A stretch of 64,000 nucleotides of DNA from Vicinamibacterales bacterium. GTDB lineage: Bacteria; Acidobacteriota; Vicinamibacteria; Vicinamibacterales; 2-12-FULL-66-21. Of this stretch, positions 1 to 64,000 are shown one piece after another. The stretch is taken from contig DATAFJ010000027.1 in NCBI GenBank assembly GCA_036257535.1, positions 20,636 to 84,635 of the forward strand, read 5' to 3'. The position numbers and the translations under genes were made by a program. Under the pieces are notes generated by a model. It saw only the letters and a program-made list of their open reading frames with translations. It made no database searches and was not told the DNA's origin. How positions within the stretch are numbered: position 1 is the stretch's first letter; the number at the start of each line of letters is the position of its first letter.

Positions 1-1192
1 CAGCGGCACCGCCGGGCACGACGAACGCTGCGGGTGAACGTTGCGTGCGGCGGAGCACCGGCACAGCGAGGCACGTCGACGCGCTGAAGAGCAGACGCGC
101 GATCGCGCTGACGACTGCGAGCTGCGGGAACGTCGCGGCGACAGACACGACCCACGCGAGAACGCCGAAGGCCGCGATGGCGATGTGTGGCGTTCGAAAG
201 CGAGGATGGACGCGCGCCAGCGTCGACGGCAAATCACCCCAGCTGCCGAGCGCGAACAGAATGCGCGGTCCCACGAGCGCCAGCGCGCTGAGACTCCCGA
301 TCGTTGAGATGAGCGCACCCGCGGTCACGATCGTCCCTCCAGCTGGACCGAGCACGGCGTTGGCGGCGGAGGCAAGAGGCGTCGGATCGCCCGCGAGGCC
401 GGGAACGACACTGAGCGCGATAACCTGGATGAGAACGTAGAGTGCTGCTGTCACACCGATCGCCATCACGAGCGCTATCGGCACGTCACGCCGGGGCCGC
501 GTCGCCTCCGCCGCCGGCACTGAGGCATTCTCGAAGCCGCCGAAGGCGAACACCAGCAGAAGGCTTGCCTCGCGGAGTCCACCCGACGCGCCGCCAGGCA
601 TCAGGCTGAAGCGCGCACTGTCGATGAAGGGCAGGCCGAAGAGAACGAGCGCCAGGATCGGGCCGAGCTTTGCGATCGTGAGGGTGTTGACCGCGGCCGC
701 GCCCTGCCGAACCCCGCGAACGTTCAGGCCCGCCAGGCCGAACACGATCAGCGTCAGCACGAGCAGGCGGCCTGCGCCTGCGCCGGCGGGCGGCCAGAAG
801 CGGGCTGCGTACGCGGCGCATGCGTTGCCGATTGCGCCGGCTGCCGCGAGCCTGGAGAGGAAGAACAGCCATCCGACCTCGAAACCGACGAACCGCCCGA
901 ACGCCGTCCGCGCGTAAAGATATGGTCCGCCCGTTTCGTCGAACCGGCTTCCCGCCTCAGCGAAACAGAGCACCACGAGAGCGGTGACCGTTGCCGCCAC
1001 CATGTACGCGCTCGGGCTCGCCGGGCCGAGGAGCGCAGCGACGGTAGCCGGCAATACGAAGATCCCGGAACCGATGACGCCGTTAATCGCGATTGCGATC
1101 AAACTGAAGAGGCCGAGGACGGGCCGGAGGCTGTCTTGGGCGGGGCGAATGGGGGTGAGTATACTGTGGTCCGTTTGAACCGAATCGCCAAG
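1..1192 (-). CDS. APC-superfamily amino acid permease, N-terminal ~397 codons (gene runs off the left edge)
   Basis: Absent from the ORF track because no stop lies in the window. My minus-strand translation reads ...QDSLRPVLGLFSLIAIAINGVIGSGIFVLPATVAALLG...ETGGPYLYARTAFGRFVGFEVGW...LLLVFAFGGFENASVPAAE..., a GSGIF-type permease N-terminus followed by repeated hydrophobic helices. An in-frame stop at 1234-1232 leaves TTG 1192-1190 as the only canonical start. Confidence 0.8.
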
Positions 1193-1276
1193 ACAGCGCT
1201 TCAGGTCGGGTGGAAAGCGGTACCCTTCAAGTCAACGGTCAGACCGATCGCGAGGCGCGTTGTGTCCTCGCGGCTG

Positions 1277-1963
1277 ATGCCGGGCTGCTGGATGCGATCG
1301 CTCCGCGCCTATCGCATCTTCAGCCTGCAGTACGGTCATCTGCGATCCGCCGCGACGATGAGAAGTATTGACAGGGCAGGGGAGCCGCTGCCGTGGATTA
1401 CGTACCCCGCCGTCGAATTCCTCAAACAGCTCGATCTGAGTGACAAGAGTGTCTTCGAGTACGGATGCGGAGGTTCGACAATCTTCTGGGGCCGCGCAGC
1501 CCGGACGGTCGACAGCGTTGAGCACGTCGAGGATTTCTACCGTGAGATCCGGCCCATGCTGCCCTCGAACTGCAGCCTTTCGTTGGAGATCTACCCGGAG
1601 GCGTACCTCAATGCCATCGCGAGACGGGGCGAGCCGTACGACGTCATCGTTATCGATGGCCATTCACGTGTCGCATGCTCGCGAATCGCGCCAGCGTACT
1701 TGAAACCCGGCGGCTTCATCGTTCTCGACAACTCGGAGTGGTTTTACGAGGCAGCGGCGAACCTCAGGGAGGCCGATCTGATCGAGGTCGACATGTCCGG
1801 TTTTGCGCCGATCAACGATTTCGTGTCGACGACCTCATTCTTTTTCCACCGCGATTACAGAGTGAAGCCAAAGGCCGATCGCCAGCCGGTCGGTGCAATC
1901 GGCAGCGTTCCGAAGCCGAATTTCTCAAAAGTGACGGGGCCCGCGGAGAGATCCGCTCCGTAG
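1277..1963 (+). CDS. Class I SAM-dependent methyltransferase-like protein
   Basis: Frame of ORF 1136..1963. VFEYGCGGSTIFW is a glycine-rich SAM motif I; YDVIVIDGH is motif-II-like. Start uncertain: first ATG clear of the divergent permease start is 1277 (alternatives 1292, 1358). Confidence 0.65.
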   Translation: MPGCWMRSLRAYRIFSLQYGHLRSAATMRSIDRAGEPLPWITYPAVEFLKQLDLSDKSVFEYGCGGSTIFWGRAARTVDSVEHVEDFYREIRPMLPSNCSLSLEIYPEAYLNAIARRGEPYDVIVIDGHSRVACSRIAPAYLKPGGFIVLDNSEWFYEAAANLREADLIEVDMSGFAPINDFVSTTSFFFHRDYRVKPKADRQPVGAIGSVPKPNFSKVTGPAERSAP

Positions 1964-1970
1964 GACGCCA

Positions 1971-2981
1971 TCAGCGATCACTCCGAGATCCCCAGCGGTC
2001 GATGTTATTGAGAATGGCGAGCGCCGTGCCCGAGAAGATCTGCTCTTTCTCTCGCGCGGGGATGTCGAGCTGTTCGATCGATGACACGGCCCGGTCGATC
2101 GATCCGAGCAAGTGGGGATAGTCGCTGCCCATGGCCATGTGATCGGCGCCGACGAGATCGCGCGCATGCCGGAGGTTGTACGGGCTGAACGTGACCGTGT
2201 CGTAGTAGAGCCGCTTGAGATACACGCTCGGCGGCGCGTCTATCTTCACCCTGCACTCCGCGAAGTCCCGGTACCCGCTGTCCAGCCGTTCCATCAGCCA
2301 CGGAATCGCACCGCCAAGATGGCCGATGAGCCACCGGATGTCCGGAAGCTCGCGAAACAGGCCGTCAAAGCACATGCGCGCCACCGCGAGCGTCGTGTCG
2401 AACGGAAATCCAACCAGCGGCCCGAGCACGTACTCGCCGAAGGGAGCGGAGTGGGCAGGCAGCATCGGATGCAGGAAGATGCAGAGACCCATCCGATTCG
2501 CTTCTTCGAAGAACGGCCGGTACACGGGCGACGTCAGCGCACGCCCGCGAATGTTGCTCAAGAGGACCACGCCGTTCATCCGCAGATCGTCGATGGCCCG
2601 GTGCAGCTCCAGGAGGGCCGCGTCAGGATCGTCCATGGGAATCGACGCGAAGCCTTTGAATCGACCGGGATGACGCGCGATGAGATCGGCATAGGCGTCG
2701 TTGACTTCACGCGCCACCGCCGCCTGGCGGTCCGCTTCCGCAAAAAACACGTTCGGCGTCGACAGGGAAATGACCTCGACGTCGATGCCGACGCGATCCA
2801 TGTCGGCGAGCCGCTTGTCCGGGTCGGTCATCGGCGGCGTGATGCCGAAGAACCGCGCCCCGCCGTACGTGATAATCGTGCGACCCGTCGGATCAGTGGT
2901 GAAAGAGAAATCCCGGCCGTGCTCCTTGATGCGATCGAAGAACGCGGCCGGGTAATAGTGGGTATGAAGGTCGTACTTCAA
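1971..2981 (-). CDS. Amidohydrolase family 2 (ACMSD-like metal-dependent hydrolase)
   Basis: ORF 1971..3050. KYDLHTHYYP (HxH metal site), HLGGAIPWLMERLD, MGSDYPH. The first 23 tracked codons are read out of a heptamer array, so I place the start at TTG 2981 (MKYDLHTH...). Confidence 0.85.
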   Translation of the reverse strand: MKYDLHTHYYPAAFFDRIKEHGRDFSFTTDPTGRTIITYGGARFFGITPPMTDPDKRLADMDRVGIDVEVISLSTPNVFFAEADRQAAVAREVNDAYADLIARHPGRFKGFASIPMDDPDAALLELHRAIDDLRMNGVVLLSNIRGRALTSPVYRPFFEEANRMGLCIFLHPMLPAHSAPFGEYVLGPLVGFPFDTTLAVARMCFDGLFRELPDIRWLIGHLGGAIPWLMERLDSGYRDFAECRVKIDAPPSVYLKRLYYDTVTFSPYNLRHARDLVGADHMAMGSDYPHLLGSIDRAVSSIEQLDIPAREKEQIFSGTALAILNNIDRWGSRSDR

Positions 2982-3056
2982 TGCCGAATGTCCAATGCCC
3001 GATGCCCAATGCCCAGACGGAGGCCCGAAGCCCAAGGCCCCAAGCCCCAAGCCCTA
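2979..3056 (-). repeat. Heptanucleotide tandem array, 11 units, filling a stop-to-start spacer
   Basis: Sense (minus) strand: TAGGGCT TGGGGCT TGGGGCC TTGGGCT TCGGGCC TCCGTCT GGGCATT GGGCATC GGGCATT GGACATT CGGCATT G. It runs from stop TAG (3056-3054) to the TTG start (2981-2979). Confidence 0.9.
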
Positions 3057-6000
3057 CGGCTCCGTCCCAGTCCTGAGCGCGCGCACGGGCTGCGGTACTT
3101 CCATCAGAAAGTTCGCCGCCGCGAGCTGCCTGTAGAGATCGCCCGCTTTCGAGATGACCCCGTTGACTTCTCCCACCGCCGTCGTGAGCGCTTCCCGGTT
3201 CTCCGTCACCAGCCGTGTCTGCGTCTCGGTCGGCAGAGAAGTGGAGCCCATGATCTGACTCTTGAGCTGACCGATCCGGCCGCGCACGTTCTGAGTGCCG
3301 CCGAATCCGCCGCCGAACCCGCCACCGCCGCCCACGCCGAGCTTCGGCTTGACCTTCTCGACTTCCTTGTCGAACGACTCGACGGCCGTCTTCATGTCGG
3401 CCGGCGCCTTCGTCGACTTCAGCCTGTCCTTCAGGTCGGTGAGCTGGCGATCGATCGTCGTCAGCGCGGCCGCCGCCTCGTTTGCGTGACGCTGGAGCTC
3501 GTGGAGGGCGAGGGCTGTCTCGAAGTGAACCTTGCGGTCGGCGTCGGTAATCTGAATCTCGGGATCGCCCGAGACGACAACGCGGGAGGTTGCCGCATCG
3601 CGCCCATCGACACTGAGTGCCACTGAATAGGTCCCGGGCAGCACCAGCGGACCGTTCAGCCCGCCTCCGAAAAACCCTCCACCCTGGCCCGGCTGCTGGC
3701 CCGCTAAAGGTGGCAGGGGCTCGACGCGCAGATCCCAGACGACGGTGTTGAGGCCGGCGGCGCCGGCGTTCCGTATCGCAGCGCCCGAGAGCTCGCGTAC
3801 GGTCCGGCCTGTCGCGTCCTTGACGCTCAGCTTCACGTCCTTGGCGGCTTCCCGGAGACGGAACGCAATCGACACGCCTTCGCGCGGGTTTTTCCCGAGG
3901 AACTTGCGATCGCCCTCGAAGTCGCGCATGCGCTCCGCCGATCCGTTGCGCTGCGCGACGGCCTGAGGCTCGAACAGGTAGACCGCCTCGGTCATGGCCT
4001 TCGCGTGCTGCTGGAACGGCGCAAGATCGTCGAGCACCCAGAATGCCCGGCCGTGGGTGGCGAGAATCAGGTCGTTGTCGCGCGGGTGGATGGCGATCTC
4101 GTACACCGGAACGGTGGGCAGGTTTGCTCTCACGCGGGACCACGTGCGGCCGCGATCCGTCGTGACGAACAGGCCGGTCTCGGTGCCGATGTAGAGCACG
4201 TCCGGGTTTTTCGTGTCCTCCGTGAGCGTGCGAACGACCTCGCCCTTCGGCAGGCCGCCGGCGAGCGACCGCCACGAGCCGCCATAGTCGCCACTCGCAA
4301 AAACGTACGTGCCGAAATCGCCGGATCGGTGACCGTCGAAGGTTGCGTGGACCGTTCCATCATCGAAGCGCGACGGAACGACCTTGGAGACGTAGGTGTT
4401 CTTCGGGACTCCAGGAATCTTGTCTGTCACGCGCGTCCAGTTCTTGCCGCCGTCACGCGAGACGGCCACCACGCCGTCATCCGAGCCCGTGTAGTAGAGG
4501 CCGGCGCGCTTCGTTGATTCCGCGAAGCTGACGAGCGTGCTGTACGCCGCGACGCCGTCGTTTCGCGCGAGCCGCGTCTCGCGTCCCCTGACGCCCATCA
4601 ACTCCAGCTCGTCGCGATCGACGGCGTTCGTGAGGTCGGGGCTGATCTCCTGCCACGAGTGGCCGCGGTCCGCCGACTTCAGCAGTTTGTTCGCCGCGAC
4701 GTAGACCGTTTTCGGATCGTGCGGTGACAACGCCATCGGCGTATCCCAGTTCCAGCGATACGCAGGCTGGCCCGCGACCGGCTCCGGACGGATCGACTTG
4801 CGCTCGTTGGTGAGGCGGTCCACCCGATTCATGCGGCCGTCCTGCGATTCCGAATACAGGATTCTGGGATCCATCGGATCGACCAGCGCCACGAAGCCGT
4901 CGCCGCCGCCGATGATGAACCATTCGTCGTTGCCGATGCCGTTGCGGTTGCGGACGGCGCTCGGACCGCACCATGTGTTGTTGTCCTGCAGCCCGCCGCA
5001 GATGGTGTATGGGGACTGCATGTCGTACGACACGTGATAGAACTGCGCCAGCGGCAGGTTCGGGAGATACGTGTACGTGCGGCTGCGATCGTAGGAGATC
5101 GCGACGCCGCCGTCGTTGCCCAGGATCAGATGATCGGAGTTTGCGGGATTGATCCACATCGCGTGATGGTCGACATGGATGCTGCGGGCTCCCTCGTTGT
5201 GGAACGTCTTGCCGCCGTCGTCCGAGACGTGCAGCTGCACGCCCAGCACGTAGATCCGGGCATCCGAGTTCGGGTCGACGCGAATCTGGCTGAAGTACAT
5301 CGGGCGCGGGTTCACGTTGCTCAATTTCTTCCAGCCCGCCCCGCCATCGTCTGAGCGGTACACTCCGCTCTCGGTCGCGTGCTCGATGCGGGCATAGACG
5401 ACGTTCGGATTCGATCGATAGACGTCGAGGCCGATCCGCCCCTTGGGTCCGTCAGGAATTCCCGCCGTCAGCTTCGTCCACGTTCGGCCCGCGTCGGTCG
5501 TCTTGTAGATCGCGCTGCCGTTGCCGCCGCCGTTGAAGCCCCACGTGGCGCGGCGGCGCTGGTACGTGGCCGCGTACAAGACCTTGTTGTTCGACGGATC
5601 CATGACGAGCTCCGTCGCTCCGGTGTCGTCGTCTACGAAAAGACTCCGCGTCCAGGTGAGCCCGCCGTCGATCGTCTTGAACACCCCACGTTCGCCGCCG
5701 GGCGCCCAGAGGCTGCCGAGCGACGCCACGTAGACGACGTCGTGGTCCTGCGGATCCACGATGACGCGGGCGATGTGCCGCGACTCCCGGAGCCCCATGT
5801 TCTTCCAGCCGCGTCCGCCGTCGGTCGACTTGTAGACGCCGTCGCCCCACGACGAGCTCTGGCGGTTGTTGTTCTCGCCGGTTCCCACCCACACGAGATT
5901 CGCGTCGGTCGGAGCGATCGCGACATCGCCAATCGATGACGTGGACTCGTTGTCGAAGACCGGCTCGAAGGTCGTTCCCTGGTTGACCGTCTTCCAGAGC

Positions 6001-6221
6001 CCGCCGGTCGCGGATGCCACGTAGAACACGGATGGGTTGGACTCGAGCACGGCCAGATCGTCGATGCGCCCCGACATCGTGGCGGGGCCGATCTCGCGGA
6101 ATTCCAGTCTGTCGAATGGGCCATCGGCTTTGCTGGGCTCGGCGGACCGGTCGGGCGTCTGGCTGGTGAGCGGCGACGAGAGAATCAACGCGAGCGCAGC
6201 AGTGAGGACTCCACGCGTCAC
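3054..6221 (-). CDS. Secreted BNR/Asp-box repeat protein (sortilin/VPS10-like beta-propeller, glycosyl-hydrolase-like)
   Basis: ORF 3054..6536. Repeated S/T-x-D-x-G-x-T/S-W turns: STDGGRGWKN, TIDGGLTWT, TTDAGRTWT, SDDGGAGWKK, SDDGGKTFHN, SADRGHSWQE, SRDGGKNWTR, TTDRGRTWSR. Signal-like VTRGVLTAALALILSSPLTSQ begins at GTG 6221 preceded by AAGGGGG. The 105 upstream tracked codons look non-coding. Confidence 0.85.
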   Translation of the reverse strand: MTRGVLTAALALILSSPLTSQTPDRSAEPSKADGPFDRLEFREIGPATMSGRIDDLAVLESNPSVFYVASATGGLWKTVNQGTTFEPVFDNESTSSIGDVAIAPTDANLVWVGTGENNNRQSSSWGDGVYKSTDGGRGWKNMGLRESRHIARVIVDPQDHDVVYVASLGSLWAPGGERGVFKTIDGGLTWTRSLFVDDDTGATELVMDPSNNKVLYAATYQRRRATWGFNGGGNGSAIYKTTDAGRTWTKLTAGIPDGPKGRIGLDVYRSNPNVVYARIEHATESGVYRSDDGGAGWKKLSNVNPRPMYFSQIRVDPNSDARIYVLGVQLHVSDDGGKTFHNEGARSIHVDHHAMWINPANSDHLILGNDGGVAISYDRSRTYTYLPNLPLAQFYHVSYDMQSPYTICGGLQDNNTWCGPSAVRNRNGIGNDEWFIIGGGDGFVALVDPMDPRILYSESQDGRMNRVDRLTNERKSIRPEPVAGQPAYRWNWDTPMALSPHDPKTVYVAANKLLKSADRGHSWQEISPDLTNAVDRDELELMGVRGRETRLARNDGVAAYSTLVSFAESTKRAGLYYTGSDDGVVAVSRDGGKNWTRVTDKIPGVPKNTYVSKVVPSRFDDGTVHATFDGHRSGDFGTYVFASGDYGGSWRSLAGGLPKGEVVRTLTEDTKNPDVLYIGTETGLFVTTDRGRTWSRVRANLPTVPVYEIAIHPRDNDLILATHGRAFWVLDDLAPFQQHAKAMTEAVYLFEPQAVAQRNGSAERMRDFEGDRKFLGKNPREGVSIAFRLREAAKDVKLSVKDATGRTVRELSGAAIRNAGAAGLNTVVWDLRVEPLPPLAGQQPGQGGGFFGGGLNGPLVLPGTYSVALSVDGRDAATSRVVVSGDPEIQITDADRKVHFETALALHELQRHANEAAAALTTIDRQLTDLKDRLKSTKAPADMKTAVESFDKEVEKVKPKLGVGGGGGFGGGFGGTQNVRGRIGQLKSQIMGSTSLPTETQTRLVTENREALTTAVGEVNGVISKAGDLYRQLAAANFLMEVPQPVRALRTGTEP

Positions 6222-6420
6222 GGTACCCCCTTTGCTAACGAACAGCCGACCGGCGCGGCGCAGTCCATGGCCGGGCTTCGGCAAGGCGGCGAGAATATCA
6301 CGCCGCTCGCTCCGTCGGCCGCCCTTTGGTGGTAGGGTGGTGCCGGACTTTTGCACCCCGTTTGCGGACCGGTCGCCGAGTCGTCGTGCTGCCGGGGCAG
6401 GATGCAGCGCGGAGGTCCAG

Positions 6421-7149
6421 ATGCTCGCACGCCTCTCGATCGGTGTCGTCCTGATCGCTTGTGCGCTCTCGGCATCGGCGCAACCTGCGCTCACGTCCTC
6501 CTCACTCGTCGAGCGGTTCATCACGCGTGAAGACACGCCCCTCCGGTCCTACACCGCGTTACGCAGGCTGCACGCGGAGAACCTCAGGCTTTCGAAACGG
6601 GCGACGCTCGATGCCTGTACTTTTCTCACTCCTGAGGAAGGGTTTGCGTACCGAATCCTGACGGAGCAGGGCAGTGCCTCGGTGCGAAAGAAGGTCCTGC
6701 GCGCCGCGCTCGAGGCGGAGGTGCGCGCGCTCACGACGGGGGAGGCCGGTTCGGCTGCGCTCGACCCGAAAAACTATGAGTTCGGACCGGCGGAGCCGCT
6801 CGAGGACGGGCTCGCCCGTATCCCGATCAAGGCGCGGCGATCCGAGGCGCTGCTCATCAACGGCGGCTTCGTTCTCGACGAGAACGCGAATCTGCTTCGC
6901 GTGGAAGGACAGCTCTTCAAGAAGCCGTCCTTCTGGGTCAGCCGCGCCGAGGTGGTCCGCGAGTACGCCCGCATCGGCGGCGTCCGTGTGCCGGTTCGTG
7001 TCTCGTCCACCGCCTGGTTGAAGCTGGCGGGCCGCTCCACGTTCGAGATGACCTACGAGTACGATTCCATCAACGGCATCAGCCTGCGGTCGAGCGCCGA
7101 AGTCAGCGACGCCTGCAGCGCCACCGTTTCGGTTGCCGGCACGCCGTAG
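6421..7149 (+). CDS. Secreted hypothetical protein
   Basis: Frame of ORF 6037..7149. ATG 6421 gives the signal peptide MLARLSIGVVLIACALSASAQ. No family recognised. The last 97 nt overlap the convergent gene, so the C-terminus is uncertain. Confidence 0.55.
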   Translation: MLARLSIGVVLIACALSASAQPALTSSSLVERFITREDTPLRSYTALRRLHAENLRLSKRATLDACTFLTPEEGFAYRILTEQGSASVRKKVLRAALEAEVRALTTGEAGSAALDPKNYEFGPAEPLEDGLARIPIKARRSEALLINGGFVLDENANLLRVEGQLFKKPSFWVSRAEVVREYARIGGVRVPVRVSSTAWLKLAGRSTFEMTYEYDSINGISLRSSAEVSDACSATVSVAGTP

Positions 7150-7835
7150 GTCGATATCCACACACCGAGGTGCCAGTCGGCCTGGGCCGGGCCGCACTCG
7201 AACTCGACGAAGAACAGGCCGTCGTTGAGCGCCGGCAGTCGTCCCCACGCGTGCCGTTCCGGAGATGTCTCCTCCAGCATCGGATTCACGATGCCGTCGA
7301 GCAACGGCTTCTTGAAGAGCGCCTCCCACACGCGCGCCCTCGTCGCCGAGATCTTGCGCCGCTCCCAGACCATCGTTCGGGGCACGCCGCCGTGGCGTTC
7401 GAGATAGTGGCGGAGGTTCATGAGGAAGTACCGCCAGCCGTTTTCGGTCGCGGTGAACTGTTCGTCCCACTCGGCCCCCTCGCCAAAGCCGGAGTGCACG
7501 AGGCGGACGACGGTCCGGCCCCCGCGCGCCTCGACGCGGAAATCGATCCTGGAGACGGCACCGGGATTGGCGGGATCTACGGGATCCTCGAAGCGGAGGT
7601 GCGTGGGCGGCTCCAACACGGCGACGCGGGTTACCCATTCCTGACCCGGTCCCCACGACATCGCGAGGCTCCCTCCCTCCTCGCTCGGGTTGCCGCTGGC
7701 CTTCAATGGAAACCATCGCTCGAGCTCTCTTGGATCGGTCAGGGCGCGCCACACCGTTTCTCGATCCGCGCCCAGTTCGATCTCGACGTTGATTGAGCGG
7801 CCCTTCTGCCCTGTTTCCGGCTTCGCTTCAGTCAT
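7053..7835 (-). CDS. SRPBCC/AHSA1 (START-like) domain protein, two tandem halves
   Basis: ATG 7835. ADRETVWRALTDPRELERWFP in half 1 and ATRARVWEALFKKPLLDG in half 2 resemble AHSA1-type SRPBCC N-termini. The start overlaps the ArsR stop (ATGA), the common ArsR-SRPBCC pairing. Confidence 0.75.
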   Translation of the reverse strand: MTEAKPETGQKGRSINVEIELGADRETVWRALTDPRELERWFPLKASGNPSEEGGSLAMSWGPGQEWVTRVAVLEPPTHLRFEDPVDPANPGAVSRIDFRVEARGGRTVVRLVHSGFGEGAEWDEQFTATENGWRYFLMNLRHYLERHGGVPRTMVWERRKISATRARVWEALFKKPLLDGIVNPMLEETSPERHAWGRLPALNDGLFFVEFECGPAQADWHLGVWISTYGVPATETVALQASLTSALDRRLMPLMESYS

Positions 7836-8401
7836 GGGACGTTCTCCTCTGGGGGAAGAGCAGGATATGCAGCGGCGACGACGGTGAAGCTCCGGCCGCG
7901 CTCCGCCCGCTCGTCGTGGTACTTCGCGACGAGGCGGGTGACAGCCTGCGAAAGATCTTCGGCGAACGCGTGTTGATCGGCGGCGCTCGCAAATCGAACG
8001 GTGGTATGAAGGGTGAGCGTGGGGAGTTTCCTGCCGGCCGCTCGAGCCCGCTGCTCCAGGGCCGTCACGTCGCGTGCGACACGCGCCGCGACGGCGCTCA
8101 GGTATGCACTGGACAACCGGTCCTGTACCGTTTCCGGATCTGCGCCAAGGGCGCCGACGAGCTCCGGCGCCAGCGTGTGGACGTGTGCCGTGACGCGAAG
8201 CAGCCGCTCGACGCAGTTGCCTTTCCGGCGGGTGGCTGCGGTCTCAACCAGGCGGTCGCGCCGGAGCGCGCGGACGTGATACGCCACGCGCTGGCGGGAG
8301 GTGCCGAGCGACCGCGCCAGGTCGGCCGCCGACTGCGGTGCGCGCAGCAGGTGCAGAATCTGGAGGCGCACAGGGTCGACGAGGGCGGCGGTGGCGACCA
8401 C
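7832..8401 (-). CDS. ArsR/SmtB-family winged-helix transcriptional regulator
   Basis: VDPVRLQILHLLRAPQSAADLARSLGTSRQRVAYHVRALRRDRLVE is an ArsR-type HTH. GTG start at 8401. Confidence 0.85.
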   Translation of the reverse strand: MVATAALVDPVRLQILHLLRAPQSAADLARSLGTSRQRVAYHVRALRRDRLVETAATRRKGNCVERLLRVTAHVHTLAPELVGALGADPETVQDRLSSAYLSAVAARVARDVTALEQRARAAGRKLPTLTLHTTVRFASAADQHAFAEDLSQAVTRLVAKYHDERAERGRSFTVVAAAYPALPPEENVP

Positions 8402-8422
8402 GACGGAAGTGTCTCACCGTCA

Positions 8423-8432
8423 AAATATATTT
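8423..8432. promoter_or_regulatory. Candidate operator: perfect 10-bp AT palindrome in the arsR divergent region
   Basis: AAATATATTT is the only AT-rich patch in the 44-nt gap between the arsR-like start (8401) and the divergent lipoprotein gene (8446). Confidence 0.3.
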
Positions 8433-8445
8433 GTCAAGGCAGGAT

Positions 8446-9648
8446 ATGATTGACCGCACAACCAGGCTCGTGCTCTCGAGCGGCGTGCTCCTCTGCGGAA
8501 TGGCCTGCGCACGGCCGGACCAGATTGCTGTCCAGGTGCGGGAGCGCGACGAGATTGTCCTGGCCGTCTCGATCCGGGATGATGCGCCTCCCGACGGGGA
8601 GCCGGCGGTGACGGCACTCACCGTCGAGGTGAATGGCCGGCCCGCACACGACCTGCTGATCGTGCCCGGCAGCGGGCAGACACGCTACGACACTCTGGTT
8701 GGCCCACTCCCGGCCGGACGACACACGATCGCCGTCAGGCCTTCCGCACGGTGGCCATCACACGGCGCCATACGGGCCACCGGCATCAGCGCTCGAACCG
8801 TAAATGCCGGTTCGCCCGACTACGACCTGCTGCGCCTGGCGCCGGTTATCGTCCTCCGACCGGATACGGTTGGCGTCCTCAACGATCTGCCGATGATTCT
8901 CTACGCCGAGGATCGACGATCGGGCGGCGCCGGGCCCATCGGGTACACGACGATCTTCACGAACGAGGATGGCGGTACGGAAACCCCCGCACTCTTCGCG
9001 CGCTGGGGACGCGCGTGCGACATCGAGCTGATCTACGAAGCCACGCTCGATGCCGGCGGTCCGATCGCCAGCGACACGTACCAGGGACCGGATCACAAGG
9101 TCCTGCCGTTCAACGGCCGCCGGATCGGCGACCACCCCGTGCTCATCGTCGCGACGCGAAACAACATGGTGAGGGACGCGCCCGTCCCGGAACGTCCGGA
9201 CGACACAACGCCCGTCATGGTCCGGCCCGTTCCCGTTGTCGTGAAGCCGGACGCCGGCACGCGTGAGGCGATCCTGGACGCGCGGCCATGGCTGCACCGG
9301 CTGACCTTTCGCGAGCTGCGCGCGGAAGGGAAGCGCTTCGATCCACGCGATTACGTGTACCTCGAAGCCCGGCTCCGCCTCGCCGACGCGGCGGTCTCCG
9401 CGTGGGTGACGTTGTCGGACGGCGGGAAGGCGTCATCGGATCTCGGTGACTCGAAGCTCAGGGTCGAGCGGGACGGCTGGGTCCGCGTCGCAGTGCGGTC
9501 GCCGCGTGACGCACACGTGACTTCTGCCGGCTGGAACTGCTTCGACCGTGCGCGCCCGCGCAAGCTCTGCGACGTCGCACCCGCGAAGGTCTTCCGGCTC
9601 TCGGACGACTTCAGCGTGCAGCCGGTTGAGGTCCCGGTGACGCCGTGA
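8446..9648 (+). CDS. Hypothetical lipoprotein (400 aa, no recognised domain)
   Basis: Frame of ORF 8338..9648. ATG 8446 after AGGCAGGA gives MIDRTTRLVLSSGVLLCGMAC, a lipoprotein-like signal. High GC3 throughout. Confidence 0.6.
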   Translation: MIDRTTRLVLSSGVLLCGMACARPDQIAVQVRERDEIVLAVSIRDDAPPDGEPAVTALTVEVNGRPAHDLLIVPGSGQTRYDTLVGPLPAGRHTIAVRPSARWPSHGAIRATGISARTVNAGSPDYDLLRLAPVIVLRPDTVGVLNDLPMILYAEDRRSGGAGPIGYTTIFTNEDGGTETPALFARWGRACDIELIYEATLDAGGPIASDTYQGPDHKVLPFNGRRIGDHPVLIVATRNNMVRDAPVPERPDDTTPVMVRPVPVVVKPDAGTREAILDARPWLHRLTFRELRAEGKRFDPRDYVYLEARLRLADAAVSAWVTLSDGGKASSDLGDSKLRVERDGWVRVAVRSPRDAHVTSAGWNCFDRARPRKLCDVAPAKVFRLSDDFSVQPVEVPVTP

Positions 9649-10798
9649 CGGCCCGTGCCTCGCGAATGCGCTCGCCATGAAGCGCCGCCTCTTCCCACGC
9701 TCGAAATAGCGGGTTCAGGGCAATCGGCCAGGGCCTCGTGCGCGCGTACTCGCGCGCGGCGCGTCCCATCGCGAGCTTCACGTCGGCGTCGCGAAGCAGA
9801 TCGTCCAGCCGCCAGCAGAAGCTCAGTGCATCCCCGGCAATGCAGACGAACCCGGTCGTGCCAGGCAGAATGTTTTCCGCCGGCCCGCCCGCATCCGCGA
9901 CGAGAACCGGTAATCCGCACGCCTGCGCTTCGAGGACCACGTTGCCCGCCGAATCGGTCGTGCTGGGAAAGACGAATACGTCGGCGGACGCCATGGTCTG
10001 CGCCACGGCGTCGTGCGGCAGTGTTCCGGTGAAGATCGCGTCGGGGCAGAGACTCTTGAGCTCTTCGCGCATCGGTCCGTCGCCGACGAAGATGAAACGA
10101 TGCGCAATGTGATGGCGGATGAGCGCCGTCTGGAGGTCGTCGAAGAGCGCCAGGCCCTTCTCGCGCGACAGCCGACCCGCATACAGGAACGCCGGACGCC
10201 GATCGCTGACTCCCCATCGCTCGCGAACGGCATTGGAACGCCGATCCGGCGTGAACGTCGCCGTATCCACGCCTCGCTTCCAGATCCTGAGCTTTGCGCG
10301 GTCGAAACCGCTCGCCGCCAGCAGGCGTAGCGTGGCCTCGGACGGCCCGAGCAGCGTCCTGCTCGGCCGATACGTCCAGTTCATGTAGCGCTGCATCGCG
10401 CGCCCCAGCATCTCCGAGCCGCTCAAGTGCGTCGCATATTCGGCGAGGTGGGTGTGAAAGCTGCCCACCATCGGCAACGCGAGCTTCGCCGCCACGTACC
10501 GGCCGGCGAGCCCGACCGGCCCGGGCGTCGTCACGTGCACGACCGAGATGCCATCGGCGACCACGCGACGAGTGAAGGCTCGCAGCCGTGGCAGATACAT
10601 CCGCATCTCGCGATAGAAAGGGATGCCCACCCCCAGCGACTTCAACGCGACGTAGTGCGGCGTATCGACTTCGAGATCCGCGCAGGTATAGATTCGGGGC
10701 TCGATATGCGACGGCGCGTGCCGCAGCAACGCCCTCAGCGTCGTCGTGACGCCGTTGACCTTGTCGAAGTCGTTGTCGGTGAAGACCGCGACCCGCAT
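9611..10798 (-). CDS. GT4-family glycosyltransferase (SqdX/glycolipid-synthase-like)
   Basis: Frame of ORF 9611..10963. ATG 10798 (MRVAVFTDNDFDKVNGVTTTL) overlaps the upstream stop (TGATG). SFHTHLAEY, and C-terminal VLEAQACGLPVLVADAGGPAENI matches the GT-B E..G.P...GG..E motif. Confidence 0.85.
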   Translation of the reverse strand: MRVAVFTDNDFDKVNGVTTTLRALLRHAPSHIEPRIYTCADLEVDTPHYVALKSLGVGIPFYREMRMYLPRLRAFTRRVVADGISVVHVTTPGPVGLAGRYVAAKLALPMVGSFHTHLAEYATHLSGSEMLGRAMQRYMNWTYRPSRTLLGPSEATLRLLAASGFDRAKLRIWKRGVDTATFTPDRRSNAVRERWGVSDRRPAFLYAGRLSREKGLALFDDLQTALIRHHIAHRFIFVGDGPMREELKSLCPDAIFTGTLPHDAVAQTMASADVFVFPSTTDSAGNVVLEAQACGLPVLVADAGGPAENILPGTTGFVCIAGDALSFCWRLDDLLRDADVKLAMGRAAREYARTRPWPIALNPLFRAWEEAALHGERIREARAVTASPGPQPAAR

Positions 10799-11703
10799 CA
10801 GGCAACCTCCGGCACCCGAAGGCCCGGACGCGCGACGAGGTCGAAGAGCAGGGCGCGGTTGAAGCGCATCTCGAGCACGAAGTGGCCGAGCGCGACGGCC
10901 AGCGGGATCGCGATCAGCGGCATCCCGAGCGTGGCGCAGACGAACAGCGCCTGGCGCCGCCACCGCAGGGGGCGCTCGATCATCCGGCCCGCCTGTTCCT
11001 GATAGAAGCCGGACGCGACGCGGAAGATGTCGGACGCCATCGTGAAGTAGTTGCCCTGACGGCCTCCCACACGCACCCGGCCGGCGCGCAGCCCCTGCAG
11101 GAACTCCTCGCGGTTGCGCGCCTCCGGCACTTCGACCCAGGTCAGGCCGATGCCGCGACGGGTGTGCGAATCGCTCCCCGCGATGGGCACGCGTCCGTAC
11201 GCCTCGGCGAGCGACCGCGCCGTCTGGTTCTGGCTGCCGAGGCGCGATCCGTTGACCACCTCGACGCCATCCACCCAGGGGATGAGCGCCGCGATGTGTC
11301 TTGCGGTGATCGAGCCGTTGATTCGTGATGCGACGTGATTGACCGTCGTGAAGATCCGCTCCTGCCGCAGGTACGGCAGCAGCTCCGTGACGTCGTGCCG
11401 CAGACGCTGGATCTCGCGGTGCTGCGCCTCGTTGATGCCCAGGACGCCCAGGTGGACGCGCACGGAATCGTTTGGAAAGGCGCCGGTGACTTCGCAGCCG
11501 ACGATGACGTCCGGCCGATCCGCGATCGTCAGCGCACCGTCAATCCGATCGTGATCAGTGATCGCGACGAGATCCATGCCGCGCGTCTTCGCGCGCCGAT
11601 ACACGCCCTCTGGCGTGTTGTACGACTCGCGCATCAGGCGGTCGAGCGGACGGATGGTCGAATGGCCCGAATAGACGGTATGTACGTGGGTATCCAGCTT
11701 CAC
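10798..11703 (-). CDS. PHP-domain metal-dependent phosphoesterase with C-terminal membrane helix
   Basis: MKLDTHVHTVYSGHS, DLVAITDHD and GSDSH are PHP metal-ligand motifs. The C-terminal hydrophobic segment is LFVCATLGMPLIAIPLAVALGHFVL. Confidence 0.85.
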   Translation of the reverse strand: MKLDTHVHTVYSGHSTIRPLDRLMRESYNTPEGVYRRAKTRGMDLVAITDHDRIDGALTIADRPDVIVGCEVTGAFPNDSVRVHLGVLGINEAQHREIQRLRHDVTELLPYLRQERIFTTVNHVASRINGSITARHIAALIPWVDGVEVVNGSRLGSQNQTARSLAEAYGRVPIAGSDSHTRRGIGLTWVEVPEARNREEFLQGLRAGRVRVGGRQGNYFTMASDIFRVASGFYQEQAGRMIERPLRWRRQALFVCATLGMPLIAIPLAVALGHFVLEMRFNRALLFDLVARPGLRVPEVA

Positions 11704-11799
11704 ACGGCCTCCAAACCGCTCCGGCGGAGCCTCGCTAACCGGGGGAGGGGCCCCCGATCGCCAACGAGCCGCGCTTTGCTGGGTTCAAAGCGCTTTCAC

Positions 11800-11886
11800 C
11801 ATGCTGACTGCTGACTGCGGAATGCTGAACGGGGAAGCAGCATCCAGCTCCACACTCAGCAATCCACATTCAGCAGTCAGCAGGGT
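11800..11886. repeat. Palindromic heptamer array (GAATGCT/GATTGCT family)
   Basis: Period-7 parse: ACTGCTG ACTGCGG AATGCTG AACGGGG AAGCAGC ATCCAGC TCCACAC TCAGCAA TCCACAT TCAGCAG TCAGCAG. The left arm (about 11802-11833) is an imperfect reverse complement of the right arm (about 11852-11884), starting with a 13-nt exact match TGCTGACTGCTGA. Confidence 0.8.
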
Positions 11887-11938
11887 CTCAGGAGCGCGTG
11901 ACAGGCCTATGTAGGGCGAATGACAGAGCGGTAAAACT

Positions 11939-13219
11939 TCAGATTTCCCCTCGCGCAGCCGCGGCATCGAGCTCGGCGTCGCTGGCTTCGCGGAACTCGC
12001 CCTCCCACTTGGCGACAACGACAGTGGCCAGGCAGTTTCCGACGACGTTGACCATGGTGCGGCCCATGTCCATGAGCTCGTCGACACCCAGGATCAGCGT
12101 GACGCCCTCGAGCGGCAGGTTGTAGCTCGCCAGCGTCCCCGCGAGGATGACGAGCGACGCGCGCGGCACGCCCGCGACGCCCTTGCTCGTCAGCATGAGC
12201 GTCAGCAGCATCGTGATCTGCTGGCCCACCGTCAGCTCGACGTTCGCCGCCTGCGCGACGAAGACGGCCGCGAGCGACAAGTACAGCGTGCTGCCATCGA
12301 GGTTGAAGCTGTAGCCGAGCGGGAGCACGAACGAGACGATCCGGCGCGGCACGCCGAGCCGCTCGGTGACTTCGAGCGCGCGTGGGAGCGCAGCCTCGCT
12401 GGAAGTCGTCGAGAACGCGATGACCGCCGGCTCCCGTACCGCCTTGATGAACTTCCGGATCGGAATGCGGAAGATCAACATGATCGGCAGGAGCACGAGC
12501 AAGATGAACGCGGCGAGCGCCAGGTACAGCGTCGCGACGAGCCATGCGAGATTCGTGAGAATGCGGACGCCGCCGTGACCCACCGTGTATGCGATGGCGG
12601 CGCCCACGCCGATCGGCGCGTAACGCATCACGATGTTGGTGAACTTGAACATCGTCTCGGCGAGCGCTTCGCACAGCGAGACAATCGGGCGGCCGCGCTC
12701 TCCGAGAAGGTTCAGAGCGATCGCGAAGAAGATACTGAAGATGACGATCTGCAGGACTTCGCCATCCGCCATGGCGCGGATGACGGATTCGGGGACAGTG
12801 TGGAGCAGGATCTGGTCCCACGTCTTCGGCTGCGCGGTGATCTCGCTCTTGTCAGCCGGGAGCCCGACACCGACGCCGGGCCGCATCACGTTGACCGCGA
12901 CCAGACCGACGAGCAGCGCAAGCGTCGTGACGACTTCGAAGTAGATGAGCGCACGCACGCCCATCCGGCCCACGGTGCGCAGGTGGCCCGCTCCGGCAAT
13001 TCCGGCGACGAGCGTGGCGAAGATGAGCGGCGCGATGATCATCTTGATCATCCGCAAAAACAGCTGGCTGAACGGTCTGATGTACGCTGCCCACTCTGCG
13101 TTGTAGTTATTCACGGCCGCGCCGACGGCGATGCCGAGGGCGAGTCCGATCAGAATCTGTTGCGTCAGGGACAGGCGGCGGGGGGCGGGTTCGCTCGCTT
13201 CTGCGGCGGTCGACGGCAT
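11939..13219 (-). CDS. Dicarboxylate/amino acid:cation symporter (DAACS/SDF family, GltP/DctA-like)
   Basis: 426 aa, ATG 13219, many hydrophobic helices. Family-typical stretches: SSEAALPRALEVTE, GVPRASLVILAGTL, NVVGNCLATVVVAKWEG. Confidence 0.9.
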   Translation of the reverse strand: MPSTAAEASEPAPRRLSLTQQILIGLALGIAVGAAVNNYNAEWAAYIRPFSQLFLRMIKMIIAPLIFATLVAGIAGAGHLRTVGRMGVRALIYFEVVTTLALLVGLVAVNVMRPGVGVGLPADKSEITAQPKTWDQILLHTVPESVIRAMADGEVLQIVIFSIFFAIALNLLGERGRPIVSLCEALAETMFKFTNIVMRYAPIGVGAAIAYTVGHGGVRILTNLAWLVATLYLALAAFILLVLLPIMLIFRIPIRKFIKAVREPAVIAFSTTSSEAALPRALEVTERLGVPRRIVSFVLPLGYSFNLDGSTLYLSLAAVFVAQAANVELTVGQQITMLLTLMLTSKGVAGVPRASLVILAGTLASYNLPLEGVTLILGVDELMDMGRTMVNVVGNCLATVVVAKWEGEFREASDAELDAAAARGEI

Positions 13220-13292
13220 CGGGCGGTAGTTTAGACGATTACGTCCAAAGCTGAGCTTGTCCTCCGGCCGCGGGCGCTATACTTCTCGTCGC

Positions 13293-13685
13293 ATGCCGAC
13301 AGCGGAGGGGCGGCTTGTGCTCCTGGTGGAGGACGATCAGAGCGGGCGTGAGATGTACGCCACCGCGCTCGAGCTGAGCGGCCTCCGGGTGGTGCAGGCG
13401 CACAACGGCCTCCAGGCATTCGACAAAGCCATCGCGCTCCGCCCCGACGTAATCGTCACGGATCTCTGTATCCCCGGTATCGACGGACTCGAACTGGCCA
13501 GACGCCTGCGCAGCGACGTCCGAACGCATCACATCCCGATCATCGGCGTCACGGGTTACGCCACGTTCGTGAGCGAGCCCGAGCGGGCGACACGGGCCGG
13601 CTGCGACTGCCTCCTGTTCAAGCCGTGCCTTCCCGATCTGTTGCAGGCGGAGATTACCCGCCGGCTCGAGGACGGGACGTCCTGA
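13293..13685 (+). CDS. Stand-alone CheY-like response regulator receiver
   Basis: LVLLVEDD, phospho-acceptor context DVIVTDLCIPGIDGLEL, IIGVTGY, LFKPCLPDLL (conserved K). ATG 13293. No output domain. Confidence 0.85.
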   Translation: MPTAEGRLVLLVEDDQSGREMYATALELSGLRVVQAHNGLQAFDKAIALRPDVIVTDLCIPGIDGLELARRLRSDVRTHHIPIIGVTGYATFVSEPERATRAGCDCLLFKPCLPDLLQAEITRRLEDGTS

Positions 13686-15120
13686 CGGCACTCGCAAGCT
13701 GCGCAAGCGCACGCGCATCCCGGTTATAGACATCGTCGCGGAACTGCACGGTGCCGTCTTCGTCCGCGCGAACCGTCCAGTACGTCAGGTGTACCGCGAT
13801 CGGTCGGGTCAGCTTGACGTGCTTCTCTTCGCCCGCGTGCATGGCTTCCTTGATGCGGTCCGACGTCCATTCCGGCTGATCCTTCAATAGATACTCGGCG
13901 AGCGCCTGCGGCTGCTCGACGCGGACGCAGCCGTGGCTCAACGCGCGGAATTTTCGCTTGAACAGCGCGTCGGCCGGGGTGTCGTGCAGATACACGTCGT
14001 ATTCGTTCGGGAAGATGAACTTCACGAGGCCGAGCGAGTTCGTCGATCCCGGCCGCTGTCGGAACCGATAGGGGAGCGTTCCCTCCTCGGCCGAGAACGA
14101 GGTCCAGTCGATCTCCTCGACATCCACCTTCTGTCCGGACGTGTCGACGACTTCGATTCCGTTCCGCTCGAGGAACGCAGGGTCCGCCTGCACGGCCGGC
14201 AGCGTTTCTCCTTCGGCGATGCCGTCGGGCACGTTCCAGTACGGGCTGAACACGACGTGCGTCATCGTGTCGCTGAAGACGGGTGTCGGCGTGGACTTCG
14301 CCCCGACGACGACCTTCATTGAGAGTGGAATCTGCCCGGCGTCGTGCACCTCGAGCTCGAAGTCGGGCACGTTGACGAGGATGTAGCGGTCGCCGAGATC
14401 CCGCGGCAGCCAGCGCCAACGCTCGAGGTTCAGCTCAATCTGCCGGACTTGTTTCCCGGCCGCTTCGTTCATCGCGTTCTGTTTGTAGCGAGCGTACGCT
14501 TCGCGCAGGCGGCCGTACTCGGGATGCTGCGGTGCGAACGCGCGAAGGTCTTCGCCGATCGATTGCCGGTCGAGCGATTCAGCCAGGCGTTTCGCAAAGT
14601 CGATCTTCTGCCGCCGGAGCCGCCACAGTTTGTCCGCGGGCCCTTCGACATCGGCGGCGCCGGCTGACAGGTCCGCGGCGTATCGAGTCCACGCCCACGT
14701 GGCGTCGACGTCGAGCCTGGCGATGGCGTCGTCTTCGACGACGTCGGGCCTGAAGCGCTTGTGCGCCCGCGCGCGTACCGTCTGAAGCCGGTCGAGGCCG
14801 TAGCGTTCCGGATCGAGGCCATGGCTGTCGGCCTCTCGCAACGCGACGAGAAGTTCATCGAGGCCCCGCGTCGGCGAGCCGTCGTCCGTCCACATCGGCC
14901 GGTTCTGCCGCGCGCGATAGGCGGTTCGCATCGTCTTCCAGAGCGCAACGCGATCGCGATCGCGTCCGACGCTCGCGGGCGGCGAGGTGAGCAGGCGCTG
15001 AACGTCTGCCGCCTCCCGGTCCAGACGGGCAGAGGAGCCGCCCGAGCACGCCGGAAGGGCGAGCCCTGCCGTGAGTAGAACGCCTGCGACCGTGGCGGTC
15101 GTGTTACCCATCCGTGGCAT
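13654..15120 (-). CDS. L,D-transpeptidase (YkuD catalytic domain, YcbB/LdtD-like architecture)
   Basis: Catalytic motif LHDTPADALFKRKFRALSHGCVRVEQP. Lipoprotein-like signal LTAGLALPACSGG. ATG 15120 chosen (GTG 15132 and ATG 15111 are also possible). Confidence 0.85.
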   Translation of the reverse strand: MPRMGNTTATVAGVLLTAGLALPACSGGSSARLDREAADVQRLLTSPPASVGRDRDRVALWKTMRTAYRARQNRPMWTDDGSPTRGLDELLVALREADSHGLDPERYGLDRLQTVRARAHKRFRPDVVEDDAIARLDVDATWAWTRYAADLSAGAADVEGPADKLWRLRRQKIDFAKRLAESLDRQSIGEDLRAFAPQHPEYGRLREAYARYKQNAMNEAAGKQVRQIELNLERWRWLPRDLGDRYILVNVPDFELEVHDAGQIPLSMKVVVGAKSTPTPVFSDTMTHVVFSPYWNVPDGIAEGETLPAVQADPAFLERNGIEVVDTSGQKVDVEEIDWTSFSAEEGTLPYRFRQRPGSTNSLGLVKFIFPNEYDVYLHDTPADALFKRKFRALSHGCVRVEQPQALAEYLLKDQPEWTSDRIKEAMHAGEEKHVKLTRPIAVHLTYWTVRADEDGTVQFRDDVYNRDARALAQLASAVRTSRPRAGG

Positions 15121-15199
15121 CGTGCGGCCCACCTCGACGGCCTATCTCCACCTCGAGGCAGGAGCTGTGCCATGTGCCGCGTGTCGTATAATTCATCTC

Positions 15200-15556
15200 A
15201 TGTGGACCAAGATGATGGGGGGCCCCCGCAAGAAAGCGCCGAAAACGATCGCGGTGATCGATCCGGACTTGTGCTTCGGGGCGTTCGCGTGCTCGATTTG
15301 TCAGGCGGCGTGTCCCGTGGCAGACTGCATCACCGAGGTCCCGGACCGCGACGGCAGAATGGTCTGCGCCGTGCGCGCCGATCTCTGCATCGGCTGCGGG
15401 CTCTGCGTCACCCTGGGAAATCCGACCGCGCCGCAGCCGCGCGACTTCGGCTGTCCGCCCGACTACGACGCGATCAACATGGTTCCGTTCGAGCAGGTCG
15501 CGAAGCTGGTCGCGGCGGAAGGGGAGACGCAGCCAGCGGAGCAGCCGTCAGCCTGA
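15200..15556 (+). CDS. 4Fe-4S dicluster ferredoxin-like protein
   Basis: Frame of ORF 15071..15556, ATG 15200. Cys clusters CSICQAACP and CIGCGLC. Confidence 0.7.
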   Translation: MWTKMMGGPRKKAPKTIAVIDPDLCFGAFACSICQAACPVADCITEVPDRDGRMVCAVRADLCIGCGLCVTLGNPTAPQPRDFGCPPDYDAINMVPFEQVAKLVAAEGETQPAEQPSA

Positions 15557-16459
15557 TCGGGCGCCGTACCGCGCGCGCCTGGCGGCCTGGTAGTAGCGCG
15601 ACGGCAGCGCGTGCCCGATTTTTTCTTCGATGAAGCTCGACGCCTCGACCAGCGCGTCGAGATCGACGCCGGTTTCGACGCCCAATCCATTCAGCATGTA
15701 GACGACATCCTCGGTTGCGACATTTCCTGTCGCGCCGGGAGCGTAGGGACATCCGCCGAGCCCGCCAGCCGACGAGTCGAACGTGCGCACGTCTCTGTCG
15801 AGCGCGACGAAGATATTAGCGAGCGCCGTGCCGCGGGTATCGTGAAAGTGCAGGGCGATTCGCTCGAGCCCCAGCGCGGGGATGAGCGCCGCAAGCGCCT
15901 CGCGTACCTGCCCGGGGTGGGCGACGCCGATCGTGTCGCTGACAGCGACTTCGAACGCCCCCATTTTCAAAAGACGCTCCGAAACGAAAATCACGCGCTC
16001 GAGCGGCACGTGTCCCTCGAACGGGCATCCGAAGGCGGTCGAGACATATCCCCGCACCCGGAGGCCGGCGTCCGTTGCGCGGCGCGCGACCTCGGCGTAC
16101 ACGGCGAGCGAATCGTCGATCGACTGGTTGATGTTCCGTCGGCTGAACGTCTCCGACGCCGCGGCAAAGATCGCGATCTCGGCTACGCCTGCGGCAATGG
16201 CGCGCTCGAGTCCGGCCGTGTTCGGCACGAGCGCCGTGTAGCGGATCCCGGGCCGTCGCGTGATCGCTGCGAAGACGTCCGCCGCGTCCGCCATCTGCGG
16301 AACCCACTTCGGGCTGACGAATGCAGACACTTCGATGACGGGCAGGCCGGCGGCGGAGAGCCGGTCGACGAAGGTAGCCTTGTCGGCCGTCCCCACGATG
16401 GCGGACTCGTTCTGCAGCCCGTCCCTGGGGCCGACCTCGACGATCGCAACGCGGGTCAC
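15548..16459 (-). CDS. hmgL: Hydroxymethylglutaryl-CoA lyase
   Basis: VAIVEVGPRDGLQNE, HFHDTRGTALAN, GLGGCPYAPGATGNVATED. GTG 16459 overlaps the upstream stop (GTGA). The tracked 403-aa ORF is extended across the BCCP gene. Confidence 0.9.
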   Translation of the reverse strand: MTRVAIVEVGPRDGLQNESAIVGTADKATFVDRLSAAGLPVIEVSAFVSPKWVPQMADAADVFAAITRRPGIRYTALVPNTAGLERAIAAGVAEIAIFAAASETFSRRNINQSIDDSLAVYAEVARRATDAGLRVRGYVSTAFGCPFEGHVPLERVIFVSERLLKMGAFEVAVSDTIGVAHPGQVREALAALIPALGLERIALHFHDTRGTALANIFVALDRDVRTFDSSAGGLGGCPYAPGATGNVATEDVVYMLNGLGVETGVDLDALVEASSFIEEKIGHALPSRYYQAARRARYGARSG

Positions 16460-16863
16460 GTCATCTCCACCAGGATCGATCCGGGCTGCACGAGCTGCCC
16501 TTCGGCGCAGCGTACTTCGGTCACTGTTCCATCCTGCGGCGCGCGAAGCGGCAGCTCCATCTTCATCGCTTCGAGAAGGATCAGCGTTTCCCCGCGGCGA
16601 ACCGTCTTCCCGGGCGCCGTGAGAATCCGGAGCACGGTGGCCGGCATCGGCGCCGACAGGTCGGTCAGCCCGCGTGAACCCCCGCGAACCTTCTCGAACC
16701 CCTTCGAACCTTTTCGAACCTTTTCGAACCTGAAGGTACGTCCATCGATGAAAACCCACGTTGCGTGCTCATCAGCGGCAACGAACGCACGGACGCGGTT
16801 CCCGTCTCGTTCCAGCAGGAGCTCGCCTGGCGCGATATCGGTAATGGTGAACTCGGCGGACAT
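16456..16863 (-). CDS. mccA: Biotin carboxyl carrier (biotinyl domain) subunit, C-terminal part of a split MccA
   Basis: Biotinylation motif EAMKME within GETLILLEAMKMELPLRAPQDGTV. The N-terminal half continues the BT domain. ATG 16863 overlaps the stop of the biotin carboxylase ORF (TGATG). Confidence 0.8.
   Translation of the reverse strand: MSAEFTITDIAPGELLLERDGNRVRAFVAADEHATWVFIDGRTFRFEKVRKGSKGFEKVRGGSRGLTDLSAPMPATVLRILTAPGKTVRRGETLILLEAMKMELPLRAPQDGTVTEVRCAEGQLVQPGSILVEMT
16671..16730. repeat. Six 10-bp units each ending CGAACC/TGAACC, inside the BCCP linker coding region
   Basis: cgcgtgaacc cccgcgaacc ttctcgaacc ccttcgaacc ttttcgaacc ttttcgaacc. On the sense strand this encodes FEKVRKGSKG FEKVRGGSRG. 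Confidence 0.85.
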
Positions 16864-18344
16864 CAGCGTCCCCACCGCTCGAGCGTCGCCCAGGGGTCTC
16901 GCTCGACGCGAGTCGCCGCAGCGGGCGGCGCCGGTGGTTTCCAGAAGCTCGCTGCAGCCTGCGCGGCGTCGGTCGGTTCCTTCGTATCGCGGAGCTCGGC
17001 GATGCGTTCTTCGACGAACGCCGTGTCGACCGTGCCCGCGCGGAATGCGGGATGGCCGAGGATTGCGCAGAGAAACGCCACGTTCGTGCGAAGCCCGAGG
17101 ATTGGATATCTCGTCAGCGCCGAAGCCGCTCGATCGATCGCAGCGTCGCGCGTTTCGGCAAACGCGATGAGCTTCGCGATGAGCGGGTCGTAATGGACGC
17201 TGATCTCGCTCCCTTCCGCGACCCCCGAATCCACCCGGATGCCGGTCCCCGACGGCTCGCGATAGAGCAGGATCCGCCCCGACTGCGGGAGAAAGTCCTC
17301 ATCGGGATCCTCGGCATAGACACGGCACTCGATCGAATGGCCGCGCTGGCTGAGCGCCTCCTGCGTCCAGGGCAACGGCGCGCCGCCGGCGACCGCAAGC
17401 TGTGCGCGGACGAGGTCCACGCCGACGACGGCTTCGGTGACGGGGTGCTCGACTTGCAGGCGGGTGTTCATTTCGAGAAAGAAGAACTGCGCCGAGTCGC
17501 CGGACCCGTCGACGAGGAACTCGACGGTGCCGGCGTTGCGGTAGCCGGCCGCGCGCGCAGCGGCAACGGCGGCGTCGCCCAGCCGCGCGCGCATTTCCGG
17601 TGTAATCCCCGGCGCCGGTGTTTCCTCGACAATCTTCTGGTGCCGGCGCTGGACGGAGCACTCGCGCTCGAAGAGATGGACAACGTGGTCGTGAGCATCG
17701 GCGAAGACCTGAACTTCGATGTGCCGCGGACGCTCGATCAGCCGTTCGACATACAGCGTGTCGTCGCCGAAGGCGGAATGCGCTTCGCGTCGCGCCGCCG
17801 GGACCGCTTCGTACGCCTCCTCGATCGTGCGGATCGCGCGCATGCCTTTCCCGCCGCCGCCTGCCGACGCTTTTACCAGAGCGGGCAGACCGACGCGCTC
17901 GATCGCGGTGACGATCCCGTTGTCTGACTGATCGGCTGGGGTGGCGCCTGGAACGACTGGCACGCCCGCGCGTTCCATCAGCCGGCGGGCGCCGATCTTC
18001 GATCCCATCCGGGCGATCACGTCGGCGGGCGGGCCGATGAACGTCAGCTTCGCATCGGCGCATGCGCCTGCCAGCGCCGGGTTCTCCGACAGAAATCCAT
18101 ATCCGGGATGCACCGCGTCGGCGCCGCTCGTCCGGGCGGCATCGACGATCTTGCGTACCGACAGATAGCTTTCACCGGCGGGCGACGGGCCGATGTGAAC
18201 GGCCCGGTCGGCCGCGCCGACGTGCGGCGCGCGGGCATCGGCCTCGGAGAACACGGCCACGCTCTCGATGCGCGCCTCGCGACACGCTCGGATGATGCGA
18301 AGCGCGATCTCGCCACGGTTTGCGACGAGCAGCCTTTGAATCAC
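16863..18344 (-). CDS. mccA: Biotin carboxylase subunit (BC + part of BT domain) of methylcrotonyl-CoA carboxylase
   Basis: RLLVANRGEIALRIIRACRE, ATP-grasp GGGGKGMR, EMNTRLQVEHPVTE. It ends before any biotinyl domain. Start placed at GTG 18344 (MIQRLLVANRGEIA); the tracked TTG 18356 lies inside the heptamer array. Confidence 0.9.
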   Translation of the reverse strand: MIQRLLVANRGEIALRIIRACREARIESVAVFSEADARAPHVGAADRAVHIGPSPAGESYLSVRKIVDAARTSGADAVHPGYGFLSENPALAGACADAKLTFIGPPADVIARMGSKIGARRLMERAGVPVVPGATPADQSDNGIVTAIERVGLPALVKASAGGGGKGMRAIRTIEEAYEAVPAARREAHSAFGDDTLYVERLIERPRHIEVQVFADAHDHVVHLFERECSVQRRHQKIVEETPAPGITPEMRARLGDAAVAAARAAGYRNAGTVEFLVDGSGDSAQFFFLEMNTRLQVEHPVTEAVVGVDLVRAQLAVAGGAPLPWTQEALSQRGHSIECRVYAEDPDEDFLPQSGRILLYREPSGTGIRVDSGVAEGSEISVHYDPLIAKLIAFAETRDAAIDRAASALTRYPILGLRTNVAFLCAILGHPAFRAGTVDTAFVEERIAELRDTKEPTDAAQAAASFWKPPAPPAAATRVERDPWATLERWGR

Positions 18345-18397
18345 GCCAGGCCCCAAGCCCTAAGCCCTAAGCCCCAAGCCCCAAGCCCCAAGCCCTA
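18345..18397 (-). repeat. Heptamer array (CTTGGGG/CTTAGGG), 6-7 units, filling the liuC-mccA spacer
   Basis: Sense (minus) strand: TAGGG CTTGGGG CTTGGGG CTTGGGG CTTAGGG CTTAGGG CTTGGGG CCTGGC GTG. It runs from stop TAG (18397-18395) to start GTG (18344-18342). Confidence 0.92.
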
Positions 18398-19156
18398 CTT
18401 CCGTTTCTCTAAGAAGGCGCGCATTCCGCGTTGGCCTTCATCAGAGACCCGCTGGCGCGCGATCGTCTCGGCCGTGATATCCATCACGGAACTGGGGCTG
18501 CGGCCCGAGATTTTGCGGATAAGGGCCTTCGCTTCGGCGACGGCACCCGGCGCGGAGCTCGCCAGTTCGGTCAGAACCGACTCGACCGCCTGATCGAGCG
18601 CCGCGGTCCCGACGACGGTGTGGACGAGCCCGATTTCACGCGCGCGCGACGCGGGAAAGCGCGCGCCGGTCAGGAAGAGCTCGCGCGCCGCCGAGACGCC
18701 GATTTTCGCGACCACGTACGGCGAAATCACCGCAGGCAGGATCCCGAGCTTGACCTCCGTGAACCCAAACGTCACGTCCTCGGCGGCGATGGCGATATCG
18801 CAGACGGCCGCGAGGCCGGCGCCGCCGCCGAGCGCGGCGCCCTGGATCCGGCCGATTAGTGGAAACGGGACTGTGTCGAGCGCTTCGAACATTCGCGCGA
18901 GAGCGGCCGCGTCGCGCAGGTTCTCCCTGTGCGAGTAGCCGATCATGCGCGACATCCACTGGAGATCGGCGCCGGCGCAGAACACCGGACCGGCGCCGGC
19001 GAGAACCGCGGCGCGGATCGTCCTGTCGTGCGACGCGCCCGTCGCCCAGTCCGCCAGCTCGGCGATCAGCGCATCGTTGAGCGCATTACGCACGTCGGGC
19101 CGGTTGAGTGTGACGAGGGTGACCCGGTTCTCGATGCGAACATCTACTAGCGCCAT
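18395..19156 (-). CDS. liuC: Enoyl-CoA hydratase family, probable methylglutaconyl-CoA hydratase
   Basis: ATG 19156: MALVDVRIENRVTLVTLNRPDVRNALN, VFCAGADL, GGGAGLAAVCD (crotonase motifs). Its position between mccB and mccA fits this role. Confidence 0.8.
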   Translation of the reverse strand: MALVDVRIENRVTLVTLNRPDVRNALNDALIAELADWATGASHDRTIRAAVLAGAGPVFCAGADLQWMSRMIGYSHRENLRDAAALARMFEALDTVPFPLIGRIQGAALGGGAGLAAVCDIAIAAEDVTFGFTEVKLGILPAVISPYVVAKIGVSAARELFLTGARFPASRAREIGLVHTVVGTAALDQAVESVLTELASSAPGAVAEAKALIRKISGRSPSSVMDITAETIARQRVSDEGQRGMRAFLEKRK

Positions 19157-19161
19157 CGTTG

Positions 19162-20769
19162 CTACATGCGGAACACACCGAACTTCGCCGGTGGGATCGG
19201 TGCGTTGAGGGCCATCGAGAGGCCCAGGGCCAGCGCCTCCCGCGTCGCCGCCGGATCCAGAATCCCGTCGTCCCACAGCCGTGCCGTCGAGTAGTACGGG
19301 GACCCTTCCTGCTCGTACTTCTCGAGGATCGGGTTGCGGATAGCCGCTTCTTCGTCCGGCGGCAGCTGACGTCCATCGCGCGCGAGCTGATCGCGCTTGA
19401 CGGTCGTCAGCACGCCGGCCGCCTGCTCGCCTCCCATGACCGAGATCCGCGCGTTGGGCCACATCCAGAGCAGCCGCGGCTCGTACGCCCGGCCGCACAT
19501 CCCGTAGTTCCCGGCGCCGAACGACCCCCCGATGATGACGGTGAACTTCGGCACGACAGAGTTGGCGACGGCATGAACCATCTTCGCGCCATCTTTCGCG
19601 ATGCCCGCGCGCTCGTACTGACGCCCGACGATGAACCCCGTGATGTTCTGCAAAAAGATCAGCGGCACCGATCTCAGGTTGCAGAGCTCGATGAAATGCG
19701 TCGCCTTGAGCGCGGACTCGGAGAAGAGAACGCCGTTGTTGGCGATGATACCCACCAGATAGCCGTGAAGACGCGCGAATCCGGTGACGAGCGTGGCGCC
19801 GTAGCGCTCCTTGAACTCGTCGAAGCGCGACCCGTCCACGACCCGCGCGATGATCTCACGGACGTCGTACGGCTTCCTGACATCGGCTTCGACGATGCCG
19901 TAGATTTCCTTCGGATCGTACCGCGGCGGTTCGGGTGCCTCGAGGTCGGCCGGAGGCGCTTTGGTCGTGTTCAGCGTGGAGACGATCGTTCGTGCGATCT
20001 CGAGCGCGTGTTCGTCGTTCTGCGCGAAGTAGTCCGCGACGCCCGACAGCCGCGTGTGCACGTCGGCGCCGCCGAGCTCCTCGGCGGTGACTTCCTCGCC
20101 GGTTGCGGCCTTTACGAGCGGCGGCCCGCCCAGGAAGATGGTCCCGGTGCCGCTGACGATGACTGTCTCGTCCGACATGGCCGGCACGTAGGCGCCGCCG
20201 GCCGTGCATGAGCCCATGACGACCGCGACCTGCGCGATACGCTCCGCGGACATCCGGGCCTGGTTGAAAAAGATTCGGCCGAAGTGATCGCGATCCGGGA
20301 ACACTTCCGCCTGCAGCGGGAGAAACGCGCCGCCGGAATCCACGAGGTACACGCACGGCAGGCGGTTCTCGAGCGCGATCTGCTGCGCTCGAACGTGCTT
20401 CTTCACCGTCAGCGGATAGTAGGTCCCGCCCTTCACGGTTGCGTCGTTCGCGACGATGACGACCTCGCGCCCCGCGACCCGTCCGACGCCCGTGACGATG
20501 CCCGCGGCTGGTGCTTCGTTGTCGTACAGATCCCAGGCCGCCAGCGGCGACAGCTCCAGAAATGGCGATCCGGGATCGAGTAGACGATCGAGCCGCTCGC
20601 GCACGGGCAGCTTGCCCTGCTCCCGATGCCGCTGCAGGTACTTCTCTCCGCCGCCCTGTCGCACAACCGCCAGGCGATCGCGGAGCTCGGCGACGAGCGT
20701 TTCCGTCCGCTGGGCATTCGATCGGAACACGTCCGAAGCTGGATCGATATGCGTCTCGAGGACGTCCAT
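19162..20769 (-). CDS. mccB: Methylcrotonyl-CoA carboxylase beta (carboxyltransferase) subunit
   Basis: ATG 20769. [55 protein letters not shown]. 535 aa. Confidence 0.9.
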
Positions 20770-21005
20770 TACCAGCCGCAGCAGTCGGTCTTGAAGCCGC
20801 AGCGCGGGCAGCGCCACACGGCGTGCATCCGGAACATCGCGCCGCCGCACCGGTCGCAGCCGACTTCGCTCGCGCTCTGCGCGGGCCTCGTCGAGACCGG
20901 GGCATGGGGCTTGGGGCTCCGGGCTTGGGGCGTCGGGCTCAGAGCTTGGGGCATCGGGCGCAGGGCCTGGGGCTTGGGGCTTGGGGGCATCGGCCGTTCA
21001 GGCAT
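20769..21005 (-). CDS. Small Cys4 zinc-ribbon protein translationally coupled to mccB (start uncertain)
   Basis: The C-terminus ...[31 protein letters not shown] carries CxxC-X12-CxxC. Stop TAA overlaps the mccB ATG (TAATG). ATG 21005 lies 6 nt after a TATAAT. The N-terminal ~45 codons are read from the heptamer array, so the coding status of that part is unclear. Confidence 0.45.
20899..20996 (+). repeat. Degenerate GGGGCTT heptamer array, ~14 units
   Basis: Plus strand: GGGGCAT GGGGCTT GGGGCTC CGGGCTT GGGGCGT CGGGCTC AGAGCTT GGGGCAT CGGGCGC AGGGCCT GGGGCTT GGGGCTT GGGGGCA TCGGCCG. Confidence 0.88.
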
Positions 21006-21094
21006 GCGGGAATTATAGATGACCGCTCCAACCGGCGCTCGGTACGTATGAATACGCTTCACAGCGCATTGAAACAAAACATTGCGTCCATAGA

Positions 21095-21121
21095 TTGACG
21101 CGGAATCACGGGCTGTATAAT
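21095..21121 (+). promoter_or_regulatory. Candidate sigma70-type promoter for the sigma54 activator gene
   Basis: TTGACG (21095-21100), a 15-nt spacer, then TATAAT (21116-21121), in the only low-GC patch of the divergent region, ~60 nt upstream of ATG 21183. The spacer is shorter than the 17-nt optimum. Confidence 0.4.
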
Positions 21122-21182
21122 TACCTGACGTTCTGGACCACGATTTGCTGAGGTTGCGCCCGCGACTCTAGAAAGAACTTCT

Positions 21183-22586
21183 ATGGCTAACGGTAAGCGG
21201 AAGACCCGCGTGCTCGCGATAGATGACGAGCCGGCAATGATCGAATGGCTCAAGATCCTGCTGGAGCACGAAGGCTATGAAGTAAAGACGGCGATGATCG
21301 GCGCCCGCGGCGAAGAGCTGTTCAAGACCTGGAAGCCCGACCTCGTCGTCACCGACATGCTCCTGCCCGACGTGGATGGCCTCGAGCTGCTGCGCCGGTT
21401 CAAGCAGACGCCGCAGGAGACCGAGGTAATCGTGGTCACGGGGCACGGCAGCGTGCAGAAGGCCGTGGAGGCGACGAAGGCGGGCGCGTACGACTTCGTT
21501 GAGAAGCCGATCGATCCGGAGGAGCTGCTCGCGCGGCTTCAGCGTGCGTTCGAGCTGCGCACGCTGCGCGACGAGAACGTCGAGCTGAAGCGCCAGCTCG
21601 AAGGACGGTTCCAGTTCGGCAACATCATCGGGAAGAGCAAGAAGATGCACGAGCTGCTCGACCTGGTGGAGAGCGTCGCGGCGAGCGACGCGAACATTCT
21701 CATCCAGGGCGAGAACGGCACCGGCAAGGAGCTCATCGCCAACGCGATCCACTACAACAGCAAGCGGGCCAAGGGTCCGTTCATCAAGATCAACTGCGCC
21801 GCCATTCCCAAGGACCTCATCGAGTCGGAGCTGTTCGGCTACAAGAAGGGCGCGTTCACGGGCGCGATGTCGGACAAGGAAGGCCTCTTCGAGATGGCGG
21901 AGGGAGGCTCGCTCCTGCTCGACGAGATCGGAGAGATGCCGCCGTACCTGCAGACGAAGCTGCTCCGCGTCCTGCAGGAGCGCGAGTACCGCCCGATCGG
22001 CAGCGATCGGATCGTCCGCGTCGACTTCCGGTTGATCTGCGCGACCAATATCGATCTCGACGCCGCGCTGCGCGACGGCAAGGTCCGCGAGGACCTGTAC
22101 TTCCGCATCAACACGATCACGCTGCGCGTGCCGCCGCTGCGCGAACGGACAGAGGACATTCCGCTGCTTTGCGAGCACTTCCGCGAGAAGTACAACAAGC
22201 GCCACCAGCGCAACATGAAGGGCATCACTCCGGAGGCATACCACATCCTCATCAGGCACCGGTGGCCGGGCAACGTCCGCGAGCTCGAGAACGTCATCGA
22301 GCGGGGCGTGCTCGTCGCCAAGGGGACCGAGATCACGCCCGTCGAGCTGCCGGAAAGCCTGCGCGAGGAAAGCCGGACGCAGACGGAGTTCACGATTCCG
22401 CCGCACCGCACGCTCGCCGAGATCGAGAAAATGGCGATCGTGCAGACGCTGCACCGCACGAACTGGAATAAGCAGGAGGCGGCGCAGATCCTCGGACTGT
22501 ATCGTCCGACGCTCTACAGCAAGATGAAAAAGCACGCCATCTTGGACCCGGGGAAGGGCGCAGCGCGACAGCGCGCGGAGGCGTAG
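21183..22586 (+). CDS. Sigma54-dependent response regulator (NtrC/AtoC family enhancer-binding protein)
   Basis: Receiver domain (LVVTDMLLPDVDG, FVEKP). AAA+ sigma54-interaction domain (Walker A GENGTGKE, GAFTGA loop, LLLDEIGE, RWPGNVRELEN). Fis-type HTH (NWNKQEAAQILGLYRPTLYSKMKKH). Confidence 0.93.
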   Translation: MANGKRKTRVLAIDDEPAMIEWLKILLEHEGYEVKTAMIGARGEELFKTWKPDLVVTDMLLPDVDGLELLRRFKQTPQETEVIVVTGHGSVQKAVEATKAGAYDFVEKPIDPEELLARLQRAFELRTLRDENVELKRQLEGRFQFGNIIGKSKKMHELLDLVESVAASDANILIQGENGTGKELIANAIHYNSKRAKGPFIKINCAAIPKDLIESELFGYKKGAFTGAMSDKEGLFEMAEGGSLLLDEIGEMPPYLQTKLLRVLQEREYRPIGSDRIVRVDFRLICATNIDLDAALRDGKVREDLYFRINTITLRVPPLRERTEDIPLLCEHFREKYNKRHQRNMKGITPEAYHILIRHRWPGNVRELENVIERGVLVAKGTEITPVELPESLREESRTQTEFTIPPHRTLAEIEKMAIVQTLHRTNWNKQEAAQILGLYRPTLYSKMKKHAILDPGKGAARQRAEA

Positions 22587-22678
22587 CCCATCCGCTCGCC
22601 GCGGCGCTCTCTTCCTGAAGTCCCGGTCCGGCGGGCCGATAGATCGGTCGCGGACCATTCACGAGCCGGCGGCACGCT

Positions 22679-22695
22679 TGGCACGGTGTATGGAT
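22679..22695 (+). promoter_or_regulatory. Weak sigma54 -24/-12 candidate upstream of the YtxH operon
   Basis: TGGCACG gtgt ATGGA has a perfect -24 element (TGGCACG, duplicated just upstream as cGGCACGcttGGCACG). At the correct spacing the -12 element reads TGG instead of TGC. It lies ~30 nt upstream of GTG 22724. Confidence 0.3.
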
Positions 22696-22723
22696 CAGAT
22701 TTTATAGGGTACAAGGAGGCGAC

Positions 22724-22984
22724 GTGGACGACAAGGCACGGGTCCTGATGTCGACGCTCGTCGGTGCAGCCGCCGGCGCCGTTCTGGGGTTCCTGTATCT
22801 CACGGAACGGGGCCAGCGTTTCCGGATGCAGATCGAGCCGAGGCTGGACAACTTCATCGGAGAGGTGCATCACCTTCGCGGAACGGTGATGAAGGCTCGC
22901 GAGGCGGCAAACGAGGGTTGGCGCTCGCTCGGCGAAGTCACCGGGCGTGTCGATCGCGAGTGGGATCGGAAGAGGGCTCACTAA
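22724..22984 (+). CDS. YtxH-like small stress/membrane-associated protein
   Basis: GTG 22724 after AAGGAGG. LVGAAAGAVLGFLYLTERGQRFR resembles the YtxH N-terminal glycine-zipper helix. Confidence 0.6.
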   Translation: MDDKARVLMSTLVGAAAGAVLGFLYLTERGQRFRMQIEPRLDNFIGEVHHLRGTVMKAREAANEGWRSLGEVTGRVDREWDRKRAH

Positions 22985-23376
22985 TGGTGGACCTCGGCAC
23001 GACCAACCTGCTGCTCGGCATCATGGCCGCCGTCAGCGTGATCGAGGGGCTGCTGCTCATCGGCATGGGCGTCGGCGGCTTCATGCTGTATCGACGCGTG
23101 ACCACGGCAGTCAACGACATCGAGCGGCGTCACGTCGCGCCGCTGACGGCGAAAGTCAATTCGATACTAGGTGACGTTCAGGCAGTGACCGCGCGCGTGC
23201 AGATGCAGGCGGCCAGAGTGGACAGCGCAATCAGCGAGACGATGGATCGGGTCGATTCGACGGCGGCGCGTGTCAAGTACTCGATGCGCGATCGCATGGA
23301 CCAGATCGCGGCCGTCGTTCACGCGTTCCGTGAAGTCGTTGGCAGCCTGTTCGAACGGCGCGCGGCGAACTACTAG
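22984..23376 (+). CDS. DUF948-like membrane-anchored helical protein
   Basis: ATG 22984 overlaps the upstream stop (TAATG). One N-terminal TM (LLLGIMAAVSVIEGLLLIGMGVGGFMLY) is followed by a long helical region. Confidence 0.6.
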   Translation: MVDLGTTNLLLGIMAAVSVIEGLLLIGMGVGGFMLYRRVTTAVNDIERRHVAPLTAKVNSILGDVQAVTARVQMQAARVDSAISETMDRVDSTAARVKYSMRDRMDQIAAVVHAFREVVGSLFERRAANY

Positions 23377-23390
23377 GGGAGGTTCCTTCA

Positions 23391-23768
23391 ATGGCGTACG
23401 AGTACGATCGATTCGAGCGTGAAGAAGGCAGCGGCGCATTTCTGATGGGGCTGCTGGCCGGGACCGTCCTGGGCGCGGGCCTCGGGATGCTCTTCGCGCC
23501 CAAAGCGGGCGCGGATCTCCGCAACCAGCTGTCGGAGCAGGCTGGCCGGCTGCGCAACACCGCCGCCAATACCTATGGCCAGGCCAGCGAGAAAGTGACG
23601 CAGATCGTCGAGCGGGGACGCGACGCCTACGATCGGGCACGCACCACCGCACAGCGCACCGCCGAGTCGCTGGGCGCGACCGGCACGGCCGGCGCGACCG
23701 GGTCGCCGTCTCCGTCGCCGCTCGGCACACCGGGGCCCAAGCCCGGCACGGAGCGCGATCGGGGATAA
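23391..23768 (+). CDS. YtxH domain protein
   Basis: GAFLMGLLAGTVLGAGLGMLFAPKAGADLR is the canonical YtxH motif. RBS GGGGAGG precedes ATG 23391. Confidence 0.8.
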   Translation: MAYEYDRFEREEGSGAFLMGLLAGTVLGAGLGMLFAPKAGADLRNQLSEQAGRLRNTAANTYGQASEKVTQIVERGRDAYDRARTTAQRTAESLGATGTAGATGSPSPSPLGTPGPKPGTERDRG

Positions 23769-23789
23769 CCGGGATCGGCGCGATCCCGG
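23769..23789 (+). terminator. GC hairpin directly after the YtxH stop (no U-tract)
   Basis: CCGGGATCG gcg CGATCCCGG: a perfect 9-bp stem with a 3-nt loop, starting 1 nt after TAA 23766-23768. The following sequence, ctgatatcatt, is only weakly T-rich. Confidence 0.3.
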
Positions 23790-23805
23790 CTGATATCATT
23801 GCGGC

Positions 23806-24723
23806 GTGGCGTCGCGGTCGCTCGCCTGGCGCGCGCTCGTGCGCGCGAGGGCGGAAGTCAAGCTGACCCTGCTTTCGTTCTGGCGGGGCCTTACTGGCGT
23901 CTACAACGGCGACGACCTGACGTTCGCCGCATCGATTGCGTATTACGCGCTCCTGTCGCTGTTCCCGTTCTTCCTACTCGCGTTTTCCGTTCTCGGCTCG
24001 GTGACCGCGGACGAGGCCGATCGCGCGGCAGCGCTCGGCTTCGTGTTCCGCTACTTCCCGCGCCAGTTCGAGTTCCTGACCAACCAGCTCGACTCGCTCC
24101 GCCAATCCAGAGTCCGGCTCGGCATCGCCGGCAGCCTTCTGATCACGTGGGCGTCAATGGGGGTCTTTGGCGCGGTGACGTCCGCGATCAACCATGCGTG
24201 GGGTGTCGAGCGCCAGCCGAGTTACTTCAAACACAAGCTGATCTCGTTCCTGATGCTGGTGGCGGCCAGCGTGCTGCTTCTCCTCGGCCTCCTGCTCGTG
24301 AGCGCGATGTCCGTTGTCGAGGCGTCCTGGTTCACCTCGGTCGTCGAGCGTTCGCCCTGGCTCGTCGCGCTCCGGGGCTTCGCGTTCCGCTGGGCGACGA
24401 CGTTCCTCTTCATCCTCGTCGTCGGGCTGGTCTTCTATTTCGTGCCCAACGCAGAGGTGCGGTTCCGCGACGTCTGGGTCGGGGCCATCATTACCGGTCT
24501 CCTCTGGCGCGGCGCGCTGGCCGGCTTTTCCTGGTACGTGCGCGACCTGTCGCGATTCAGCGTGCACGGATCCATCGCGGCGGTGGTCGTCTTTCTGATC
24601 TGGGTCTATGTCTCGGCTGTGATCCTTCTCTATGGCGCCGAGTTCACCGCGGCCTACGCGAGACTGAGGCGGCGGCGCCCTGAAGACGTGCCGGCGGCCG
24701 CCACGCCGAGGACGTCAGTGTGA
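23806..24723 (+). CDS. YihY/BrkB-family membrane protein
   Basis: LTFAASIAYYALLSLFPFFLLAFSVLG, six hydrophobic helices, and LLYGAEFTAAYA near the C-terminus. GTG 23806. Confidence 0.85.
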   Translation: MASRSLAWRALVRARAEVKLTLLSFWRGLTGVYNGDDLTFAASIAYYALLSLFPFFLLAFSVLGSVTADEADRAAALGFVFRYFPRQFEFLTNQLDSLRQSRVRLGIAGSLLITWASMGVFGAVTSAINHAWGVERQPSYFKHKLISFLMLVAASVLLLLGLLLVSAMSVVEASWFTSVVERSPWLVALRGFAFRWATTFLFILVVGLVFYFVPNAEVRFRDVWVGAIITGLLWRGALAGFSWYVRDLSRFSVHGSIAAVVVFLIWVYVSAVILLYGAEFTAAYARLRRRRPEDVPAAATPRTSV

Positions 24724-25502
24724 GGACGGCCGTTTCATGTCTCACGATTTCACTCGCGTCGGTTCAGTTCTCGCTGGTGTCGGTCGAGCAGGAGGTTGCG
24801 ATCGGCAGGCAGGCGCAGGCCCAGGTCAGGAAGCAGGTGCCCGAGCTCGGCGGCGACGTTCGCGTCTACGTCGTTGACATCGGGCGCCAGCTCGCCCGGA
24901 ACGCCGAAGGGCCCGGGTATCCGTATAGCTTTTCGATCGCGAATTATCGCGAGATCAATGCGTTCGCGCTGCCGGGCGGACCGATCTGGATACATCGAGG
25001 CGCCGTCGACGCGGCGCGCAACGAATCGCAGCTCGCGGGCGTGCTGGCGCACGAGGTCGCGCACATCGCTCGCCGGCACGCCGCCGACCAGCTGACGAAG
25101 GGCGTCATCGCCGACGGGCTGCTGTCGCTGCTCGGCGCCGTGCTGGGGAACGATGGCAGCGCGCGGGCGGCGCAGGTTGCGGCACAGGTCCTCGCTGGCG
25201 GCTACCTGCTCAAGTTCAGTCGCGACGACGAGAGGGAAGCGGACCGGGTCGGAATCGCCATCATGCGGCGCGCAGGATGGGATCAGCGGGGCATGGTCGA
25301 GTTTCTCGAGATCCTTCGCGATCGCCAGGGGAGGACTCCATCGGACGTCGAGGTCTTCCTCTCGAGCCATCCGTCGCCGGCGAGCCGCGTGCAGGAGCTG
25401 CGCCGGCTCGCGCGCGGCGGCGGCCGCCGCGACAGCGTGCGCTTTTCGACCATTCAACGTCAGCTCAACCGCCTTCCCGCGGCGCAGAGAATGCCCCGTT
25501 AG
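24720..25502 (+). CDS. M48-family zinc metallopeptidase
   Basis: LAHEVAHIARRH (HExxH) with downstream DDEREADRVG. GTG 24720 overlaps the YihY stop. Start uncertain. Confidence 0.85.
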   Translation: MRTAVSCLTISLASVQFSLVSVEQEVAIGRQAQAQVRKQVPELGGDVRVYVVDIGRQLARNAEGPGYPYSFSIANYREINAFALPGGPIWIHRGAVDAARNESQLAGVLAHEVAHIARRHAADQLTKGVIADGLLSLLGAVLGNDGSARAAQVAAQVLAGGYLLKFSRDDEREADRVGIAIMRRAGWDQRGMVEFLEILRDRQGRTPSDVEVFLSSHPSPASRVQELRRLARGGGRRDSVRFSTIQRQLNRLPAAQRMPR

Positions 25503-25694
25503 AGGTGTGTCGCCGGCTACATCAGGTGGTAAGCGCGCGTTACTCTTCGACGCGCTGCAGAGCTCGCTGGAGGCGCGACACGGTGGCACCTCGCTTGCTC
25601 AATACAGTGGTGCCGGGACGCTACGGCGTTCCGGCCCGCCTCTCCGGCGTTCCGCCGGAGAACACACCCTGCCCTTAGAGCCTGCCAATGGGCT

Positions 25695-25729
25695 GCAGGG
25701 AGCGAAAGGTGCTCCCTGCCTTGTCTTGT
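25695..25729 (+). terminator. Hairpin plus T-rich tail (candidate intrinsic terminator, plus strand)
   Basis: GCAGGGAGC gaaaggt GCTCCCTGC (9-bp stem) followed by cTTGTCTTGT. It sits at the 3' end of a 235-nt structured intergenic region. Confidence 0.4.
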
Positions 25730-25737
25730 ACCGGGGC

Positions 25738-26202
25738 TTAGTGTCCGAGGCTTTCGGAATCAGAGGGAGGTGTCGTCGGCGGGATCGATCGGGGCCGGGT
25801 TTTCGGAGAGTGACGCAGTTCCATCTCGCTGTTGAAGTAGAGCGCCAGACCGAGCACGAAGACCGCGCCGCCGATGCCGAACGCGACGCCGGGCTCGCCG
25901 GCGGCGAAGCCGATGATCATCCAGAGCCCCGCGCCCAGGCCCATCACGATCACGCCGGCGCGCCGGTAGCGCGCCGACCGCTCGATTACCCGCTCATCCC
26001 ATGTCGGCTGTCCCATCGCGCGCTCGAAGCTCGCGGGATCGACTTCCGGCGGCGGGGCGATGCCGCGTTCAATCCTGGCGAGGCGCTCCCGGTGCGCCAT
26101 CTCCCGCAGGCGGCCGCGCTGGATCATCGAGACCACCAGGACGATCGCGCCCGTGACGATGAGCAGGGTGGCCGTCAAACCAAAGACTTCTTCAGGCTGC
26201 AC
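25738..26202 (-). CDS. Hypothetical 3-TM membrane protein, divergent from the ECF sigma gene
   Basis: Frame of ORF 25738..26283. GTG 26202 is preceded by GGAGG. Hydrophobic helices LTATLLIVTGAIVLVVSMI, AGVIVMGLGAGLWMIIGFAA and FGIGGAVFVLGLALYF. Confidence 0.6.
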   Translation of the reverse strand: MQPEEVFGLTATLLIVTGAIVLVVSMIQRGRLREMAHRERLARIERGIAPPPEVDPASFERAMGQPTWDERVIERSARYRRAGVIVMGLGAGLWMIIGFAAGEPGVAFGIGGAVFVLGLALYFNSEMELRHSPKTRPRSIPPTTPPSDSESLGH

Positions 26203-26256
26203 GGAACCTCCGTTTGATTTGATTAGACTGGAGGCCGCGAAGGATTGTTTCAAGCG

Positions 26257-26292
26257 ACGGATTACACGGATTACACGGAACACACGGAAACA
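26257..26292. repeat. Four tandem 9-mers (ACGGATTAC x2, ACGGAACAC, ACGGAAACA) in the ECF sigma promoter region
   Basis: acggattac acggattac acggaacac acggaaaca. The last two units contain GGAAC/GGAAAC, which resemble an ECF -35 element; TCTAAT lies 19 nt downstream of GGAAAC. Confidence 0.8.
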
Positions 26293-26330
26293 AATTGAGC
26301 TGGACGTCGCTCTAATACACTCAGCAGCGG

Positions 26331-26876
26331 ATGGACCAGGCGGAGGAACGCGAGATCGTCCGGCGCTGCCGGGAAGGTGACGAGTCTGCGTTCGCCGGTC
26401 TCGTGGATGCGTACAAGGATCTCGTCTTTGCGATGGCGACGCGGCTGACCGGCAGCCGGGATCAGGCGGAAGATCTCGCGCAGGAGGCCTTCCTTCGCGT
26501 GCATCGCGGGCTGCCGTACTTCCGCGGCGAGGCGCGGCTCGGCACGTGGATCTACCGCATCGTCGCGAACCTTGCGACGGAGCCGAGATTTCACCGCTCC
26601 ACCGCCGCTTCGCTGGACACCGGGAAGCAGGGCGGCCCGGCGGACGTTGCGTCGCACGATTCGTCGTTCGGGGATCTCGAACTGAAGGATCGGCTGGAGA
26701 AGGCGATCGCTCGTCTGCCGGAAAACTATCGGCTGCTCATCGCGGGGCACTACCTGAAAGGCGTGCGCTACGAGGATCTCGCGGAGGCGGCCGGCATACC
26801 GATGGGAACCGTCAAGACGCACCTGTACCGGGCCAAGAAGATGCTTCGGCGGATGCTGGAGTCGGATCTGGGATGA
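26331..26876 (+). CDS. ECF (group IV) sigma-70 factor
   Basis: Region 2 (DLAQEAFLRVHRGLPYFRGEARLGTWIYRIVANL) and region 4 (YEDLAEAAGIPMGTVKTHLYRAKKMLRRML). Confidence 0.92.
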   Translation: MDQAEEREIVRRCREGDESAFAGLVDAYKDLVFAMATRLTGSRDQAEDLAQEAFLRVHRGLPYFRGEARLGTWIYRIVANLATEPRFHRSTAASLDTGKQGGPADVASHDSSFGDLELKDRLEKAIARLPENYRLLIAGHYLKGVRYEDLAEAAGIPMGTVKTHLYRAKKMLRRMLESDLG

Positions 26877-27343
26877 CCTGTCAGGAGTTCGAGGATCGGA
26901 TCGACGCGCTTGCCTCTGGAGACGAGGTCCAGACCCACGAGACGCGTGCGCATCTCGAAACGTGCCATCGCTGTCAGGCGGCATTCGCGCGCGCGGTTCA
27001 AGTCGAGCAGTTCCTCGCGTCGCGCCCGGCGCCGGCGGCGCCGCCGCGCTTCACGCCCCGCGTCTCCATCGCCGTTCGCCATGCGACCTGGGAGTCCGAG
27101 CAGTCGCTCGACCGCTGGTTCAACGTCGCCGTGGCGGCATCGATTCTCCTCGCGGCCTGCGGAGTATGGCTGCTTGCAAACGTCAGCGGCATGGCTGCCG
27201 TGGGCGCGGATGCCGGCCGGTTGCTGCGGGATGGCGCCGCCCTCGCCGCCGAGCGCTTCGGAGGGAACGTCGCCGTGTATTTCGGCGCGACGCTGGTGCT
27301 GCTGTTCTCGGTGGCCGTCTGGTCGTGGGCGGAACAGAACTAG
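26873..27343 (+). CDS. Anti-sigma factor (zf-HC2-like N-terminus, membrane-spanning)
   Basis: ATG 26873 overlaps the sigma stop (ATGA). MTCQEFEDRIDA...AHLETCHRCQAAF, and TM helices WFNVAVAASILLAACGVWLL and VYFGATLVLLFSVAVWSW. Confidence 0.8.
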   Translation: MTCQEFEDRIDALASGDEVQTHETRAHLETCHRCQAAFARAVQVEQFLASRPAPAAPPRFTPRVSIAVRHATWESEQSLDRWFNVAVAASILLAACGVWLLANVSGMAAVGADAGRLLRDGAALAAERFGGNVAVYFGATLVLLFSVAVWSWAEQN

Positions 27344-27383
27344 ATCATTCAGCATTCCACACTCATCAATCCCCACTGAGTTA
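27344..27383. repeat. Copy of the ~30-nt GATTGCTGAGTGTGGAATGCTGA element between two convergent stops
   Basis: The minus strand after TAA (27383-27381) reads CTCAGTGGGGATTGATGAGTGTGGAATGCTGAATGATCTA. On the plus strand it follows the anti-sigma TAG (27341-27343). Confidence 0.8.
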
Positions 27384-29105
27384 CCGTCCCTGCGCGACGA
27401 ACAGCAGATTCTCTTTCCGGGCGGCGACGAGCGTCGCTACGGGACGCATTGCCAGCCACGCTATTCCGGACGCGACAGCGGCCCAGGCCGCGACGAGCAG
27501 CGCCGCGGCGGGAAGGCTGTCGAGCCAGAAGATGGCGGCGCCCGCGGCGAGCCCTGCCGGCGCGGCAGCGAGCAGGAGGCCGATCAGCCCGAGCAGGTTC
27601 GCGCCCTGGTGCGCGTTGCTGTCGCGGCCGATGCCCGCGAGGTTCACTTTGCGCGGCAGGATCGCCGACAGGACCGCGTTCACCGGAACCATCAGCATGT
27701 AGGCGGAGATCCCGCCGAGCCCCAGCGCAATCCACAGCCACGGCGACATGGACGGCGACATGATCACGGCGACGATCATGACGAACATGGCGGGGAATGC
27801 CAGGACCATGGCGCTGCCGGCCGCTTTGCCCATGAGCAGGTCGCGCTCGGTGATCGGTGAGAGGCACTCGAGCGTCAGGCCTGCGCCGTCGGATGCGAAC
27901 TGGTTCAGTGCGATCGGGCTGAGAGAGAGCAGCGTGATTCCCAGCCCAATCATGGCGAGGCTCACGCCAGGGCTCAAGGCCGCAAACAGAAACGGGACCT
28001 CGCCCGAGCGCAGAAGCATGACCGAGAAGAACGGGACCGTCAGGATGCTGCCGAAGAGGGCCATCTTGCCGCGCGGCGTGCGGAGCACGAGACGGACGAA
28101 CGCCCAGGCGACCGCCGACGCGCCGGCGCTCAGGCCCGGCACGCGGCGCATGACGGACCGCGCGCGATCCTGGGTCTGCCGCATGCCGCTCGTCGCGGGC
28201 GTTTCGAGGAGCCGGTTGTACGTGAGCCAGCCCGCGACGTGAAGCGCCGTCGCCGCCAGCGCCAGCCCCGCCGTCCAGCCGGCAGCGGCCCCGAGCCGGC
28301 CCGCGGCCGCCGTCCGTGCGGCCCTCATGTAATACCCGGGCGGCAGCGCCATCGCGACGGCGGAGGCGAAACGTGCCACTCGCGCGTCGGAGTCGCGCGC
28401 GCCTCGTCCGTCCATGCTCCGCTCCAGGCGTCTCCGCTCGCGCCGCTCCTCCAGCGACGGCAGGACGAACGACGGCAGCATCGACGTCGCGACGATCGCG
28501 AGCATGACGGCCACCATCGCACGTTCGCCACGCCGCCGGTTGCGCAGCACGAGCTGCAGCACCGCCGTGGACAGCATCGCGAGGCCGAGGATGAGGACGA
28601 TCATGAGCACGCCGCCGCCGATCGCGAAGAACGCCGCGGACAACCGTCCCGCCGCCGCAAGGCCGATCGGGACCCCGACGAACAACGGAACGATGACGGC
28701 AATCCAGGGGTCGGCGAGCACACCGAGCGTCTGAACGGCGTAGAGCACGCCGCGCGGGATCGGAAGAAGGAGCAGCCGCAGCTGCCCCGACGCCTGCGCG
28801 TTCGCGGGGAACACGAGCGGCGAGAACACCGCAAAACCGCAGGCGAAGAGCAGTATGAACTGCACGATGCCCGCGACGGTCGTGCCCGCCGGTTGACCGA
28901 CCCAGTAGCCGGCGATGAATCCGAGGACCCCGAAGCCCAGGCCGGCGGGGACGATCATGATGACCGCGACGATCGGCGCGATCGTTTCGAGCGCGATCGA
29001 GAACCGCTCGAGCAGGTCGCGCCTGCGGCCGCGCGCCAGCGAGCGCATGATCATCCGCCAGCGAAGCCAGACGAGAGCGCGGACGTAGCGGACGAGATCC
29101 TCCAC
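27381..29105 (-). CDS. Large polytopic ABC-exporter permease-like membrane protein
   Basis: Frame of ORF 27381..29210. GTG 29105 lies 1 nt after the ATPase stop. About 12 hydrophobic helices over 574 aa. No family motif recognised beyond the context with the ATPase. Confidence 0.75.
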   Translation of the reverse strand: MEDLVRYVRALVWLRWRMIMRSLARGRRRDLLERFSIALETIAPIVAVIMIVPAGLGFGVLGFIAGYWVGQPAGTTVAGIVQFILLFACGFAVFSPLVFPANAQASGQLRLLLLPIPRGVLYAVQTLGVLADPWIAVIVPLFVGVPIGLAAAGRLSAAFFAIGGGVLMIVLILGLAMLSTAVLQLVLRNRRRGERAMVAVMLAIVATSMLPSFVLPSLEERRERRRLERSMDGRGARDSDARVARFASAVAMALPPGYYMRAARTAAAGRLGAAAGWTAGLALAATALHVAGWLTYNRLLETPATSGMRQTQDRARSVMRRVPGLSAGASAVAWAFVRLVLRTPRGKMALFGSILTVPFFSVMLLRSGEVPFLFAALSPGVSLAMIGLGITLLSLSPIALNQFASDGAGLTLECLSPITERDLLMGKAAGSAMVLAFPAMFVMIVAVIMSPSMSPWLWIALGLGGISAYMLMVPVNAVLSAILPRKVNLAGIGRDSNAHQGANLLGLIGLLLAAAPAGLAAGAAIFWLDSLPAAALLVAAWAAVASGIAWLAMRPVATLVAARKENLLFVAQGR

Positions 29106-29106
29106 G

Positions 29107-29898
29107 TCAGAGCCAGTCGAGCGTCTTGCGCGTCTCGGGACCGCCGACGAGGCCGATGAATATCTCTTCGAGCGTGCCGCCGCCGCCCGCGTTCCGGCGC
29201 AGATCCGCAACCGGCCCCTGTGCGACGAGCCGCCCCTTCGCGATGACGCCGATGTGATCGCACAGCCGCTCGACGATCTCGAGGATGTGAGAGGTCAGGA
29301 AGATCGTGCCGCCGCGCGCGACGAAGGACTGCAGCAGATCCTTGATCTGGCGCGACGCCAGCGCGTCGATGCCTTCGAAGGGCTCGTCGAGGAAGAGCAG
29401 TCGCGGGCCGGGAAGAAGCGCCGCCGCGAGCGACAGTTTCTTGCGCATGCCGTGCGAATAGTCCGCGACCAGCGTGTCCGAGGCGACCGCGAGATCCAGC
29501 AGCTCGAGCAGCGCCTGAGTCCGCGCACGCACCACATCCGGCTCCATCCCGTGCACCTGGCCCACGAAGCCGAGCGTCTCCGTGGCGCTCAATCGTTCGA
29601 ACAGCGCGAGATCCTCCGGGAGCACGCCGACGCGCTTCTTGACCTCGATCGGCTGGTCGAGCGGGTCAAGCCCGAGAATGGTCATCCTGCCGCTCGTCGG
29701 CCGCAGAAGCCCCGTCAGGCACTTGATCGTGGTCGACTTGCCTGCACCGTTGGGCCCGAGAAAGCCGTAAAAGCTGCCGGCCGGCACGGCAAGATCGACC
29801 GAATCGACGGCGGTGAACGAGCCGAACTTGCGGGTGAGTCCGTCAGTAGCTACCGCGAGCACGCCCCGAATCTTATCAACGAGGCCGGCATCGGGCAT
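29107..29898 (-). CDS. ABC transporter ATP-binding protein
   Basis: ATG 29898. Walker A GPNGAGKST, signature variant YSHGMRKKL, Walker B LLFLDEPFEGID, H-loop FLTSH. Confidence 0.9.
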   Translation of the reverse strand: MPDAGLVDKIRGVLAVATDGLTRKFGSFTAVDSVDLAVPAGSFYGFLGPNGAGKSTTIKCLTGLLRPTSGRMTILGLDPLDQPIEVKKRVGVLPEDLALFERLSATETLGFVGQVHGMEPDVVRARTQALLELLDLAVASDTLVADYSHGMRKKLSLAAALLPGPRLLFLDEPFEGIDALASRQIKDLLQSFVARGGTIFLTSHILEIVERLCDHIGVIAKGRLVAQGPVADLRRNAGGGGTLEEIFIGLVGGPETRKTLDWL

Positions 29899-29915
29899 CC
29901 GGTATGCAAAGAGGG

Positions 29916-30500
29916 ATGGACCTGCAGGAGCTGGTTTTAACCTCTGCCAGAGCCGTCGCGGTCTACGGCCTGATGCTCGGCGTCGTGCGACTCCTGGGTA
30001 AGCGGACGGTCGGCAATTTCTCCGCCTTCGACCTGATCGTCGCATTGATGCTCGGCGAGGTCGTCGACGAGATCATCTATGGCGACGTGCAGTTCATCCA
30101 GGGGACGGTCGCGATCGTCACGATGGCCGCGCTGGCGGGCGCGGATTCGTGGGCGAGCTATCGCAGCCAGCGGATTCAGGCAGTTGTCGAAGGGACCCCC
30201 ACGCTCATCGTTCGCGACGGCGAATTCGTTCGGAAAGGCATGAGAGTGGAGCGCCTCAACGAACAGGATGTGCTCGCGATGCTCCGTCTCCAGGGCGTGC
30301 GCGATCTCCGCGAAGTGCACCTCGCCGCGCTCGAGACCGACGGCGAATTGAGCGTCCTGAAACACGACTGGGCCGAGCCCGCGCAGAAGGCCGACATCTC
30401 GCCCGAATACGGACAAAAGAAGCAACGGATGTTGAACGGCGCGGATGAGCCGCCTCCGTCGAAGCGCACCGACGCGGCCGCCGGGCTGGGGCAGGACTGA
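29916..30500 (+). CDS. DUF421 (YetF-like) membrane protein
   Basis: VYGLMLGVVRLLGKRTVGNFSAFDLIVALMLGEVV plus a C-terminal soluble part (LIVRDGEFVRKGMRVERLNEQDVLAMLRLQGV). ATG 29916 (29904 is also possible). Confidence 0.8.
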   Translation: MDLQELVLTSARAVAVYGLMLGVVRLLGKRTVGNFSAFDLIVALMLGEVVDEIIYGDVQFIQGTVAIVTMAALAGADSWASYRSQRIQAVVEGTPTLIVRDGEFVRKGMRVERLNEQDVLAMLRLQGVRDLREVHLAALETDGELSVLKHDWAEPAQKADISPEYGQKKQRMLNGADEPPPSKRTDAAAGLGQD

Positions 30501-30754
30501 TGGACCCGCTCAGAATCGCCGCGCGGGTCGCCTTCGCGTACGTCGCCCTCCTGGTGATGGTCCGTTTGTCGGGCAAGACGTCGGTCGCGCATGGCTCGTC
30601 GACAGACGTGGTGCTGGCTATGGTGTTCGGCGACTTGGTCGACAACTTCCTCTGGGCCGAGGTCGCGGCGTCCCAGTTCATGGTCGCGCTCGGAACGCTG
30701 TTCATCGCGCGGCTGCTGACGGCTGTATACAAGGTGTGGGTGCCGGTGTCGTGA
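30500..30754 (+). CDS. Truncated DUF421 paralogue (membrane N-terminal part only, 84 aa)
   Basis: AFAYVALLVMVRLSGKTSVAHGSSTDVVLAMVFGDLV parallels the N-terminus of the upstream gene. ATG 30500 overlaps its stop (TGATG). Confidence 0.6.
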   Translation: MDPLRIAARVAFAYVALLVMVRLSGKTSVAHGSSTDVVLAMVFGDLVDNFLWAEVAASQFMVALGTLFIARLLTAVYKVWVPVS

Positions 30755-31044
30755 GTCGCGTCAACGCTTCGAGCATCATCCGTGAAACGCTTGGGACGGC
30801 CCGCACACAGCTCAATGACCTGCAGGCCGAGCTCGAAGCCGGCTCCCGAGAGGCCGAGAAGGTCCTCGATTGCGCGCACCGGATCGAGCAATGCGTCGAC
30901 GGACAACGGCAGGCGGCTGACGCGTTGGTGCGTCTGCAGCGGCGCGCGATCGAACTTCGGAGGTCTCTCAGCGAACAGCGTGCGTTGATGAGGCAACTGC
31001 GCGATAGCTTCGACAGCATTCGTCGGCAGCTCGGGCAGCACTAG
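30751..31044 (+). CDS. Hypothetical coiled-coil protein (97 aa)
   Basis: GTG 30751 overlaps the upstream stop (GTGA). Heptad-like helical sequence (LNDLQAELEAGSREAEKVLD...LRRSLSEQRALMRQLRDSFDSIRRQL). GC3 is high in this frame. Confidence 0.45.
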   Translation: MSRVNASSIIRETLGTARTQLNDLQAELEAGSREAEKVLDCAHRIEQCVDGQRQAADALVRLQRRAIELRRSLSEQRALMRQLRDSFDSIRRQLGQH

Positions 31045-31092
31045 TTCCGCCCCTGTGCTACAGTGCATTTCGCTCTCATCGAACCGCAAGGC

Positions 31093-31746
31093 ATGGCCAA
31101 GCCCGCGGTCTCAGCCCCTTCAAAGGAGCGCGTGCTCCTAATAGACGCCGCGATCGACGAGCGGGAGATGTACGCCATCGCGCTGAGGCGCTCCGGTTAC
31201 GAGGTGGCCGAGAGCACCGACGGCGAAGAGGGGCTGGTCGAGGCAGGCCGCTGGTTGCCTTCGGTCATCGTCACAGACGTTGTTCTCCCCAAGCTCGATG
31301 GGCTTCAGCTCATCGAGGAGCTTCGACAGCAGCCCGCAACGCGTGACGTACCAGTCATCGTTTTGACAGGCTGCGATCAGCCGACCGGCATCATCGCGGA
31401 GGCCCTGGCGGCCGGAGCCGCGTGCGTCCGCATCAAGCCGTGTCTGCCCGAGATGCTGCTGCGGGAAGTCCGCCGCGTGCTCGACATCTCGAAAGCGCTC
31501 CGGACGCGGTCCGCAGAGGCGCGGGTGCGCGCCGAACAGGCCCGAGGCCGGGCGATCGCTGCGCTCTCGCAAGCCTCGCAGGTCACGACCAGGCCGTGCC
31601 CGACCTGCGGCGCCGAGCTCCAGCCCGCCGCGTCAGCCAGAGCGCACGGCGACCGACACTACTACGTCCACTACCGCCCATGCCGGAACGGCTGCGGCTC
31701 GTGGTACTACGACGAGGTTGCCCGGCGACTCATCAAACTGATGTAG
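31093..31746 (+). CDS. Response regulator receiver fused to a C-terminal Cys4 zinc-ribbon-like tail
   Basis: Receiver: SVIVTDVVLPKLDGLQL, VIVLTG, VRIKPCLPEMLL. Tail: RPCPTCGAELQ...YYVHYRPCRNGCGSWYYD. ATG 31093. Confidence 0.8.
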   Translation: MAKPAVSAPSKERVLLIDAAIDEREMYAIALRRSGYEVAESTDGEEGLVEAGRWLPSVIVTDVVLPKLDGLQLIEELRQQPATRDVPVIVLTGCDQPTGIIAEALAAGAACVRIKPCLPEMLLREVRRVLDISKALRTRSAEARVRAEQARGRAIAALSQASQVTTRPCPTCGAELQPAASARAHGDRHYYVHYRPCRNGCGSWYYDEVARRLIKLM

Positions 31747-31821
31747 GCGGCCGGCTGTCGCTTCCTTCTCGAGCGGAAGGTACGGACGTTGCACCCCCGG
31801 AATCCGGTCACAGGAGCGGAC

Positions 31822-32922
31822 ATGGCAACTTCGCGAAACTCCGTCCGATATGCCGTTGTTGGTCTCGGTCACATTGCGCAGGTGGCGGTGCTGCCAGCGT
31901 TTCGACACGCGCGCAACTCGCGCCTCGCGGCACTGGTGAGCGGCGACCGGCAGAAGCGCGCGCAGCTGTCGCGAAGGTACAAAGTCCCGGCCTTCTCCTA
32001 CGAGGACTACGAGGACTGCCTCGCGAACGTCGACGCCGTCTACATCGCGCTGCCGAACTCGATGCACGCCGAGTACACGATTCGCGCCGCGAACGCCGGC
32101 GTGCACGTGTTGTGCGAGAAGCCGCTGGCCGTAACCGTCGAGGAGTGCGAGCGAATGATCGAGGCGTGCCAGAGCGCCGGCGTGAAGCTGATGACCGCCT
32201 ACCGCCTGCACTTCGAAACGACGACGATTCGAGCGATCGAGCTCGCACGGAAACGAAGACTCGGGCAGCCGAAGTTCTACGCGTCGACTTTCTCGATGCG
32301 CGTGAAGCCGGACAACATCCGAACCCGGGCGGACCTGGGAGGCGGCACGCTGTACGACCTCGGCGTGTATTGCATCAACGCCGCTCGGAATCTGTTCGGC
32401 GCCGAGCCGGTGGAGGTCTTTGCCTATTCGGTCAATACCGCCAGGAACCGGATGCCGGAGATCGACGAGTCAACGGCGGCCGTGCTCCGCTTCGAGGACG
32501 CGAGACTGGCCACGTTCATTACGAGCTTCAATGCGGCCGACACGGGCGGCTACTCAATCGTTGGCGACAAGGGCAGTCTGAAAGTCGATCCTGGGTATGA
32601 GTACGCCGAAGGGCTCTCGTACGAGCTCACGATCGACGGCAAGACGACGAAAAAGACGACGGCGAAGCGCGATCAGTTCGCGCCCGAGCTCGTCCACTTC
32701 TCGGGCTGCATTCTCCGCAACCGCGACCCGGAGCCGTCCGGCCTCGAAGGCCTGCAGGACGTCCGAGTAGTCGAAGCCCTCTACGAGTCGGCGCGGCGTG
32801 GACAGCCGGTTCGGCTGCCGCCGTACGGTGAAACCTCGCGCCCGACGCGGAAGCAGGAGATGCGACGGCCGGCCGTGCGAAAGCCGCAGCTCGTGAAGGC
32901 CGAATCGGCGTCTGGAGACTAG
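31822..32922 (+). CDS. Gfo/Idh/MocA-family NAD(P)-dependent oxidoreductase
   Basis: Rossmann N-terminus VRYAVVGLGHIAQ, and IALPNSMHAEYTIRAANAGVHVLCEKPLA. ATG 31822 after AGGAGCGGA. Confidence 0.9.
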   Translation: MATSRNSVRYAVVGLGHIAQVAVLPAFRHARNSRLAALVSGDRQKRAQLSRRYKVPAFSYEDYEDCLANVDAVYIALPNSMHAEYTIRAANAGVHVLCEKPLAVTVEECERMIEACQSAGVKLMTAYRLHFETTTIRAIELARKRRLGQPKFYASTFSMRVKPDNIRTRADLGGGTLYDLGVYCINAARNLFGAEPVEVFAYSVNTARNRMPEIDESTAAVLRFEDARLATFITSFNAADTGGYSIVGDKGSLKVDPGYEYAEGLSYELTIDGKTTKKTTAKRDQFAPELVHFSGCILRNRDPEPSGLEGLQDVRVVEALYESARRGQPVRLPPYGETSRPTRKQEMRRPAVRKPQLVKAESASGD

Positions 32923-32940
32923 CCCCGGTATAGTTGAAGC

Positions 32941-35070
32941 ATGCCGAACCGGCTCGCCAGCGAGCGCAGCCCCTACCTCCTTCAGCACGCGCAAAACCCG
33001 GTCGACTGGTATCCATGGGGTGAAGAGGCGTTCGAGAAGGCGCGACGCGACGACAAGCCGATTTTTCTATCGGTCGGTTACTCGACGTGCCACTGGTGCC
33101 ACGTCATGGAGCACGAGTCGTTCGAGTCCGCAGACATCGCCGAACGGCTCAACCGGGACTTCGTGTCGATCAAGGTCGACCGCGAGGAGCGTCCGGATGT
33201 AGATCGCGTGTACATGACGTTCGTGCAGGCCACCACGGGCGCCGGCGGCTGGCCGATGAGCGTCTGGCTGACACCGTCGCTCAAGCCCTTCTACGGCGGC
33301 ACGTACTATCCGCCCACGTCGAGGTGGGGGCGTCCGGGGTTCAGCGATGTGCTGGATGAGCTCGCGCGCGTCTGGAAGGGCGATCGCGCGCGCGTCGATA
33401 CTGTAGCCGACGATCTGCTCGCGCGGATTCAGGAGGCGACCGCTAAGAGCGGCGTCAGAACGGCGAGCGAAGTGGCCGGCCCGGACGCGATTCCCGCAGG
33501 CGTGGAGCAGTTCAGGCGCGCTTTCGACACACGGTATGGCGGATTCGGAGACGCGCCGAAGTTCCCACGGCCGTCGGAGCTGCTGTTTCTGTTGAGGGCC
33601 GGCGCCACCGAGATGGCGCTCGAGACGTTGCGGGCGATGGCGCTCGGCGGCATGCGTGACCACGTGGGCGGCGGCTTTCATCGCTACTCGGTCGACGCCG
33701 CCTGGCGCGTACCGCACTTCGAAAAGATGCTGTACGACCAGGCGCAGCTCGTGCTCGCGTATCTCGAAGCGTCACAGGCGAGTCGCACAGCTGGAGGCGC
33801 CGAAGGAAGCGCGGGCTTCTACGCGACGGTCGCCGAAGACACGCTCGACTACGTGCTCCGTGATCTGACCGACGACGCCGGCGGCTTTTACTCCGCTGAG
33901 GATGCCGATAGCGTGCCGCCGGAGCTCAGTGCGCAGGGACCGGGCGCCCCCAAGTCCGAAGGCGCGTTCTATCTCTGGACCGATGATGAGATCGGCGCGC
34001 TGCTCGGTGACGCCGCCGACATCGTACGCAAGCGGTTCGGCATCCAGAAGGGCGGAAACGCGCCTCACGACCCGCAGGGCGAGTTCACCGGCAAGAACAT
34101 CCTCTACGTCGATCAACCGATTGAAGACATCGCCATCAGGACCGGTAAGACGGCGGATGAAGTGATGAACGTTCTCGTTCGTACGCGCCCGGTGCTCTTC
34201 AACGCACGCGAGGAGCGCCCGCGGCCGCACCTCGACGACAAGATCCTGACGGCCTGGAACGGGCTGATGATTGCCGCGATCGCCCGTGCGGCGCGGACGT
34301 TCGGCAACGATCGCTATCTCAATGCGGCGCGGACGGCAGCGCGTTTCATACGGGCTTTGCTCTGGCAGGCAGAAACGGGCGGCACGCACGGGCGGCTGCT
34401 GCGACGCTTTCGCGCCGGTGAAGCGGCCATCGAAGGCTACTGCGAGGACTACGCCTGCCTGGTCTGGGGGCTCCTCGAGCTCTTTCAGGCGGATGGCGAT
34501 CCCGACTGGCTCGAGTGGGCGATTGCCGTCCAGAACGCACAGGACGCGCTGTTCTGGGACGACGCGGATGCCGGCTGGTTTACAACGTCGGGCCGCGACC
34601 CGTCGGTCCTGCTTCGGCTCAAGGAGGAGCACGACGGCGCCGAGCCGTCGCCCGGATCGATCTCGACGCTGAATCTCATCGTACTCTCGCACCTCACCGG
34701 CCGCGGCGAGCTCGCCGATCGCGCCGGGCGAACGCTGGCGCGCTATGGGCGGCGGTTCGGCGAGGCGGCGCGCGCGCTGCCGTTCATGCTCGCCGCGCTT
34801 GCCACGTGGCACGCCGGCTTCGAGCAGATCGTGATCGTCGGACAGCCGGATGCGCCTGACACGAAGGCGATGCATGAGGCTGTTGCACATCAGTACCGTC
34901 CCTATGCCGTCGTCATTCCCGTGGAGCCCGGCAGCCGCCAGGAGTCGCTCGCCCGGTTGATACCGGCGATCGGCGCGATGACGCTCCGCGACGGCCGCGC
35001 CACAGTGTACGTGTGCCGCAACTTCACGTGTGACGAGCCTGTTACTGATCCCGCTCGTCTCAGGCGTTAG
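32941..35070 (+). CDS. Thioredoxin-domain protein of the YyaL/DUF255 (SSP411-like) family
   Basis: [52 protein letters not shown], then a long alpha/alpha-barrel-like C-terminal region. 709 aa. Confidence 0.9.
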
Positions 35071-35093
35071 GCATTCGGCATTAGGCATTACAG
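35067..35093 (+). repeat. GGCATTN heptamer array filling a stop-to-start spacer
   Basis: TTAGGCA TTCGGCA TTAGGCA TTACAG then ATG. The stop TAG 35068-35070 is inside unit 1, and the next ATG is at 35094. Confidence 0.85.
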
Positions 35094-35834
35094 ATGACAG
35101 AGATCCTGCGTCTCGAGATCCCTCCTTCGAAGGGCAATCTGATTACCGCGGCGGCGGTGAAGACACTGCGCGGGTCGCTGGAGTCGGCGGCGTCGGCCTC
35201 CGGGCTGAAGCTGATCGCCCTCGAGGGGAAGGGGCCTGACTTCAGCTTCGGCGCCAGCGTGCCGGAGCATGCTCCCGGAGAGATCGATCGCGTTCTCCCG
35301 CAGATGCACCAGTTGATCTTCGATCTGCTGGATGCGCCTGCGCCGACGGCGGCGATCGTTCGAGGCCGATGTCTCGGCGGCGGCTTCGAGCTCGTGCTGG
35401 CATGCGACTTCATTTTTGCCGCCGAGGACGCCGTGCTGGGTCTGCCCGAGATCAAGCTCGGCGTCTTTCCTCCCGCCGGCGCGGCGCTTCTCCCGCCGCG
35501 CGTCGGCGCCTCGCGGGCGAGCCGCGCGATCCTGACCGGCGAGACGCGGCCGGCCGCGGAGTGGCATGCCGCCGGCCTCATCACCCTCGTCGCGCCCGCG
35601 GCGCGCCTGGCCGCGGAGTTCGAGCGCTGGTTTCACACGCACATCCGGCCGCACTCGGCAGCCGCACTTCGCTACGCCGCGAAAGCGGCGAGGCTCCCGC
35701 TGCGCGAGGAAGTGTCGCGGACCCTTCCCGCGCTCGAACGGCTATACTTGGACCACCTCATGCGTACTGCGGATGCCGCCGAAGGCGTTGCGGCCTTCAC
35801 CGAAAAGCGCGCGCCGCGCTGGACCAACACGTAG
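35094..35834 (+). CDS. Enoyl-CoA hydratase/isomerase family protein (dienoyl-CoA hydratase-like)
   Basis: KGPDFSFGASV, RGRCLGGGFELVLACDF, GLPEIKLGVFPPAG, and C-terminal EGVAAFTEKRAPRW. Confidence 0.85.
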   Translation: MTEILRLEIPPSKGNLITAAAVKTLRGSLESAASASGLKLIALEGKGPDFSFGASVPEHAPGEIDRVLPQMHQLIFDLLDAPAPTAAIVRGRCLGGGFELVLACDFIFAAEDAVLGLPEIKLGVFPPAGAALLPPRVGASRASRAILTGETRPAAEWHAAGLITLVAPAARLAAEFERWFHTHIRPHSAAALRYAAKAARLPLREEVSRTLPALERLYLDHLMRTADAAEGVAAFTEKRAPRWTNT

Positions 35835-36214
35835 TGCCTGCAACCGACTTCGACATCGAGATCGTGCTGCGCGAGAGCGATCGAGCGGTTACGGAGCGGG
35901 CATCCCATCCCGTGGCGGCGGCCGCATGGGATGACGCCGACGTTCGCGATGTGCTCAAGATGATCCTCGAGGCGATCGATCGCGCGAAGCATCCGAACGG
36001 TCCGGAGCGGCCGGCCAGCCTGCGCGGCTTTTCGTGGATCGTCGAACCTTTCGAGTCCGCTCAGGGCAAGCCCTCGAACCGTCAGGTCGTCATTGCCATC
36101 GAGATCCCGATGGGTGCCGCGGTCGCGGGCCCGTTCGATATTGCGCAGGATCGGCTCACCGCGATGATCGGCCGCGCCATCGCTCACTCCGCCGCCTCAG
36201 ATCGCGTTCATTGA
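35834..36214 (+). CDS. Hypothetical protein (126 aa)
   Basis: Frame of ORF 35369..36214. GTG 35834 overlaps the upstream TAG by 1 nt. High GC3. No domain recognised. Confidence 0.5.
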   Translation: MPATDFDIEIVLRESDRAVTERASHPVAAAAWDDADVRDVLKMILEAIDRAKHPNGPERPASLRGFSWIVEPFESAQGKPSNRQVVIAIEIPMGAAVAGPFDIAQDRLTAMIGRAIAHSAASDRVH

Positions 36215-36242
36215 TTCGTAAACCGCCACCAAGGAGGACTAC

Positions 36243-37139
36243 GTGAGATCCGCACTGATGGCCGCGGTGGTGCTGTCGGCCGCATCGGTCGCCGCGCAGC
36301 AGGAGGACTTCAGCAAGGTGGAGATCAAGCCGACGAAGCTTGCCGATGGCCTCTACATGTTGACGGGCGCCGGCGGCAACATCGGCCTGTCGGTGGGCGA
36401 CGATGCGGTGTTTCTGGTCGACGATCAGTACGCGCCGCTCACGGAGCGGATCAAGGCGGCGATCGCGGCCATCACGGACAAGCCGGTCCGGTTCGTCCTC
36501 AACACGCACTGGCACTTCGATCATACGGGCGGCAACGAAAATCTCGGCCAGGCCGGGGCTCTCATCGTTGCGCACGACAACGTGCGGAAGCGGATGAGCG
36601 TCGAGCAGTTCATCAAGGACTTCAACATGAAGATCCCGGCGTCGCCGAAGGCGGCGCTGCCGATCATCACGTTCTCCGAGACCACGACGTTTCACCTGAA
36701 CGGCGAGGAGATTCAGGCGGTCCACGTGCCGCCCGCGCACACCGACGGCGACAGTCTCGTCCACTATCGCAAGGCGAACGTCCTTCACATGGGAGACACG
36801 TTCTTCAACGGGGCCTATCCGTTCTTCGACATGTCGAGCGGCGGGTCCATCGAAGGCATGATCGGCGCGGCGGAGAAAGCGCTGAGCCTTGCGAACGCCT
36901 CGACGAAGATCATTCCAGGCCATGGTCCGCTCGCGGATCGGAAGGCGCTCGAGGTGTACCTCACGGTGCTCAAGACGTCGCGCGACCGCATCGGGACCCT
37001 CGTGAGTGCCGGCAAGAGCGCCGACGAAGTCATCGCGGCCAGGCCGCTCGCGGAGTACGACGCCACCTGGGGGAAGGGGTTCATCCAGTCGGATCAGTTC
37101 GTTCGACTGGTGCACGCGAGCCTGAGCGGTCAGCGTTAG
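36243..37139 (+). CDS. Secreted MBL-fold metallo-hydrolase
   Basis: GTG 36243 after AAGGAGGA. Signal MRSALMAAVVLSAASVAAQ. Metal motif LNTHWHFDHTGGN, and later GHG. Confidence 0.9.
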   Translation: MRSALMAAVVLSAASVAAQQEDFSKVEIKPTKLADGLYMLTGAGGNIGLSVGDDAVFLVDDQYAPLTERIKAAIAAITDKPVRFVLNTHWHFDHTGGNENLGQAGALIVAHDNVRKRMSVEQFIKDFNMKIPASPKAALPIITFSETTTFHLNGEEIQAVHVPPAHTDGDSLVHYRKANVLHMGDTFFNGAYPFFDMSSGGSIEGMIGAAEKALSLANASTKIIPGHGPLADRKALEVYLTVLKTSRDRIGTLVSAGKSADEVIAARPLAEYDATWGKGFIQSDQFVRLVHASLSGQR

Positions 37140-37261
37140 ACGGCGCGCAGAATTGTCATCACCGGCCGCCGCCGGCACGACGTAAGGCGCGGTCCTTCAA
37201 CTACATAGGGATTGGCCCGGCCTTCGCAAGGGATCGTCCGCTTCCCCCTGCGAGGCCGGAG

Positions 37262-37939
37262 ATGACACCAAAGCTCCGTCGCCTTCTTCGCCTGGCGGCC
37301 GCCGCTGCGGTCGCCCTTCCGGTGTCGGTTCATGCGGGCCAACAGGAGACCCGCGCCCGCGCGCATCGGACTCTGGACGGTCCGCTCACCGGGCCGTCGT
37401 CGAAGCCCGCCGCCGTCATCGCGCGCGAGTTCATCGAGGGCAATCCGTCCCTTCTCGGTCTTACGCGTGACGACGTCGCGACGCTGACGTTGGCGCGCAA
37501 CCACGCGAGCCGAAGCGACTCGTTGAGGCATCTCTACTTCACGCAGTCCGTCGACGGCATCGAGGTCTTCGACGCGACGGTCGGTGTGCACGTGGACGCC
37601 GTGGGACGCATCCAGTGGATCACGAGCAGCGCCCGGCGAATCACGAATCGCGACATCATTCCTGCGATCAACGACGATGTCGCCGTCCGGGTTGCGGTAG
37701 GCGAGATTGAACCCGACGCACCGTTCAAGGCTCGGCGACTCACACAGGGTCGCGGCCGTGAGCGCCGCGCCCGCTGGACCCGCGGCCAGTCCAAGCGCGA
37801 CATCGAGGCTCGGCTCGTATACGTACCCACCGGCGATCGACTCGAGCTTGGCTGGCAGGTATCGACGCTGGATGCGGATGGACAGGCGCACGAAGTCGTC
37901 GTTTCGGCAAACGCGGGAACCCTGGTCGCGCACCGATAG
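37262..37939 (+). CDS. Propeptide-only (FTP + PepSY-like) fragment of an M36/M4-type secreted metalloprotease, or a stand-alone propeptide-like protein
   Basis: Signal LRLAAAAAVALPVSVHA. HLYFTQSVDGIEVFDATVGVHVDAVGRI is FTP-like. ARLVYVPTGDRLELGWQVSTLDADGQAHEVVVSANAGTLV is PepSY-like. The ORF stops right after this and no catalytic HExxH domain follows. Confidence 0.65.
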   Translation: MTPKLRRLLRLAAAAAVALPVSVHAGQQETRARAHRTLDGPLTGPSSKPAAVIAREFIEGNPSLLGLTRDDVATLTLARNHASRSDSLRHLYFTQSVDGIEVFDATVGVHVDAVGRIQWITSSARRITNRDIIPAINDDVAVRVAVGEIEPDAPFKARRLTQGRGRERRARWTRGQSKRDIEARLVYVPTGDRLELGWQVSTLDADGQAHEVVVSANAGTLVAHR

Positions 37940-38092
37940 CGCTCTGGTCAGCACACCTCATCCGGCAAATTCGGAATTCCGAGAGTCTGACTCCCGGGTC
38001 GAGTTTCTGGTCGCCATGCCATGCGCGGCCGTAGTGTAAGCTCAGTGGCTGATGGCTGAATCCACCCGCGGACTACAGACACGGAGTAGCAC

Positions 38093-38248
38093 GTGAGCAA
38101 CAGTAGCACCGCAGCGGGCTCAGGAATCGGATTCGGCTGTGCGCTGGCGATTGCTATCTCCTGGAGCCAGCACCAGTCGATCGTGTGGGCGATCATCCAC
38201 GGCATCTTTTCGTGGTTGTACGTTCTTTATTACGCCGTCACGCGATGA
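38093..38248 (+). CDS. Small hydrophobic protein (51 aa), below the ORF-track size cut-off
   Basis: GTG 38093, 6 nt after GGAG. My translation: MSNSSTAAGSGIGFGCALAIAISWSQHQSIVWAIIHGIFSWLYVLYYAVTR, two predicted TM helices. TGA at 38246-38248. Confidence 0.4.
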   Translation: MSNSSTAAGSGIGFGCALAIAISWSQHQSIVWAIIHGIFSWLYVLYYAVTR

Positions 38249-38317
38249 TTGACGCGAGCTTCATGCAATCGTTAGCCTGATGAATCGTCTGTCGAGAAAT
38301 CCCAGTAAGTACCTTAT

Positions 38318-38401
38318 GCCGGGGTGGCGGAACTGGCAGACGCACAGGACTTAAAATCCTGGGGCCGACAGGCCGTGTGGGTTCGATCCCCACCCCCGGC
38401 A
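38318..38401 (+). tRNA. tRNA-Leu (anticodon UAA)
   Basis: Manual cloverleaf. Acceptor GCCGGGG/CCCCGGC with discriminator A. D-stem GCG/CGC. Anticodon stem CAGGA/TCCTG with loop CTTAAAA (anticodon TAA). Long variable arm GGCC..GGCC. T-arm GTGGG TTCGATC CCCAC. No encoded CCA. Confidence 0.93.
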
Positions 38402-38412
38402 CGACGTCTCCG

Positions 38413-38814
38413 ATGCCGATCCATTCACACGACGAGATCGCCGCGGCCACCATGAAATGGGCCGAAAGGCTGGCGCAGAACGACCCGGACACGATCGTCC
38501 TGCTCTATGCCAGGGATGCCGTTCTCTGGGGTACGCTTGCGCCGACGCTGGCCGCCGATCGAGCAGCGGTTCGCGAGTATTTCGTGACCGCCTTCAGGCT
38601 CTTGCCCAGGCTCAAGGTGGACTTAGGCGAGCACCTGATCCACGTGTACGGCAGCACCGCTGTCAACACGGGCTACTACACGTTCACGTACTTCAAGGAC
38701 GGTGAGATCAGAACCTTGCCGGCGCGATACAGCTTTACCTTCGTCAAGGAAGGTGAAAACTGGATGATCGTGGCCCATCATTCATCGGCGATGCCCGCCC
38801 TTTCCCCATCCTGA
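38413..38814 (+). CDS. SnoaL/DUF4440-like (NTF2-fold) protein
   Basis: Frame of ORF 38377..38814, ATG 38413. DEIAAATMKWAERLAQNDPDTIVLLYARDAVLWGT...GENWMIVAHHSS matches the DUF4440/CaMKII-association-domain pattern. Confidence 0.75.
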   Translation: MPIHSHDEIAAATMKWAERLAQNDPDTIVLLYARDAVLWGTLAPTLAADRAAVREYFVTAFRLLPRLKVDLGEHLIHVYGSTAVNTGYYTFTYFKDGEIRTLPARYSFTFVKEGENWMIVAHHSSAMPALSPS

Positions 38815-38859
38815 CCCCGTCTATTGGTCAGGTGCCCTCCGTCCGACACCTCATATGGC

Positions 38860-39519
38860 ATGTTGTGGTTCTACCGCCGCGCGGAGGAGCAGATCGCCTG
38901 CGAAATCCGCATCGCTTTCGACGGGCGGGCCTACGAGCTGCACATCCTGCAGCCGGACGGGACCCGCACCGTCGAGCGCTACGCCGACGTCACGGCCGCG
39001 CTCAGGCGCGAGCACGAGCTCGAACGGACCTGGAAAGCGCAGGGCTGGCGCGAGCTCAACGAGATGACATCTGATTCGCTCGCGAAACGAGCAGAAACGC
39101 CCGACGAATCGCCCACGCCCCGATCGACCCGGCACCCCGGCGCCGTTGTGCTGCTCGTCGAAGACGACCCGAATACGCGTACCGGTTATACCGAATGCCT
39201 CGCCTCTCAGGGCTTCGTCGTCGAGGCGGCGGCGAACGGCACCGACGCGCTGGCTGCGGCAAACCGCCGGCGGCCGGATGCGGTGGTGGCCGACATCTAC
39301 CTTCCAGATTTCGACGGGCTCGAGGTGACGCGCTGCCTGAGGGAAAACCCGGAGACGCAGCGGGCGCCGGTCATCGGCCTGACAGGCCAGTGGGATATCG
39401 AGATCACGAAGCGTGCCCACGCCGCCGGGATGATCGCGCTTCTCCTCAAGCCGGTTGCGCCCGCGCACCTGCTTGCCGAGATCGATCACGCGCTCGACGA
39501 ACTGTCGGCGCGGCCGTAG
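38860..39519 (+). CDS. Response regulator receiver with an unrecognised ~75-aa N-terminal domain
   Basis: ATG 38860: MLWFYRRAEEQIACEIRIAFDGRAYELHILQPDGTRTVERYADVTAAL..., a linker, then the receiver (VVLLVEDD, AVVADIYLPDFDGLEV, VIGLTG, LLKPVAPAHLL). Confidence 0.8.
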   Translation: MLWFYRRAEEQIACEIRIAFDGRAYELHILQPDGTRTVERYADVTAALRREHELERTWKAQGWRELNEMTSDSLAKRAETPDESPTPRSTRHPGAVVLLVEDDPNTRTGYTECLASQGFVVEAAANGTDALAAANRRRPDAVVADIYLPDFDGLEVTRCLRENPETQRAPVIGLTGQWDIEITKRAHAAGMIALLLKPVAPAHLLAEIDHALDELSARP

Positions 39520-39915
39520 CTAGCTCGTGTCGCTCAGCCCGCAGTTGCGCAGGATCGCTTCAATCAGAGCGTCCGACGCGAACGGCTTCGTCAGGCAGTC
39601 CGCGACGCCGAGCTGTTTCGCCACTGCGCGCGCGCCCGGCATCCCCGAAACGCAGACGATTGGAACGGGTGGGAACTCGGGGTCCGCCTGCGCGGCGTGC
39701 ACGAATCCGGCGCCATCCAGGAAAGGCATCGCGAGGTCGAGCACGACGACGCAGGGACGCTGGCGGCGGAGCTGCTCGAGGGCTTCGAGTCCGTTTTCGG
39801 CCGTGACCACGCGAAAGCCTGCGCTCGTCAGGGTCGCGACGAGTAGACCGCGCATGTCGGCGTCATCTTCAACGACGAGGACTGGGCCGGAGACGGTCCG
39901 TACAGACGGCTTCAT
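39520..39915 (-). CDS. Stand-alone CheY-like response regulator receiver
   Basis: VLVVEDDADMR, VVVLDLAMPFLDGAGF, IVCVSG, LTKPFASDALI. ATG 39915 (tracked GTG 39918). Its stop CTA directly abuts the TAG of the convergent receiver gene. Confidence 0.85.
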   Translation of the reverse strand: MKPSVRTVSGPVLVVEDDADMRGLLVATLTSAGFRVVTAENGLEALEQLRRQRPCVVVLDLAMPFLDGAGFVHAAQADPEFPPVPIVCVSGMPGARAVAKQLGVADCLTKPFASDALIEAILRNCGLSDTS

Positions 39916-40031
39916 CACGCGCGCGAACGCCCGACGCGAACACCGGACATGCCCTTGCGCGGATTTTATATCCGTACGGTGTCGAACCTATCTCAACCAT
40001 GCGAACCGCTTTGACGGGTCACGTGTGACCG

Positions 40032-40340
40032 CTACGGAAAGATCGAGCAGGGCCACTCCTGCACAACTGACACCGAGCTCACGTTGAGCCAGACACGCGC
40101 CTGAGGCCGCGAGCCGGGAACCCATGGCGCGCGCGGATCCGGCTCGAAGCGAATCCACGGACCCTCGCGCGAGAGGACCTTCACCAGATCGAAGCCTTCC
40201 TCCCCAACGCGAAACACCCGGTAGCATGACCCCGATTGCCAGGGCTCGCCGGCCGGTTCCTGCTGGGCGCCCGAGCGGACGGTTCCAATGACGAGCCCGG
40301 AAAGGCCGAGAGCGGCCAGAAGAAGGATGCTTCTCTTCAT
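40032..40340 (-). CDS. Small secreted hypothetical protein (102 aa)
   Basis: ATG 40340 preceded by GGAGGATAG. Signal peptide MKRSILLLAALGLSGLVIGTVRSGAQ. Confidence 0.55.
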   Translation of the reverse strand: MKRSILLLAALGLSGLVIGTVRSGAQQEPAGEPWQSGSCYRVFRVGEEGFDLVKVLSREGPWIRFEPDPRAPWVPGSRPQARVWLNVSSVSVVQEWPCSIFP

Positions 40341-40381
40341 CTATCCTCCACAAACTCAACTGAAGTACTCTCAAGTCTCCT

Positions 40382-40924
40382 ATGCAGGCGTTGATCCCGT
40401 CGATAGCCGGCGCGCTCCTGCTCGGCGCCGCCAACACCCTGGGCGACTTCATCTGGGCGTCGCTGGACCTGCGGCATCGAACCGCCTTCGGCGTGGCGCA
40501 CGGATCGCTGCTGCTTTTGTGCCTCGGCCTTTTTCTCGGCGTGCTGGTCGGACGTCCGCTGGTTGGCGCGATTGGCGGGATCGTCGGCGGCATCCTGGCC
40601 GCCGCGGCGTTCTACGTTCTGGCGCCGTTGATGGGAATGGCGGCGATGTTCGCCGCGTGGATGGCGCTCTGGATTCTGGTCGCGTTGCTCGACGGCGTCA
40701 TTCTACGCCGCGAGCCGGCCGGCCCGGCGCTGGTGCGCGGTGTGTCGGCAGCCGTTCTCTCCGGCGTCGCGTTCTTCGCGGTTTCGGGCATCTGGCTGCA
40801 GCCGCCGCCGGACGGGCCGAACTACCTGACGAATTTCGTGAGCTGGACGATTGCGTTCTTCCCGGGTTTCCTGGCGCTGCTGGCGGGGCGAGGCGCGAAA
40901 AAGGGGACAGTCACCTTTTCCTGA
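40382..40924 (+). CDS. Hypothetical polytopic membrane protein (180 aa)
   Basis: ATG 40382. Five or six glycine/alanine-rich hydrophobic helices. No family recognised. Confidence 0.6.
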   Translation: MQALIPSIAGALLLGAANTLGDFIWASLDLRHRTAFGVAHGSLLLLCLGLFLGVLVGRPLVGAIGGIVGGILAAAAFYVLAPLMGMAAMFAAWMALWILVALLDGVILRREPAGPALVRGVSAAVLSGVAFFAVSGIWLQPPPDGPNYLTNFVSWTIAFFPGFLALLAGRGAKKGTVTFS

Positions 40925-40960
40925 ACTGGTACTCCCGGAAAGGTGACAGTCCCCCTTTTC
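40897..40960. terminator. Bidirectional intrinsic terminator between convergent genes
   Basis: GAAAAAGGGGACAGTCACCTTTTCC (40897-40921) pairs with GGAAAGGTGACAGTCCCCCTTTTC (40937-40960). The stem is ~22 bp with one central mismatch and a bulge, and the loop is 15 nt. An A-tract precedes and a T-tract follows, so each strand sees hairpin plus U-run. Confidence 0.7.
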
Positions 40961-41737
40961 TCAACGCTGCTTCGTCTTGTATCCCGCGGGAACCTCGAAC
41001 AGCGAATCGGCAATCGCATCCGACGACACCGAGACCACCTCCGTCAGCATCGTCATGCCGCCCATCTTGTTCATCATCGCGGCCATCGGTCCCGCCCCTT
41101 CGAACTTCATCGTGAGCTCGCTCGAGTAAGGAAGGCCCCTGGCCGCCATCTCCTGATAGAGCTTCGCCATGCCCTTGGCCTGGCCCGGCTGCGCCTTCAC
41201 CTGGCGCGGGTCTCCGAAGAAGAGGCCCTTCTCGGCGGCAGTCCTGTAGAACGCCTGGTAGTCGGCGGCGCCGGGAGCGTCCTTCACGAGGCAGGCGGGG
41301 CCGGCCATGGTGACGGTCAGGCCGTCGCTTCCCATCTGCATCGGAACGCTGATTGACATGTGGTGGACGGTGCAGCTCTTCCCGGCGATCTGCCGCGTCT
41401 CGCTGGTCGGCGTGACCGTCGCGGAGATGTCGCCGGACGAGATCTTGGCCATGTCGGCGGCGAGTTTGGTCATGTCGATGATCTCGGCTTCCTTCTTCCG
41501 ATGATCCACGGAGATCATCCGCTGGGCGTCGGCGTCGATGATCGTCGACAGCTCGTTGTCGCCCCGCTTCTGATCGATCCGCATCTTCGTGCCCTTGATG
41601 TACTGCACGCTGTCGCCCGATGCCATGCTGGCGATGCCGCCCTTGCCGGTCACCTTCTGATTCACCGTGACGTCCGCAGCCGCAGGCGCCGCGAGGACAG
41701 CTGTCAGGGCGAGCGCGGTTCCGAGTCGAACAATCAT
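40961..41737 (-). CDS. Secreted DUF4412-like protein
   Basis: Frame of ORF 40961..42061. ATG 41737 after GGAGGAAC gives the signal MIVRLGTALALTAVLAAPAAA. Met-rich C-terminal region (GPMAAMMNKMGGMTML). The upstream 108 tracked codons look non-coding. Confidence 0.65.
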   Translation of the reverse strand: MIVRLGTALALTAVLAAPAAADVTVNQKVTGKGGIASMASGDSVQYIKGTKMRIDQKRGDNELSTIIDADAQRMISVDHRKKEAEIIDMTKLAADMAKISSGDISATVTPTSETRQIAGKSCTVHHMSISVPMQMGSDGLTVTMAGPACLVKDAPGAADYQAFYRTAAEKGLFFGDPRQVKAQPGQAKGMAKLYQEMAARGLPYSSELTMKFEGAGPMAAMMNKMGGMTMLTEVVSVSSDAIADSLFEVPAGYKTKQR

Positions 41738-41789
41738 GCGGGTTCCTCCAAGGGCTGGGGAAGCAGACAAGCTATTGTAAGGTACGGCC

Positions 41790-43133
41790 ATGAGACCGTC
41801 GCTCGCCGCCGCCGCGCTGTGCCTCGTTGTGCACGCTTCTGCATCCGCCGGAGCAGAGGCCGAGTGGCCATCGTTTCGCGGGCCCGCGGCATCCGGCATC
41901 GCGGACGGGCAACAGATTCCAGACACGTGGGACGTGGTCTCCGGCAAGAACGTCAGATGGAGAACCGCGATTCCCGGCCTCGCGCACTCGAGTCCCGTCG
42001 TCGCCGGCGATCGCGTGTTCGTGACGACGGCTGTAAGCAGCCGCGGCGGCGCGACGTTCAAGCCGGGCCTCTACGGCGACGGAACCGCGTCAGAGGATCA
42101 GTCCTCGCACCAGTGGAAAGTGATCGCGCTCGATCGCAGGAATGGCAGAGTGCTCTGGGAGCGCGTGGCCTTCGAGGGCGTCCCGCGCGAGAAGCGGCAC
42201 ATCAAGGCGACCTACGCGAACCAGACGCCAGCCACCGACGGACGCTACGTCGTCGCGTTCTTCGGATCGCAGGGGATTTTTGCGTTCGATGTCGATGGAA
42301 GGCCGATGTGGCAGCGCGACCTCGGCCGTTTGAACGCGGGCGCCTACGACATTCCGAGCTACGAGTGGGGAAATGCCAGCTCGCCGATTATTTACAGGGA
42401 CCGCGTGATCGTCCAGTGCGACACGCATGAGACGTCCTTCCTCATGGCGCTCGATCTGAAGACCGGGCGAACCTTGTGGAAGACCGAGCGCAAGGAACTG
42501 CCGTCGTGGGGCACGCCCACCGTCTATACGGCGGGAGGCCGGCCCGAGATCGTCACCAACGCGTCGAACTTCGTGCGCGGTTACGACCCCGAAACGGGCC
42601 GCGAGCTCTGGCGGCTCGGCGGGAGCTCGAAGATTACGGCGCCGACGCCCATCTTCACGAAGGATCTCGTCATCGTCGCGAGCGGCCGAGCGCCGGAGCG
42701 GCCGATTTTCGCGATCCGTCCCGGGGCGGACGGAGACCTGACGCTCGGCGAAGGGCAGACGTCGAGCGGCGCCGTCGTGTGGAGCAAGCGTGGACGCGGG
42801 TCCTACATGCCGACGCCAATCGCCTATCAGGACCATCTCTACGTCGTCGCCAACCAGGGATTGCTCGATTGCTACGAGCTGGCGACCGGCCGAGAGGTGT
42901 ACCGCGAGCGGATTCCGCACCGCGGAAGCGGATTCAGCGCGTCGCCGGTCGCGTCCGACGGCCGGCTGTTCCTGCCGGGCGAGGATGGTGACATCTTCGT
43001 CGTTCGCGCCGGCCCCGCGTTCGGTGTTATTGCGACGAACTCGATGGGGGAGCTCGTCATGGCGACCCCGGCCATTGCGCACCGCACGCTGTTCGTCCGT
43101 ACAGAGAGGCACCTAGTCGCGATCTCGCAGTGA
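41790..43133 (+). CDS. Secreted PQQ-like (BamB-type) beta-propeller repeat protein
   Basis: Signal [28 protein letters not shown]. Repeated blade pattern ...G(R/K).(L/V)W ([32 protein letters not shown]), with SSPV/SSPI strands. Confidence 0.85.
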
Positions 43134-43184
43134 TTTCTCCTAGCGTCCGGCCGCAGCCGGGCCTATAATGCGCGCTCTTCCAGC

Positions 43185-46130
43185 ATGCGCGCAGCGGTCG
43201 GAGCTCTCGTTTCGCTGCTCGTCGTCGTGTGTCCTGCCGACGCCCAGTACTTCGGCCGGAACAAGGTCGAGTACGACCACTTCGACTTCCGCGTCGCACG
43301 CACCACGCACTTCGACATCTACTTCGCTGAAAAGGACGCCGCCGCCGCGGCCGACGCAGCCGTCCTCGCGGAGCGTTGGCACGATCGCCTCGTTGGGGCG
43401 TTCGGCCACCGCCTGACGCGGCGTCAACCGCTGGTCCTCTACGGCAGTCATCCCGAGTTCGCGCAGACGAACATCGTCGGCGGGTTCGTCGGCGAGGGCA
43501 CGGGCGGTGTCACCGAAGGTCTGCGCCGCCGGATCGTCATGCCGTTCGGGTACAGCCTCGCGGAAACGGATCACGTGCTCGGACATGAGATCGTTCACGC
43601 GTTCCAGTACGACATGGCGTCGACCTACGGCTCGTCCATGTTCGTGCCGCTCTGGTTCGCGGAAGGCATGGCCGAGTATCTGTCGGTCGGCCCTACGGCG
43701 CCGCAGACGACGTTGCTGATGCGCGACGCGGTGGCCTCGGGCAGGCTGCCGTCGATCGAGTCGCTCGATCATGGACGAATCTCGCCGTACCGAAGCGGCC
43801 ACGCGTTCTGGACGTGGATTGCTGAGCGGTTTGGCGGGGCAGTGATCGCGGATGTGCTGCGGCAGAAGGGACGGGCCAGCGCGCTCCGGCGGCTTGAGAA
43901 CTCGACCGGACTGAAGCGCGAGGCCCTCGACCGCGAGTGGCACGAATGGTTGAAGGAAGAGTTCCCCGCAGAGAGCGCGCACGACGTCGCACCGGGCGGC
44001 GTTCACGAGACATTCCAACCGGTCGTCACGCGCCGCAATGGTGGACGTGTGAACGTCGCGCCGGCGCTGAGCCCGAACGGCCGCCGCCTCGTGTTTCTCT
44101 CCGAGCGCGACAGATTGTCAGTCGACCTGTTTCTCGCCGACGCCGCGACCGGCAGGATTCTCCGAAAACTGCTGACGACGGCGGCGCGACCGGAGATCGA
44201 GAGCCTGCAGTCGCTGCGATCCGCTGGAGCGTGGTCGGCAGACGGACGCCGGTTCGCCTTTGCCGTCATCAGGAATGGCCGCCCCGCGCTCACGATCTTT
44301 GACGTGGGCGATGACGACCGGTCCAGGGTGGCCCGGCGCATCGACCTGGCGTCGCTCGGCGAGATCGCCGGGCCGACCTGGTCGCCCGACAGCGCCTCGA
44401 TTGCGTTCACCGGGCTTGCGGACGGCGTCACCGACTTGTACATCTACGAGCTCGGCGCGGATCGCCTGCGCCGTCTGACAACCGACGCTCATGCCGATCT
44501 GCATCCGTCGTGGTCGCCCGACGGGGCGCGGCTCGCGTTTGCCACCGATCGCTTCACGAGCGATCGCGCGACCCTGAGCGCCGGCCGGCTCGAGCTGGCG
44601 ATACTGGACATCGCGGCCGGGACTCTGAGCCGCGTGCCGGGTGACGGCGCGTCGAATCGGTACTCACCGAACTGGATGCCGGATGGCCGGACGATCGTGT
44701 TTGCGACCGACAGGAACGCGGGTCAGATCGGTCGCCTCGATCTCGCATCCAATGAGATACGGATCGTCGGAGAGCTTCCAGGCTCGGTCTCTGGACTGAC
44801 GCTGGAGAGTCCGTCGGTTGCCGTCGCCCGCGACGCCGGAGCGATTGCCGTGAGCGTCTATCGTCGCGGCGCGTTCGAGATCCACGTCGCCGGCGAATGC
44901 ACGTCCTCGACGTCAGAGCCACTGCCGACCGACGAGCCCTCGCAGTCGCCGGCACCCAATGCACCCAATGCACCCAATGCACTGGAAGCATCAGCCTACC
45001 GTCCTCGCCTGCAACTGGACGGCATCGTGCAGCCGTATCTTGCGACCGGCGGGAGCTCGTTCGGCAGCTTCGTACGGGGAGGTGCCTCGCTTTCGTTCGG
45101 CGACCTGCTCGGTGGCGAGCGCCTCGGTATCGCGGTGCAGGCGGGAACGCGCCGTTCCGACCTCGCGCTGCAGCTTCAATATCTGAATCGCGACTCGCGC
45201 TGGAACTGGGGCGTCGTCACCGAAGTCGTGCCGTATGCGCGCGGACGCTCGAGGGCGCTGGACGTCGAAGACGGGTCAGTGGTCGTGCGCGAGTCCGCGC
45301 GTGAGCTGCAGTTTCACACCCGGCTGGCTGGATTGCTCTCGTACCCGTTCAGCCGCAGCCGGCGGGTCGAGTTCAGCGCGGGGATTCGGCACATCCTCTA
45401 CGAGGAGCAACTCCGGCGGCGTGAGTACTCGGCGGCGACGGGACGGCTCGTGGGCGAGCTCAACGAGAGCAGCCGCGGCGCCGAACCGGCGGGGTTCTTC
45501 GAAGGGTCCGTCGCGTTGGTGTCGGACCGCGCGATGTACGGCCCCGTCGGTCCGATAGCGGGCGAGCGGTGGCGAGTCGAAGCTTCACCGGCCGCGGGAG
45601 AGCTTCAGTTCACGGGCGTTCTCGCCGACTACCGGCGGTACCTGATGCCCGTCAAGCCCTACACAATCGCCGCGCGGGTGATGCATTCCGCGCGGTACGG
45701 CCGCGACGCCGACGACCCGCGGCTCGTGCCGCTCTTCGCCGGCTACCGTCACCTGATTCGCGGCTACGACGCGGGCGCCTTCGGCGGCTGCGATCGGCTT
45801 GGCGACTGCGATCGCTTCGACGCGCTCTTCGGCAGCCGTCTGATGGTGGGGAACGTCGAGCTGCGCGTTCCCATCGCCGGCGCGATCGCGCGCGAGCTGA
45901 GATACGGTCCCATCCCCGCGGAAGCGTTCGCGTTTTTCGACGCCGGCATAGCCTGGACGAGCGAGGACATCCCGGCGTTTGCCGGCGGCACTCGCCGGCT
46001 CATGCGCAGCGCCGGTGCGGGCGTCCGCGTCAACGCTTTTGGGATGATCGTGGAAGTCGGCGCGGCGCGTCCGTTCGATCGCGCCCGCAACGGCTGGAAC
46101 GTCGTCTTTAATCTCCGCCCCAGCTTCTGA
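43185..46130 (+). CDS. Fusion protein: HExxH peptidase-like N-domain + TolB-type (PD40) beta-propeller + C-terminal Omp85/D15-like beta-barrel
   Basis: Signal ...LLVVVCPADAQ. VLGHEIVHAFQYDM. Five PD40-like blades (SPNGRRLVFLSERD, WSADGRRFAF, WSPDSASIAFTG, WSPDGARLAFATDR, WMPDGRTIVFATDR). C-terminus FFDAGIAW...GAGVRVNAFGMIVEVGAARPFD...NVVFNLRPSF ends in an aromatic residue, typical of outer-membrane barrels. Confidence 0.8.
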   Translation: MRAAVGALVSLLVVVCPADAQYFGRNKVEYDHFDFRVARTTHFDIYFAEKDAAAAADAAVLAERWHDRLVGAFGHRLTRRQPLVLYGSHPEFAQTNIVGGFVGEGTGGVTEGLRRRIVMPFGYSLAETDHVLGHEIVHAFQYDMASTYGSSMFVPLWFAEGMAEYLSVGPTAPQTTLLMRDAVASGRLPSIESLDHGRISPYRSGHAFWTWIAERFGGAVIADVLRQKGRASALRRLENSTGLKREALDREWHEWLKEEFPAESAHDVAPGGVHETFQPVVTRRNGGRVNVAPALSPNGRRLVFLSERDRLSVDLFLADAATGRILRKLLTTAARPEIESLQSLRSAGAWSADGRRFAFAVIRNGRPALTIFDVGDDDRSRVARRIDLASLGEIAGPTWSPDSASIAFTGLADGVTDLYIYELGADRLRRLTTDAHADLHPSWSPDGARLAFATDRFTSDRATLSAGRLELAILDIAAGTLSRVPGDGASNRYSPNWMPDGRTIVFATDRNAGQIGRLDLASNEIRIVGELPGSVSGLTLESPSVAVARDAGAIAVSVYRRGAFEIHVAGECTSSTSEPLPTDEPSQSPAPNAPNAPNALEASAYRPRLQLDGIVQPYLATGGSSFGSFVRGGASLSFGDLLGGERLGIAVQAGTRRSDLALQLQYLNRDSRWNWGVVTEVVPYARGRSRALDVEDGSVVVRESARELQFHTRLAGLLSYPFSRSRRVEFSAGIRHILYEEQLRRREYSAATGRLVGELNESSRGAEPAGFFEGSVALVSDRAMYGPVGPIAGERWRVEASPAAGELQFTGVLADYRRYLMPVKPYTIAARVMHSARYGRDADDPRLVPLFAGYRHLIRGYDAGAFGGCDRLGDCDRFDALFGSRLMVGNVELRVPIAGAIARELRYGPIPAEAFAFFDAGIAWTSEDIPAFAGGTRRLMRSAGAGVRVNAFGMIVEVGAARPFDRARNGWNVVFNLRPSF
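44952..44982 (+). repeat. In-frame 9-mer tandem (GCACCCAAT x3.4) encoding (APN)3 in a linker
   Basis: gcacccaat gcacccaat gcacccaat gcac lies within the fusion-protein CDS. It shares the CCAATGC core with the heptamers at 2979-3013. Confidence 0.85.
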
Positions 46131-46151
46131 CGCGCGCTGGACGCGAACCGG

Positions 46152-46598
46152 TTAGCGCGAAGCGGTGACGCTGTTGGCCGCGGCGAGGCGGACGACGCCC
46201 TGCCACTCGTGTCCGCCGCTCCAGCCGACCGCCTGCACGCCGACGACGATGCGTTCGCCCGCCGCCGGGACGAGTCTCTGAAAGATCACGAAGTGCTCGC
46301 TTCGCGTGCGAGGCTCGATGACGTCGTTGACTGACGCGAAACGAACCGCCGTTACCCGCTGATTCCGGTCGACCGTTGCCGCCGTGACGATAAGCCGTGC
46401 GGCCGCCTTGCCTTGAGGATTGTGAACGACGTACTTGATCCGCAGCCCGGCCGCGCTGCCAGGCTCCAGTTGCGCGGACTCGAGGCGCACGGGGCAGCCC
46501 TCGGCCTCCGCGATGACGATGGGGTTCTCGACGCTGCCGGTAAGCACTCCGGCGGACACGAGAAGGAGGACCATCGTGAGAAACAGCCTGACCCGCAT
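46152..46598 (-). CDS. Secreted hypothetical protein (148 aa)
   Basis: Frame of ORF 46152..46772. ATG 46598 gives the signal MRVRLFLTMVLLLVSAGVLTG. Start uncertain, as upstream ATGs exist. Confidence 0.5.
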   Translation of the reverse strand: MRVRLFLTMVLLLVSAGVLTGSVENPIVIAEAEGCPVRLESAQLEPGSAAGLRIKYVVHNPQGKAAARLIVTAATVDRNQRVTAVRFASVNDVIEPRTRSEHFVIFQRLVPAAGERIVVGVQAVGWSGGHEWQGVVRLAAANSVTASR

Positions 46599-46771
46599 GA
46601 TGTCCCGCAGAGCAAGCCGGACGCCGGATCCCGCCCGCACCGTAAGCTGCATCTGGCCAAGCATATAGATGTTCCTCTTGACGCCAATGGCGGCGTCGCG
46701 TTGTGCAGAATCGGGACGGGCGCACGGTTCTGTAAGGGCCGACCACGCTATAATCCTGATCAATCTCTCCA

Positions 46772-47215
46772 ATGCTGTTCACGTGGTGGCAGTGGCTCGC
46801 GCTCGGGCTTGTCCTGGTTCTGCTCGAGATGGCGGCTTCGGGCGGCTTCTACGTGATCTTTTTTGGCATCGCGGCGCTGACGATCGGCGCGCTGCACCTC
46901 CTGAATCTCGCGGGGCCCGTTTGGCTTCAGCTCCTTATGTTCTCGGTCCTCTCCGTCGGATCGCTGCTGCTCTTCCGCAATCCAATGATTCGCTGGCTGA
47001 AGCTCGATCAGGGCTCGCCCGACGTGGACACGCTGGCGGGCGAGATTGCGCTGCCGCTCGAGGACATCGGACCGGGGGAAGTGGGGCGGGTCGAGCTGCG
47101 TGGCACGATCTGGCAGGCCCGCAACGCCACGGCTGCTCCGATCGTTCGCGGGCGCCGCGCCGTCGTTCGACGCGTCGATCGGCTGATGCTCTTCATAGAG
47201 CCTGAAGGAGTGTAA
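46772..47215 (+). CDS. nfeD: NfeD-family membrane protein
   Basis: Two or three N-terminal TM helices plus a C-terminal OB-like domain (GEVGRVELRGTIWQARN). It lies immediately upstream of an SPFH gene, the canonical pairing. Confidence 0.85.
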   Translation: MLFTWWQWLALGLVLVLLEMAASGGFYVIFFGIAALTIGALHLLNLAGPVWLQLLMFSVLSVGSLLLFRNPMIRWLKLDQGSPDVDTLAGEIALPLEDIGPGEVGRVELRGTIWQARNATAAPIVRGRRAVVRRVDRLMLFIEPEGV

Positions 47216-47217
47216 CT

Positions 47218-48141
47218 GTGACGGGTGGCCTAGTCCTCCTGCTGATCCTGGCGATGTTCGTACTCATCGTCATAGCCAAGACAGCAATCGTGGTTCCACA
47301 ACAGAGTGCATACGTCGTCGAGCGGCTCGGCCGGTATTCGGGCACCCTCGGCGCCGGCTTTCACATCCTTCTGCCGTTCGTGGACGTCATCCGCTACCGC
47401 CATTCGCTCAAGGAGCAGGCGATCGACATCCCGGCGGAGGTCTGCATCACGCGCGACAACGTGCAGGTCGGCGTGGACGGCATCCTGTACCTGAAGGTCC
47501 TCAATCCCGAACGCGCGTCCTACGGCATCTCCGACTATGTGTTCGCGATCAGCCAGCTCGCGCAGACCACGCTGAGAAGCGAGATCGGAAAGATCGATCT
47601 CGACCGGACGTTCGAGGAGAGGAGCAACATCAACGCCCAGCTCGTCGCGGAGCTGGACAAGGCGTCAGAGGCCTGGGGCGTGAAGGTTCTGCGCTACGAG
47701 ATCAAGAACATCACGCCGCCGCACGACGTGCTGGCGGCGATGGAAAAGCAGATGCGCGCCGAGCGCGAGAAGCGCGCCGTCATCCTCACGTCCGAAGGCA
47801 CGCGCGACGCCGCGATCAACACCGCCGAAGGCGACAAGCAGATGGTCATCAAGGCGTCCGAGGCGCGCAAGCAGCAGCAGATTAACGAAGCCCAGGGTCA
47901 GGCTGAGGCGATTCTCGCGGTTGCGTCCGCAACCGCCGACGGGCTCCGCAAGGTCGCGGACGCGCTCCGACAGCCGGGCGGGACCGAGGCCATGCAGCTG
48001 CGCGTCGCCGAGGAGTATCTCCAGCAGTTCGGCCAGCTCGCCAAGGAAACGAACACGCTGATCCTGCCGGCCAACGTCTCCGACGTCGCGTCCATGGTCG
48101 CGCTCGCGACGCAGGTCGTGAAGGGAACGAAGACGGGATAG
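47218..48141 (+). CDS. SPFH/band-7 (stomatin/prohibitin-like) protein
   Basis: N-terminal TM, then VVPQQSAYVVERLGRYSGTLGAGFHILLPFVD..., ITRDNVQV, and a C-terminal coiled coil. GTG 47218. Confidence 0.9.
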   Translation: MTGGLVLLLILAMFVLIVIAKTAIVVPQQSAYVVERLGRYSGTLGAGFHILLPFVDVIRYRHSLKEQAIDIPAEVCITRDNVQVGVDGILYLKVLNPERASYGISDYVFAISQLAQTTLRSEIGKIDLDRTFEERSNINAQLVAELDKASEAWGVKVLRYEIKNITPPHDVLAAMEKQMRAEREKRAVILTSEGTRDAAINTAEGDKQMVIKASEARKQQQINEAQGQAEAILAVASATADGLRKVADALRQPGGTEAMQLRVAEEYLQQFGQLAKETNTLILPANVSDVASMVALATQVVKGTKTG

Positions 48142-48180
48142 GTCAGTGAGGAATGCTGATTGCTGAATGTTGAATGATCG
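48142..48180 (+). repeat. GAATGCT/GATTGCT heptamer element directly after the SPFH stop (left arm of the IVS-gene flank)
   Basis: After TAG 48139-48141: GTCAGTG AG GAATGCT GATTGCT GAATGTT GAATGAT CG. Confidence 0.85.
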
Positions 48181-48321
48181 CGTGGTGCCGGAGCAATCAA
48201 GGTGGTTGCAGATACTGCTATTTCTACCCGGGCTAGTCGTTGAAATCTTTGGCACTCCGAAGGAACAACCGAGCGGTTTCCCCCACAAATCGCGCGGCAT
48301 GCCCGCTGCAACGCCCCTGGC

Positions 48322-48717
48322 ATGTCAATCTCGGAAATCCTGACGAAGCGCACTTCCGAGTTCGCTCTGGCAATCATCCGCTTCTGCGCCGCGCTGCCGC
48401 CAACCTGGGAGGCGAGGCGCATCAGCGGCCAACCGTTCGACGCCGGTACCTCAGTCGGGGCGAACTATCGGGCCACGTGCAGAGCACGTTCGAAGCGGGA
48501 ATTCACTTCAAAAATAGGCCTCGTGATTGAGGAGGCCGACGAATCCGAATACTGGCTCATGCTGCTCAAGCGCGCGGGGATCGCGAAAGGTGTCGAGCTG
48601 GATCGCCTCTTCGACGAAGCGGGTCAGTTGGTCGCCGTTTTCACACGCTCGCAGAGGACGGCAATCAGCAAGCTCGAGAAGGAAACTCTGGCTCGAAAAC
48701 GAAAGTCACAATGCTGA
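48322..48717 (+). CDS. Four-helix-bundle protein of the 23S rRNA intervening-sequence / Avd-like family
   Basis: TSEFALAIIRFCAALPPTWEARRISGQPFDAGTSVGANYRATCRARSKREFTSKIGLVIEEADESEYWLMLL matches the family pattern (..G.Q..RS..SI.AN..EG......EF...L.IA.GS..E..YWL.L). Visibly lower GC than its neighbours. Confidence 0.9.
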   Translation: MSISEILTKRTSEFALAIIRFCAALPPTWEARRISGQPFDAGTSVGANYRATCRARSKREFTSKIGLVIEEADESEYWLMLLKRAGIAKGVELDRLFDEAGQLVAVFTRSQRTAISKLEKETLARKRKSQC

Positions 48718-48801
48718 TTGCGGGAAGCTGAATGCTGATTGTTAGTGACCGGCGTTGCTTGACCACTCAGCATTCCACACTCAGCAATCTACACTGACTC
48801 A
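48715..48801. repeat. Heptamer elements downstream of the IVS-like gene (direct partial copy plus inverted right arm)
   Basis: 48727-48745 gctGAATGCTGATTGttag repeats 12 nt of the left arm. 48766-48789 CTCAGCATTCCACACTCAGCAATC is the reverse complement of the left arm 48158-48180 (18 of the first 21 positions match by hand). The minus strand after the ypfJ-like TGA (48801-48799) reads GTCAGTGTAGATTGCTGAGTGTGGAATGCTGAG. Confidence 0.85.
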
Positions 48802-49665
48802 GGTCCCGAACGTATTACAGGAATCCGGGTTTCCGCTCTGGAGGCCCCGCCGGAACCATTCCACGCGCTGCGCCGACGACCCGTGCGTGAACGCGTCCGG
48901 GACGACGCGGCCGCCTGACATCTGTTGAAGCCGATCGTCGCCGATGGCGGCGGCGGCACGGAGCCCTTCCTCGACATCGCCCTCTTCAAGCATGACGCGG
49001 CGTCCGACCTCGCCTCCGGATCTGGACGCGAAGCTGCCCCAAACGCCCGCAAAGCAGTCCGCCTGCAGCTCCATGCGGACCGACAGCTCGTTCTGCTGCG
49101 CCGGCCGGCGCTGCTGCAGCTGGCGCACCTGGCTTTCAATCCCGAGGACGTTCTGGACGTGGTGGCCGACCTCGTGCGCGATGACGTATGCCTGCGCGAA
49201 GTCGCCGGGCGCGCCGAACCGCCGATGGAGCTCGTCGAAGAAGCTGAGATCGAGGTAAACCTGTCGATCGCCAGGGCAATAGAACGGCCCGGTGGCCGCT
49301 TGCGCGAACCCGCACGCCGACTCGACTGCGTCGCGGAAGAGTCTGACCTTCGTCCGCTGGTACCGTCCCGGCATGATCTGGGTCCAGGTGTTCTGGAGGT
49401 CGCCCATGACGGCGTCCACCATGTCGACAAGCTCTTCCTCCTGGGGCGTCGATGTCGCGGGTCCGGCATCGCCCGTCGTCCCGGTGGATGGGCCGGGCAC
49501 ACCGCCGCCCCCGAGAAGCGACAGAAAGTCGGCGCCCGTGAACCAGCTGAGCGCGAGGAGAAGCAGCAGCCCGCCGATACCGATCGGCATTCCGCGGCCT
49601 CCGAAGCCCGCGCGCTGTCCTCTCAGGTCATCGATGTTCTCGCGATTGCCTCGGGTCCACCGCAT
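48799..49665 (-). CDS. ypfJ: YpfJ-family neutral zinc metallopeptidase
   Basis: N-terminal TM. GPFYCPGDRQVYLDLSFF, and YVIAHEVGHHVQNVLG (HExxH). Confidence 0.9.
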   Translation of the reverse strand: MRWTRGNRENIDDLRGQRAGFGGRGMPIGIGGLLLLLALSWFTGADFLSLLGGGGVPGPSTGTTGDAGPATSTPQEEELVDMVDAVMGDLQNTWTQIMPGRYQRTKVRLFRDAVESACGFAQAATGPFYCPGDRQVYLDLSFFDELHRRFGAPGDFAQAYVIAHEVGHHVQNVLGIESQVRQLQQRRPAQQNELSVRMELQADCFAGVWGSFASRSGGEVGRRVMLEEGDVEEGLRAAAAIGDDRLQQMSGGRVVPDAFTHGSSAQRVEWFRRGLQSGNPDSCNTFGT

Positions 49666-49721
49666 AAAGCCTCCCTGCCGCTGCGCTGCCGAACCGACGG
49701 TCTCAAGTCTAATGCGGGTTT

Positions 49722-51146
49722 ATGATCTCAGAAATGATCGCGCCGGCGGCCAACCCCGTCGAGGAGTTTTTCAACCGCGCTTTCGCGCGCGCCACCGGCG
49801 CGACGCCGAGGCCCGGCAACCGCGTCAGACTGCTGTGTGACGGCGCGCAGAACTACCCCGCGTGGCTCGAGGCGATCGCGTCTGCCCGCAAGTGGGTCCA
49901 CTTCGAGAGCTACATCATCCATGACGACGAGGTGGGCCGGGGGTTCGCGGAGGCGCTCGCCGATCGGGCAAGGGATGGCGTTTCAGTGCGCGTGTTGTAC
50001 GACTGGTGGGGATCGTTTCAGCTCCTGCCGCGACAGTACCGTCGTGTGATGCACGAAGCGGGCGTCGACCAGCGCGTCGTCAATCCGCCGCACTTCGGGA
50101 GTCCGCTCGCCTGGTTGAGCCGCGATCACCGCAAGACGCTGACCGTGGACGGCCGGATCGGCTACGTCAGCGGCCTGTGCGTGGGCGAGGCGTGGGTGGG
50201 GGAGAGGGCCTGGCGCGACACGGGCGTCGAAATCGAAGGTCCGGCGGTCGCGGACATCGAGCGCGCGTTTGCCGAGCTCTGGGACGTGGTCGGCGATCCG
50301 CTGCCGGACGAGGAGCGGCTGCCGGCGGACGAGATTCCACGAGCCGGGACGCTGCCCGTTCGAGTCATCGCAAGCGTCCCGGCGTCCGCCGGGCTTTATC
50401 GGCTCGACCAGATTGTGGCGGCTGCGGCGCGCCGCACGCTCTGGTTGACCGACGCGTATTTCATCGCAACCAGCGCCTACGTGCAGGCGCTGCGCGCAGC
50501 GGCAGCCGACGGCGTCGACGTCCGCCTGCTTGTGCCTGGCTCGACCGACGTACCTGGCGTGCGAGCGATCTCGAGGGCTGGATACCGTCCGCTGCTCGAG
50601 GCGGGTGTCCGCGTCTTTGAGTGGAACGGCTCGATGCTGCACGCGAAGACGGCAGTCGCGGACGGCCGGTGGGCGCGCGTCGGCTCCACGAACCTGAATC
50701 CCACGAGCTGGCTGGGAAACTGGGAGCTCGACGTCTCGATCGAAGATGAAGAATTCGCGCACGAGATGGAGGCGATGTACGAAAGGGACCTCACGCGCTC
50801 GACTGAGATCGTGCTCGGCGTGCACCGGCGCGTCTTCCCGGTGCCGCCGCCGACGGCGCAAGATGGCGTCCAAGTCCCCAAACGGCGCGGCTCGTACGGG
50901 CGCGCCACCGCAGGAGCAATCGGCATCGGCAGCGTGGTCGGCGCCGCGCTGACGGCACGACGCAGGCTCGGCGCCGCCGAAGCGCGGCTGCTGGGCGCTG
51001 CTTCGGTCCTGTCAGCCGCAATCGGCATCGTCGCGCTGTTCTGGCCGCGCGCCGTCGCCGTACCCATCGCCATCCTGCTTATCTGGATAGCTCTGTCGCT
51101 CTTTGCGCGCGCCGTGCAGCTCCATCGGGCGGCCAGCAAGTCATAG
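49722..51146 (+). CDS. cls: Phospholipase D / cardiolipin synthase-like protein (two HKD motifs, C-terminal TM helices)
   Basis: [16 protein letters not shown] and [21 protein letters not shown]-terminal hydrophobic segments [12 protein letters not shown] and [12 protein letters not shown]...[14 protein letters not shown]. Confidence 0.85.
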
Positions 51147-51283
51147 CCAATTTCTGGCGCTCCGCCACTTTTTGTTCACAGCTGACAACCAGTGTCGGTC
51201 GCAGGTCGTGACCGCGCGGGCTTGGTTTCCTCTAAAGCTCGCTCTTGCAGCACTTGAAACGATCGGACGCGCCGGAAGCGGGA

Positions 51284-51299
51284 TGGCAGCGGGCTTGCT
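51284..51299 (+). promoter_or_regulatory. Sigma54 -24/-12 promoter candidate upstream of the pilin gene
   Basis: TGGCAG cgggc TTGCT has GG at 51285-86 and GC at 51297-98, the consensus spacing (TGGCAC-N5-TTGCW), with one mismatch in the -24 hexamer. It lies 22 nt upstream of ATG 51321. Confidence 0.5.
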
Positions 51300-51320
51300 G
51301 AAATGGGGAGCGAGACTTTG

Positions 51321-51851
51321 ATGCGCGCCCGGAGGCCCGTAGCGGCGGGATTTACGCTCGTCGAACTCCTCGTTGTCGTGGCAATGATCGGCGTCGTGTC
51401 GGCCATTGCGGTTCCGGCACTGCTCCGTGCCCGGATGTCCGGCAACGAGGCTTCGGCGATCGGATCGATTCGTGCGGTCAACGCGGCGGAGACGGCGTAT
51501 GCGAACTCGGCGGGGCGGGGTGGCTTCGCGGTTCTGCTCTCTACGCTCGTCACGCCGTGCGGTGCCGGGAGCGCCGGCTTCCTGTCGAGGGACCTCGCCT
51601 CCGATCCGTCAAGCAAAAGCGGTTACCGAATCACGCTCGCGGTCGGCGCGGGTGCGAACGTCGGACCGCTCGATTGCAATGGTACGGTGACGCGCACCTC
51701 CTATTACGCGACAGCGGTTCCGCTGTCGGTCGGCACGACGGGAAGGCGTGCGTTCGCGAGCAACGCCATCAACGCAATCTGGCAGAACTCCACCGGATTG
51801 CCACCGGCGGAGCCGTTCACAATCACAGCGACGACGCAGCCACTTCAATAG
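51321..51851 (+). CDS. Prepilin-type N-terminal cleavage/methylation domain protein (type IV pilin / T2SS pseudopilin-like)
   Basis: MRARRPVAAG|FTLVELLVVVAMIGVVSAIAVPALL is a class III signal with the G/FTLVE motif. ATG 51321 (tracked ATG 51303 adds 6 aa). Confidence 0.85.
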   Translation: MRARRPVAAGFTLVELLVVVAMIGVVSAIAVPALLRARMSGNEASAIGSIRAVNAAETAYANSAGRGGFAVLLSTLVTPCGAGSAGFLSRDLASDPSSKSGYRITLAVGAGANVGPLDCNGTVTRTSYYATAVPLSVGTTGRRAFASNAINAIWQNSTGLPPAEPFTITATTQPLQ

Positions 51852-51892
51852 CCCCAGGCCCCAAGCCCCAAGCCCCAGGCCCCAGGCCCAGT
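51852..51892 (-). repeat. Heptamer array (CCTGGGG/CTTGGGG) occupying the whole gap between two convergent stops
   Basis: Plus strand: TAG CCCCAGG CCCCAAG CCCCAAG CCCCAGG CCCCAGG CCCAGT TCA. The minus strand after TGA reads ACTGGG CCTGGGG CCTGGGG CTTGGGG CTTGGGG CCTGGGG. Confidence 0.92.
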
Positions 51893-52816
51893 TCATTTAT
51901 CGTGTTCGTGCTTTTCCTTGCGACGCGGCTCGAGTGAGACTTCGCCGATCCGGCGGATCCTGACGTCGCCGCCGAACGATTCCATTTCAATCTGCGCGCC
52001 GCCGCCGCCGAGCGTAAACCTCTGGCGGCTTCCGCGGCGTCCCTCGGTCGTTTCGGTCGTGGCAAACGACGTGCGCACGCTCCCCTGGTACGAGCGGGCA
52101 GACACATTGGCGCTGACGTTCTCGGGCACGGCGAGCGTGATATCGCCATTGTGGGTCGAGATGCGATAGAAGTTATCTGCGACGGTTCCTTCGTAAATGA
52201 TATCGCCGTTGACCGTAGTTGCCTCGAGGCCGGTGGCCTTCATCCCGAGCATGCGGATGTCACCATTGATCGTCTCGGCCGTGATCTCGCCGGTTGCACC
52301 CCTGATCATGATGCCTTCGTTGACGGTGTTGAGCGTCAGGCGCCCGCCCGCATTCTCGACGAAGATCTCGCCCTCGATCGACTTGAGCGACACGATGCCG
52401 GCTCCACCTTTCAGCCGGATGTCTCCGCTGACAGTCTCTACCGACACGTCGGACTGAGTGCCTTCGATCGACGCGAAGATGTGCGGCCCGCCACTGACCC
52501 TCACCGGAAGCCACGCGGGAACGGATATGACATAGTCGACTGACGCCGGCGCCCCGGAGCGGCTCGACGAAACTCTGATCTCGCCGCCTGACGTTCGAAC
52601 GCCGACCTTCGTGCGGCTGTCGTGCTCCGCCGTAACTCGCAGTTCGTCACGGTTCCAGGCCTTCACCATGACTTCGCCGGCGAAGTTATTGACCTCGAGC
52701 CGCTGGCCTTTCGTCACCGCGATGGTTTGATCGGTGGCGGGCGGCCGCGCCGTTTGCGCCGCCGCCGGAACGGCGGCCGACAGCAACATGCCGGCGACAA
52801 TCGATGCGAGCTTCAT
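51893..52816 (-). CDS. DUF4097-like putative adhesin (beta-helix repeats), secreted
   Basis: Signal MKLASIVAGMLLSAAVPAAAQ. Repeated short strands ending G(D/E)I (SGGEIRV, SGDIRL, EGEIFV, TGEITA, NGDIRM, NGDIIY, NGDITL, GGDVRI). Last gene of a sigma/anti-sigma operon. Confidence 0.8.
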   Translation of the reverse strand: MKLASIVAGMLLSAAVPAAAQTARPPATDQTIAVTKGQRLEVNNFAGEVMVKAWNRDELRVTAEHDSRTKVGVRTSGGEIRVSSSRSGAPASVDYVISVPAWLPVRVSGGPHIFASIEGTQSDVSVETVSGDIRLKGGAGIVSLKSIEGEIFVENAGGRLTLNTVNEGIMIRGATGEITAETINGDIRMLGMKATGLEATTVNGDIIYEGTVADNFYRISTHNGDITLAVPENVSANVSARSYQGSVRTSFATTETTEGRRGSRQRFTLGGGGAQIEMESFGGDVRIRRIGEVSLEPRRKEKHEHDK

Positions 52817-52821
52817 GGGTG

Positions 52822-53460
52822 CTATCCCTCGGTGTCGGCGAGCGCGCTCGCGCGGCGCAGCAGCGCGAGCTTGCGCTGCCGCGCGGCGGCGAGGTGGCTG
52901 TAAAGATACGTGTTCGCAGGATCCGCCGTCAGCGCCCGCTGCGACTGTTCGATCGCCTGATCGATTGCGGCCAGGCTGCTCTCGAGCACTTTCACGGTCG
53001 TCGGATCGAGCCGCGATCGTCCTGCTTCGAGCGCGCGCTCGAGATCCGCGACGGCCTCGTCGTACGGAGCGTCAGCCAGGTTGACCGGCACGGCGCGAGG
53101 CGACTCGACCGGCTGCTGCACGCCCGCCTGCGTTGGAGCCTGCACGGCCGCCTGCCGGTTCGCCATCCACACGGCGCCGCCCGAGAGGATCATCAGCGCG
53201 ATGCCGGCGGCGACGAGCTGCGGCATTGAGAACGAATAGCGCCTCGTGCCGCCGTCGAGCCGCGCGGCAATCGCCGGCCAGAGATCGGCATCAGGCGCGC
53301 GTTCGGTCAGATCCTGCGCGCGGGAAACGACGGCGCGAAGCTCGTCGAGCGTGGCGCGGCACGCGTCGCACGACGCGAGGTGCGCCTCGAGATCCGTTCG
53401 CTCACGCGCCTCGAGCTCGTCGTCGAGATACTCCGAGAGCCTGTCCGTCCACTGGTCCAT
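52822..53460 (-). CDS. Anti-sigma factor (zf-HC2 N-terminus, one TM)
   Basis: MDQWTDRLSEYLDDELEARERTDLEAHLASCDACRATLDEL. TM LVAAGIALMILSGGAVWMA. Located 3 nt after the sigma gene. Confidence 0.8.
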   Translation of the reverse strand: MDQWTDRLSEYLDDELEARERTDLEAHLASCDACRATLDELRAVVSRAQDLTERAPDADLWPAIAARLDGGTRRYSFSMPQLVAAGIALMILSGGAVWMANRQAAVQAPTQAGVQQPVESPRAVPVNLADAPYDEAVADLERALEAGRSRLDPTTVKVLESSLAAIDQAIEQSQRALTADPANTYLYSHLAAARQRKLALLRRASALADTEG

Positions 53461-53463
53461 ACG

Positions 53464-54042
53464 TCACCTGAGATGCTTCCTCAACATCATGCGGGCGCGA
53501 TGCAGCTGCGCCTTGGACGTGCCGGGCGAGATGCCCAGCAGCGATCCGATCTCGTGGTGCTTGTAGCCTTCGACGTCGTGCAGCACGAAGATCTCGCGCG
53601 CGCCGTCGGGCAGCCGCTCGAGCGCCGCCTCGAAGTCGATCGAGAGATCCGGACGTGACGGCGTCGAGCGCGCGGTCTCGAAGACCGCCACCGAATCAAC
53701 CCTGCGCGAGCGCTCGGTGCTGCCCGAGCGGAAACGCTCGAGAACGACGTTCACGGTGAGACGGTGCAGCCACGTCGTGAATGCCGACTCCCCTCGAAAC
53801 GTTCCGAGCTTCTGCCACGCCCGGACGAAAACGTCCTGCGCGAGCTCGTCGACGTCGCGCCCGCCCGCCATGCGGCGCACTATTCCGTGCACGCGCGGGA
53901 TGTGGGTGCGGTAGAGGCGCTCGAATGCCTGGACGTCCCCCCGCGCCGCGCGCGCGACGTCCATCGCGTCGCGGTCGGCGGAGGGAGTCGACGACTGGTC
54001 AAACGCGGTGACCCCGATCGGCAGCGTCTCCTGTTGCAGCAT
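53464..54042 (-). CDS. ECF (group IV) sigma-70 factor
   Basis: GDVQAFERLYRTHIPRVHGIVRRM, DELAQDVFVRAWQKLGTFRGESAFTTWLHRLTVNVV, and region 4 HEIGSLLGISPGTSKAQLHRARMMLRKHL. Confidence 0.9.
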   Translation of the reverse strand: MLQQETLPIGVTAFDQSSTPSADRDAMDVARAARGDVQAFERLYRTHIPRVHGIVRRMAGGRDVDELAQDVFVRAWQKLGTFRGESAFTTWLHRLTVNVVLERFRSGSTERSRRVDSVAVFETARSTPSRPDLSIDFEAALERLPDGAREIFVLHDVEGYKHHEIGSLLGISPGTSKAQLHRARMMLRKHLR

Positions 54043-54131
54043 CCCCGCGGAACGCTATCTTTCGTCCCTGCATCAGCTTGGATGCCCACGGGTCGGGGAA
54101 GGTTTACATCGTGGTTGCCGGGCCGGCCGGT

Positions 54132-54153
54132 CTTCGTTCTTGGAAGAACGAAG
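54132..54153 (-). terminator. Perfect 22-bp palindrome/hairpin right after the M23 stop
   Basis: CTTCGTTCTT gg AAGAACGAAG: 10-bp arms starting 1 nt from TAA 54157-54155. No U-tract follows on the minus strand, so it could be an operator instead of a terminator. Confidence 0.4.
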
Positions 54154-54154
54154 G

Positions 54155-54916
54155 TTATCGTAGTACGTTGTACGGGTCCAGGGGCACTCCCTCCCACCAG
54201 CGGGGCGGCTCCAGCGCCCGGAAGATCGCGAAGTGGAGGTGCGGCGTGTTCGGCGGGGCATTGCCCGACGTCCCGACGTAGCCGATGACCTGGCCCCGCC
54301 GGATCTTGTCTTCCTCCTTCAGGCCATCCGCATAGCGTTCCAGGTGAGCGTAGTAGTAGATGAACCGCTCGTCCGGGTCGTACTGGTAGACCGTCAGGCC
54401 GCCGTACCGGCTGTTGAAGAGCCGGGCGACGGTCCCCGACTCGACGGCGAGAACCGGCGTGTTGCGCGGGGCGAGGATGTCGATCGCCTCGTGCTTCCGG
54501 CTGCCGCCACGCTCGTCGTCGTACGACCGGACCAGCGCGTTCCGGCCGACCCCGTCGACCGGAATCAGGAGCCGTCTGTCGCGAAGCTCTTCGACTGGAT
54601 TCGCCCCGATGGTTGCCGTCGGCGCTTCGGTCCGGTCATCACGGTTTCCGGATGTGGCGGCCGGCGGTTCAGCCGGGTGAAGCGGCGGAGACGAGTCGGT
54701 GCGCTCGGCCGCCGGCGGCGGCGGAAGATCGGGAAAGACGCCCTGCGTGAAACGCTCGACGGCGGGAGAACGCTCGAGGCCGTAGCGCAGCCGATCCGTG
54801 CGCGTTCCAATGAAGTTGCCAAAGCGCCAGACGGAGACGGAGATCACGAAAACGCCGGCGAGAAATCCGGCCGTCGCGGCCGCGGCAGCGAGGCGACGTT
54901 CGCGCTTCGTTCTCAT
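54155..54916 (-). CDS. M23-family (LytM-type) peptidoglycan endopeptidase
   Basis: HEAIDILAPRNTPVLAVESGTV, GYVGTSGNAPPNTPHLHFAIF (H..D and HxH zinc ligands), and an N-terminal TM. Confidence 0.9.
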   Translation of the reverse strand: MRTKRERRLAAAAATAGFLAGVFVISVSVWRFGNFIGTRTDRLRYGLERSPAVERFTQGVFPDLPPPPAAERTDSSPPLHPAEPPAATSGNRDDRTEAPTATIGANPVEELRDRRLLIPVDGVGRNALVRSYDDERGGSRKHEAIDILAPRNTPVLAVESGTVARLFNSRYGGLTVYQYDPDERFIYYYAHLERYADGLKEEDKIRRGQVIGYVGTSGNAPPNTPHLHFAIFRALEPPRWWEGVPLDPYNVLR

Positions 54917-54919
54917 GTC

Positions 54920-55882
54920 TCAGGGCAGAAAACTGACTCTCGTTCCCGGACGGACGAGCGCCGCGACTCTCTGGGCATCCCAGTTCGTGAGCCGCACGCA
55001 TCCGTGCGACTCGGTCTTGCCGATGCGCGACGGCTCCGGCGTTCCGTGCAGGCCGTAATGCGGCTTGTCGATGTCGATCCAGACCGTGCCGACCGGGTTG
55101 TTCGGTCCCGGATTGATTGTCGCTTTCGCGTGCGACGGATCGGAATCCCAGAACAGGTCCGGGTTGTAGTTGAACTTCGGCCTGCGGGCGACGCCTCTCA
55201 CCTTCCACTCGCCGACAGGCAGCGGATCGACCTCGCTGCCGCTCGTCACGGGCGCATGGAACAGGATCGCGCCGTCCGCGCCGATGACCTGGAGCACCGA
55301 CTGTTGTTTCCAGACCTTGACGACAACGTCGGCGTCGCCGGAGGAGCGTTCGACGCCGGTCGTTCCACGCGGGACTGCAGGTTCGACGCTCACGATCGCG
55401 ACGTTCGGAACGCGGATCTCCTCGTCCTGGATGAAGCTCGCGCCGGGGTTGAGCCGCGACAGCAGGGCAGGGCTGGCGTGAAACTTCTCGGCAAGCGCCT
55501 CGACCACCGTCCGGTAGCCGAGCGCCGGCAGCGCCGCCTGTTCCATGAGGTCGTCCGGCAGATTCTCGGTGAACGGTCCCGCGGCATCTTCGGCCCCTAT
55601 CGTGTACGCGACGACCGATTGAACGTCGCGCTGCTCGTCGGAAAGCTTGCGGATGATGGACGCATCGTCATCGGCACCGAGGTTGCGCGACGTCGCATAA
55701 GCCTCGGCGGCGCGCCGGGTGTTGCTCCCATCGCGGCCGTCGATCTCGCCGGGCGAGAAGCCGGCTCGGTCTAGGAGGACCTGTAAGAGGAGGATATCCG
55801 TACCCGAGCGCGCGGAGGAGACAGAGGGCGCGGAGACGATTGAAACGCAGAGCACGCAGAGAGCGCAGAGGAGTCGTGTCAC
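54920..55882 (-). CDS. L,D-transpeptidase (YkuD domain) with N-terminal PG-binding-like domain
   Basis: GLHGTPEPSRIGKTESHGCVRLTNWD. GTG 55882 overlaps the upstream stop (GTGA) and gives the signal VTRLLCALCVLCVSIVSAPSVSSA. ILLLQVLLDRAGFSPGEIDG is PG_binding-like. Confidence 0.85.
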   Translation of the reverse strand: MTRLLCALCVLCVSIVSAPSVSSARSGTDILLLQVLLDRAGFSPGEIDGRDGSNTRRAAEAYATSRNLGADDDASIIRKLSDEQRDVQSVVAYTIGAEDAAGPFTENLPDDLMEQAALPALGYRTVVEALAEKFHASPALLSRLNPGASFIQDEEIRVPNVAIVSVEPAVPRGTTGVERSSGDADVVVKVWKQQSVLQVIGADGAILFHAPVTSGSEVDPLPVGEWKVRGVARRPKFNYNPDLFWDSDPSHAKATINPGPNNPVGTVWIDIDKPHYGLHGTPEPSRIGKTESHGCVRLTNWDAQRVAALVRPGTRVSFLP

Positions 55883-56685
55883 TTGAGCACCTCGTGTGTC
55901 CGACGATCGCTGCCCATCCGCCGGTCGGCGTCGACCGAGGCCGGAGGACGGTCGACGATCTCGATGATCTTGAACGGGCGCGCCGGATCGATCGTGCGCA
56001 TAAGCGACAGGGAGACGTTGAACACCGGCACGCCGTTGCGCGTGCGGCCCTCCGGCCGTCCGTTGTGTGCGTGCCCGTGAAAAACGGCCGTGACGGGGTA
56101 TCGCGTGATCGGTTCTTCGAGCCGGCTGCAGCCGAGGAACGGGTAGATCTCCGGCGGCTCGCCCTCGCACGTCGCGGCAATCGGCGCGTAGTGAAGCAGA
56201 GCGATTCTGTGCTGCGTACGCAGCCGCGCGAGGGCCGTCTCGAGCTTGAGCGCCTCGTCCACGGCTTCACGGACGAAGGCCTTGACCACCTTCTCACCCC
56301 ACGGCCCCAGGGTGCCGCGTCCGAACCCGCCGGCGAAACCCTTGATGCCGGCAAAGCCGACGCCGTGCACCTCGCAGCTGTCGCCGTCGAGGACGGTGAT
56401 TCCGCCGTCGGTGAGAATCTGGCGAATCTCCTCCTGCAGTCCGCCTTCGTAGTCGTGATTGCCGAGAACCGTGACGATCGGCACTTTGACCGCCCCGGTG
56501 AGGTCGCGCACGAGCGCGCGCGCTTCCTCCACGGCGCCGTAGTCGGTGAGATCGCCGCAGAGCAGCAGGATGTCCGCCGCGGCGGCGAGCTGCGCGAAAA
56601 CCGGCTGCATCGACGCCGCCGACGTGCGGGTGTAATGCAGATCACCCAGCGCGGCAATGCGGACGCGGTCCTTAGCCAGGCTCAT
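55879..56685 (-). CDS. Calcineurin-like metallophosphoesterase
   Basis: ATG 56685: MSLAKDRVRIAALGDLHYT, LLLCGDLTDYG, VLGNHDYEGG, FHGHAHNG (MPE motifs I-IV). Confidence 0.85.
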   Translation of the reverse strand: MSLAKDRVRIAALGDLHYTRTSAASMQPVFAQLAAAADILLLCGDLTDYGAVEEARALVRDLTGAVKVPIVTVLGNHDYEGGLQEEIRQILTDGGITVLDGDSCEVHGVGFAGIKGFAGGFGRGTLGPWGEKVVKAFVREAVDEALKLETALARLRTQHRIALLHYAPIAATCEGEPPEIYPFLGCSRLEEPITRYPVTAVFHGHAHNGRPEGRTRNGVPVFNVSLSLMRTIDPARPFKIIEIVDRPPASVDADRRMGSDRRTHEVLK

Positions 56686-56856
56686 CGCCTGACCGGGGCT
56701 CCGCCCCGGACCCCGGCTCGGCCGCTTGCGGGGCCCCGTCGCCCTGCGCCGCTCCCTCGCGGGCGCGCCGTGCGCGCCGCCGTTACGCCGCCCGAGACGG
56801 AAATTCTCGATGCCAGCGGCATAACGGCCTAACAAAGCAAATGAAGTGCCGACGCC

Positions 56857-56885
56857 GAGGCCCTTTGCCCAGGCCCCAGCCCCTA
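56857..56885 (-). repeat. Short G-rich heptamer array after the M24 stop
   Basis: Minus strand: TAGGGGC TGGGGCC TGGGCAA AGGGCCT. TAG = 56885-56883. Confidence 0.75.
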
Positions 56886-58199
56886 CTTAATTAGGTAAAA
56901 CTCCGTCTGCCGGCCGTCGATCCAATCCCAGCCGGCCTCGACCAGCGCGGCATCCTCTTCGAGTGCGAATCTCACGGGCTGGTCGTCCCACTCCTTCACC
57001 TTGTGGGTCGCATTCAGCTCGATCGAGTGCCAGGTGTTCGGCCGGAAGACGTACTCTCCGCGAACGGGGACACCCTGCTGGTAGTCGGTCATGCCGATCG
57101 GCGGCCCGGCGCCGTGGCCGTGGTATCCGACGGGATGACAGTAGATGGAGGGCGTGATGCCTTCGGCCTTCGCCTGTGCGAGCGCCGCCTGGAGCGCCGC
57201 GTTGCCCGTCCCGCCGATCTTCGCGTGCTGCATCGTCAGGTCCTGAAGACGGTTCGCGGCCCGCAGCCCCTCGCGCAGGCCCGCCGGCGCTTCGATCTCG
57301 CCTTCGCGCAGGACATAGGCGTTGTGCTGCGTGTCGGTGGAGAACCCGAGATAGACGAGGCCGAAATCCGTGTGCAGCATGTCGCCGCGCTGAATGACCC
57401 GCTTCTCAGGCGGCAGATCGGACGGCAGACCGCCCTTGCGATGAATCGTGATCGACGGATGAAACCAACCGCCGAGGCCGAGGTTCGCCACGCGCTGCCG
57501 CATCCACCACACGACGTCTTCCGACGTCGTCACGCCAGGCTTGATGACGTCGTTCGAGAACGCCTCGCGAATGACCTGGTGCGCCACCCGCATCACGTGG
57601 CGATACGCTTCCGTTTCCTCTGGGAGCTTTTCCTCGAGCCAGCCCACGGCGAGCATTTCGGCCGACTTGATCCGCGGCGCGTACTTCGCGCCGAGCGCCT
57701 CGAGCACGTTGTCGCGCTCATTCGCGGTCAGGCCGTCCGCGTGATTCCAGGCCTCCGACATGTTCAGGCCGATGACTTTCGGGTCGCGCTCCTCGACGAC
57801 CTTGCGCACGCCCTCCCACTGCGCGTCGTTGTGCGTGCGCGTGAGGGCATACAGGCCGTCGTAGTCGAAACGGCCGATCGACCGGCGCTCGACGCCGCGG
57901 TCACCGCCGCGGTCGAAAAAGACGAGGACTGTCCGCCGCCGCGACGAGTACGTGGTGAGCGGCGAGATCGACCGGAACACCGGATCGTCGTTGTACTCCC
58001 GCGACACGATGATCCACATGTCGATCTTTTCGCGCCGCATGAGCCGCGGCAGGACGGTATCGAAGCGCTTGACGATCCAGTCCTTGATGAGCGGCGCCTG
58101 CTCGCGGTGCGTGAAGACGCGGTCTTTCGGGTAGTCGTACTCGGCGGCAAGAGGAGCGCCGCTGAGGACCAATAGAATCGCAGCCGCAGCTCTGAACAT
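56883..58199 (-). CDS. Secreted M24-family (Xaa-Pro aminopeptidase/creatinase-fold) metallopeptidase
   Basis: ATG 58199 gives the signal MFRAAAAILLVLSGAPLAA. Pita-bread ligand contexts MLHTDFG, FSTDTQH, HPVGYHGHG, HSIELN, FALEED. Confidence 0.85.
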   Translation of the reverse strand: MFRAAAAILLVLSGAPLAAEYDYPKDRVFTHREQAPLIKDWIVKRFDTVLPRLMRREKIDMWIIVSREYNDDPVFRSISPLTTYSSRRRTVLVFFDRGGDRGVERRSIGRFDYDGLYALTRTHNDAQWEGVRKVVEERDPKVIGLNMSEAWNHADGLTANERDNVLEALGAKYAPRIKSAEMLAVGWLEEKLPEETEAYRHVMRVAHQVIREAFSNDVIKPGVTTSEDVVWWMRQRVANLGLGGWFHPSITIHRKGGLPSDLPPEKRVIQRGDMLHTDFGLVYLGFSTDTQHNAYVLREGEIEAPAGLREGLRAANRLQDLTMQHAKIGGTGNAALQAALAQAKAEGITPSIYCHPVGYHGHGAGPPIGMTDYQQGVPVRGEYVFRPNTWHSIELNATHKVKEWDDQPVRFALEEDAALVEAGWDWIDGRQTEFYLIK

Positions 58200-58272
58200 G
58201 CCGCGGATTATATTCCGCGGGCCGCAGATTACGCGGACTACGGGGAGCCGACCCGTGCGATAGCATAGATAC

Positions 58273-58956
58273 ATGGGACGGTGGTTGCCCCTGATCGCGT
58301 TACTCGCAGCCGGCGCCTGCGGCGACGGCCGTGAGTCTTCGAACGACGCCACTCCCGCCGGAGCGACGGCCGCCCAGCCCGCGGCCGACCGGTCTCGTCC
58401 GCGCGTCGTCGCGCTCGGCGACAGCCTGACGGCCGGTCTCGGCCTTCCAGAGTCTGAGTCCTACCCGTCGCGCCTGCAGCAGAAGATCGATGCGGACGGC
58501 TACGACTTCGAGGTCGTGAACGCGGGTGTTTCAGGCGATACGTCGGCGGGCGGACTCAGACGGCTCGACTGGGCGCTCGACGGGGACGTGAAGTTCCTCA
58601 TTGTTGCGCTGGGCGCCAACGACGGGCTTCGTGGCCTGTCTGTCCCGGAGATGAAGCGCAACCTCGAGGCAATCATCGAGGGTGCCAGGGAGCGCGGCGT
58701 GACAGTCCTCCTGGCCGGCATGGAGGCGCCCCCGAACTACGGTCTCGAGTACACCGTCCAATTCAGACAGGTGTACCGCGATCTGTCGCGCGAGCACGAC
58801 CTCGTATACGTGCCGTTTCTGCTCGAGGGTGTTGCAGGGCAGAGCGGATACAACCAGTCCGACGGCATCCATCCCAACAGAGAGGGGGCGCGGCTCGTGG
58901 CCGAGACGATCTGGCGTGCGCTCAAACCCATGATCGACGCGGCGGCCTCCTCATGA
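58273..58956 (+). CDS. tesA: SGNH/GDSL arylesterase-lysophospholipase (TesA-like), lipoprotein signal
   Basis: LIALLAAGACG, VVALGDSLTAG (block I), GANDGLRG (block III), SDGIHPN (block V). Confidence 0.88.
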   Translation: MGRWLPLIALLAAGACGDGRESSNDATPAGATAAQPAADRSRPRVVALGDSLTAGLGLPESESYPSRLQQKIDADGYDFEVVNAGVSGDTSAGGLRRLDWALDGDVKFLIVALGANDGLRGLSVPEMKRNLEAIIEGARERGVTVLLAGMEAPPNYGLEYTVQFRQVYRDLSREHDLVYVPFLLEGVAGQSGYNQSDGIHPNREGARLVAETIWRALKPMIDAAASS

Positions 58957-59672
58957 TCGACCTCCGCGGCGTTTCGAAGACCGTTCCGAGCGGCGACGGG
59001 ACCCTCACGATTCTGCATCCGCTCGACCTGACCGTCGCGTCCGGGGAATTCCTCGCGGTCAGCGGCCCGTCCGGAAGCGGCAAATCCACGCTCCTCGGCC
59101 TCATCGCCGGCCTGGACGCGCCGTCGAGCGGCTCGATCGTGATCGACGGGGTCGACATCACGACCCTGGACGAGGATCCGCTCGCCCGGCTGCGCGGCGC
59201 GAAGATCGGGTTCGTGTTCCAGTTCTTCCACTTGATCCCGTCGCTGACGGCGCTCGAGAACGTGCAGGTGCCGCTCGAGTTGACGGGTGCTCCGAACCCG
59301 TCCTCTCGTGCTGCCGTGCTTCTCGACGAAGTCGGGCTGGCGGAGAGGCGCCGGCACTATCCGTCGCAGCTTTCGGGCGGCGAGCAGCAGCGGGTCGCCA
59401 TCGCACGCGCGCTGGCGAACAGTCCGCCCATCCTCCTCGCCGACGAGCCGACTGGAAACCTGGATACCGTCACCGGCCGCCACGTCATCGATCTCCTCGC
59501 CGAGATTCATCGCGCTCGCGGGACGACGCTCGTCCTCGTCACGCATGACGCGGAGCTGGCGGCCCGCGCGGAGAGCCGCGTGTCGCTCCGGGACGGCCGG
59601 ATCGTCGAGCGAACAGCCTCCAAGCCGCAGACGGCGACTTCCCGGCCGGCGGCGCTGACGTCGCGGACATGA
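58953..59672 (+). CDS. ybbA: ABC transporter ATP-binding protein (YbbA/LolD-like)
   Basis: ATG 58953 overlaps the tesA-like stop (ATGA). [38 protein letters not shown]. Confidence 0.9.
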
Positions 59673-62221
59673 AGTTCGCCCTCCTGATGGCCGTCCGCGA
59701 GACGCGGGCCTCGTGGCGCCGCCTGCTGTTCTTCTTCGCCTGTGTGGCGCTCGGCGTCGCGACGATCGTCGCGCTTCGCTCCGTCATTCAGAACGTGCGG
59801 GAGGGAATCGCCGGCGAGGCGCGAACGCTGCTCGCGGCCGACGTCGTGCTCTTTACGAACCGGCCCTGGGAAGAGGGGACGCGCAAGCTGCTCGAGTTGC
59901 GGCTGTCCACACCGGCCGTCCAGGAGCGCACCGAGACTGTCGAGACAGCGACGATGGCGCGGCCGGCGGTGGAGCGGAAGCCGATTGCGCGCATGGTGGA
60001 GCTGCGCGGTGTCCAGCCGGGATTTCCGCTGTACGGCACGCTCAAGCTTGCCGACGGCCGTCCCTATTCGTTCGATCTCCTGCGCGGGGGCGGCGCCATC
60101 GTGCGCCCGGAGCTCCTGGCGCAGCTCGATGCGAAGGTTGGCGACGAGGTCCTGTTCGGCGGGAAGGCGTTCCGAATCCGCGGCGTCATGACCGAGGAGC
60201 CCGGGAACCGGTCGGGGCCTTTCAGCCTGGGATCGCGCGCAATCGTCGCGCTCGACGATCTGCGCGGCGCCGGGCTGCTCGCATTCGGGAGCCGCGCGCG
60301 GCACGCGATGTTGCTCCGCGTCCGATCGGAGTCGGACGCGCGCGACCTCGTCGAGCGGCTGCGCGCCGATTTCCGCGATCGCTTCGTGAGCGTCAGATGG
60401 TACCGGGCCACTGAAGAAGACATCGGCGAAGAGCTGCAGCGCGCAGAGAATTATTTGAGCCTCGTCGGCCTGGCCATGGTTGTTCTCGGCGGCGTCGGCG
60501 TCTGGAGCGTGACGCGCGTCTTCATTCAGCAGAAGATGCGCAGCATCGCGGTGCTCAAGTGTCTGGGCGCCAGCAGCCGCCAGGTGCTTGCAACGTATCT
60601 CGTGCAGGTGACGTTTCTGGCTCTTGCCGGCAGCGGTCTTGGCGTCCTCATCGCCGCGGTCGCCATCGCCGCGATTCCTGACTCACTCGCTGCATCGCTC
60701 GGCGCCACATCTTACGGACTGACGCCATCCGCCGTGCTTCAGGGCACCGCGGTCGGGCTTCTCGTCTCGCTCCTCTTCGCCGTGGTCCCGTTGCTCGAAG
60801 TGCGGCGCGTAAAGCCGCTCCTCGTGCTCAGGCAGGGAATGGGATCTGGAAACGAGCCCACGACGGGTCGACGGTTCCGCAACATCGACTGGCTCACGGT
60901 TGTCTCAGCCGCGCTCGTATCGATTGCGCTCGCGGCCGTCGCGAGCTGGCAGGCCGGCTCGGGACGTGTCGGTGCGATCGTGACGCTCGCTCTTGCGGGG
61001 ATCGCCATCGTGCTCGTCGGTGCCGGCGCCGGGCTCGTGCGCGCCGTGGCGCCGCTCAGCTGGTCGCGCCGGTTCGCGGTTCGCCACGCCGTCATCAACC
61101 TGCGCCGGCCGGGCAACCAGACACGCGTCATCCTGATGGCCGTGGGCCTCGGCGCCTTCTTCGTCATCGGCGTCCGCGTCATCCAGGCCAACCTGCTGCG
61201 CGAGATCGCGATCGAGCTTGGGGAGGACACGCCGGACATGTTCCTCGTGGATGTCCAGCAGGATCAAATGGCCGGGATCCGGGCGCTGATGCTCGACAGG
61301 ACGCGGATCGAGCCGAAGCTCGTTCCGGTCCTCCGTGCGCGGGTGGTCGGCGTTCGCGGCCGGGACGTGAACCTCGACAGCTACGAGGACGTTCGCGGCC
61401 GCGGCTCGCTCGGCCGCGAGTACGTGATCACGTATCGCGATCGCCTCGAGGAGAACGAGACCATGCTCGACGGCGCGCTTTGGAGCCCTGGCGCGACGGA
61501 TGCGCAGGTCTCGATGGAGGATGGGATCCGAGAGCGCTTCGGCGTCCAGCTCGGGGACGAGATCCGGTTCGACGTGATGGGGCGCATCATCGCCGCGAAA
61601 GTCACCAGCGTGCGGCGGGTCGACTGGGACCAGGCGAGGAGCGGCGGTTTCATGTTCGTGTTCAACCCGCACACGTTCGCGCGGGCACCGCATGCCTACA
61701 TCGGCTTCGTCAGGGCGCCGTCCGCGGCGGAGGATCGCGCGCGGCTGCAGCGCGATCTCGTGGCCGCCTACCCGAACGTCTCCGTCATCGACATCAGGGA
61801 AATCCTCGACCGCGCGCGGACGATCATCGACAACATTTCGCTCGCGATTTCGATCGTCGGCTTCGTGGCGCTCGCCGGCGGTGCGCTGATTCTTGCCGGC
61901 GCGGTCGCGATGACGCGCTTTCAGCGCGTCTACGAGGCCGCGATCCTGCGCACGCTCGGTGCGACGTCGCGCCGGCTCGCCGCCATGCTGGCGTTCGAGT
62001 ACGGCCTGCTCGGTCTGCTCGCCGGGACGATCGGCTCTGCCGGCGCGGCCGCGCTCGGCTGGGCGGCCGCGAGGTATCTCTTCGACATGGACTGGTCGCC
62101 CGCGCCCGGCATCAACGTCCTCGGCGTGTTGATCACGGCTGCGCTCGTCTGCGGTATCGGTATCGGCGCGAGCCTAGAGGTACTTCGCAGGAAGCCCTTA
62201 GGAACCCTCCGAGCCGAGTGA
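59669..62221 (+). CDS. ybbP: FtsX-like ABC transporter permease, duplicated (YbbP-like, 850 aa)
   Basis: ATG 59669 overlaps the upstream stop (ATGA). Two FtsX-type 4-TM modules (around aa 270-400 and 720-850), each preceded by a large periplasmic loop. Confidence 0.9.
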   Translation: MKFALLMAVRETRASWRRLLFFFACVALGVATIVALRSVIQNVREGIAGEARTLLAADVVLFTNRPWEEGTRKLLELRLSTPAVQERTETVETATMARPAVERKPIARMVELRGVQPGFPLYGTLKLADGRPYSFDLLRGGGAIVRPELLAQLDAKVGDEVLFGGKAFRIRGVMTEEPGNRSGPFSLGSRAIVALDDLRGAGLLAFGSRARHAMLLRVRSESDARDLVERLRADFRDRFVSVRWYRATEEDIGEELQRAENYLSLVGLAMVVLGGVGVWSVTRVFIQQKMRSIAVLKCLGASSRQVLATYLVQVTFLALAGSGLGVLIAAVAIAAIPDSLAASLGATSYGLTPSAVLQGTAVGLLVSLLFAVVPLLEVRRVKPLLVLRQGMGSGNEPTTGRRFRNIDWLTVVSAALVSIALAAVASWQAGSGRVGAIVTLALAGIAIVLVGAGAGLVRAVAPLSWSRRFAVRHAVINLRRPGNQTRVILMAVGLGAFFVIGVRVIQANLLREIAIELGEDTPDMFLVDVQQDQMAGIRALMLDRTRIEPKLVPVLRARVVGVRGRDVNLDSYEDVRGRGSLGREYVITYRDRLEENETMLDGALWSPGATDAQVSMEDGIRERFGVQLGDEIRFDVMGRIIAAKVTSVRRVDWDQARSGGFMFVFNPHTFARAPHAYIGFVRAPSAAEDRARLQRDLVAAYPNVSVIDIREILDRARTIIDNISLAISIVGFVALAGGALILAGAVAMTRFQRVYEAAILRTLGATSRRLAAMLAFEYGLLGLLAGTIGSAGAAALGWAAARYLFDMDWSPAPGINVLGVLITAALVCGIGIGASLEVLRRKPLGTLRAE

Positions 62222-62256
62222 TGCTGTTGGGGTGGGCCCCAGCGCGAAGGAGAAAG

Positions 62257-63006
62257 ATGGTCAACCACGAAATCATCGGCGACGACATGCAGGCGGTCAT
62301 CCTGTCGTTGACGCAAGGGGACGCGGTTCGCGCCGAAGCGGGCGCGATGATGTTCATGACCGAGGGCGTCGAGATGGACGCCAGGATGGACGGCGGGCTG
62401 CTCGGCGGCCTGAAGCGCGCGCTGCTCGTGGGTGAGAGCTTCTTCATCACCTGGTTTCGCTGCGAGGCGCCGAAGGCGCGCGTCGCGTTCGCCGGGCCGT
62501 ATCCAGGCAAGATCATCCCGATCGATTTGAAGGGCAGTCAGATCCTGTGCCAGAAGGACGCGTTCCTCTGCGCCGTCGGTGACATCGACATCAGCGTGGC
62601 GTTCACCAGGCGTCTCGGCGCCGGCTTCTTCGGCGGTGAGGGGTTCATCCTCCAGAAGCTGGAGGGAACCGGCCTCGTATTCGCGCATAGCGGCGGCACG
62701 ATCGTCACCATGGATCTCGCGCAGGGGGAGCGGGTGAAGGTCGACACCGGCTGCCTCGTCGCGTTTCAACCGACCGTCGACTACGACATCATCCGGGTCG
62801 GCGGCATCAAGACCAGCCTTTTCGGAGGCGAAGGCCTTTTCTTCGCGTCCCTGACGGGACCCGGGCGCGTCTGGCTCCAGACGCTGCCGTTCTCGCGTTT
62901 CGCCGATCGCGTAAACGCGGCGCAACGGGGCGACCGCGAGGACGTCAAACGTGACCTCGGGGGCATGCTCGGCGGCCTCGGCGACTTGATCGGCGGCGAT
63001 CGCTGA
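62257..63006 (+). CDS. TIGR00266/AIM24-family (DUF124) protein
   Basis: ATG 62257 after AAGGAGAAAG. GAMMFMTEGVEMD, GESFFITWF, GEGFILQKLEGTGLVFAHSGGTI, GEGLFFASLTGPGRVWLQTLPF. The tracked 508-aa ORF is an out-of-gene extension over ybbP. Confidence 0.85.
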   Translation: MVNHEIIGDDMQAVILSLTQGDAVRAEAGAMMFMTEGVEMDARMDGGLLGGLKRALLVGESFFITWFRCEAPKARVAFAGPYPGKIIPIDLKGSQILCQKDAFLCAVGDIDISVAFTRRLGAGFFGGEGFILQKLEGTGLVFAHSGGTIVTMDLAQGERVKVDTGCLVAFQPTVDYDIIRVGGIKTSLFGGEGLFFASLTGPGRVWLQTLPFSRFADRVNAAQRGDREDVKRDLGGMLGGLGDLIGGDR

Positions 63007-63118
63007 CCCGGCCTCCGAGGTCTCCATTCTGGATTCTGCGTTCTCCTCGCGCTATGATGGGTATTTGTCCGGCCCCCGAAATCGCGTCTGCTCGGGGCGC
63101 CGCGGAGGAGACCTTGGT

Positions 63119-63460
63119 ATGGACGTGACGGTCTACAAGGAGGCGCTGCTCCGGAAGCGGGGAGAGATCCAGGCCTCGGGCGGCGGGGCGGCCAAGCCGT
63201 TACAGGCGTCGATGGAGACCAACACGCGGCAGGGTGACCTCGCCGACCAGGCGAGCGGGAACAACGAGGTCCACATTCAGCTCAAGCTGAAGCAGACCGA
63301 CGCGAAGATCCTTCAAGCGATCGAGGAAGCGCTCGCGCGCATCGAGAAAGGCACCTACGGCATCTGCCGCGACTGCGGCGAGCCGATCGCTCCCGCCCGC
63401 CTGAACGCGATCCCGTGGACGCGGGTGTGCATCACCTGCAAGGAAAAGCAGTCGGCGTGA
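63119..63460 (+). CDS. dksA: DksA/TraR-family C4 zinc-finger protein
   Basis: ATG 63119. Coiled-coil region, then GTYGICRDCGEPIAPARLNAIPWTRVCITCKE (CxxC-X17-CxxC). Confidence 0.85.
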   Translation: MDVTVYKEALLRKRGEIQASGGGAAKPLQASMETNTRQGDLADQASGNNEVHIQLKLKQTDAKILQAIEEALARIEKGTYGICRDCGEPIAPARLNAIPWTRVCITCKEKQSA

Positions 63461-63930
63461 GGCCCGCGGAGATCCGAACGCTGCTCGAGCAGATCTACCT
63501 CGAGAAGCTGGCGCTGCAGCAGCGCCACGTCGCGGGCGCACGCTGCGTCAGCGACTACGACATCAACAACACCTACCAGTACGTCATCAACCGCGAGGAC
63601 GTGCACCTCGCGTGGCTGCGCGACGCGATTGCCGCCGCCGGCGGTTCGCTCCCGGCGGCGCCTGCCGTCGAGATCAAGGACGGCTCCATGCCGGCCGTCC
63701 TGGTCGAGGATCGCGATCGGGCGACGGCGTTCATCGAGCGCTGGAAGGGCAGGATCCCGGCCGTCACGAACGCGAGACATCGGACGATGCTGGAGCTGTT
63801 GATGGGCGAGACGCGGGAGCACGAGCGGTTCTTCGCACAGGCGGCAGCCGGCCGGAGCGATCTGCTCGGCCGCCGCGCCGACGGGATGGGCACCGGTGGG
63901 GGCGTCCTCCCGACCCGCTGGGTCGAGTAG
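63457..63930 (+). CDS. Hypothetical helical protein (157 aa)
   Basis: GTG 63457 overlaps the dksA-like stop (GTGA). No family recognised. High GC3. Confidence 0.5.
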   Translation: MRPAEIRTLLEQIYLEKLALQQRHVAGARCVSDYDINNTYQYVINREDVHLAWLRDAIAAAGGSLPAAPAVEIKDGSMPAVLVEDRDRATAFIERWKGRIPAVTNARHRTMLELLMGETREHERFFAQAAAGRSDLLGRRADGMGTGGGVLPTRWVE

Positions 63931-64000
63931 CGCACGCTGCGCCGTTGCGCTCGGGAGCAACCTCGGCGACCGCCGCGCCCACCTGGACTTCGCCGTCGCG
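63896..64000 (+). CDS. folK: Probable 6-hydroxymethyldihydropterin pyrophosphokinase, N-terminal fragment (runs off the right edge)
   Basis: My translation of the last ~60 nt gives VALGSNLGDRRAHLDFAVA, the characteristic HPPK N-terminus (LGSNLGD). The GTG 63896 start is a guess. Only ~35 codons are visible. Confidence 0.45.
   Translation, partial: MGASSRPAGSSSARCAVALGSNLGDRRAHLDFAVA

What the first reader, a model, noticed from the sequence alone, without database searches (positions are those of the whole stretch)
2979..3056. A 78-nt stop-to-start spacer made entirely of 11 heptanucleotide units, with two repeat sub-families grading into each other
On the sense (minus) strand the gap between the BNR-protein stop and the amidohydrolase start reads TAGGGCT TGGGGCT TGGGGCC TTGGGCT TCGGGCC TCCGTCT GGGCATT GGGCATC GGGCATT GGACATT CGGCATT G. 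The TAG stop is the first three bases of unit 1. The probable TTG start is formed by the last two bases of unit 11 plus the next G. The GGGGCTT-type units seen at four other loci change here into the GGGCATT/GGCATTN-type seen at 35067-35093, which suggests one evolving family (GGGCNTT). The ORF caller reads the array as a 23-aa N-terminal extension (MGLGALGFGPPSGHWASGIGHSA), which I consider an artefact.
Basis: seen in the sequence. Interest (0 to 1): 0.6.

Follow-up and report, generated by a model that had tools for sequence, protein, structure and literature searches.

The report
Variable heptamer microsatellite filling gene spacer
The gap between two genes of a soil Acidobacteriota bacterium consists entirely of a 7-base repeat whose copy number differs between natural strains; this is a known kind of bacterial microsatellite seen in a new lineage, not a new mechanism.

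Summary
The repeat is real. Window 2979-3056 (minus strand) runs from the TAG stop of a BNR/sortilin-like gene to the TTG start of an Amidohydro_2 gene, and all of it is period-7 repeat DNA.

It is not 11 units in one phase. It is two five-unit blocks, GGGCTTG-type and GGGCATT-type, joined by a 5-nt linker that breaks the phase.

The window holds 7 strong period-7 arrays against 0.06 expected, and all are intergenic.

The same organism (99.8-99.98% identity) occurs in several JGI metagenome assemblies. One assembly has one extra GGGGCTT unit at this junction. Another lacks one unit in the array at 51851-51889. The arrays therefore behave as slippage-prone microsatellites.

Related species (88-92% protein identity) have neither the array nor this gene junction.

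Homologues, Pfam and the JGI gene calls all place the start at the TTG, so the 23-aa "extension" is an ORF-caller artefact.

The first block could form a G-quadruplex and the second could not. No function is shown.

The closest known relatives are the G-rich heptameric repeats of Xanthomonas and Nostoc, and long simple sequence repeats in general. Verdict: a new member of a known kind, of moderate to low interest.

The parts
3054..6356 (-). Upstream gene: BNR/sortilin-Vps10-like protein (1100 aa with the JGI start). Its TAG stop at 3056-3054 is the first three bases of the repeat tract.
   Evidence: Pfam Sortilin-Vps10, BNR and PSII_BNR. JGI gene calls L166 16865-20167, L167 and L168. Homologues match to the last residue (L083 and L084, query 1-948).
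3020..3054 (-). Block A: five G-rich heptamers GGGCTTG GGGCTTG GGGCCTT GGGCTTC GGGCCTC. It has five G3-4 tracts, which makes a canonical quadruplex-type motif. This is the polymorphic part.
   Evidence: TRF 3023-3054. Register analysis. G4Hunter maximum 1.76 and a PQS at 3024-3048. L168 carries one extra GGGGCTT here.
3015..3019 (-). 5-nt linker CGTCT that breaks the heptamer phase between the two blocks.
   Evidence: The GGGC anchors shift by 12 rather than 7 between positions 34 and 46. TRF splits the tract here.
2980..3014 (-). Block B: five heptamers GGGCATT GGGCATC GGGCATT GGACATT CGGCATT. It has only three G3 tracts and is degenerate towards the start codon.
   Evidence: TRF 2979-3015. 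Pattern search. G4Hunter below 1.5.
2979..2981 (-). TTG start codon of the amidohydrolase, formed by the last two bases of block B plus G.
   Evidence: Homologue alignment starts. Pfam profile start. JGI calls of 336 aa. It is the only TTG start among 59 called genes.
1971..2981 (-). Downstream gene: Amidohydro_2 family protein (ACMSD-like), 336 aa.
   Evidence: Pfam PF04909, E=1.2e-36, residues 3-324. JGI names close homologues aminocarboxymuconate-semialdehyde decarboxylase.
18345..18397 (-). Sister array (GGGCTTG/GGGCTTA, about 7 units). It fills the whole spacer between the TAG stop of an enoyl-CoA hydratase (18397-18395) and the GTG start of a biotin carboxylase (18344-18342), inside a methylcrotonyl-CoA-carboxylase-type operon.
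   Evidence: TRF. Pfam on the flanking genes. JGI calls L166 4825/4876. A/G SNP inside the array at 18368.
20899..20986 (+). Sister array (GGGGCTT-type, about 12 degenerate units) between divergent genes. It lies 48 nt from the carboxyltransferase start (20850, minus strand) and 196 nt from the sigma-54 activator start (21183, plus strand).
   Evidence: TRF. Pfam. JGI calls. Length is identical in 5 assemblies.
35062..35093 (+). Sister array (AGGCGTT AGGCATT CGGCATT AGGCATT ACAG). It contains the TAG stop (35068-35070) of a DsbH/DUF255 gene and ends at the ATG (35094) of an enoyl-CoA hydratase gene.
   Evidence: TRF. Pfam. JGI calls L171 9434/9458.
51849..51889 (-). Sister array (GGGGCYT, about 5.6 units) between convergent genes. 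It overlaps the TAG stop of the plus-strand pilin-like gene (51849-51851) and starts 3 nt after the TGA of the minus-strand DUF4097 gene. It is polymorphic.
   Evidence: TRF. Pfam. L175 lacks one TTGGGGC unit, while L174, L176 and L177 equal the window. ViennaRNA with quadruplexes allowed puts a G4 in the MFE, z=-4.9.
56867..56885 (-). Nascent 2.5-unit array TAG GGGCTGG GGCCTGG GC that begins at a TAG stop.
   Evidence: G4Hunter and PQS hit. Sequence.

Best explanation
The tract is a non-coding, slippage-prone heptanucleotide microsatellite. It consists of two adjacent five-unit arrays of related G-rich units and occupies the whole 72-nt spacer between the BNR gene's TAG stop and the amidohydrolase's TTG start.

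Shown:
- It is a true tandem array.
- It gains or loses whole units in natural populations, within its perfect-repeat part.
- It is one of about ten such arrays in 64 kb, and all are intergenic.
- It lies in a gene junction that close relatives do not have.
- The coding sequences on both sides are intact up to its edges.

Inferred:
- The arrays arise and turn over by replication slippage. Period 7 is the favoured unit length in this phylum, as was reported for large high-G+C genomes.
- They expand until they meet selected sequence (the stop and start codons), so they end up filling short spacers completely.
- The stop codon is itself a variant unit (TAGGGCT against TGGGGCT).
- The tract is probably transcribed as part of a BNR-amidohydrolase bicistronic mRNA, because no promoter-like or terminator-like site is detected in it.
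- Any effect on the downstream gene would come through spacer length or G-rich RNA/DNA structure, not through a specific encoded signal.

I consider it mostly tolerated filler DNA, with at most a modulatory role.
For: Tandem structure and significance.

Unit-number polymorphism among independent assemblies of the same organism at 99.8-99.98% identity:
- L168 has +1 GGGGCTT at this junction, while L166 and L167 equal the window.
- L175 has -1 unit at 51851-51889.
- Whole-unit indels, together with a 9-mer coding repeat, make up 3 of the 6 indel sites seen in about 100 kb of comparisons; the other three are 1-2 nt indels outside arrays.

Not conserved between species:
- L001-L003 (88-92% aa identity) have the amidohydrolase overlapping a response-regulator gene (ATGA overlap) and no array.
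- L178 (91%) has the same HTH_20/AHSA1 neighbours but no BNR gene and no array.

Location: all period-7 arrays lie in the 6.7% of the region that is intergenic.

Phylum-wide pattern: 102 of 222 tandem arrays in 2.15 Mb of mostly Acidobacteriota contigs have period 7, with lineage-specific units.

No promoter-like or terminator-like site lies in the spacer and there is no Rfam match.

Literature: heptamers are the commonest long SSR class and a slippage explanation has been proposed (Mrazek 2007, as summarised in PMC4679880 and PMC4692102).
Against: Neutrality is not demonstrated.
- The G-rich strand is the sense strand in all three within-operon spacers of this window (2979-3056, 18345-18397, 35062-93). 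All five G-rich arrays sit next to the ORF on the 5' side of the G-rich strand, the positional rule Rehm et al. reported. That hints at selection on orientation.
- All array-overlapped stop codons are TAG (5 of 5 against 37% genome usage).
- Arrays at 18346, 20899, 11802-75 and 35062 show no length variation in 3-5 assemblies, so instability is modest.
- The copy-number differences come from short-read assemblies, not from reads.
- Co-transcription and slippage are inferred, not measured.
Confidence: 0.7

Rival explanations
1. G-quadruplex regulatory element. Block A (and the sister GGGGCTT arrays) would fold into an RNA G4 in the intercistronic mRNA, or a DNA G4 on the non-template strand, and modulate translation initiation, mRNA stability or transcription of the downstream gene. 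Unit number would tune the effect.
For: - Block A has five G3-4 tracts with 3-4 nt loops, a canonical PQS at 3024-3048 and G4Hunter 1.76.
- The four GGGGCTT-type arrays are among the strongest G4-prone segments of the window.
- The 51851 array is predicted to fold as a G4.
- The position matches the G4-forming GGGNATC repeats of Xanthomonas and Nostoc: between aligned ORFs and overlapping the stop on the coding strand (PMC4692102).
Against: - Block B has only three G3 tracts and G4Hunter below 1.5.
- The spacer-filling array at 35062-93 (AGGCATT) has no G3 tract at all.
- Most heptamer arrays in other Acidobacteriota are A/T-rich (ATTGAAA, TCTGAAA and others), so G4 potential is not what the arrays share.
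- ViennaRNA with quadruplexes allowed puts no G4 in the MFE of this spacer, and its folding energy is ordinary (z=-0.2 to -0.8).
- Rehm et al. themselves could not show a regulatory role.
Confidence: 0.15
2. Orientation-selected transcription insulator. A G-rich, C-poor sense RNA in an untranslated operon spacer would avoid Rho loading and so prevent polarity. The complementary (AAGCCCC)n RNA would be a strong rut-like site that stops antisense or convergent transcription.
For: - The G-rich strand is the sense strand in 3 of 3 within-operon spacers.
- At the convergent pair (51851) the plus-strand gene's 3' end carries the C-rich version.
- No intrinsic terminator is detected.

The logic rests on general knowledge of Rho preferring C-rich, G-poor unstructured RNA.
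Against: - With only 3-5 arrays, the orientation result has p of about 0.1.
- A wider test on other loci used a crude ORF map and is confounded by palindromic array pairs.
- No transcript data are available.
- Whether this organism encodes Rho was not examined.
Confidence: 0.08
3. Contingency (phase-variable) locus. Unit gain or loss would switch or grade expression of the amidohydrolase as a bet-hedging device.
For: Unit number does vary in the population at this junction and at 51851.
Against: - The array lies between a stop and a start, so a +/-7 nt change alters neither reading frame. The upstream TTG codons stay in frame.
- No promoter hexamers flank it.
- Associated genes are ordinary metabolic genes (amidohydrolase, methylcrotonyl-CoA carboxylase operon, enoyl-CoA hydratase), not surface or host-interaction genes. 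Rehm et al. used the same argument.
Confidence: 0.05
4. The array encodes a real 23-aa N-terminal extension of the amidohydrolase (start at TTG 3050), or it is an assembly artefact.
For: The frame is open from 3050 and the ORF lister reports a 359-aa ORF.
Against: - Homologues, Pfam and the JGI gene calls start at the TTG/ATG/GTG of MKYDLHTH.
- The extension is a low-complexity translation of repeat DNA that relatives lack.
- The array is identical in three independent assemblies besides the window and differs by exactly one unit in a fourth sequence. This excludes a one-off assembly artefact.
Confidence: 0.02

Closest known systems
G-rich, quadruplex-forming heptameric repeats GGGAATC / GGGGA(C/T)T of Xanthomonas and Nostoc (Rehm et al. 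2015, PLoS One, PMC4692102)
   Same: - 7-nt units with one G3-4 tract each.
- Strongly intergenic and preferentially between co-oriented ORFs.
[quoted passage not shown]
- Unit number and sequence vary between close relatives.
- Associated with ordinary metabolic genes.
- Function unknown.
   Different: - The unit sequences differ (GGGGCTT, GGGCATT, AGGCATT).
- The host is a Vicinamibacterales-like Acidobacteriota.
- Here two unit types are juxtaposed and fill the stop-to-start spacer completely.
- Several arrays of the same genome (GGCATT, GCTGAAT types) have no G4 potential.
- No biophysical data exist.
Long simple sequence repeats (LSSR) of prokaryotes, heptanucleotide class (Mrazek, Guo & Shah 2007, PNAS; read only through PMC4679880 and PMC4692102)
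   Same: - Tandem units of 5-11 nt, with 7 the commonest.
- Enriched in large, high-G+C, non-pathogen genomes.
- Units that are not a multiple of 3 are confined to non-coding DNA.
- Slippage is the proposed origin.
   Different: The summaries I read list Burkholderia, cyanobacteria, actinobacteria and Xanthomonas as rich in such repeats. They do not name Acidobacteriota, and I could not read the paper itself.
Cyanobacterial STRR heptanucleotide repeats and TAACTGA intergenic repeats of Beggiatoaceae, Cyanobacteria and Bacteroidetes (MacGregor 2015, PMC4679880)
   Same: - Short arrays (2-40 copies) of one heptamer in intergenic regions, often immediately upstream of start codons.
- Weak or absent Shine-Dalgarno sequences.
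- Function unknown, possibly post-transcriptional.
   Different: - Those systems use one dominant unit shared across distant taxa, which suggested horizontal spread or a common binding protein.
- Here there are several related units within one genome and different units in each Acidobacteriota lineage.

Membership tests
Bacterial simple sequence repeat / long SSR (microsatellite) | Head-to-tail copies of a 1-11 nt unit, longer than chance allows | tested here: met
   TRF finds period-7 arrays at 2979-3015 and 3023-3054. The lag-7 match is 0.70, reached by 0 of 10,000 shuffles. The window has 7 arrays against 0.06 expected.
Bacterial simple sequence repeat / long SSR (microsatellite) | Copy-number polymorphism by whole units between closely related genomes | tested here: met
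   L168 has +1 GGGGCTT at this junction. L175 has -1 unit at 51851-89. All assemblies are 99.8-99.98% identical to the window.
Bacterial simple sequence repeat / long SSR (microsatellite) | Units that are not a multiple of 3 are confined to non-coding DNA | tested here: met
   All period-7 arrays of the window lie between JGI-called genes, and only 6.7% of the region is intergenic. The 9-mer and 30-nt repeats are the ones found inside genes.
G4-forming heptameric repeats of the Rehm et al. type | Unit consensus GGGNATC / GGGGA(C/T)T | tested here: not met
   The units here are GGGCTTG/GGGGCTT and GGGCATT. One foreign locus (L107, AGGGATC) does carry the Rehm-type unit.
G4-forming heptameric repeats of the Rehm et al. 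type | At least four consecutive G3+ tracts, so that a quadruplex can form | tested here: inconclusive
   Block A has five tracts, a PQS and G4Hunter 1.76. Block B has three tracts and scores below 1.5. The ViennaRNA MFE with quadruplexes allowed contains no G4 for this spacer.
G4-forming heptameric repeats of the Rehm et al. type | Intergenic, between aligned ORFs, within 50 bp of or overlapping the stop on the coding strand | tested here: met
   The TAG stop is the first three bases of the array. Both flanking genes are on the minus strand, and the G-rich strand is the sense strand.
G4-forming heptameric repeats of the Rehm et al. type | K+-dependent quadruplex formation of the repeat oligonucleotide in vitro | not testable with these tools
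   Needs CD or UV melting.
Phase-variable contingency locus | The repeat lies inside an ORF or between promoter elements, so that unit changes switch expression on or off | tested here: not met
   The array lies between a stop and a start. The +7 allele leaves both ORFs intact. No promoter-like hexamers were found. The neighbouring genes are metabolic.
Intrinsic terminator / REP- or MITE-like palindromic element | Inverted repeat forming a stable hairpin (plus a U-tract for a terminator) | tested here: not met
   No terminator-like site lies in 2979-3056. The folding energy is not better than shuffles, z=-0.2. By contrast, the inverted heptamer arrays at 11802-11875 do form a hairpin, z=-6.8.
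Protein-coding N-terminal extension | Conserved in homologues and supported by gene models | tested here: not met
   Homology starts at MK[YLIF]DLHTH in 80 loci. Pfam starts at residue 3. JGI aa.

The most novel reading that the evidence does not exclude
Heptamer arrays may be a phylum-wide, functional class of intergenic elements in Acidobacteriota rather than junk.
- Direct G-rich arrays would act as orientation-dependent intercistronic insulators or tuners, through G4 formation or by avoiding Rho loading on the sense RNA. Their complement would stop antisense transcription.
- Palindromic heptamer arrays with mirrored unit variants would serve as long-hairpin terminators placed right after stop codons.
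- Unit gain and loss would give populations a graded expression dial.
Probability: 0.12. Interest if true: 0.6.

Novelty: new member of a known kind. Interest (0 to 1): 0.33.

Why it matters
- Annotation: ORF callers read through these stop-free G-rich arrays and create false N-terminal extensions. Here that gives 359 aa against 336 aa, and the same happens at 18356.
- Assembly: short-read contigs tend to break at the arrays. L173 starts inside the 35062 array, and the contig of P0001 starts 85 nt upstream of its amidohydrolase gene.
- Strain tracking: the arrays are natural variable-number markers for uncultured soil Acidobacteriota.
- Biology: about a tenth of the intergenic DNA in this window is heptamer repeat. 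The arrays follow the same positional habits as the unexplained G-rich heptamers of Xanthomonas and Nostoc. A third, unrelated phylum showing the same pattern strengthens the case that a general replication- or transcription-linked mechanism is still to be explained.

Tried and rejected
- Exact look-ups of the amidohydrolase (359, 336 aa) and of the PHP protein found nothing. The cause was single-residue strain differences (G/T at 2604). Look-ups through the sigma-54 activator, SDF, ECH and DUF4097 proteins worked.
- The metagenome-contig scan with the BNR protein found only relatives of <=70% identity, so no orthologous junction. The HTH_20 look-up returned only two 1-kb Logan contigs. P0001 (95% identity) had no DNA available.
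- I first thought the +7 allele would frameshift the putative N-terminal extension. Translation showed it does not, because the insertion lies upstream of the in-frame TTG codons. I dropped that argument.
- Quadruplex folding is not in the MFE for this spacer. There is no Rfam family and no promoter or terminator consensus.
- A test of the rule 'arrays lie closer to the 5' neighbour of the G-rich strand' on other loci gave 29 against 6. It rests on a crude ORF map and is geometrically confounded by palindromic array pairs, so I do not rely on it. My first strict period scan and the GC3 gene finder were too stringent and were replaced.
- Shine-Dalgarno substitution by the array is not needed as an explanation. 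Only 15 of 59 genes in this organism have a canonical SD core.
- Literature searches found no description of heptamer arrays in Acidobacteriota. Mrazek 2007 itself is not held in the library.
Full report
**1. What is there**

On the minus strand, window 3056-2979 reads TAGGGCTTGGGGCTTGGGGCCTTGGGCTTCGGGCCTCCGTCTGGGCATTGGGCATCGGGCATTGGACATTCGGCATTG.

- TAG (3056-3054) ends a BNR/sortilin-Vps10-like gene. Pfam supports this, and the JGI gene calls give 1100 aa, which puts the gene at window 3054-6356.
- The final TTG (2981-2979) starts an Amidohydro_2 gene at 1971-2981 (PF04909, E=1e-36).
- TRF finds two period-7 arrays, 2979-3015 and 3023-3054.
- The lag-7 self-match of the 78 nt is 0.70, and no shuffle out of 10,000 reaches it.

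**2. Correction to the description**

Anchoring on the GGGC core gives C positions 6, 13, 20, 27, 34 and then 46, 53, 60, 67, 74. The tract is therefore:

- TA
- five units: GGGCTTG GGGCTTG GGGCCTT GGGCTTC GGGCCTC
- a 5-nt linker, CGTCT
- five units: GGGCATT GGGCATC GGGCATT GGACATT CGGCATT
- G

This is two juxtaposed arrays in different phase, not 11 in-phase units.

In the GGGC register the two unit types differ at one position (GGGCCTT against GGGCATT). At consensus level they differ at two positions (GGGGCTT against GGGCATT), which about 23% of unrelated heptamer pairs also reach. Within this window 9 of 45 unit-type pairs differ by <=1, against about 4% for units from different genomes. 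A common origin of the unit types is plausible but not proven.

**3. It is one of many**

With score >=40 and >=3 copies, the window has 7 period-7 arrays against 0.06 expected from 3rd-order Markov simulations.

| Type | Positions |
|---|---|
| GGGGCTT-type | 18346-18395, 20899-20986, 51851-51889; mini-array 56867-56885 |
| GGCATT-type | 35062-35093 |
| GCTGAAT/TGTGGAW-type | 11802-11875, 48151-48176, 48711-48795 |

Using the JGI gene calls for the same organism, every array is intergenic, although only 6.7% of the region is intergenic.

Three arrays fill a stop-to-start spacer completely:

- This one.
- 18345-18397: ECH TAG stop to biotin carboxylase GTG at 18344, inside a methylcrotonyl-CoA-carboxylase-type operon.
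- 35062-35093: DsbH-like TAG stop to ECH ATG.

In each of these the G-rich strand is the sense strand.

All five stop codons overlapped by G-rich arrays are TAG, against 37% TAG usage (22 of 59 genes). The stop looks like a variant unit (TAGGGCT against TGGGGCT, or TTAGGCA repeated).

**4. Where the window comes from, and the population test**

The amidohydrolase places the window in Acidobacteriota. The best genome hits are an uncultured Acidobacteriota MAG (92%) and a Vicinamibacterales MAG (88%).

Exact-protein look-ups found the same organism, at 99.8-99.98% nucleotide identity, in independent JGI metagenome assemblies.

| Array | Same length as window | Different |
|---|---|---|
| 2979-3056 (this junction) | L166, L167 | L168: one additional GGGGCTT in the perfect part of block A |
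| 51851-51889 | L174, L176, L177 | L175: one TTGGGGC unit missing |
| 18346, 20899, 11802-75, 35062 | 3-5 assemblies each | none; one A/G SNP inside the 18346 array |

Apart from three 1-2 nt indels, the only other indel is copy-number change of an in-frame 9-mer repeat at 44952-44982.

Whole-unit gain and loss is the signature of slipped-strand mispairing. One caveat applies: these are short-read assemblies, not read counts.

**5. Not conserved between species**

- In L001-L003 (88-92% aa identity) the amidohydrolase ATG overlaps the stop of a response-regulator gene, and there is no array.
- In L178 (91%) the neighbours HTH_20 and AHSA1 are the same as in the window, but the BNR gene is absent. 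The amidohydrolase (GTG AGA TAC GAC...) sits behind a divergent intergenic region with no tandem repeat.

The BNR-amidohydrolase junction is therefore lineage-specific, and the array occupies a young junction.

BNR orthologues at about 65% identity in other contigs (L083, L084, L156) are also followed within 6-54 nt by heptamer arrays. Their units are unrelated, and in L083 and L084 they come as inverted pairs. This points to repeated independent colonisation of such positions.

**6. A phylum-wide habit**

In 2.15 Mb of mostly Acidobacteriota contigs, 102 of 222 tandem arrays have period 7. The next most common periods are 9 (37 arrays) and 8 (26). Units are lineage-specific: ATTGAAA, TCTGAAA, AGTTTAA, CAGGGAT and others.

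Many arrays come as inverted pairs that fold into near-perfect 30-45 bp hairpins directly after stop codons, with z-scores of -6 to -11 and unit variants mirrored in the two arms.

**7. Start codon and the 'extension'**

- All 80 genome loci begin their similarity at residue 1-2 (MK[YLIF]DLHTH), and relatives have ATG or GTG at that codon.
- The Pfam profile starts at residue 3.
- JGI aa in three assemblies.

The 23-aa MGLGALGF... peptide is the translation of stop-free repeat DNA. The +7 allele does not frameshift it, so that argument is not used.

The amidohydrolase has the only TTG start among 59 called genes. Only 15 of 59 genes have a canonical SD core, so the lack of an SD here is unremarkable.

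**8. Structure and signals**

- No promoter-like or terminator-like site lies in the spacer and there is no Rfam family.
- The RNA folding energy is ordinary (z=-0.2 to -0.8). With quadruplexes allowed, the MFE of this spacer contains no G4.
- Block A is nevertheless a canonical quadruplex motif: five G3-4 tracts and G4Hunter 1.76. Block B is not: three tracts and a score below 1.5.
- The 51851 array is predicted to form a G4 (z=-4.9).
- The AGGCATT array, and most arrays in other Acidobacteriota, have no G4 potential. A quadruplex therefore cannot be the common denominator.

**9. Mechanism**

Shown: this is a non-coding tandem heptamer array that changes by whole units in nature, is species-specific, and is bounded exactly by the stop and start codons.

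Inferred:
- It arises by replication slippage, which favours 7-nt units. That preference was reported for large high-G+C genomes (Mrazek 2007).
- It expands until it meets selected sequence.
- It is co-transcribed with both genes.
- At most it modulates downstream expression through spacer length or G-rich structure.

Rivals are a G4 regulator, a Rho/antisense insulator, a contingency switch, a coding extension and an assembly artefact. They are listed with their evidence in the Rival explanations section. The orientation and positional regularities keep the first two alive at low probability.

**10. Comparison with what is known**

The closest match is the G-rich heptameric repeats of Xanthomonas and Nostoc (PMC4692102). 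The similarities are the unit length, one G-tract per unit, the intergenic location between aligned ORFs, overlap with the stop on the coding strand, closeness to the 5' neighbour, variation between close relatives, association with metabolic genes, and unknown function.

The unit consensus that defines that family is not met here. This array is therefore a new member of the broader kind (heptanucleotide long SSRs, G-rich subclass), not a member of that particular family. STRR and TAACTGA repeats (PMC4679880) are analogous.

I found no paper describing such arrays in Acidobacteriota.

**11. Verdict**

Its nature as a polymorphic heptanucleotide microsatellite is settled as far as sequence data allow. 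It is a new lineage and new units for a known phenomenon. Its practical value is for annotation, assembly and strain typing. Its biological interest is modest unless the orientation rule proves to be functional.

Noticed in passing
window 44952-44982 (inside the ORF 43185-46130, plus strand): An in-frame 9-mer repeat (GCACCCAAT) varies in copy number between assemblies. The window has 3.4 copies and a 981-aa protein. L171 and L174 have +5 units (996 aa). L175 has +8 units (1005 aa). This is a coding variable-number repeat in a large protein with no Pfam hit.
   Followed up: partly
window 11802-11875 (between the SDF transporter stop at 11939 and the PHP gene start at 11703, minus strand): Two heptamer/14-mer arrays in inverted orientation (TGCTGAATGTGGAT... 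and ...TCAGCAGTCAGCA) fold into a long hairpin of -69 kcal/mol, z=-6.8. It may be a terminator or processing site. A 1-nt indel at 11740 nearby is polymorphic.
   Followed up: partly
L005 1661-1755; L014 11036-11163; L012 4429-4507; L083 8134-8224; also L007, L018, L067, L101: In other Acidobacteriota, heptamer arrays occur as palindromic pairs right after stop codons. They form near-perfect 30-45 bp hairpins (z -6 to -11). Variant units are mirrored in both arms, so each pair evolves as a palindrome rather than as two independent arrays. L005 and L014 share almost the same variant pattern at the orthologous site.
   Followed up: partly
window 48142-48798: The spacer between convergent genes holds a 23S_rRNA_IVP-family gene (48322-48717, plus strand). 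That gene is frameshifted by a 1-nt indel at 48428 in L174. It is flanked by GAATGCT-type heptamer arrays at 48151-48176 and 48711-48745, the latter containing its TGA stop. An inverted array follows at 48764-48795.
   Followed up: partly
L173 start (window 35064); contig of P0001 (sample 3300067032): Short-read contigs end inside or just beside heptamer arrays. L173 begins within the 35062 array. The 95%-identical amidohydrolase contig begins 85 nt upstream of its gene. This suggests the arrays break assemblies.
   Followed up: no
upstream of several genes, e.g. L174 13879-14322, L174 14964-17954 and L166 7664-8020 (window about 46771-47214, 43139-46129 and 15200-15556): TATAAT-like hexamers lie 7-12 nt upstream of ATG starts, and only 15 of 59 genes have a canonical Shine-Dalgarno core. 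The organism may use many leaderless or SD-independent mRNAs.
   Followed up: no
window 16676-16731 (inside the biotin-lipoyl carrier gene 16456-16863, minus strand): A period-10/20 DNA repeat lies inside a coding region. It encodes a duplicated 10-aa segment, FEKVRKGSKG/FEKVRGGSRG. No length variation was seen between assemblies.
   Followed up: no
window 5833-5841 and 58029-58124: Strain differences form dense clusters: 5 SNPs within 9 nt in the BNR gene, shared by L166-L168, and 21 SNPs within about 100 nt in L176. They look like short recombination or gene-conversion tracts rather than point mutation.
   Followed up: no
window 26257-26288: A period-9 array (ACGGATTAC x3.6) lies in the divergent intergenic region upstream of an ECF sigma-factor gene. 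A similar CACGGA-rich repeat lies upstream of the amidohydrolase in the Vicinamibacterales genome locus L073.
   Followed up: no

What the first reader, a model, noticed from the sequence alone, without database searches (positions are those of the whole stretch)
18345..18397. Telomere-like (CTTGGGG/CTTAGGG)n array inside the leucine-catabolism operon, with G-quadruplex potential on the mRNA strand
Between the liuC-like stop and the mccA start the sense strand reads TAGGG CTTGGGG CTTGGGG CTTGGGG CTTAGGG CTTAGGG CTTGGGG CCTGGC GTG. That gives seven G3-4 tracts separated by 3-4 nt loops, which satisfies the canonical G4 rule (G3+ N1-7, four times). The units contain the vertebrate telomere hexamer TTAGGG. 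The array lies within what looks like one transcription unit (mccB, liuC, mccA, hmgL; all short gaps or overlaps). An RNA G4 or slippery G-rich tract would therefore sit immediately 5' of the mccA start, with the last GGGG about 9 nt upstream where a Shine-Dalgarno would be. This could tune mccA translation or stabilise a processing site.
Basis: partly seen in the sequence, partly recalled or inferred. Interest (0 to 1): 0.7.

Follow-up and report, generated by a model that had tools for sequence, protein, structure and literature searches.

The report
Dispersed G-rich heptamer repeat array
The "telomere-like" tract is real, but it is one copy of a G-rich 7-base tandem repeat (GGGGCTT) scattered through the gaps between genes of this soil acidobacterium, a known kind of bacterial repeat of unknown function rather than a dedicated switch for the leucine-catabolism gene.

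Summary
The array is real. Seven GGGGCTT/AGGGCTT units fill the whole 50-nt gap between the liuC stop (TAG, itself part of the first unit) and the GTG start of the biotin-carboxylase gene. It is far beyond chance.

It is not unique to this spot. Three more arrays of the same unit lie in the 64-kb window. All eight period-7 arrays sit in the ~9% non-coding DNA. At least 120 metagenome contigs carry at least 3.6 exact units.

The source is a Vicinamibacterales (Acidobacteriota) MAG. At the same junction, relatives carry an ATGA stop/start overlap, a plain 14-nt spacer, 3.5-9 GGGGCTT-type units, a different heptamer, or a palindrome. Near-identical strains differ by one G/A change and two units.

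Across the family the G strand is on the mRNA in only 17 of 46 co-directional cases. Its 5' end abuts the neighbouring ORF in 44 of 59 cases, the same asymmetry published for Xanthomonas and Nostoc G-rich heptamers.

ViennaRNA predicts an RNA quadruplex for sister alleles but not for the window allele.

Verdict: a new member of the known class of G4-prone intergenic heptamer repeats. A local effect on translation is possible but unsupported. Interest is modest.

The parts
18345..18397 (-). The (GGGGCTT)n array: 7 heptamer units plus CCTGGC. It fills the whole liuC-BC gap. The first, degenerate unit contains the liuC stop codon.
   Evidence: (TRF 18346-18395, period 7, 7.1 copies).
18395..18397 (-). 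liuC stop codon TAG, fused to the first repeat unit (AAG TAG GGCTTGGGG).
   Evidence: LiuC ends EKRK* here but EKRKPxW... in relatives at or below 75% identity.
18342..18344 (-). GTG start of the biotin-carboxylase (BC) gene, 6 nt after the last GGGG.
18368..18368 (-). Polymorphic base inside unit 4 (A in the window, G in four sister contigs). The G allele gives four consecutive GGGG tracts.
18395..19156 (-). liuC-type methylglutaconyl-CoA hydratase gene (253 aa).
16863..18344 (-). Biotin carboxylase subunit gene (493 aa, BC domains only).
16456..16863 (-). BT-BCCP gene (135 aa, AMKM biotinylation motif), overlapping the BC stop (TGATG).
19162..20850 (-). mccB-type carboxyltransferase gene, first gene of the operon.
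15548..16459 (-). HMG-CoA lyase gene, last gene of the operon.
20899..20986 (+). Sister array (12.6 partly degenerate GGGGCTT units) in the divergent region between mccB and the sigma-54 regulator gene. It is C-rich on the mccB side and is an inverted copy of the junction array.
   Evidence: Absent at the orthologous site of L133.
3023..3054 (-). Sister array (4.6 units) starting right after the TAG stop (3054-3056) of a 1160-aa gene. Together with the next array it fills the gap to the downstream gene.
2979..3015 (-). Second heptamer family (GGCATTG x5) adjoining the previous array. The downstream gene's TTG start lies in its last unit.
51851..51889 (-). Sister array (5.6 units GGGGCYT) filling the 41-nt gap between two convergent genes.
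35062..35090 (+). GGCATTA-type heptamer array filling a 23-nt operon gap and supplying the upstream gene's TAG stop.
48151..48176 (+). GAATGCT heptamer array just after a stop codon.
11802..11828 (+). TGCTGAC heptamer array in a 235-nt intergenic gap.

Best explanation
The tract is one local copy of a genome-wide family of intergenic G-rich heptanucleotide simple-sequence repeats (unit GGGGCTT) in a Vicinamibacterales (Acidobacteriota) bacterium.

**Shown.**

- The family is dispersed, confined to non-coding gaps and variable in copy number.
- At this junction the array is lineage-specific.
- It fills the gap from stop to start and provides liuC's TAG.

**Inferred.**

- Arrays arise and change length by slipped-strand mispairing during replication and spread until they meet coding sequence.
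- Here, an ancestrally overlapping or very short liuC/BC junction acquired an array. This removed the last ~6 LiuC codons and uncoupled BC translation from liuC termination. BC now starts at a GTG without a canonical Shine-Dalgarno sequence, as most genes in this window do.
- Any G-quadruplex, in DNA or RNA, is a by-product of the unit's sequence. It may modulate BC translation or mRNA decay in an allele-dependent way. It is not a conserved, dedicated regulator of mccA.
For: **Real and non-random.**

**Dispersed family.**

- Four same-unit arrays lie in 64 kb, in co-directional, convergent and divergent gaps and on both strands.
- All eight period-7 arrays with at least 3.5 copies are intergenic, although ~91% of the window is coding.

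**Lineage-specific and unstable at this junction.**

- ATGA overlap in L005 and L006.
- 14-nt plain spacer in L136.
- 3.5-7 units in the clade at 87-92% identity.
- 9 units in L137.
- A different heptamer, GATTGNN, in L138.
- A 24-bp-stem palindrome in L139.
- Near-identical strains (99.96% identity) differ by a G/A change in the array, and L003 lacks two units.

**No preference for the G strand on mRNA.** 17 against 29 co-directional cases.

**Same positional asymmetry as the published class.** The 5' end of the G strand is nearer the ORF in 44 of 59 cases, p=2e-4. Arrays abut or overlap the stop codon, at -3 to +7 nt, in 22 of 33 cases. Rehm et al. 2015 (PMC4692102) reported this. Mori et al. 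2019 (PMC6344855) found heptamer tandem repeats to be the most abundant intergenic repeat across prokaryotes.

**Structure and initiation.**

- The window allele has no G4 in its minimum-energy fold, and canonical folding is unremarkable, z=+0.5.
- Only 21 of 65 genes have an SD-like motif.
Against: - Every one of the eight contigs that has a GGGGCTT-type array at this junction keeps at least four G3+ tracts and keeps the G strand on the mRNA. Selection for a quadruplex could produce this. So could common descent combined with the length an SSR needs in order to persist.
- The array has survived across a clade with 8-13% LiuC amino-acid divergence.
- The strand-specific positional asymmetry shows that the family is not placed neutrally, so some strand-dependent constraint or function exists that this explanation does not name.
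- Slippage as the generating mechanism is inferred, not shown.
- Gene orientation in the metagenome loci comes from my own codon-usage gene caller. It was checked only against JGI calls around the operon.
Confidence: 0.72

Rival explanations
1. The sense-strand array folds into an RNA G-quadruplex, or acts as a G-rich pseudo-SD, immediately 5' of the BC start. It was retained because it tunes BC (MccA) translation relative to mccB and liuC.
For: - The G4 regex is met on the mRNA strand.
- ViennaRNA with G-quadruplex energies predicts a 4-layer G4 worth about 14-18 kcal/mol for the L001, L134 and L137 alleles.
- All array-bearing relatives keep at least 4 G tracts on the sense strand.
- Engineered G4s near ribosome-binding sites modulate expression in E. 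coli (Holder & Hartig 2014, as cited in PMC4692102 and PMC8191793).
- In the family, G-rich arrays usually sit away from the next start (median 74 nt). That is what one would expect if a G-rich tract next to a start codon has an effect.
Against: - The window allele itself has no G4 in its minimum-energy fold, and L003 has none either.
- The last G tract lies 0, 3, 6, 6 and 10 nt from the start in different relatives, and unit number ranges from 3.5 to 9.
- Close relatives manage with an ATGA overlap, a plain spacer, a non-G heptamer or a hairpin.
- Family orientation is mixed, with C-rich on the mRNA more often.
- Guo & Bartel 2016, as summarised in PMC8191793, reported rG4s to be depleted and deleterious in bacteria.
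Confidence: 0.12
2. The array is an mRNA-boundary element analogous to REP/BIME hairpins. A stable structure right after a stop codon blocks 3'-to-5' exonucleases or marks a processing site. The upstream mccB-liuC segment and the downstream BC-BCCP-hmgL segment would then have different half-lives.
For: - When the G strand is on the mRNA, arrays abut the stop codon, at -3 to +7 nt in 22 of 33 cases.
- In L139 the same junction carries a perfect 24-bp-stem palindrome.
- MITE-like hairpin elements occupy other junctions of the same operon in L134, L135 and L138.
- The published class also sits within 50 nt of stops on the coding strand and is transcribed.
Against: - In more than half of co-directional cases the mRNA carries the C-rich strand, which cannot form a G4.
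- L138 carries a non-structured GATTGNN heptamer at this junction.
- The canonical fold of the window allele is no better than shuffles.
- There are no data on transcripts.
Confidence: 0.08
3. The arrays act at the DNA level. They could be G4/i-motif or protein-binding heptad sites placed against ORF ends that influence replication, transcription or local genome stability. Alternatively, a polar, enzyme-driven process could add them.
For: - There is a strand-polar asymmetry irrespective of the neighbour's orientation: 44 of 59, p=2e-4. It is also seen in Xanthomonas and Nostoc.
- The same unit recurs at many unrelated loci and in many metagenomes.
- Compound arrays of different G3N4 heptamers are common.
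- Rehm et al. report increased genomic stability around repeats.
Against: - No associated gene, mobile element or conserved flank was seen.
- Units differ between relatives: GACCGCG and 8-mers in L006, GATTGNN in L138.
- No peak at four units appears in an unselected sample.
- GC skew in the window is uninformative.
Confidence: 0.06
4. The tract is a telomere-derived or eukaryotic sequence, an assembly artefact, or coding sequence.
For: The unit variant CTTAGGG contains TTAGGG. Several metagenome contigs end in the array.
Against: - The period is 7, not 6.
- The array is internal to a bacterial operon on a contig of at least 112 kb.
- It is reproduced in five independent assemblies and in relatives.
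- The liuC and BC reading frames are defined by family profiles and end and start on either side of it.
Confidence: 0.01

Closest known systems
G-rich heptameric intergenic repeats of Xanthomonas (GGGAATC) and Nostoc (GGGGA(C/T)T), Rehm et al. 2015, PMC4692102
   Same: - Head-to-tail 7-nt units, each carrying a G3-4 tract.
- Dispersed over the genome and strongly non-coding.
- Variable in unit number between relatives at the same intergenic site.
- Often overlapping or within 50 nt of the stop on the coding strand, or just upstream of a start on the non-coding strand.
- Closer to the 5' neighbour of the G strand.
- Not linked to particular gene functions or mobile elements.
- Function unknown.
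   Different: - The unit sequence is GGGGCTT.
- The host is a different phylum (Acidobacteriota, Vicinamibacterales) with 66% GC.
- No preference for exactly four units was seen in my small unselected sample.
- Divergent and convergent gaps are also occupied here.
- G4 formation has not been measured.
Cyanobacterial STRR heptanucleotide repeats, and the general excess of intergenic heptamer tandem repeats in prokaryotes (Mrazek et al. 2007 as cited in PMC4692102; Mori et al. 2019, PMC6344855)
   Same: Period-7 tandem arrays dominate among intergenic repeats. In this window 8 arrays have period 7, against 1-2 for any other period at 3.5 copies or more.
   Different: Those reports are surveys. 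They give no unit-specific or junction-level comparison, and the units and hosts differ.
TAACTGA direct repeats of Beggiatoaceae, cyanobacteria and Bacteroidetes (MacGregor 2015, PMC4679880)
   Same: Heptamer arrays lie a few nt upstream of start codons in gaps that lack canonical ribosome-binding sites, including inside operons. The same unit is shared by many loci.
   Different: TAACTGA is A/T-rich, has no G4 potential and contains stop codons in the unit. It was proposed to be a binding site for a post-transcriptional regulator. Here orientation relative to the mRNA is mixed.
REP/BIME and MITE-like intergenic palindromes
   Same: They occupy the same niches, namely operon junctions and convergent gene ends. 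A palindrome sits at this very junction in L139, and MITE-like elements sit at neighbouring junctions in L134, L135 and L138.
   Different: The array is a direct tandem repeat with no dyad symmetry, and its canonical folding is no better than shuffles.
Eukaryotic telomeric repeats (TTAGGG)n / (TTGGGG)n
   Same: G-rich tandem units with G4 potential. The hexamer TTAGGG occurs within two units.
   Different: Period 7. Internal position in a bacterial operon. No chromosome end and no telomerase context. Both orientations occur in the same genome.
Contingency-locus SSRs (phase variation)
   Same: The unit number is not a multiple of three, and copy number is polymorphic between strains.
   Different: The array lies outside both reading frames, so unit changes shift no frame. 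The neighbouring genes are housekeeping catabolic genes. There is no promoter-spacer position.

Membership tests
G-rich heptameric intergenic SSR class (Rehm et al. 2015 type) | Tandem head-to-tail 7-nt units, each with a run of at least 3 G | tested here: met
   TRF gives period 7, 7.1 copies and 93% matches. Seven G3-4 tracts are present.
G-rich heptameric intergenic SSR class (Rehm et al. 2015 type) | Many copies dispersed in the genome, over-represented in non-coding DNA | tested here: met
   Four same-unit arrays lie in 64 kb. All 8 period-7 arrays are in the ~9% non-coding DNA. At least 120 metagenome contigs carry the unit. The whole genome was not available.
G-rich heptameric intergenic SSR class (Rehm et al. 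2015 type) | Unit number and sequence vary between close relatives at the same intergenic site | tested here: met
   5 against 7 units, plus a G/A change, among strains at or above 98.8% identity. Across relatives the range is 3.5-9 units.
G-rich heptameric intergenic SSR class (Rehm et al. 2015 type) | Position bias: at or near the stop on the coding strand, or upstream of the start on the non-coding strand, and nearer the 5' neighbour of the G strand | tested here: met
   44 of 59 arrays are nearer the 5' neighbour (p=2e-4). The stop-to-array distance is -3 to +7 nt in 22 of 33 cases. Three of the 4 window arrays abut a same-strand stop.
G-rich heptameric intergenic SSR class (Rehm et al. 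2015 type) | K+-dependent G-quadruplex formation of the repeat oligonucleotide in vitro | not testable with these tools
   Only a prediction is available. ViennaRNA with G-quadruplex energies gives a G4 in the MFE for the L001, L134 and L137 alleles, and none for the window allele or L003.
G-rich heptameric intergenic SSR class (Rehm et al. 2015 type) | Published unit sequences GGGAATC or GGGGA(C/T)T | tested here: not met
   The unit is GGGGCTT, so this is a new member rather than the same repeat.
Eukaryote-type telomere repeat | Hexameric T2AG3-type unit at a chromosome end | tested here: not met
   Period 7. The array is internal, between two genes of an operon, on a contig of at least 112 kb.
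Phase-variable contingency SSR | The repeat lies inside an ORF or a promoter spacer, so unit changes switch expression on and off | tested here: not met
   The array lies between the liuC stop and the BC start. Both frames are intact in alleles with 3.5-7 units.
REP/BIME-type extragenic palindrome | Imperfect palindrome forming a stable stem-loop | tested here: not met
   It is a direct repeat. The MFE is -28.5 kcal/mol against a shuffle mean of -29.9, z=+0.5.
Conserved cis-regulatory leader of mccA (riboswitch or attenuator-like) | Sequence or structure conserved at the orthologous site, or a match to a curated RNA family | tested here: not met
   There is no Rfam hit in the region. The junction is an ATGA overlap, a plain spacer, other repeats or arrays of variable length in relatives.
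Single transcription unit mccB-liuC-BC-BCCP-hmgL | No promoter or terminator inside the liuC-BC gap | tested here: inconclusive
   Consensus scans find no sigma-70-like promoter or intrinsic terminator in the gap. Those scans are weak for Acidobacteriota, and no transcript data were available.

The most novel reading that the evidence does not exclude
The GGGGCTT arrays, and G3N4 heptamers generally, may be functional strand-specific boundary elements placed against ORF ends. The same polarity rule is now seen in three phyla. At this junction the polymorphic array may have replaced translational coupling. It would then act as a heritable tuning knob: an rG4 that is on or off depending on one G/A base and on unit number, setting the ratio of carboxyltransferase to biotin-carboxylase subunits of methylcrotonyl-CoA carboxylase.
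Probability: 0.1. Interest if true: 0.6.

Novelty: new member of a known kind. Interest (0 to 1): 0.3.

Why it matters
For this locus the practical message is caution. A striking G4 motif next to a start codon is one instance of a genome-wide repeat, not evidence of dedicated regulation.

More broadly, intergenic heptamer repeats are the commonest tandem repeats between prokaryotic genes, and their function is still unknown (PMC6344855). This window adds a new unit in a poorly studied soil phylum. It supplies a natural allelic series at one operon junction:

- no spacer (ATGA overlap) or a plain 14-nt spacer;
- 3.5, 4, 5, 6-7, 7 and 9 GGGGCTT-type units;
- a single-base G/A change that switches a predicted 4-layer quadruplex on or off;
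- a non-G heptamer and a hairpin as alternatives.

It also independently reproduces the strand-polar placement rule reported for Xanthomonas and Nostoc. Together these make the question [quoted passage not shown] experimentally approachable.

Tried and rejected
- **Plasmid database.** A megablast of the junction found nothing.
- **Rfam.** A scan of the whole window found only a tRNA.
- **Promoters and terminators.** Sigma-70 and terminator consensus scans found nothing in the gap. Hits to a sigma-54 -24/-12 pattern were at chance level, 20 against 19 expected, so the promoter could not be placed.
- **GC skew.** It is flat and says nothing about replication direction.
- **Canonical RNA structure.** The fold of the array is no better than shuffles. 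I therefore rejected a hairpin, attenuator or terminator reading.
- **Read-through.** The liuC frame stays open through the array to a TGA that overlaps the GTG start. I considered read-through or a relic of the ancestral overlap. The frame is not kept in L003 or L134, which have different unit numbers, so I treat it as coincidence.
- **TAG preference.** Stop codons abutting arrays are TGA 9, TAG 8 and TAA 5, similar to the background.
- **Preference for four units.** This is not evident in arrays that were not selected by the search pattern, although that sample is small.
- **Literature.** Full-text searches for GGGGCTT and for 'heptanucleotide + Acidobacteria' gave nothing relevant.
- **Missing DNA.** Two look-ups returned no DNA.
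- **Taxonomy of the metagenome loci.** I did not determine it, so 'widespread' refers to contigs, not to named taxa.

Full report
**1. The observation**

On the minus strand the window reads AAG TAG GG CTTGGGG CTTGGGG CTTGGGG CTTAGGG CTTAGGG CTTGGGG CCTGGC GTG ATT CAA. TRF calls 18346-18395 as a period-7 array of 7.1 copies with 93% matches.

The TAG (18395-18397) ends a 253-aa crotonase of the methylglutaconyl-CoA hydratase type. The GTG (18344) starts a biotin carboxylase beginning MIQRLLVANRGEIA. JGI gene calls on four near-identical contigs agree with these boundaries.

The canonical G4 pattern is met on the mRNA strand. A 17-mer of the unit, allowing 3 mismatches, hits 21 times in the window against 0.13 expected.

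Two details need adjusting. 'mccA' is split into a BC gene (493 aa) and a BT-BCCP gene (135 aa, TGATG overlap). This arrangement is conserved in relatives. The last GGGG ends 6 nt before the start.

**2. It is not a one-off**

The same heptamer forms arrays at three other places.

- 3023-3054 has the G strand on the minus strand. It starts right after the TAG stop of a 1160-aa gene. A (GGCATTG)5 array follows and runs into the next gene's TTG start.
- 20899-20986 has the G strand on the plus strand, with 12.6 partly degenerate units. It lies in the divergent region between mccB and a sigma-54 activator gene.
- 51851-51889 fills the 41-nt gap between two convergent genes.

Five of the eight canonical G4 motifs in the window lie in these four arrays. 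Four further period-7 arrays with other units exist at 2979, 11802, 35062 and 48151. All eight period-7 arrays lie in the ~9% of the window that is non-coding. Three of them fill an entire operon gap from stop to start, and at 18395 and 35068 the upstream TAG stop is part of a repeat unit.

**3. Source and relatives**

The identical LiuC protein is recorded from a 'Vicinamibacterales bacterium' MAG. The nearest reference genomes are an Acidobacteria MAG and a Vicinamibacterales MAG, at 65% and 63% LiuC identity. In both, the liuC stop overlaps the BC start (ATGA) and no repeat is present.

LiuC homologues at 87-92% identity are all 253 aa and end EKRK*. Those at or below 75% identity are 257-260 aa and end EKRKPxW....

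| Locus | LiuC identity | State of the liuC-BC junction |
|---|---|---|
| L005, L006 | 65%, 63% | ATGA overlap, no repeat |
| L133 | 87% | 4 units |
| L134 | 92% | 6-7 units, running into the GTG |
| L135 | 90% | about 3.5 degenerate units, ATG start |
| L137 | 75% | 9 GGGGCTT/GGGGCCT/GGAGGCC units after a full-length LiuC |
| L138 | 75% | a different heptamer, (GATTGNN)5, with the TTG start inside the last unit |
| L136 | 73% | plain 14-nt spacer |
| L139 | 70% | 77-nt gap holding a perfect 24-bp-stem palindrome |

Four contigs 98.8-99.96% identical to the window show a G/A difference inside unit 4. This is 1 of only 5 substitutions in 16.7 kb. In L003 two units are lost.

The junction is therefore a hot spot that accepts many kinds of intergenic repeat. 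The array is young, unstable and dispensable in relatives.

**4. The family at large**

Most have 60-75% GC, and many arrays sit next to other heptamer arrays.

I trained a codon-usage gene caller on the window. It reproduces the JGI calls around the operon. I used it to classify 111 arrays.

| Context | Number of arrays |
|---|---|
| Between co-directional genes, C strand on the mRNA | 29 |
| Between co-directional genes, G strand on the mRNA | 17 |
| Convergent | 8 |
| Divergent | 6 |
| Apparently inside a called gene | 6 |

The rest had a neighbour on one side only, or none. The 17-against-29 split does not differ significantly from even (p=0.10). It clearly does not favour the G strand on RNA.

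The 5' end of the G strand lies nearer its neighbouring ORF than the 3' end does in 44 of 59 cases (p=2e-4). When that neighbour is on the same strand, the array starts -3 to +7 nt from the stop in 22 of 33 cases.

These are the features Rehm et al. 2015 described for GGGAATC in Xanthomonas and GGGGA(C/T)T in Nostoc. Those repeats are dispersed, non-coding and length-variable between relatives. They overlap or lie near stops on the coding strand, or lie upstream of starts on the non-coding strand. They are nearer the 5' neighbour, form G4s in vitro, and have no known function (PMC4692102). Mori et al. 2019 found heptamer tandem repeats to be the most abundant intergenic repeats across prokaryotes, 'with no clear clue' to function (PMC6344855). 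MacGregor 2015 described TAACTGA heptamers just upstream of starts that lack ribosome-binding sites (PMC4679880).

**5. Does it work as an RNA G4 in front of mccA?**

With G-quadruplex energies enabled, the minimum-energy fold of the window allele contains no G4 (-52.0 kcal/mol with or without). The L001 allele differs only by G instead of A at 18368 and so has four consecutive GGGG. It gains a 4-layer G4 (-67.2 against -52.2). L134 and L137 also gain one, L133 only marginally, and L003 not at all.

Canonical folding is no better than shuffles, z=+0.5. The distance from the last G tract to the start is 6, 6, 0, 10 and 3 nt in the window, L133, L134, L135 and L137 respectively. An SD-like spacing is therefore not conserved. 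Only 21 of 65 genes in the window have an SD-like motif at all.

No promoter-like or terminator-like site lies in the gap, and no Rfam family matches.

A sense-strand rG4 is thus chemically plausible for some alleles. By analogy with engineered G4s in E. coli (cited), it could depress or alter BC translation. Nothing in the comparative data indicates that this is why the array is there. Bacterial rG4s were reported to be generally depleted and deleterious (Guo & Bartel 2016, via PMC8191793).

**6. Most likely history and mechanism**

What is shown: a dispersed, non-coding, length-variable heptamer family; lineage-specific presence at this junction; the array supplying liuC's stop; and loss of the ancestral stop/start overlap.

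What is inferred:

- The array arose and changes by replication slippage.
- It expanded until limited by coding sequence, overwriting about 6 dispensable C-terminal codons of LiuC.
- BC translation now depends on de novo initiation at a GTG.
- Any quadruplex is a by-product with allele-dependent side effects.

The strand-polar placement rule remains unexplained. It implies some strand-specific constraint. For example, G-rich RNA may be tolerated after stops but not before starts, or there may be a DNA-level effect. I list this among the rivals and in the novel reading.

**7. Comparison and verdict**

The array meets every sequence-level criterion of the G-rich intergenic heptamer SSR class that I could test. 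The exception is the unit sequence itself, so I file it as a new member of a known kind, in a new phylum. In-vitro G4 formation could not be tested.

It fails the tests for a telomere repeat, a contingency locus, a REP-type palindrome and a conserved mccA leader.

The G4 potential and the operon context are correct. A dedicated regulatory role is not supported, and the telomere likeness is superficial.

Interest is modest (0.3). The locus is ordinary for its class. It does offer a natural allelic series and an independent replication of the polarity rule, and both could be used to test what intergenic heptamers do.

Noticed in passing
window 16456-18344 (also L133, L134, L136-L139, L006): The MCC alpha subunit is encoded as two genes. 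BC is 493 aa and ends ...ERWGR*. A 135-aa BT-BCCP protein starts in a TGATG overlap. The split is conserved across all Vicinamibacterales relatives examined, so it is not a frameshift error.
   Followed up: partly
window 16676-16731; L133 12402-12450; L134 ~2900-2990; L137 BCCP gene: The linker between the BT and BCCP parts is encoded by a tandem 10-nt repeat (GGTTCGAAAA x4.7, giving FEKVRKGSKGFEKVRGGSRG). Relatives have a diverged 10-nt unit (L133), a longer version (L134, +7 aa) or a 9-nt GSK-type repeat (L137). This is a hypervariable coding SSR.
   Followed up: partly
window 18346-18395 versus 20899-20986: The junction array and the array upstream of mccB are inverted copies (17 nt perfectly complementary, 40 nt at 85%) flanking mccB-liuC. 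If the upstream array lies in the 5' UTR, the two could pair within one mRNA. A TATAAT-like box at about 21011-21016 on the mccB side, conserved in L133, suggests the array may be in the UTR.
   Followed up: partly
L134 200-470; L135 4810-4995; L138 2880-2985: A MITE-like element with (CACAGAGA)n-type terminal inverted repeats and a GC-rich central hairpin is inserted at the mccB-liuC junction in L134 and L135. The window has a 5-nt gap there. The element is also at the BCCP-hmgL junction in L138.
   Followed up: no
L139 3278-3354: A perfect palindrome with a 24-bp stem (GGGGTCAGGTCTTGAATCGTGACC ... GGTCACGATTCAAGACCTGACCCC) occupies the liuC-BC gap in a relative at 70% identity. It is REP-like.
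   Followed up: no
L006 12145-12193: A heptamer array (GACCGCG/GACTGCG x7) lies inside the 3' end of the BC reading frame of the Vicinamibacterales reference MAG. It encodes a repetitive C-terminal tail (…GGPRTADRGLGTADR…).
   Followed up: partly
window 11849-11875 and 48764-48795: A 14-nt tandem repeat (TCCACACTCAGCAA / CACTCAGCAATCCA) recurs in two unrelated intergenic gaps. Each copy is near a TGCTGAC- or GAATGCT-type heptamer array. This looks like a second dispersed repeat family.
   Followed up: no
L003 (equivalent to window 20099-20120): A 22-nt deletion in mccB splits the gene into two called ORFs in this contig at 98.8% identity. The contig's last ~50 nt also carry a cluster of substitutions. 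This is either a pseudogene or an assembly problem. It slightly weakens L003 as evidence for the 2-unit deletion.
   Followed up: no
window 38318-38401: This is the only Rfam hit in the window: an 84-nt tRNA on the plus strand.
   Followed up: no
window 21183-22586 and 21134-21149: A sigma-54-dependent response regulator (AtoC/NtrC-like) is divergently transcribed from the liu operon. A weak -24/-12-like match (TGGACCACGATTTGCT) lies upstream of the regulator gene itself. Matches to this pattern are at chance level window-wide.
   Followed up: partly
L013-L132 (for example L023, L029, L031, L033, L048, L062): GGGGCTT arrays are frequently contiguous with arrays of other heptamers (GGGAGCT, GGGATGA, GGGCTAC/GGGCAAC, GCGAGGC, AGGGATT, CAGTGAGG). 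G3N4 heptamers therefore behave as a broader class with unit turnover within one array.
   Followed up: partly

What the first reader, a model, noticed from the sequence alone, without database searches (positions are those of the whole stretch)
43185..46130. Single 981-aa polypeptide combining an HExxH peptidase-like domain, a TolB-type propeller and an Omp85-like barrel
The order from the sequence is as follows. First a signal peptide, then a ~230-aa domain with VLGHEIVHAFQYDM. Next come five PD40/TolB-like blades (the SPDG/SADG..(L/I)(V/A)F pattern). Then a low-complexity linker with (APN)3. Last is a ~330-aa C-terminal region with alternating hydrophobic strands ending ...NVVFNLRPSF, typical of an outer-membrane beta-barrel of the D15/Omp85 type (FFDAGIAW, GAGVRVN). 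This would be a surface-anchored protease or scaffold that carries its own barrel. It is flanked by a PQQ/BamB-like propeller and a DUF4412 protein, so the neighbourhood looks dedicated to outer-membrane biogenesis or quality control.
Basis: partly seen in the sequence, partly recalled or inferred. Interest (0 to 1): 0.55.

Follow-up and report, generated by a model that had tools for sequence, protein, structure and literature searches.

The report
Peptidase-propeller-Omp85 outer-membrane fusion protein
This gene encodes a real, widespread but never-studied outer-membrane protein that joins a zinc protease domain and a TolB-like propeller to a BamA-type membrane barrel; the family was catalogued by bioinformatics in 2014, so this is an ordinary new member of a known family whose function is still unknown.

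Summary
The N-domain has a gluzincin zinc-peptidase fold, with H134/E135/H138/E160 unchanged in 118/118 homologues. The middle domain is a six-bladed TolB/PD40 propeller. After a disordered Pro-rich linker comes an Omp85 barrel carrying the family's RGY and FxDxG motifs and a terminal Phe. There is no POTRA domain. The architecture is not new. It is the 'WD40-Omp85' subfamily of Heinz & Lithgow (2014), whose supplement already lists aminopeptidase-like hits. A 2024 paper describes the subfamily as having 'WD40 and peptidase domains', and another calls it not well characterized. The exact protein is in NCBI (HEX2442681.1, Vicinamibacterales MAG). Relatives occur in at least 579 species genomes (Acidobacteriota, Gemmatimonadota, Bacteroidota/Ignavibacteria and others). 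The 'dedicated neighbourhood' claim fails: the PQQ and DUF4412 neighbours are kept only in 2 close relatives out of 84 loci, and the PQQ protein is not BamB. Most likely this is an outer-membrane-anchored zinc peptidase facing the periplasm, with the propeller recruiting or gating substrate. Surface exposure is not excluded but is less likely, because the enzymatic domain of PlpD, the one precedent, was shown to be periplasmic.

The parts
43185..43244 (+). Sec signal peptide, aa 1-20 (MRAAVGALVSLLVVVCPADA), predicted cleavage ADA|Q
   Evidence: Direct reading. A18 and A20 are conserved in 102 and 113 of 118 homologues, followed by invariant Q21. All sampled homologues have a hydrophobic N-terminus ending A-x-A|Q.
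43245..43274 (+). Conserved mature N-terminal motif QYFGRNKVEY (aa 21-30), predicted unstructured; role unknown
   Evidence: Q21, F23, G24 and N26 are kept in 117/118, K27 and V28 in 116/118, Y30 in 118/118. pLDDT is below 50-55 in both models.
43281..43979 (+). Gluzincin-type (clan MA(E)-like) zinc metallopeptidase domain, aa ~33-265
   Evidence: pLDDT is 92-98 over most of the domain. All Foldseek PDB top hits are M1 aminopeptidases, M9 collagenase peptidase domains or M61 (prob 1.00, TMq 0.5-0.6). The profile hits M9 collagenase at E=0.0015 with the motifs aligned. Pfam BSP matches 24/24, Peptidase_MA_2 19/24 and M9 18/24 members.
43584..43598 (+). HEIVH zinc-binding and catalytic motif (H134, E135, H138)
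   Evidence: 118/118 conserved. It aligns on the HEYVH of M9 collagenases.
43662..43664 (+). E160 in WFAEGMAEY, the probable third zinc ligand (22 residues after H138)
   Evidence: E160 and G161 are 118/118 conserved. The motif aligns on WWSEGVAEY of M9 collagenases. Its assignment as a ligand is inferred from gluzincin families.
43785..43799 (+). PYRSG motif (P201, Y202, G205 invariant); Y202 is a candidate transition-state-stabilising Tyr
   Evidence: P201, Y202 and G205 are 118/118 conserved. The motif aligns on YRWG of M9 collagenases. The catalytic role is inferred.
44016..44891 (+). Six-bladed TolB/PD40-type beta-propeller, aa ~278-569
   Evidence: PD40 E=5.6e-27. TolB structures score 1e-27 by sequence and 1e-11 by Foldseek. 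There are 24 DSSP strands, with strand 278-281 available to close the last blade.
44892..44987 (+). Disordered Pro/Ala-rich linker, aa 570-601, containing (APN)3 at aa 590-598; no POTRA domain
   Evidence: pLDDT is 47-68. The alignment has its lowest conservation here (0.34). Length and sequence vary among homologues, 41-90 residues. POTRA (PF07244) is found in 0/40 members.
44988..46127 (+). Omp85-type transmembrane beta-barrel, aa 602-981, ending in the C-terminal beta-signal ...RPSF
   Evidence: Foldseek: BamA barrel 7nre_A E=2.6e-8, prob 1.00, 441 columns; 6fsu_B TMt 0.55. Pfam Omp85 scores 23.3 bits here (cut-off 24) and matches 36/40 homologues, best 1.7e-11. There are 17 DSSP strand segments. 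The terminal residue is F in 117/118.
45699..45836 (+). Long loop equivalent to Omp85 loop L6 (aa 839-884), with the IRGY motif (R859-G860-Y861) and an invariant Cys pair C869/C875
   Evidence: R859 is kept in 112/118, G860 in 118/118, Y861 in 115/118, and C869 and C875 in 118/118. E. coli BamA has VRGF at residue 661. The model shows a 46-residue loop with two short helices.
45933..45947 (+). FFDAG, the Omp85 (F/Y)xDxG motif on the strand after L6 (aa 917-921)
   Evidence: F917 is kept in 117/118, D919 and G921 in 118/118. E. coli BamA has FWDMG at 738-742 in the context SFFWDMGTVW, against AFAFFDAGIAW here.

Best explanation
The gene encodes a single-chain, outer-membrane-anchored zinc peptidase whose enzymatic part faces the periplasm. 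After Sec export and signal-peptide cleavage, the C-terminal Omp85-type barrel is inserted into the outer membrane, presumably by BAM through its terminal-Phe beta-signal, and acts mainly as the anchor. A flexible Pro-rich tether of 30-60 residues holds a rigid unit under the membrane. That unit is a six-bladed TolB-like propeller packed against a gluzincin catalytic domain (HExxH + Glu). The propeller recruits or gates substrates, as propellers do in TolB (ligand capture) and in the propeller-gated peptidases (S9 oligopeptidases, Tricorn), and presents unfolded chains or peptides to the zinc site. The likely job is processing or disposal of envelope proteins or peptides close to the outer membrane. 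That would make it a one-polypeptide version of the anchor + adaptor + protease arrangement seen in BepA-BAM or NlpI-Prc. Shown here: the three folds, the intact active-site residues, the Omp85 motifs, the absence of POTRA, the disordered linker, the lack of a conserved partner gene and the wide distribution. Inferred: periplasmic orientation, actual catalysis, the role of the propeller and the substrates.
For: The full-length AlphaFold model is confident (pLDDT 89.2, pTM 0.88). The N-domain matches only gluzincin peptidases. H134/E135/H138/E160/Y202 are invariant in 118 sequences whose mean column identity is 45%, which argues for selection on catalysis. The propeller is TolB-like. The barrel is BamA-like, with RGY and FxDxG motifs and a C-terminal Phe. 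The linker is unstructured and varies in length and sequence, as expected of a tether and not of a conserved pore-filling segment. Residues 88-105 are confidently modelled only in the full-length context (pLDDT 82-95, below 50 in the isolated domain), which suggests peptidase and propeller form one unit. This N-domain subtype occurs almost only at the N-terminus of ~1000-aa proteins. For orientation, every Omp85 N-terminal domain studied so far is periplasmic, and PlpD's enzymatic domain was shown to be periplasmic (PMC11116518). No conserved neighbour was found, so the protein is self-contained.
Against: There is no experimental datum for any family member. Orientation is inferred, and I could not inspect model coordinates to see which barrel face the propeller sits on. 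The Pfam peptidase hits are below gathering thresholds (19-23 bits against 32.4), so the domain belongs to no curated peptidase family and its specificity is unknown. The strictly conserved Omp85 functional motifs and the invariant L6 Cys pair would be more than a passive anchor needs, so the barrel may do more. The difference in pLDDT between the two models may partly reflect alignment depth (118 against 24 sequences).
Confidence: 0.55

Rival explanations
1. Cell-surface protease displayed by its own barrel (type V-like self-export). The linker threads through the Omp85 barrel, and the peptidase-propeller unit works outside the cell, for example digesting environmental proteins for nutrition in soil and sediment heterotrophs.
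For: The order passenger-linker-barrel resembles autotransporters. The linker (41-90 residues) is long enough to cross the membrane. The family is found in lineages known for degrading polymers. Heinz & Lithgow raised export as an option for enzyme-bearing Omp85 proteins.
Against: PlpD, the prototype for this idea, keeps its enzymatic domain in the periplasm. The linker has no conserved or confidently modelled pore segment. The barrel keeps the L6 RGY/FxDxG lock that plugs BamA-type barrels (the plug role is from established BamA structures). A roughly 550-residue unit containing a folded propeller is an unusual passenger.
Confidence: 0.15
2. Outer-membrane protein assembly or translocation factor: a BamA/TamA-like insertase in which the propeller replaces POTRA and BamB as the substrate or partner platform (the 'BamA-BamB fusion' idea of Heinz & Lithgow), with the peptidase domain secondary.
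For: The barrel has the Omp85 fold and both hallmark motifs are strictly conserved. NCBI names the protein 'BamA/TamA family outer membrane protein'. The proposal appears in PMC4104836.
Against: There is no POTRA domain (0/40). The propeller is the six-bladed PD40/TolB type, not the eight-bladed PQQ/BamB type. An invariant catalytic zinc site is unexplained by a pure assembly role. No client or partner gene is conserved next to it.
Confidence: 0.15
3. Non-catalytic scaffold or tether: a TolB-like binding module fixed to the outer membrane (for example binding a Pal-like lipoprotein or peptidoglycan-associated partner), with the HExxH domain used only for binding.
For: The propeller's closest relatives are TolB proteins. 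Pseudo-peptidases with a retained fold are known in other families (general knowledge).
Against: All zinc ligands, the catalytic Glu and the candidate Tyr are invariant across 118 sequences at ~45% identity, which is atypical of pseudo-enzymes. The TolB N-terminal domain is absent: TIGR02800 scores 104.8 against a cut-off of 343, and the match covers propeller positions only.
Confidence: 0.05

Closest known systems
'WD40-Omp85' (WD40-like) subfamily of the Omp85/TpsB superfamily (Heinz & Lithgow 2014, PMC4104836)
   Same: Same architecture: PD40 repeats N-terminal to a PF01103 barrel, without POTRA (Table S2). Their Table S3 records Phyre hits to the BamA/TamA barrel, to TolB and to M1/M9 'aminopeptidase' templates at ~99% confidence. 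That matches my Foldseek results. PMC11358297 summarises the subfamily as having 'divergent WD40 and peptidase domains'.
   Different: Nothing structural. I did not compare this protein directly with their listed UniProt entries. Their main text discusses only the propeller (as a BamA-BamB-like fusion) and never the peptidase site, whose invariance is shown here. No function is known for the subfamily.
BamA / TamA (canonical Omp85 insertases)
   Same: 16-stranded-type barrel fold. The L6 (V/I)RG(F/Y) motif and the (F/Y)xDxG motif are present, as is a pair of cysteines in the L6 region and a C-terminal aromatic residue.
   Different: There are no POTRA domains, and the periplasmic part is an enzyme plus a propeller. 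Sequence similarity is too low for HMMER to reach solved BamA/TamA chains. No bamD, tamB or other partner lies nearby.
PlpD / FplA (patatin-like Omp85, formerly 'type Vd secretion')
   Same: An enzymatic domain is fused N-terminally to an Omp85 barrel, and the enzymatic domain is now shown to stay in the periplasm (PMC11116518).
   Different: PlpD has a POTRA domain and a lipase; this protein has a propeller, no POTRA and a zinc peptidase. The dimerisation and lid dynamics of PlpD are untested here.
TolB (Tol-Pal system)
   Same: Six-bladed PD40 propeller, the best sequence and structure match.
   Different: It lacks TolB's N-terminal alpha/beta domain and scores far below the TolB equivalog cut-off (104.8 against 343). 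It is anchored in the membrane rather than soluble, and there is no tol-pal gene context.
Gluzincin peptidases: M9 collagenase peptidase domain, M1 aminopeptidases, Pfam Peptidase_MA_2/BSP
   Same: Thermolysin-like catalytic fold. HExxH plus a downstream Glu in a W-x-x-E-G context and a YRxG motif align with M9.
   Different: All hits are below the Pfam gathering thresholds. There is no M1 GxMEN motif (GGVTE at 107-111 instead). It lacks the M1 N- and C-terminal domains and the M9 activator and collagen-binding domains.
BepA at BAM, NlpI-Prc, and propeller-gated peptidases (S9 oligopeptidases, Tricorn)
   Same: This is a functional analogy only: a periplasmic protease held at the outer membrane, and a propeller controlling access to a peptidase. 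S9 peptidases and Tricorn appear among the propeller hits. Precomputed Pfam marks Tricorn_N and Tricorn_2nd on the propeller.
   Different: The catalytic classes differ (BepA is M48, Prc S41, POP S9, Tricorn a serine protease). Those systems use separate subunits or soluble enzymes. No evidence here links this protein to BAM.

Membership tests
Omp85 superfamily | C-terminal 16-stranded transmembrane beta-barrel | tested here: met
   The AlphaFold barrel spans 602-981 with pLDDT mostly above 85. Foldseek matches BamA barrels (7nre_A E=2.6e-8, prob 1.00; 6fsu_B TMt 0.55). DSSP gives 17 strand segments, so one is probably a split strand.
Omp85 superfamily | Loop L6 (V/I)RG(F/Y) motif | tested here: met
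   I858-R859-G860-Y861 lie in a 46-residue loop. R is kept in 112/118, G in 118/118 and Y in 115/118. BamA has VRGF at residue 661.
Omp85 superfamily | (F/Y)xDxG motif on the strand after L6 | tested here: met
   F917-F-D919-A-G921 are kept in 117, 118 and 118 of 118. BamA has FWDMG at 738-742.
Omp85 superfamily | At least one POTRA domain before the barrel | tested here: not met
   PF07244 was found in none of 40 members at E<=0.01. Only a disordered 32-residue linker lies between propeller and barrel. Heinz & Lithgow accept non-POTRA subfamilies.
Omp85 superfamily | Pfam PF01103 at or above the gathering score | tested here: inconclusive
   This protein scores 23.3 bits against a cut-off of 24. 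36/40 homologues match at E<=0.01, best 1.7e-11.
WD40-Omp85 subfamily (Heinz & Lithgow 2014) | PD40/WD40-like propeller N-terminal to the Omp85 barrel, no POTRA | tested here: met
   compared with their Table S2 architectures (PF01103 + PF07676 x n).
WD40-Omp85 subfamily (Heinz & Lithgow 2014) | Aminopeptidase-like (gluzincin) region at the N-terminus (their Table S3) | tested here: met
   My Foldseek top hits include 1z1w/3q7j (F3 factor), 4ar1 (ColH) and 4kx7 (APA). These are the same or sister templates to their c1z5hB, c4ar1A and c4kxdA.
WD40-Omp85 subfamily (Heinz & Lithgow 2014) | Sequence clustering with their listed UniProt members | not tested
   Their sequences could not be fetched with these tools. 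Membership rests on identical architecture.
BamA/TamA orthologues (the NCBI product name) | POTRA arm (5 in BamA, 3 in TamA) and partner proteins (BamD, TamB) | tested here: not met
   There is no POTRA domain and no conserved neighbour. The product name is a superfamily-level label only.
Gluzincin (clan MA(E)) metallopeptidases | HExxH plus a Glu ligand about 18-30 residues downstream | tested here: met
   H134-E-x-x-H138 and E160 are 118/118 conserved and align to the M9 motifs.
Gluzincin (clan MA(E)) metallopeptidases | Thermolysin-like catalytic fold | tested here: met
Gluzincin (clan MA(E)) metallopeptidases | Zinc binding and peptidase activity | not testable with these tools
   This needs biochemistry.
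Pfam Peptidase_MA_2 (PF13485) | Score at or above the gathering threshold (32.4 bits) | tested here: not met
   The protein scores 19.3 bits full length and 23.1 for the isolated domain. 19/24 homologues match at E<=0.1, best 2e-9. It is related but not a curated member.
M1 aminopeptidases | GxMEN exopeptidase motif upstream of HExxH, plus flanking N- and C-terminal domains | tested here: not met
   The sequence has no GxMEN. GGVTE at 107-111 lies 27 residues before H134. Pfam Peptidase_M1 matches 1/24 members, at E=0.06.
TolB | N-terminal alpha/beta domain plus a six-bladed propeller; equivalog score | tested here: not met
   TIGR02800 scores 104.8 against a cut-off of 343.15, and the match covers only profile positions 197-362, the propeller.
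BamB (claimed resemblance of the upstream neighbour, 41790-43133) | BamB equivalog score; lipoprotein signal | tested here: not met
   TIGR03300 scores 60.5 against a cut-off of 285.2, and PRK11138 scores 43.2 against 423. The N-terminus AAALC lacks a canonical lipobox (direct reading).

The most novel reading that the evidence does not exclude
The protein is a self-contained outer-membrane quality-control machine. Its Omp85 barrel would engage stalled or misfolded beta-barrel clients at its seam, as BamA does, and hand them to its own propeller-gated zinc peptidase. That would be a single-chain BamA+BepA equivalent. The strictly conserved, disordered mature N-terminus (QYFGRNKVxY) might serve as a TonB-box or TolA-box-like handle that couples it to an inner-membrane energising or regulatory partner. 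Nothing found here excludes this, and nothing tests it.
Probability: 0.12. Interest if true: 0.7.

Novelty: new member of a known kind. Interest (0 to 1): 0.33.

Why it matters
Non-POTRA Omp85 proteins are an acknowledged blind spot: the 2024 PlpD study calls the WD40-like subfamily 'not well characterized'. This family is large, with at least 579 species genomes and 1,138 clusters at 50% identity, and it is concentrated in Acidobacteriota, Gemmatimonadota and the Bacteroidota/Ignavibacteria group, where envelope biology is barely studied. Showing that the zinc site is invariant moves the working hypothesis from 'BamA-BamB-like platform' to 'membrane-anchored protease' and gives concrete mutants to test. 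For the genome scan itself, the finding is a correct domain call on a catalogued family and not a discovery.

Full report
**1. Observation**

The ORF 43185..46130(+) exists as described: 981 aa, ATG start, TGA stop. All quoted strings are present:
- VLGHEIVHAFQYDM at aa 131-144
- (APN)3 at aa 590-598
- FFDAG at aa 917-921
- GAGVRVN at aa 944-950
- C-terminus NVVFNLRPSF

The N-terminus is a Sec-type signal peptide ending ADA|Q21.

It is a real gene. A search of 5.8 billion proteins returned thousands of hits, and the top 120 are full length (~1000 aa) at 39-91% identity. The exact sequence is in NCBI as HEX2442681.1, 'BamA/TamA family outer membrane protein [Vicinamibacterales bacterium]'. The window is therefore from an acidobacterial (Vicinamibacterales) MAG with 63-69% GC.

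**2. N-terminal domain**

On this one protein, Pfam gives only sub-threshold hits: Peptidase_MA_2 19.3 bits against a cut-off of 32.4, plus BSP and M9. Across homologues the signal is consistent: BSP 24/24, Peptidase_MA_2 19/24 (best 2e-9) and M9 18/24.

A profile of the domain hits Vibrio-type M9 collagenases in the PDB (E=0.0015). The family's HEIVH lies on their HEYVH, WFxEGMAEY on WWSEGVAEY, and PYRxG on YRWG.

An AlphaFold model of the isolated domain (pLDDT 81.6) was searched against the PDB with Foldseek. The top 29 hits are all gluzincin peptidases, and nearly all of the 50 listed are:
- M1 aminopeptidases (IRAP, ERAP1/2, F3 factor, APN)
- M9 collagenase peptidase domains (ColG, ColH, ColT)
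- M61

These hits have prob 1.00 and TMq 0.41-0.60.

In a 118-sequence alignment with 45% mean column identity, H134, E135, H138, E160, P201, Y202 and G205 are unchanged in 118/118. The domain is a probable active zinc peptidase of the HExxH+E type.

It is not an M1 enzyme. There is no GxMEN motif (GGVTE stands at 107-111), and the M1 flanking domains are absent.

**3. Propeller**

PD40 scores E=5.6e-27. TolB structures match at 1e-27 by sequence and 1e-11 by structure.

The full-length model (pLDDT 89.2, pTM 0.88) shows 24 strands between aa 278 and 569. That is six blades, as in TolB, not five.

The TolB equivalog score is far below its cut-off (104.8 against 343), and the match covers only the propeller. 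The protein is TolB-like in that one domain only.

**4. Linker and barrel**

Residues 570-601 are disordered (pLDDT 47-68). They are the least conserved part of the alignment and vary from 41 to 90 residues among homologues. No POTRA domain is detected in any of 40 members.

From aa 602 the model is a large antiparallel barrel. Foldseek matches BamA barrels: 7nre_A with E=2.6e-8, prob 1.00 and 441 columns, and 6fsu_B with TMt 0.55.

Pfam Omp85 scores 23.3 bits against a cut-off of 24 in this protein, but it matches 36/40 homologues, best 1.7e-11.

- BamA has VRGF at residue 661 and SFFWDMGTVW at 738.
- The family has IRGY at 858-861, in a 46-residue loop, and AFAFFDAGIAW at 913-923.
- R859, G860, Y861, F917, D919 and G921 are kept in 112-118 of 118 sequences.
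- The last residue is Phe in 117/118.

The second refutation condition, 'C-terminus is not a barrel', is also not met. HMMER and hhalign could not link the barrel to solved BamA by sequence. Barrel membership therefore rests on fold, Pfam and motifs.

**5. Surroundings**

The upstream gene (41790-43133) is a PQQ_2 propeller protein, and the one before it is DUF4412. The PQQ protein is not BamB: TIGR03300 scores 60.5 against a cut-off of 285.

The neighbours are conserved only in close relatives (P0001 at 91% and P0008 at 72% identity). They are absent at 45-49% identity.

Two wider tests agree:
- In 84 loci, homologues of PQQ, DUF4412 and every other window neighbour occur only in those two.
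- Unbiased clustering of 720 flanking ORFs from 82 diverse loci finds nothing shared by more than 7 loci.

The gene is a stand-alone unit, and the 'dedicated neighbourhood' reading is rejected.

**6. Distribution**

At least 579 species-representative genomes encode a relative. The best 80 all cover essentially the whole protein at 35-46% identity. They come from Acidobacteriota (Vicinamibacterales, Aminicenantes, Terriglobia), Gemmatimonadota, Bacteroidota/Ignavibacteria, Eisenbacteria and a few others.

The N-domain profile finds 1,138 clusters (at 50% identity) with E<=1e-30 among 1.84 billion representatives. Complete hits are ~1000 aa, with the domain beginning at residue ~20-50. This peptidase subtype is therefore essentially confined to this architecture.

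**7. What is known**

Heinz & Lithgow (2014, PMC4104836) split the Omp85/TpsB superfamily into ten subfamilies. [quoted passage not shown]

Their Table S3 has a 'best aminopeptidase hit' column for this cluster (c1z5hB, c4kxdA, c4ar1A and others, ~99%). All three domains were therefore seen in 2014, although the main text never mentions a peptidase.

PMC11358297 (2024) summarises the subfamily as having 'divergent WD40 and peptidase domains'. PMC11116518 (2024) lists the WD40-like subfamily among those 'not well characterized'. Six full-text searches found no experimental work on any member.

Their 'Metallo' subfamily is PF00149 and is unrelated.

**8. Mechanism**

The best-supported reading (confidence about 0.55) is an outer-membrane-anchored zinc peptidase facing the periplasm:
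- The barrel is the anchor and is inserted through its C-terminal beta-signal.
- The Pro-rich linker is a flexible tether.
- The propeller and peptidase form one unit in which the propeller captures or gates substrate.

Orientation is inferred from three points:
- Established Omp85 topology places N-terminal domains in the periplasm.
- The linker lacks any conserved or structured pore segment.
- PlpD's enzymatic domain, the only precedent for export, was shown to be periplasmic.

The idea that peptidase and propeller act as one unit has weak support. Residues 88-105 are confidently modelled only in the full-length context, but the two models also differ in alignment depth.

The rivals are:
- surface display by self-export (0.15)
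- a BamA-like assembly factor with a propeller platform (0.15)
- a non-catalytic TolB-like tether (0.05)

The strict conservation of the Omp85 motifs and of a Cys pair in L6 leaves room for the barrel to do more than anchor. That is the basis of the 'novel case': a single-chain BamA+BepA-like quality-control device.

**9. Unexplained**

The mature N-terminus QYFGRNKVxY is as conserved as the active site (116-118 of 118). Both models nevertheless predict it as unstructured. From general knowledge this resembles a TonB box or TolB's TolA-binding epitope. It could also be a latency peptide. None of this was tested.

**10. Verdict**

This is a new member of a known, bioinformatically defined and functionally uncharacterised subfamily. 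Interest is modest (0.33). It is a correct call on a catalogued architecture, and its main added value is the evidence that the zinc site is under strict selection across the family.

Noticed in passing
window 43245-43274 (aa 21-30 of the protein): The mature N-terminus QYFGRNKVEY, directly after the signal-peptide cleavage site, is conserved in 116-118 of 118 homologues, yet both AlphaFold models predict it as unstructured. This resembles a short linear docking motif (TonB-box or TolA-box-like) or a latency peptide.
   Followed up: partly
window 45789-45809 (C869 and C875): An invariant Cys-x5-Cys pair sits in the L6-equivalent loop just after the RGY motif. E. coli BamA also has two cysteines in its L6 region (ECATQDGAKDLC). 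A conserved L6 disulfide is plausible but untested.
   Followed up: partly
window 43134-43184: The 51-nt gap between the PQQ gene and the target contains a perfect TATAAT (43164-43169) ending 15 nt before the ATG, with no obvious Shine-Dalgarno sequence. The consensus scan reported no terminator-like site on the + strand in the gap. The gene may have its own promoter with a very short leader, or be co-transcribed with the PQQ gene in this lineage.
   Followed up: no
window 43503-43517 (aa 107-111, GGVTE): G108 and T110 are invariant and E111 is kept in 109/118. The motif lies 27 residues upstream of HExxH, about where M1 enzymes carry GxMEN and M9 enzymes a double-Gly/edge-strand element (from memory). 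It may define substrate positioning in this peptidase subtype.
   Followed up: no
window 40961-42061 (-): The DUF4412 ORF as listed (366 aa) overlaps the start of the PQQ gene by about 270 nt. Its homologues are called at 258-270 aa. The true start is probably the internal Met of MIVRLGTALALT..., near 41740, which is followed by a signal-peptide-like stretch.
   Followed up: no
window 46772-48141 (+): An NfeD (PF01957) and SPFH/Band 7 (PF01145 + Band_7_C) gene pair lies downstream, the classic membrane-scaffold/NfeD operon. It is conserved only in the close relatives.
   Followed up: no
window 48322-49665: A 23S rRNA-intervening-sequence-protein family gene (PF05635, four-helix bundle) lies next to a PF04228 'putative neutral zinc metallopeptidase' (E=6.5e-101) on the opposite strand.
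   Followed up: no
window 38318-39918: tRNA-Leu(TAA) at 38318-38402 is followed by a SnoaL-like/DUF4440 protein and two response-regulator receiver proteins on opposite strands, with no kinase among the ORFs scanned with Pfam.
   Followed up: no
L001 (ENA ERZ25039541 contig_86251), whole locus: In this 91%-identical relative, several genes are called in fragments (Band_7 in pieces, Zn_peptidase split in two), and the PQQ gene is not called although tblastn finds it at 91% identity. This points to a frameshift-rich (long-read-type) assembly and not to real pseudogenes.
   Followed up: no
window 3054-6536 (-): A 1160-aa Sortilin/VPS10-BNR repeat protein. A similar 1198-aa protein lies about 5.6 kb upstream of the homologue in L003. 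This is probably coincidence.
   Followed up: no
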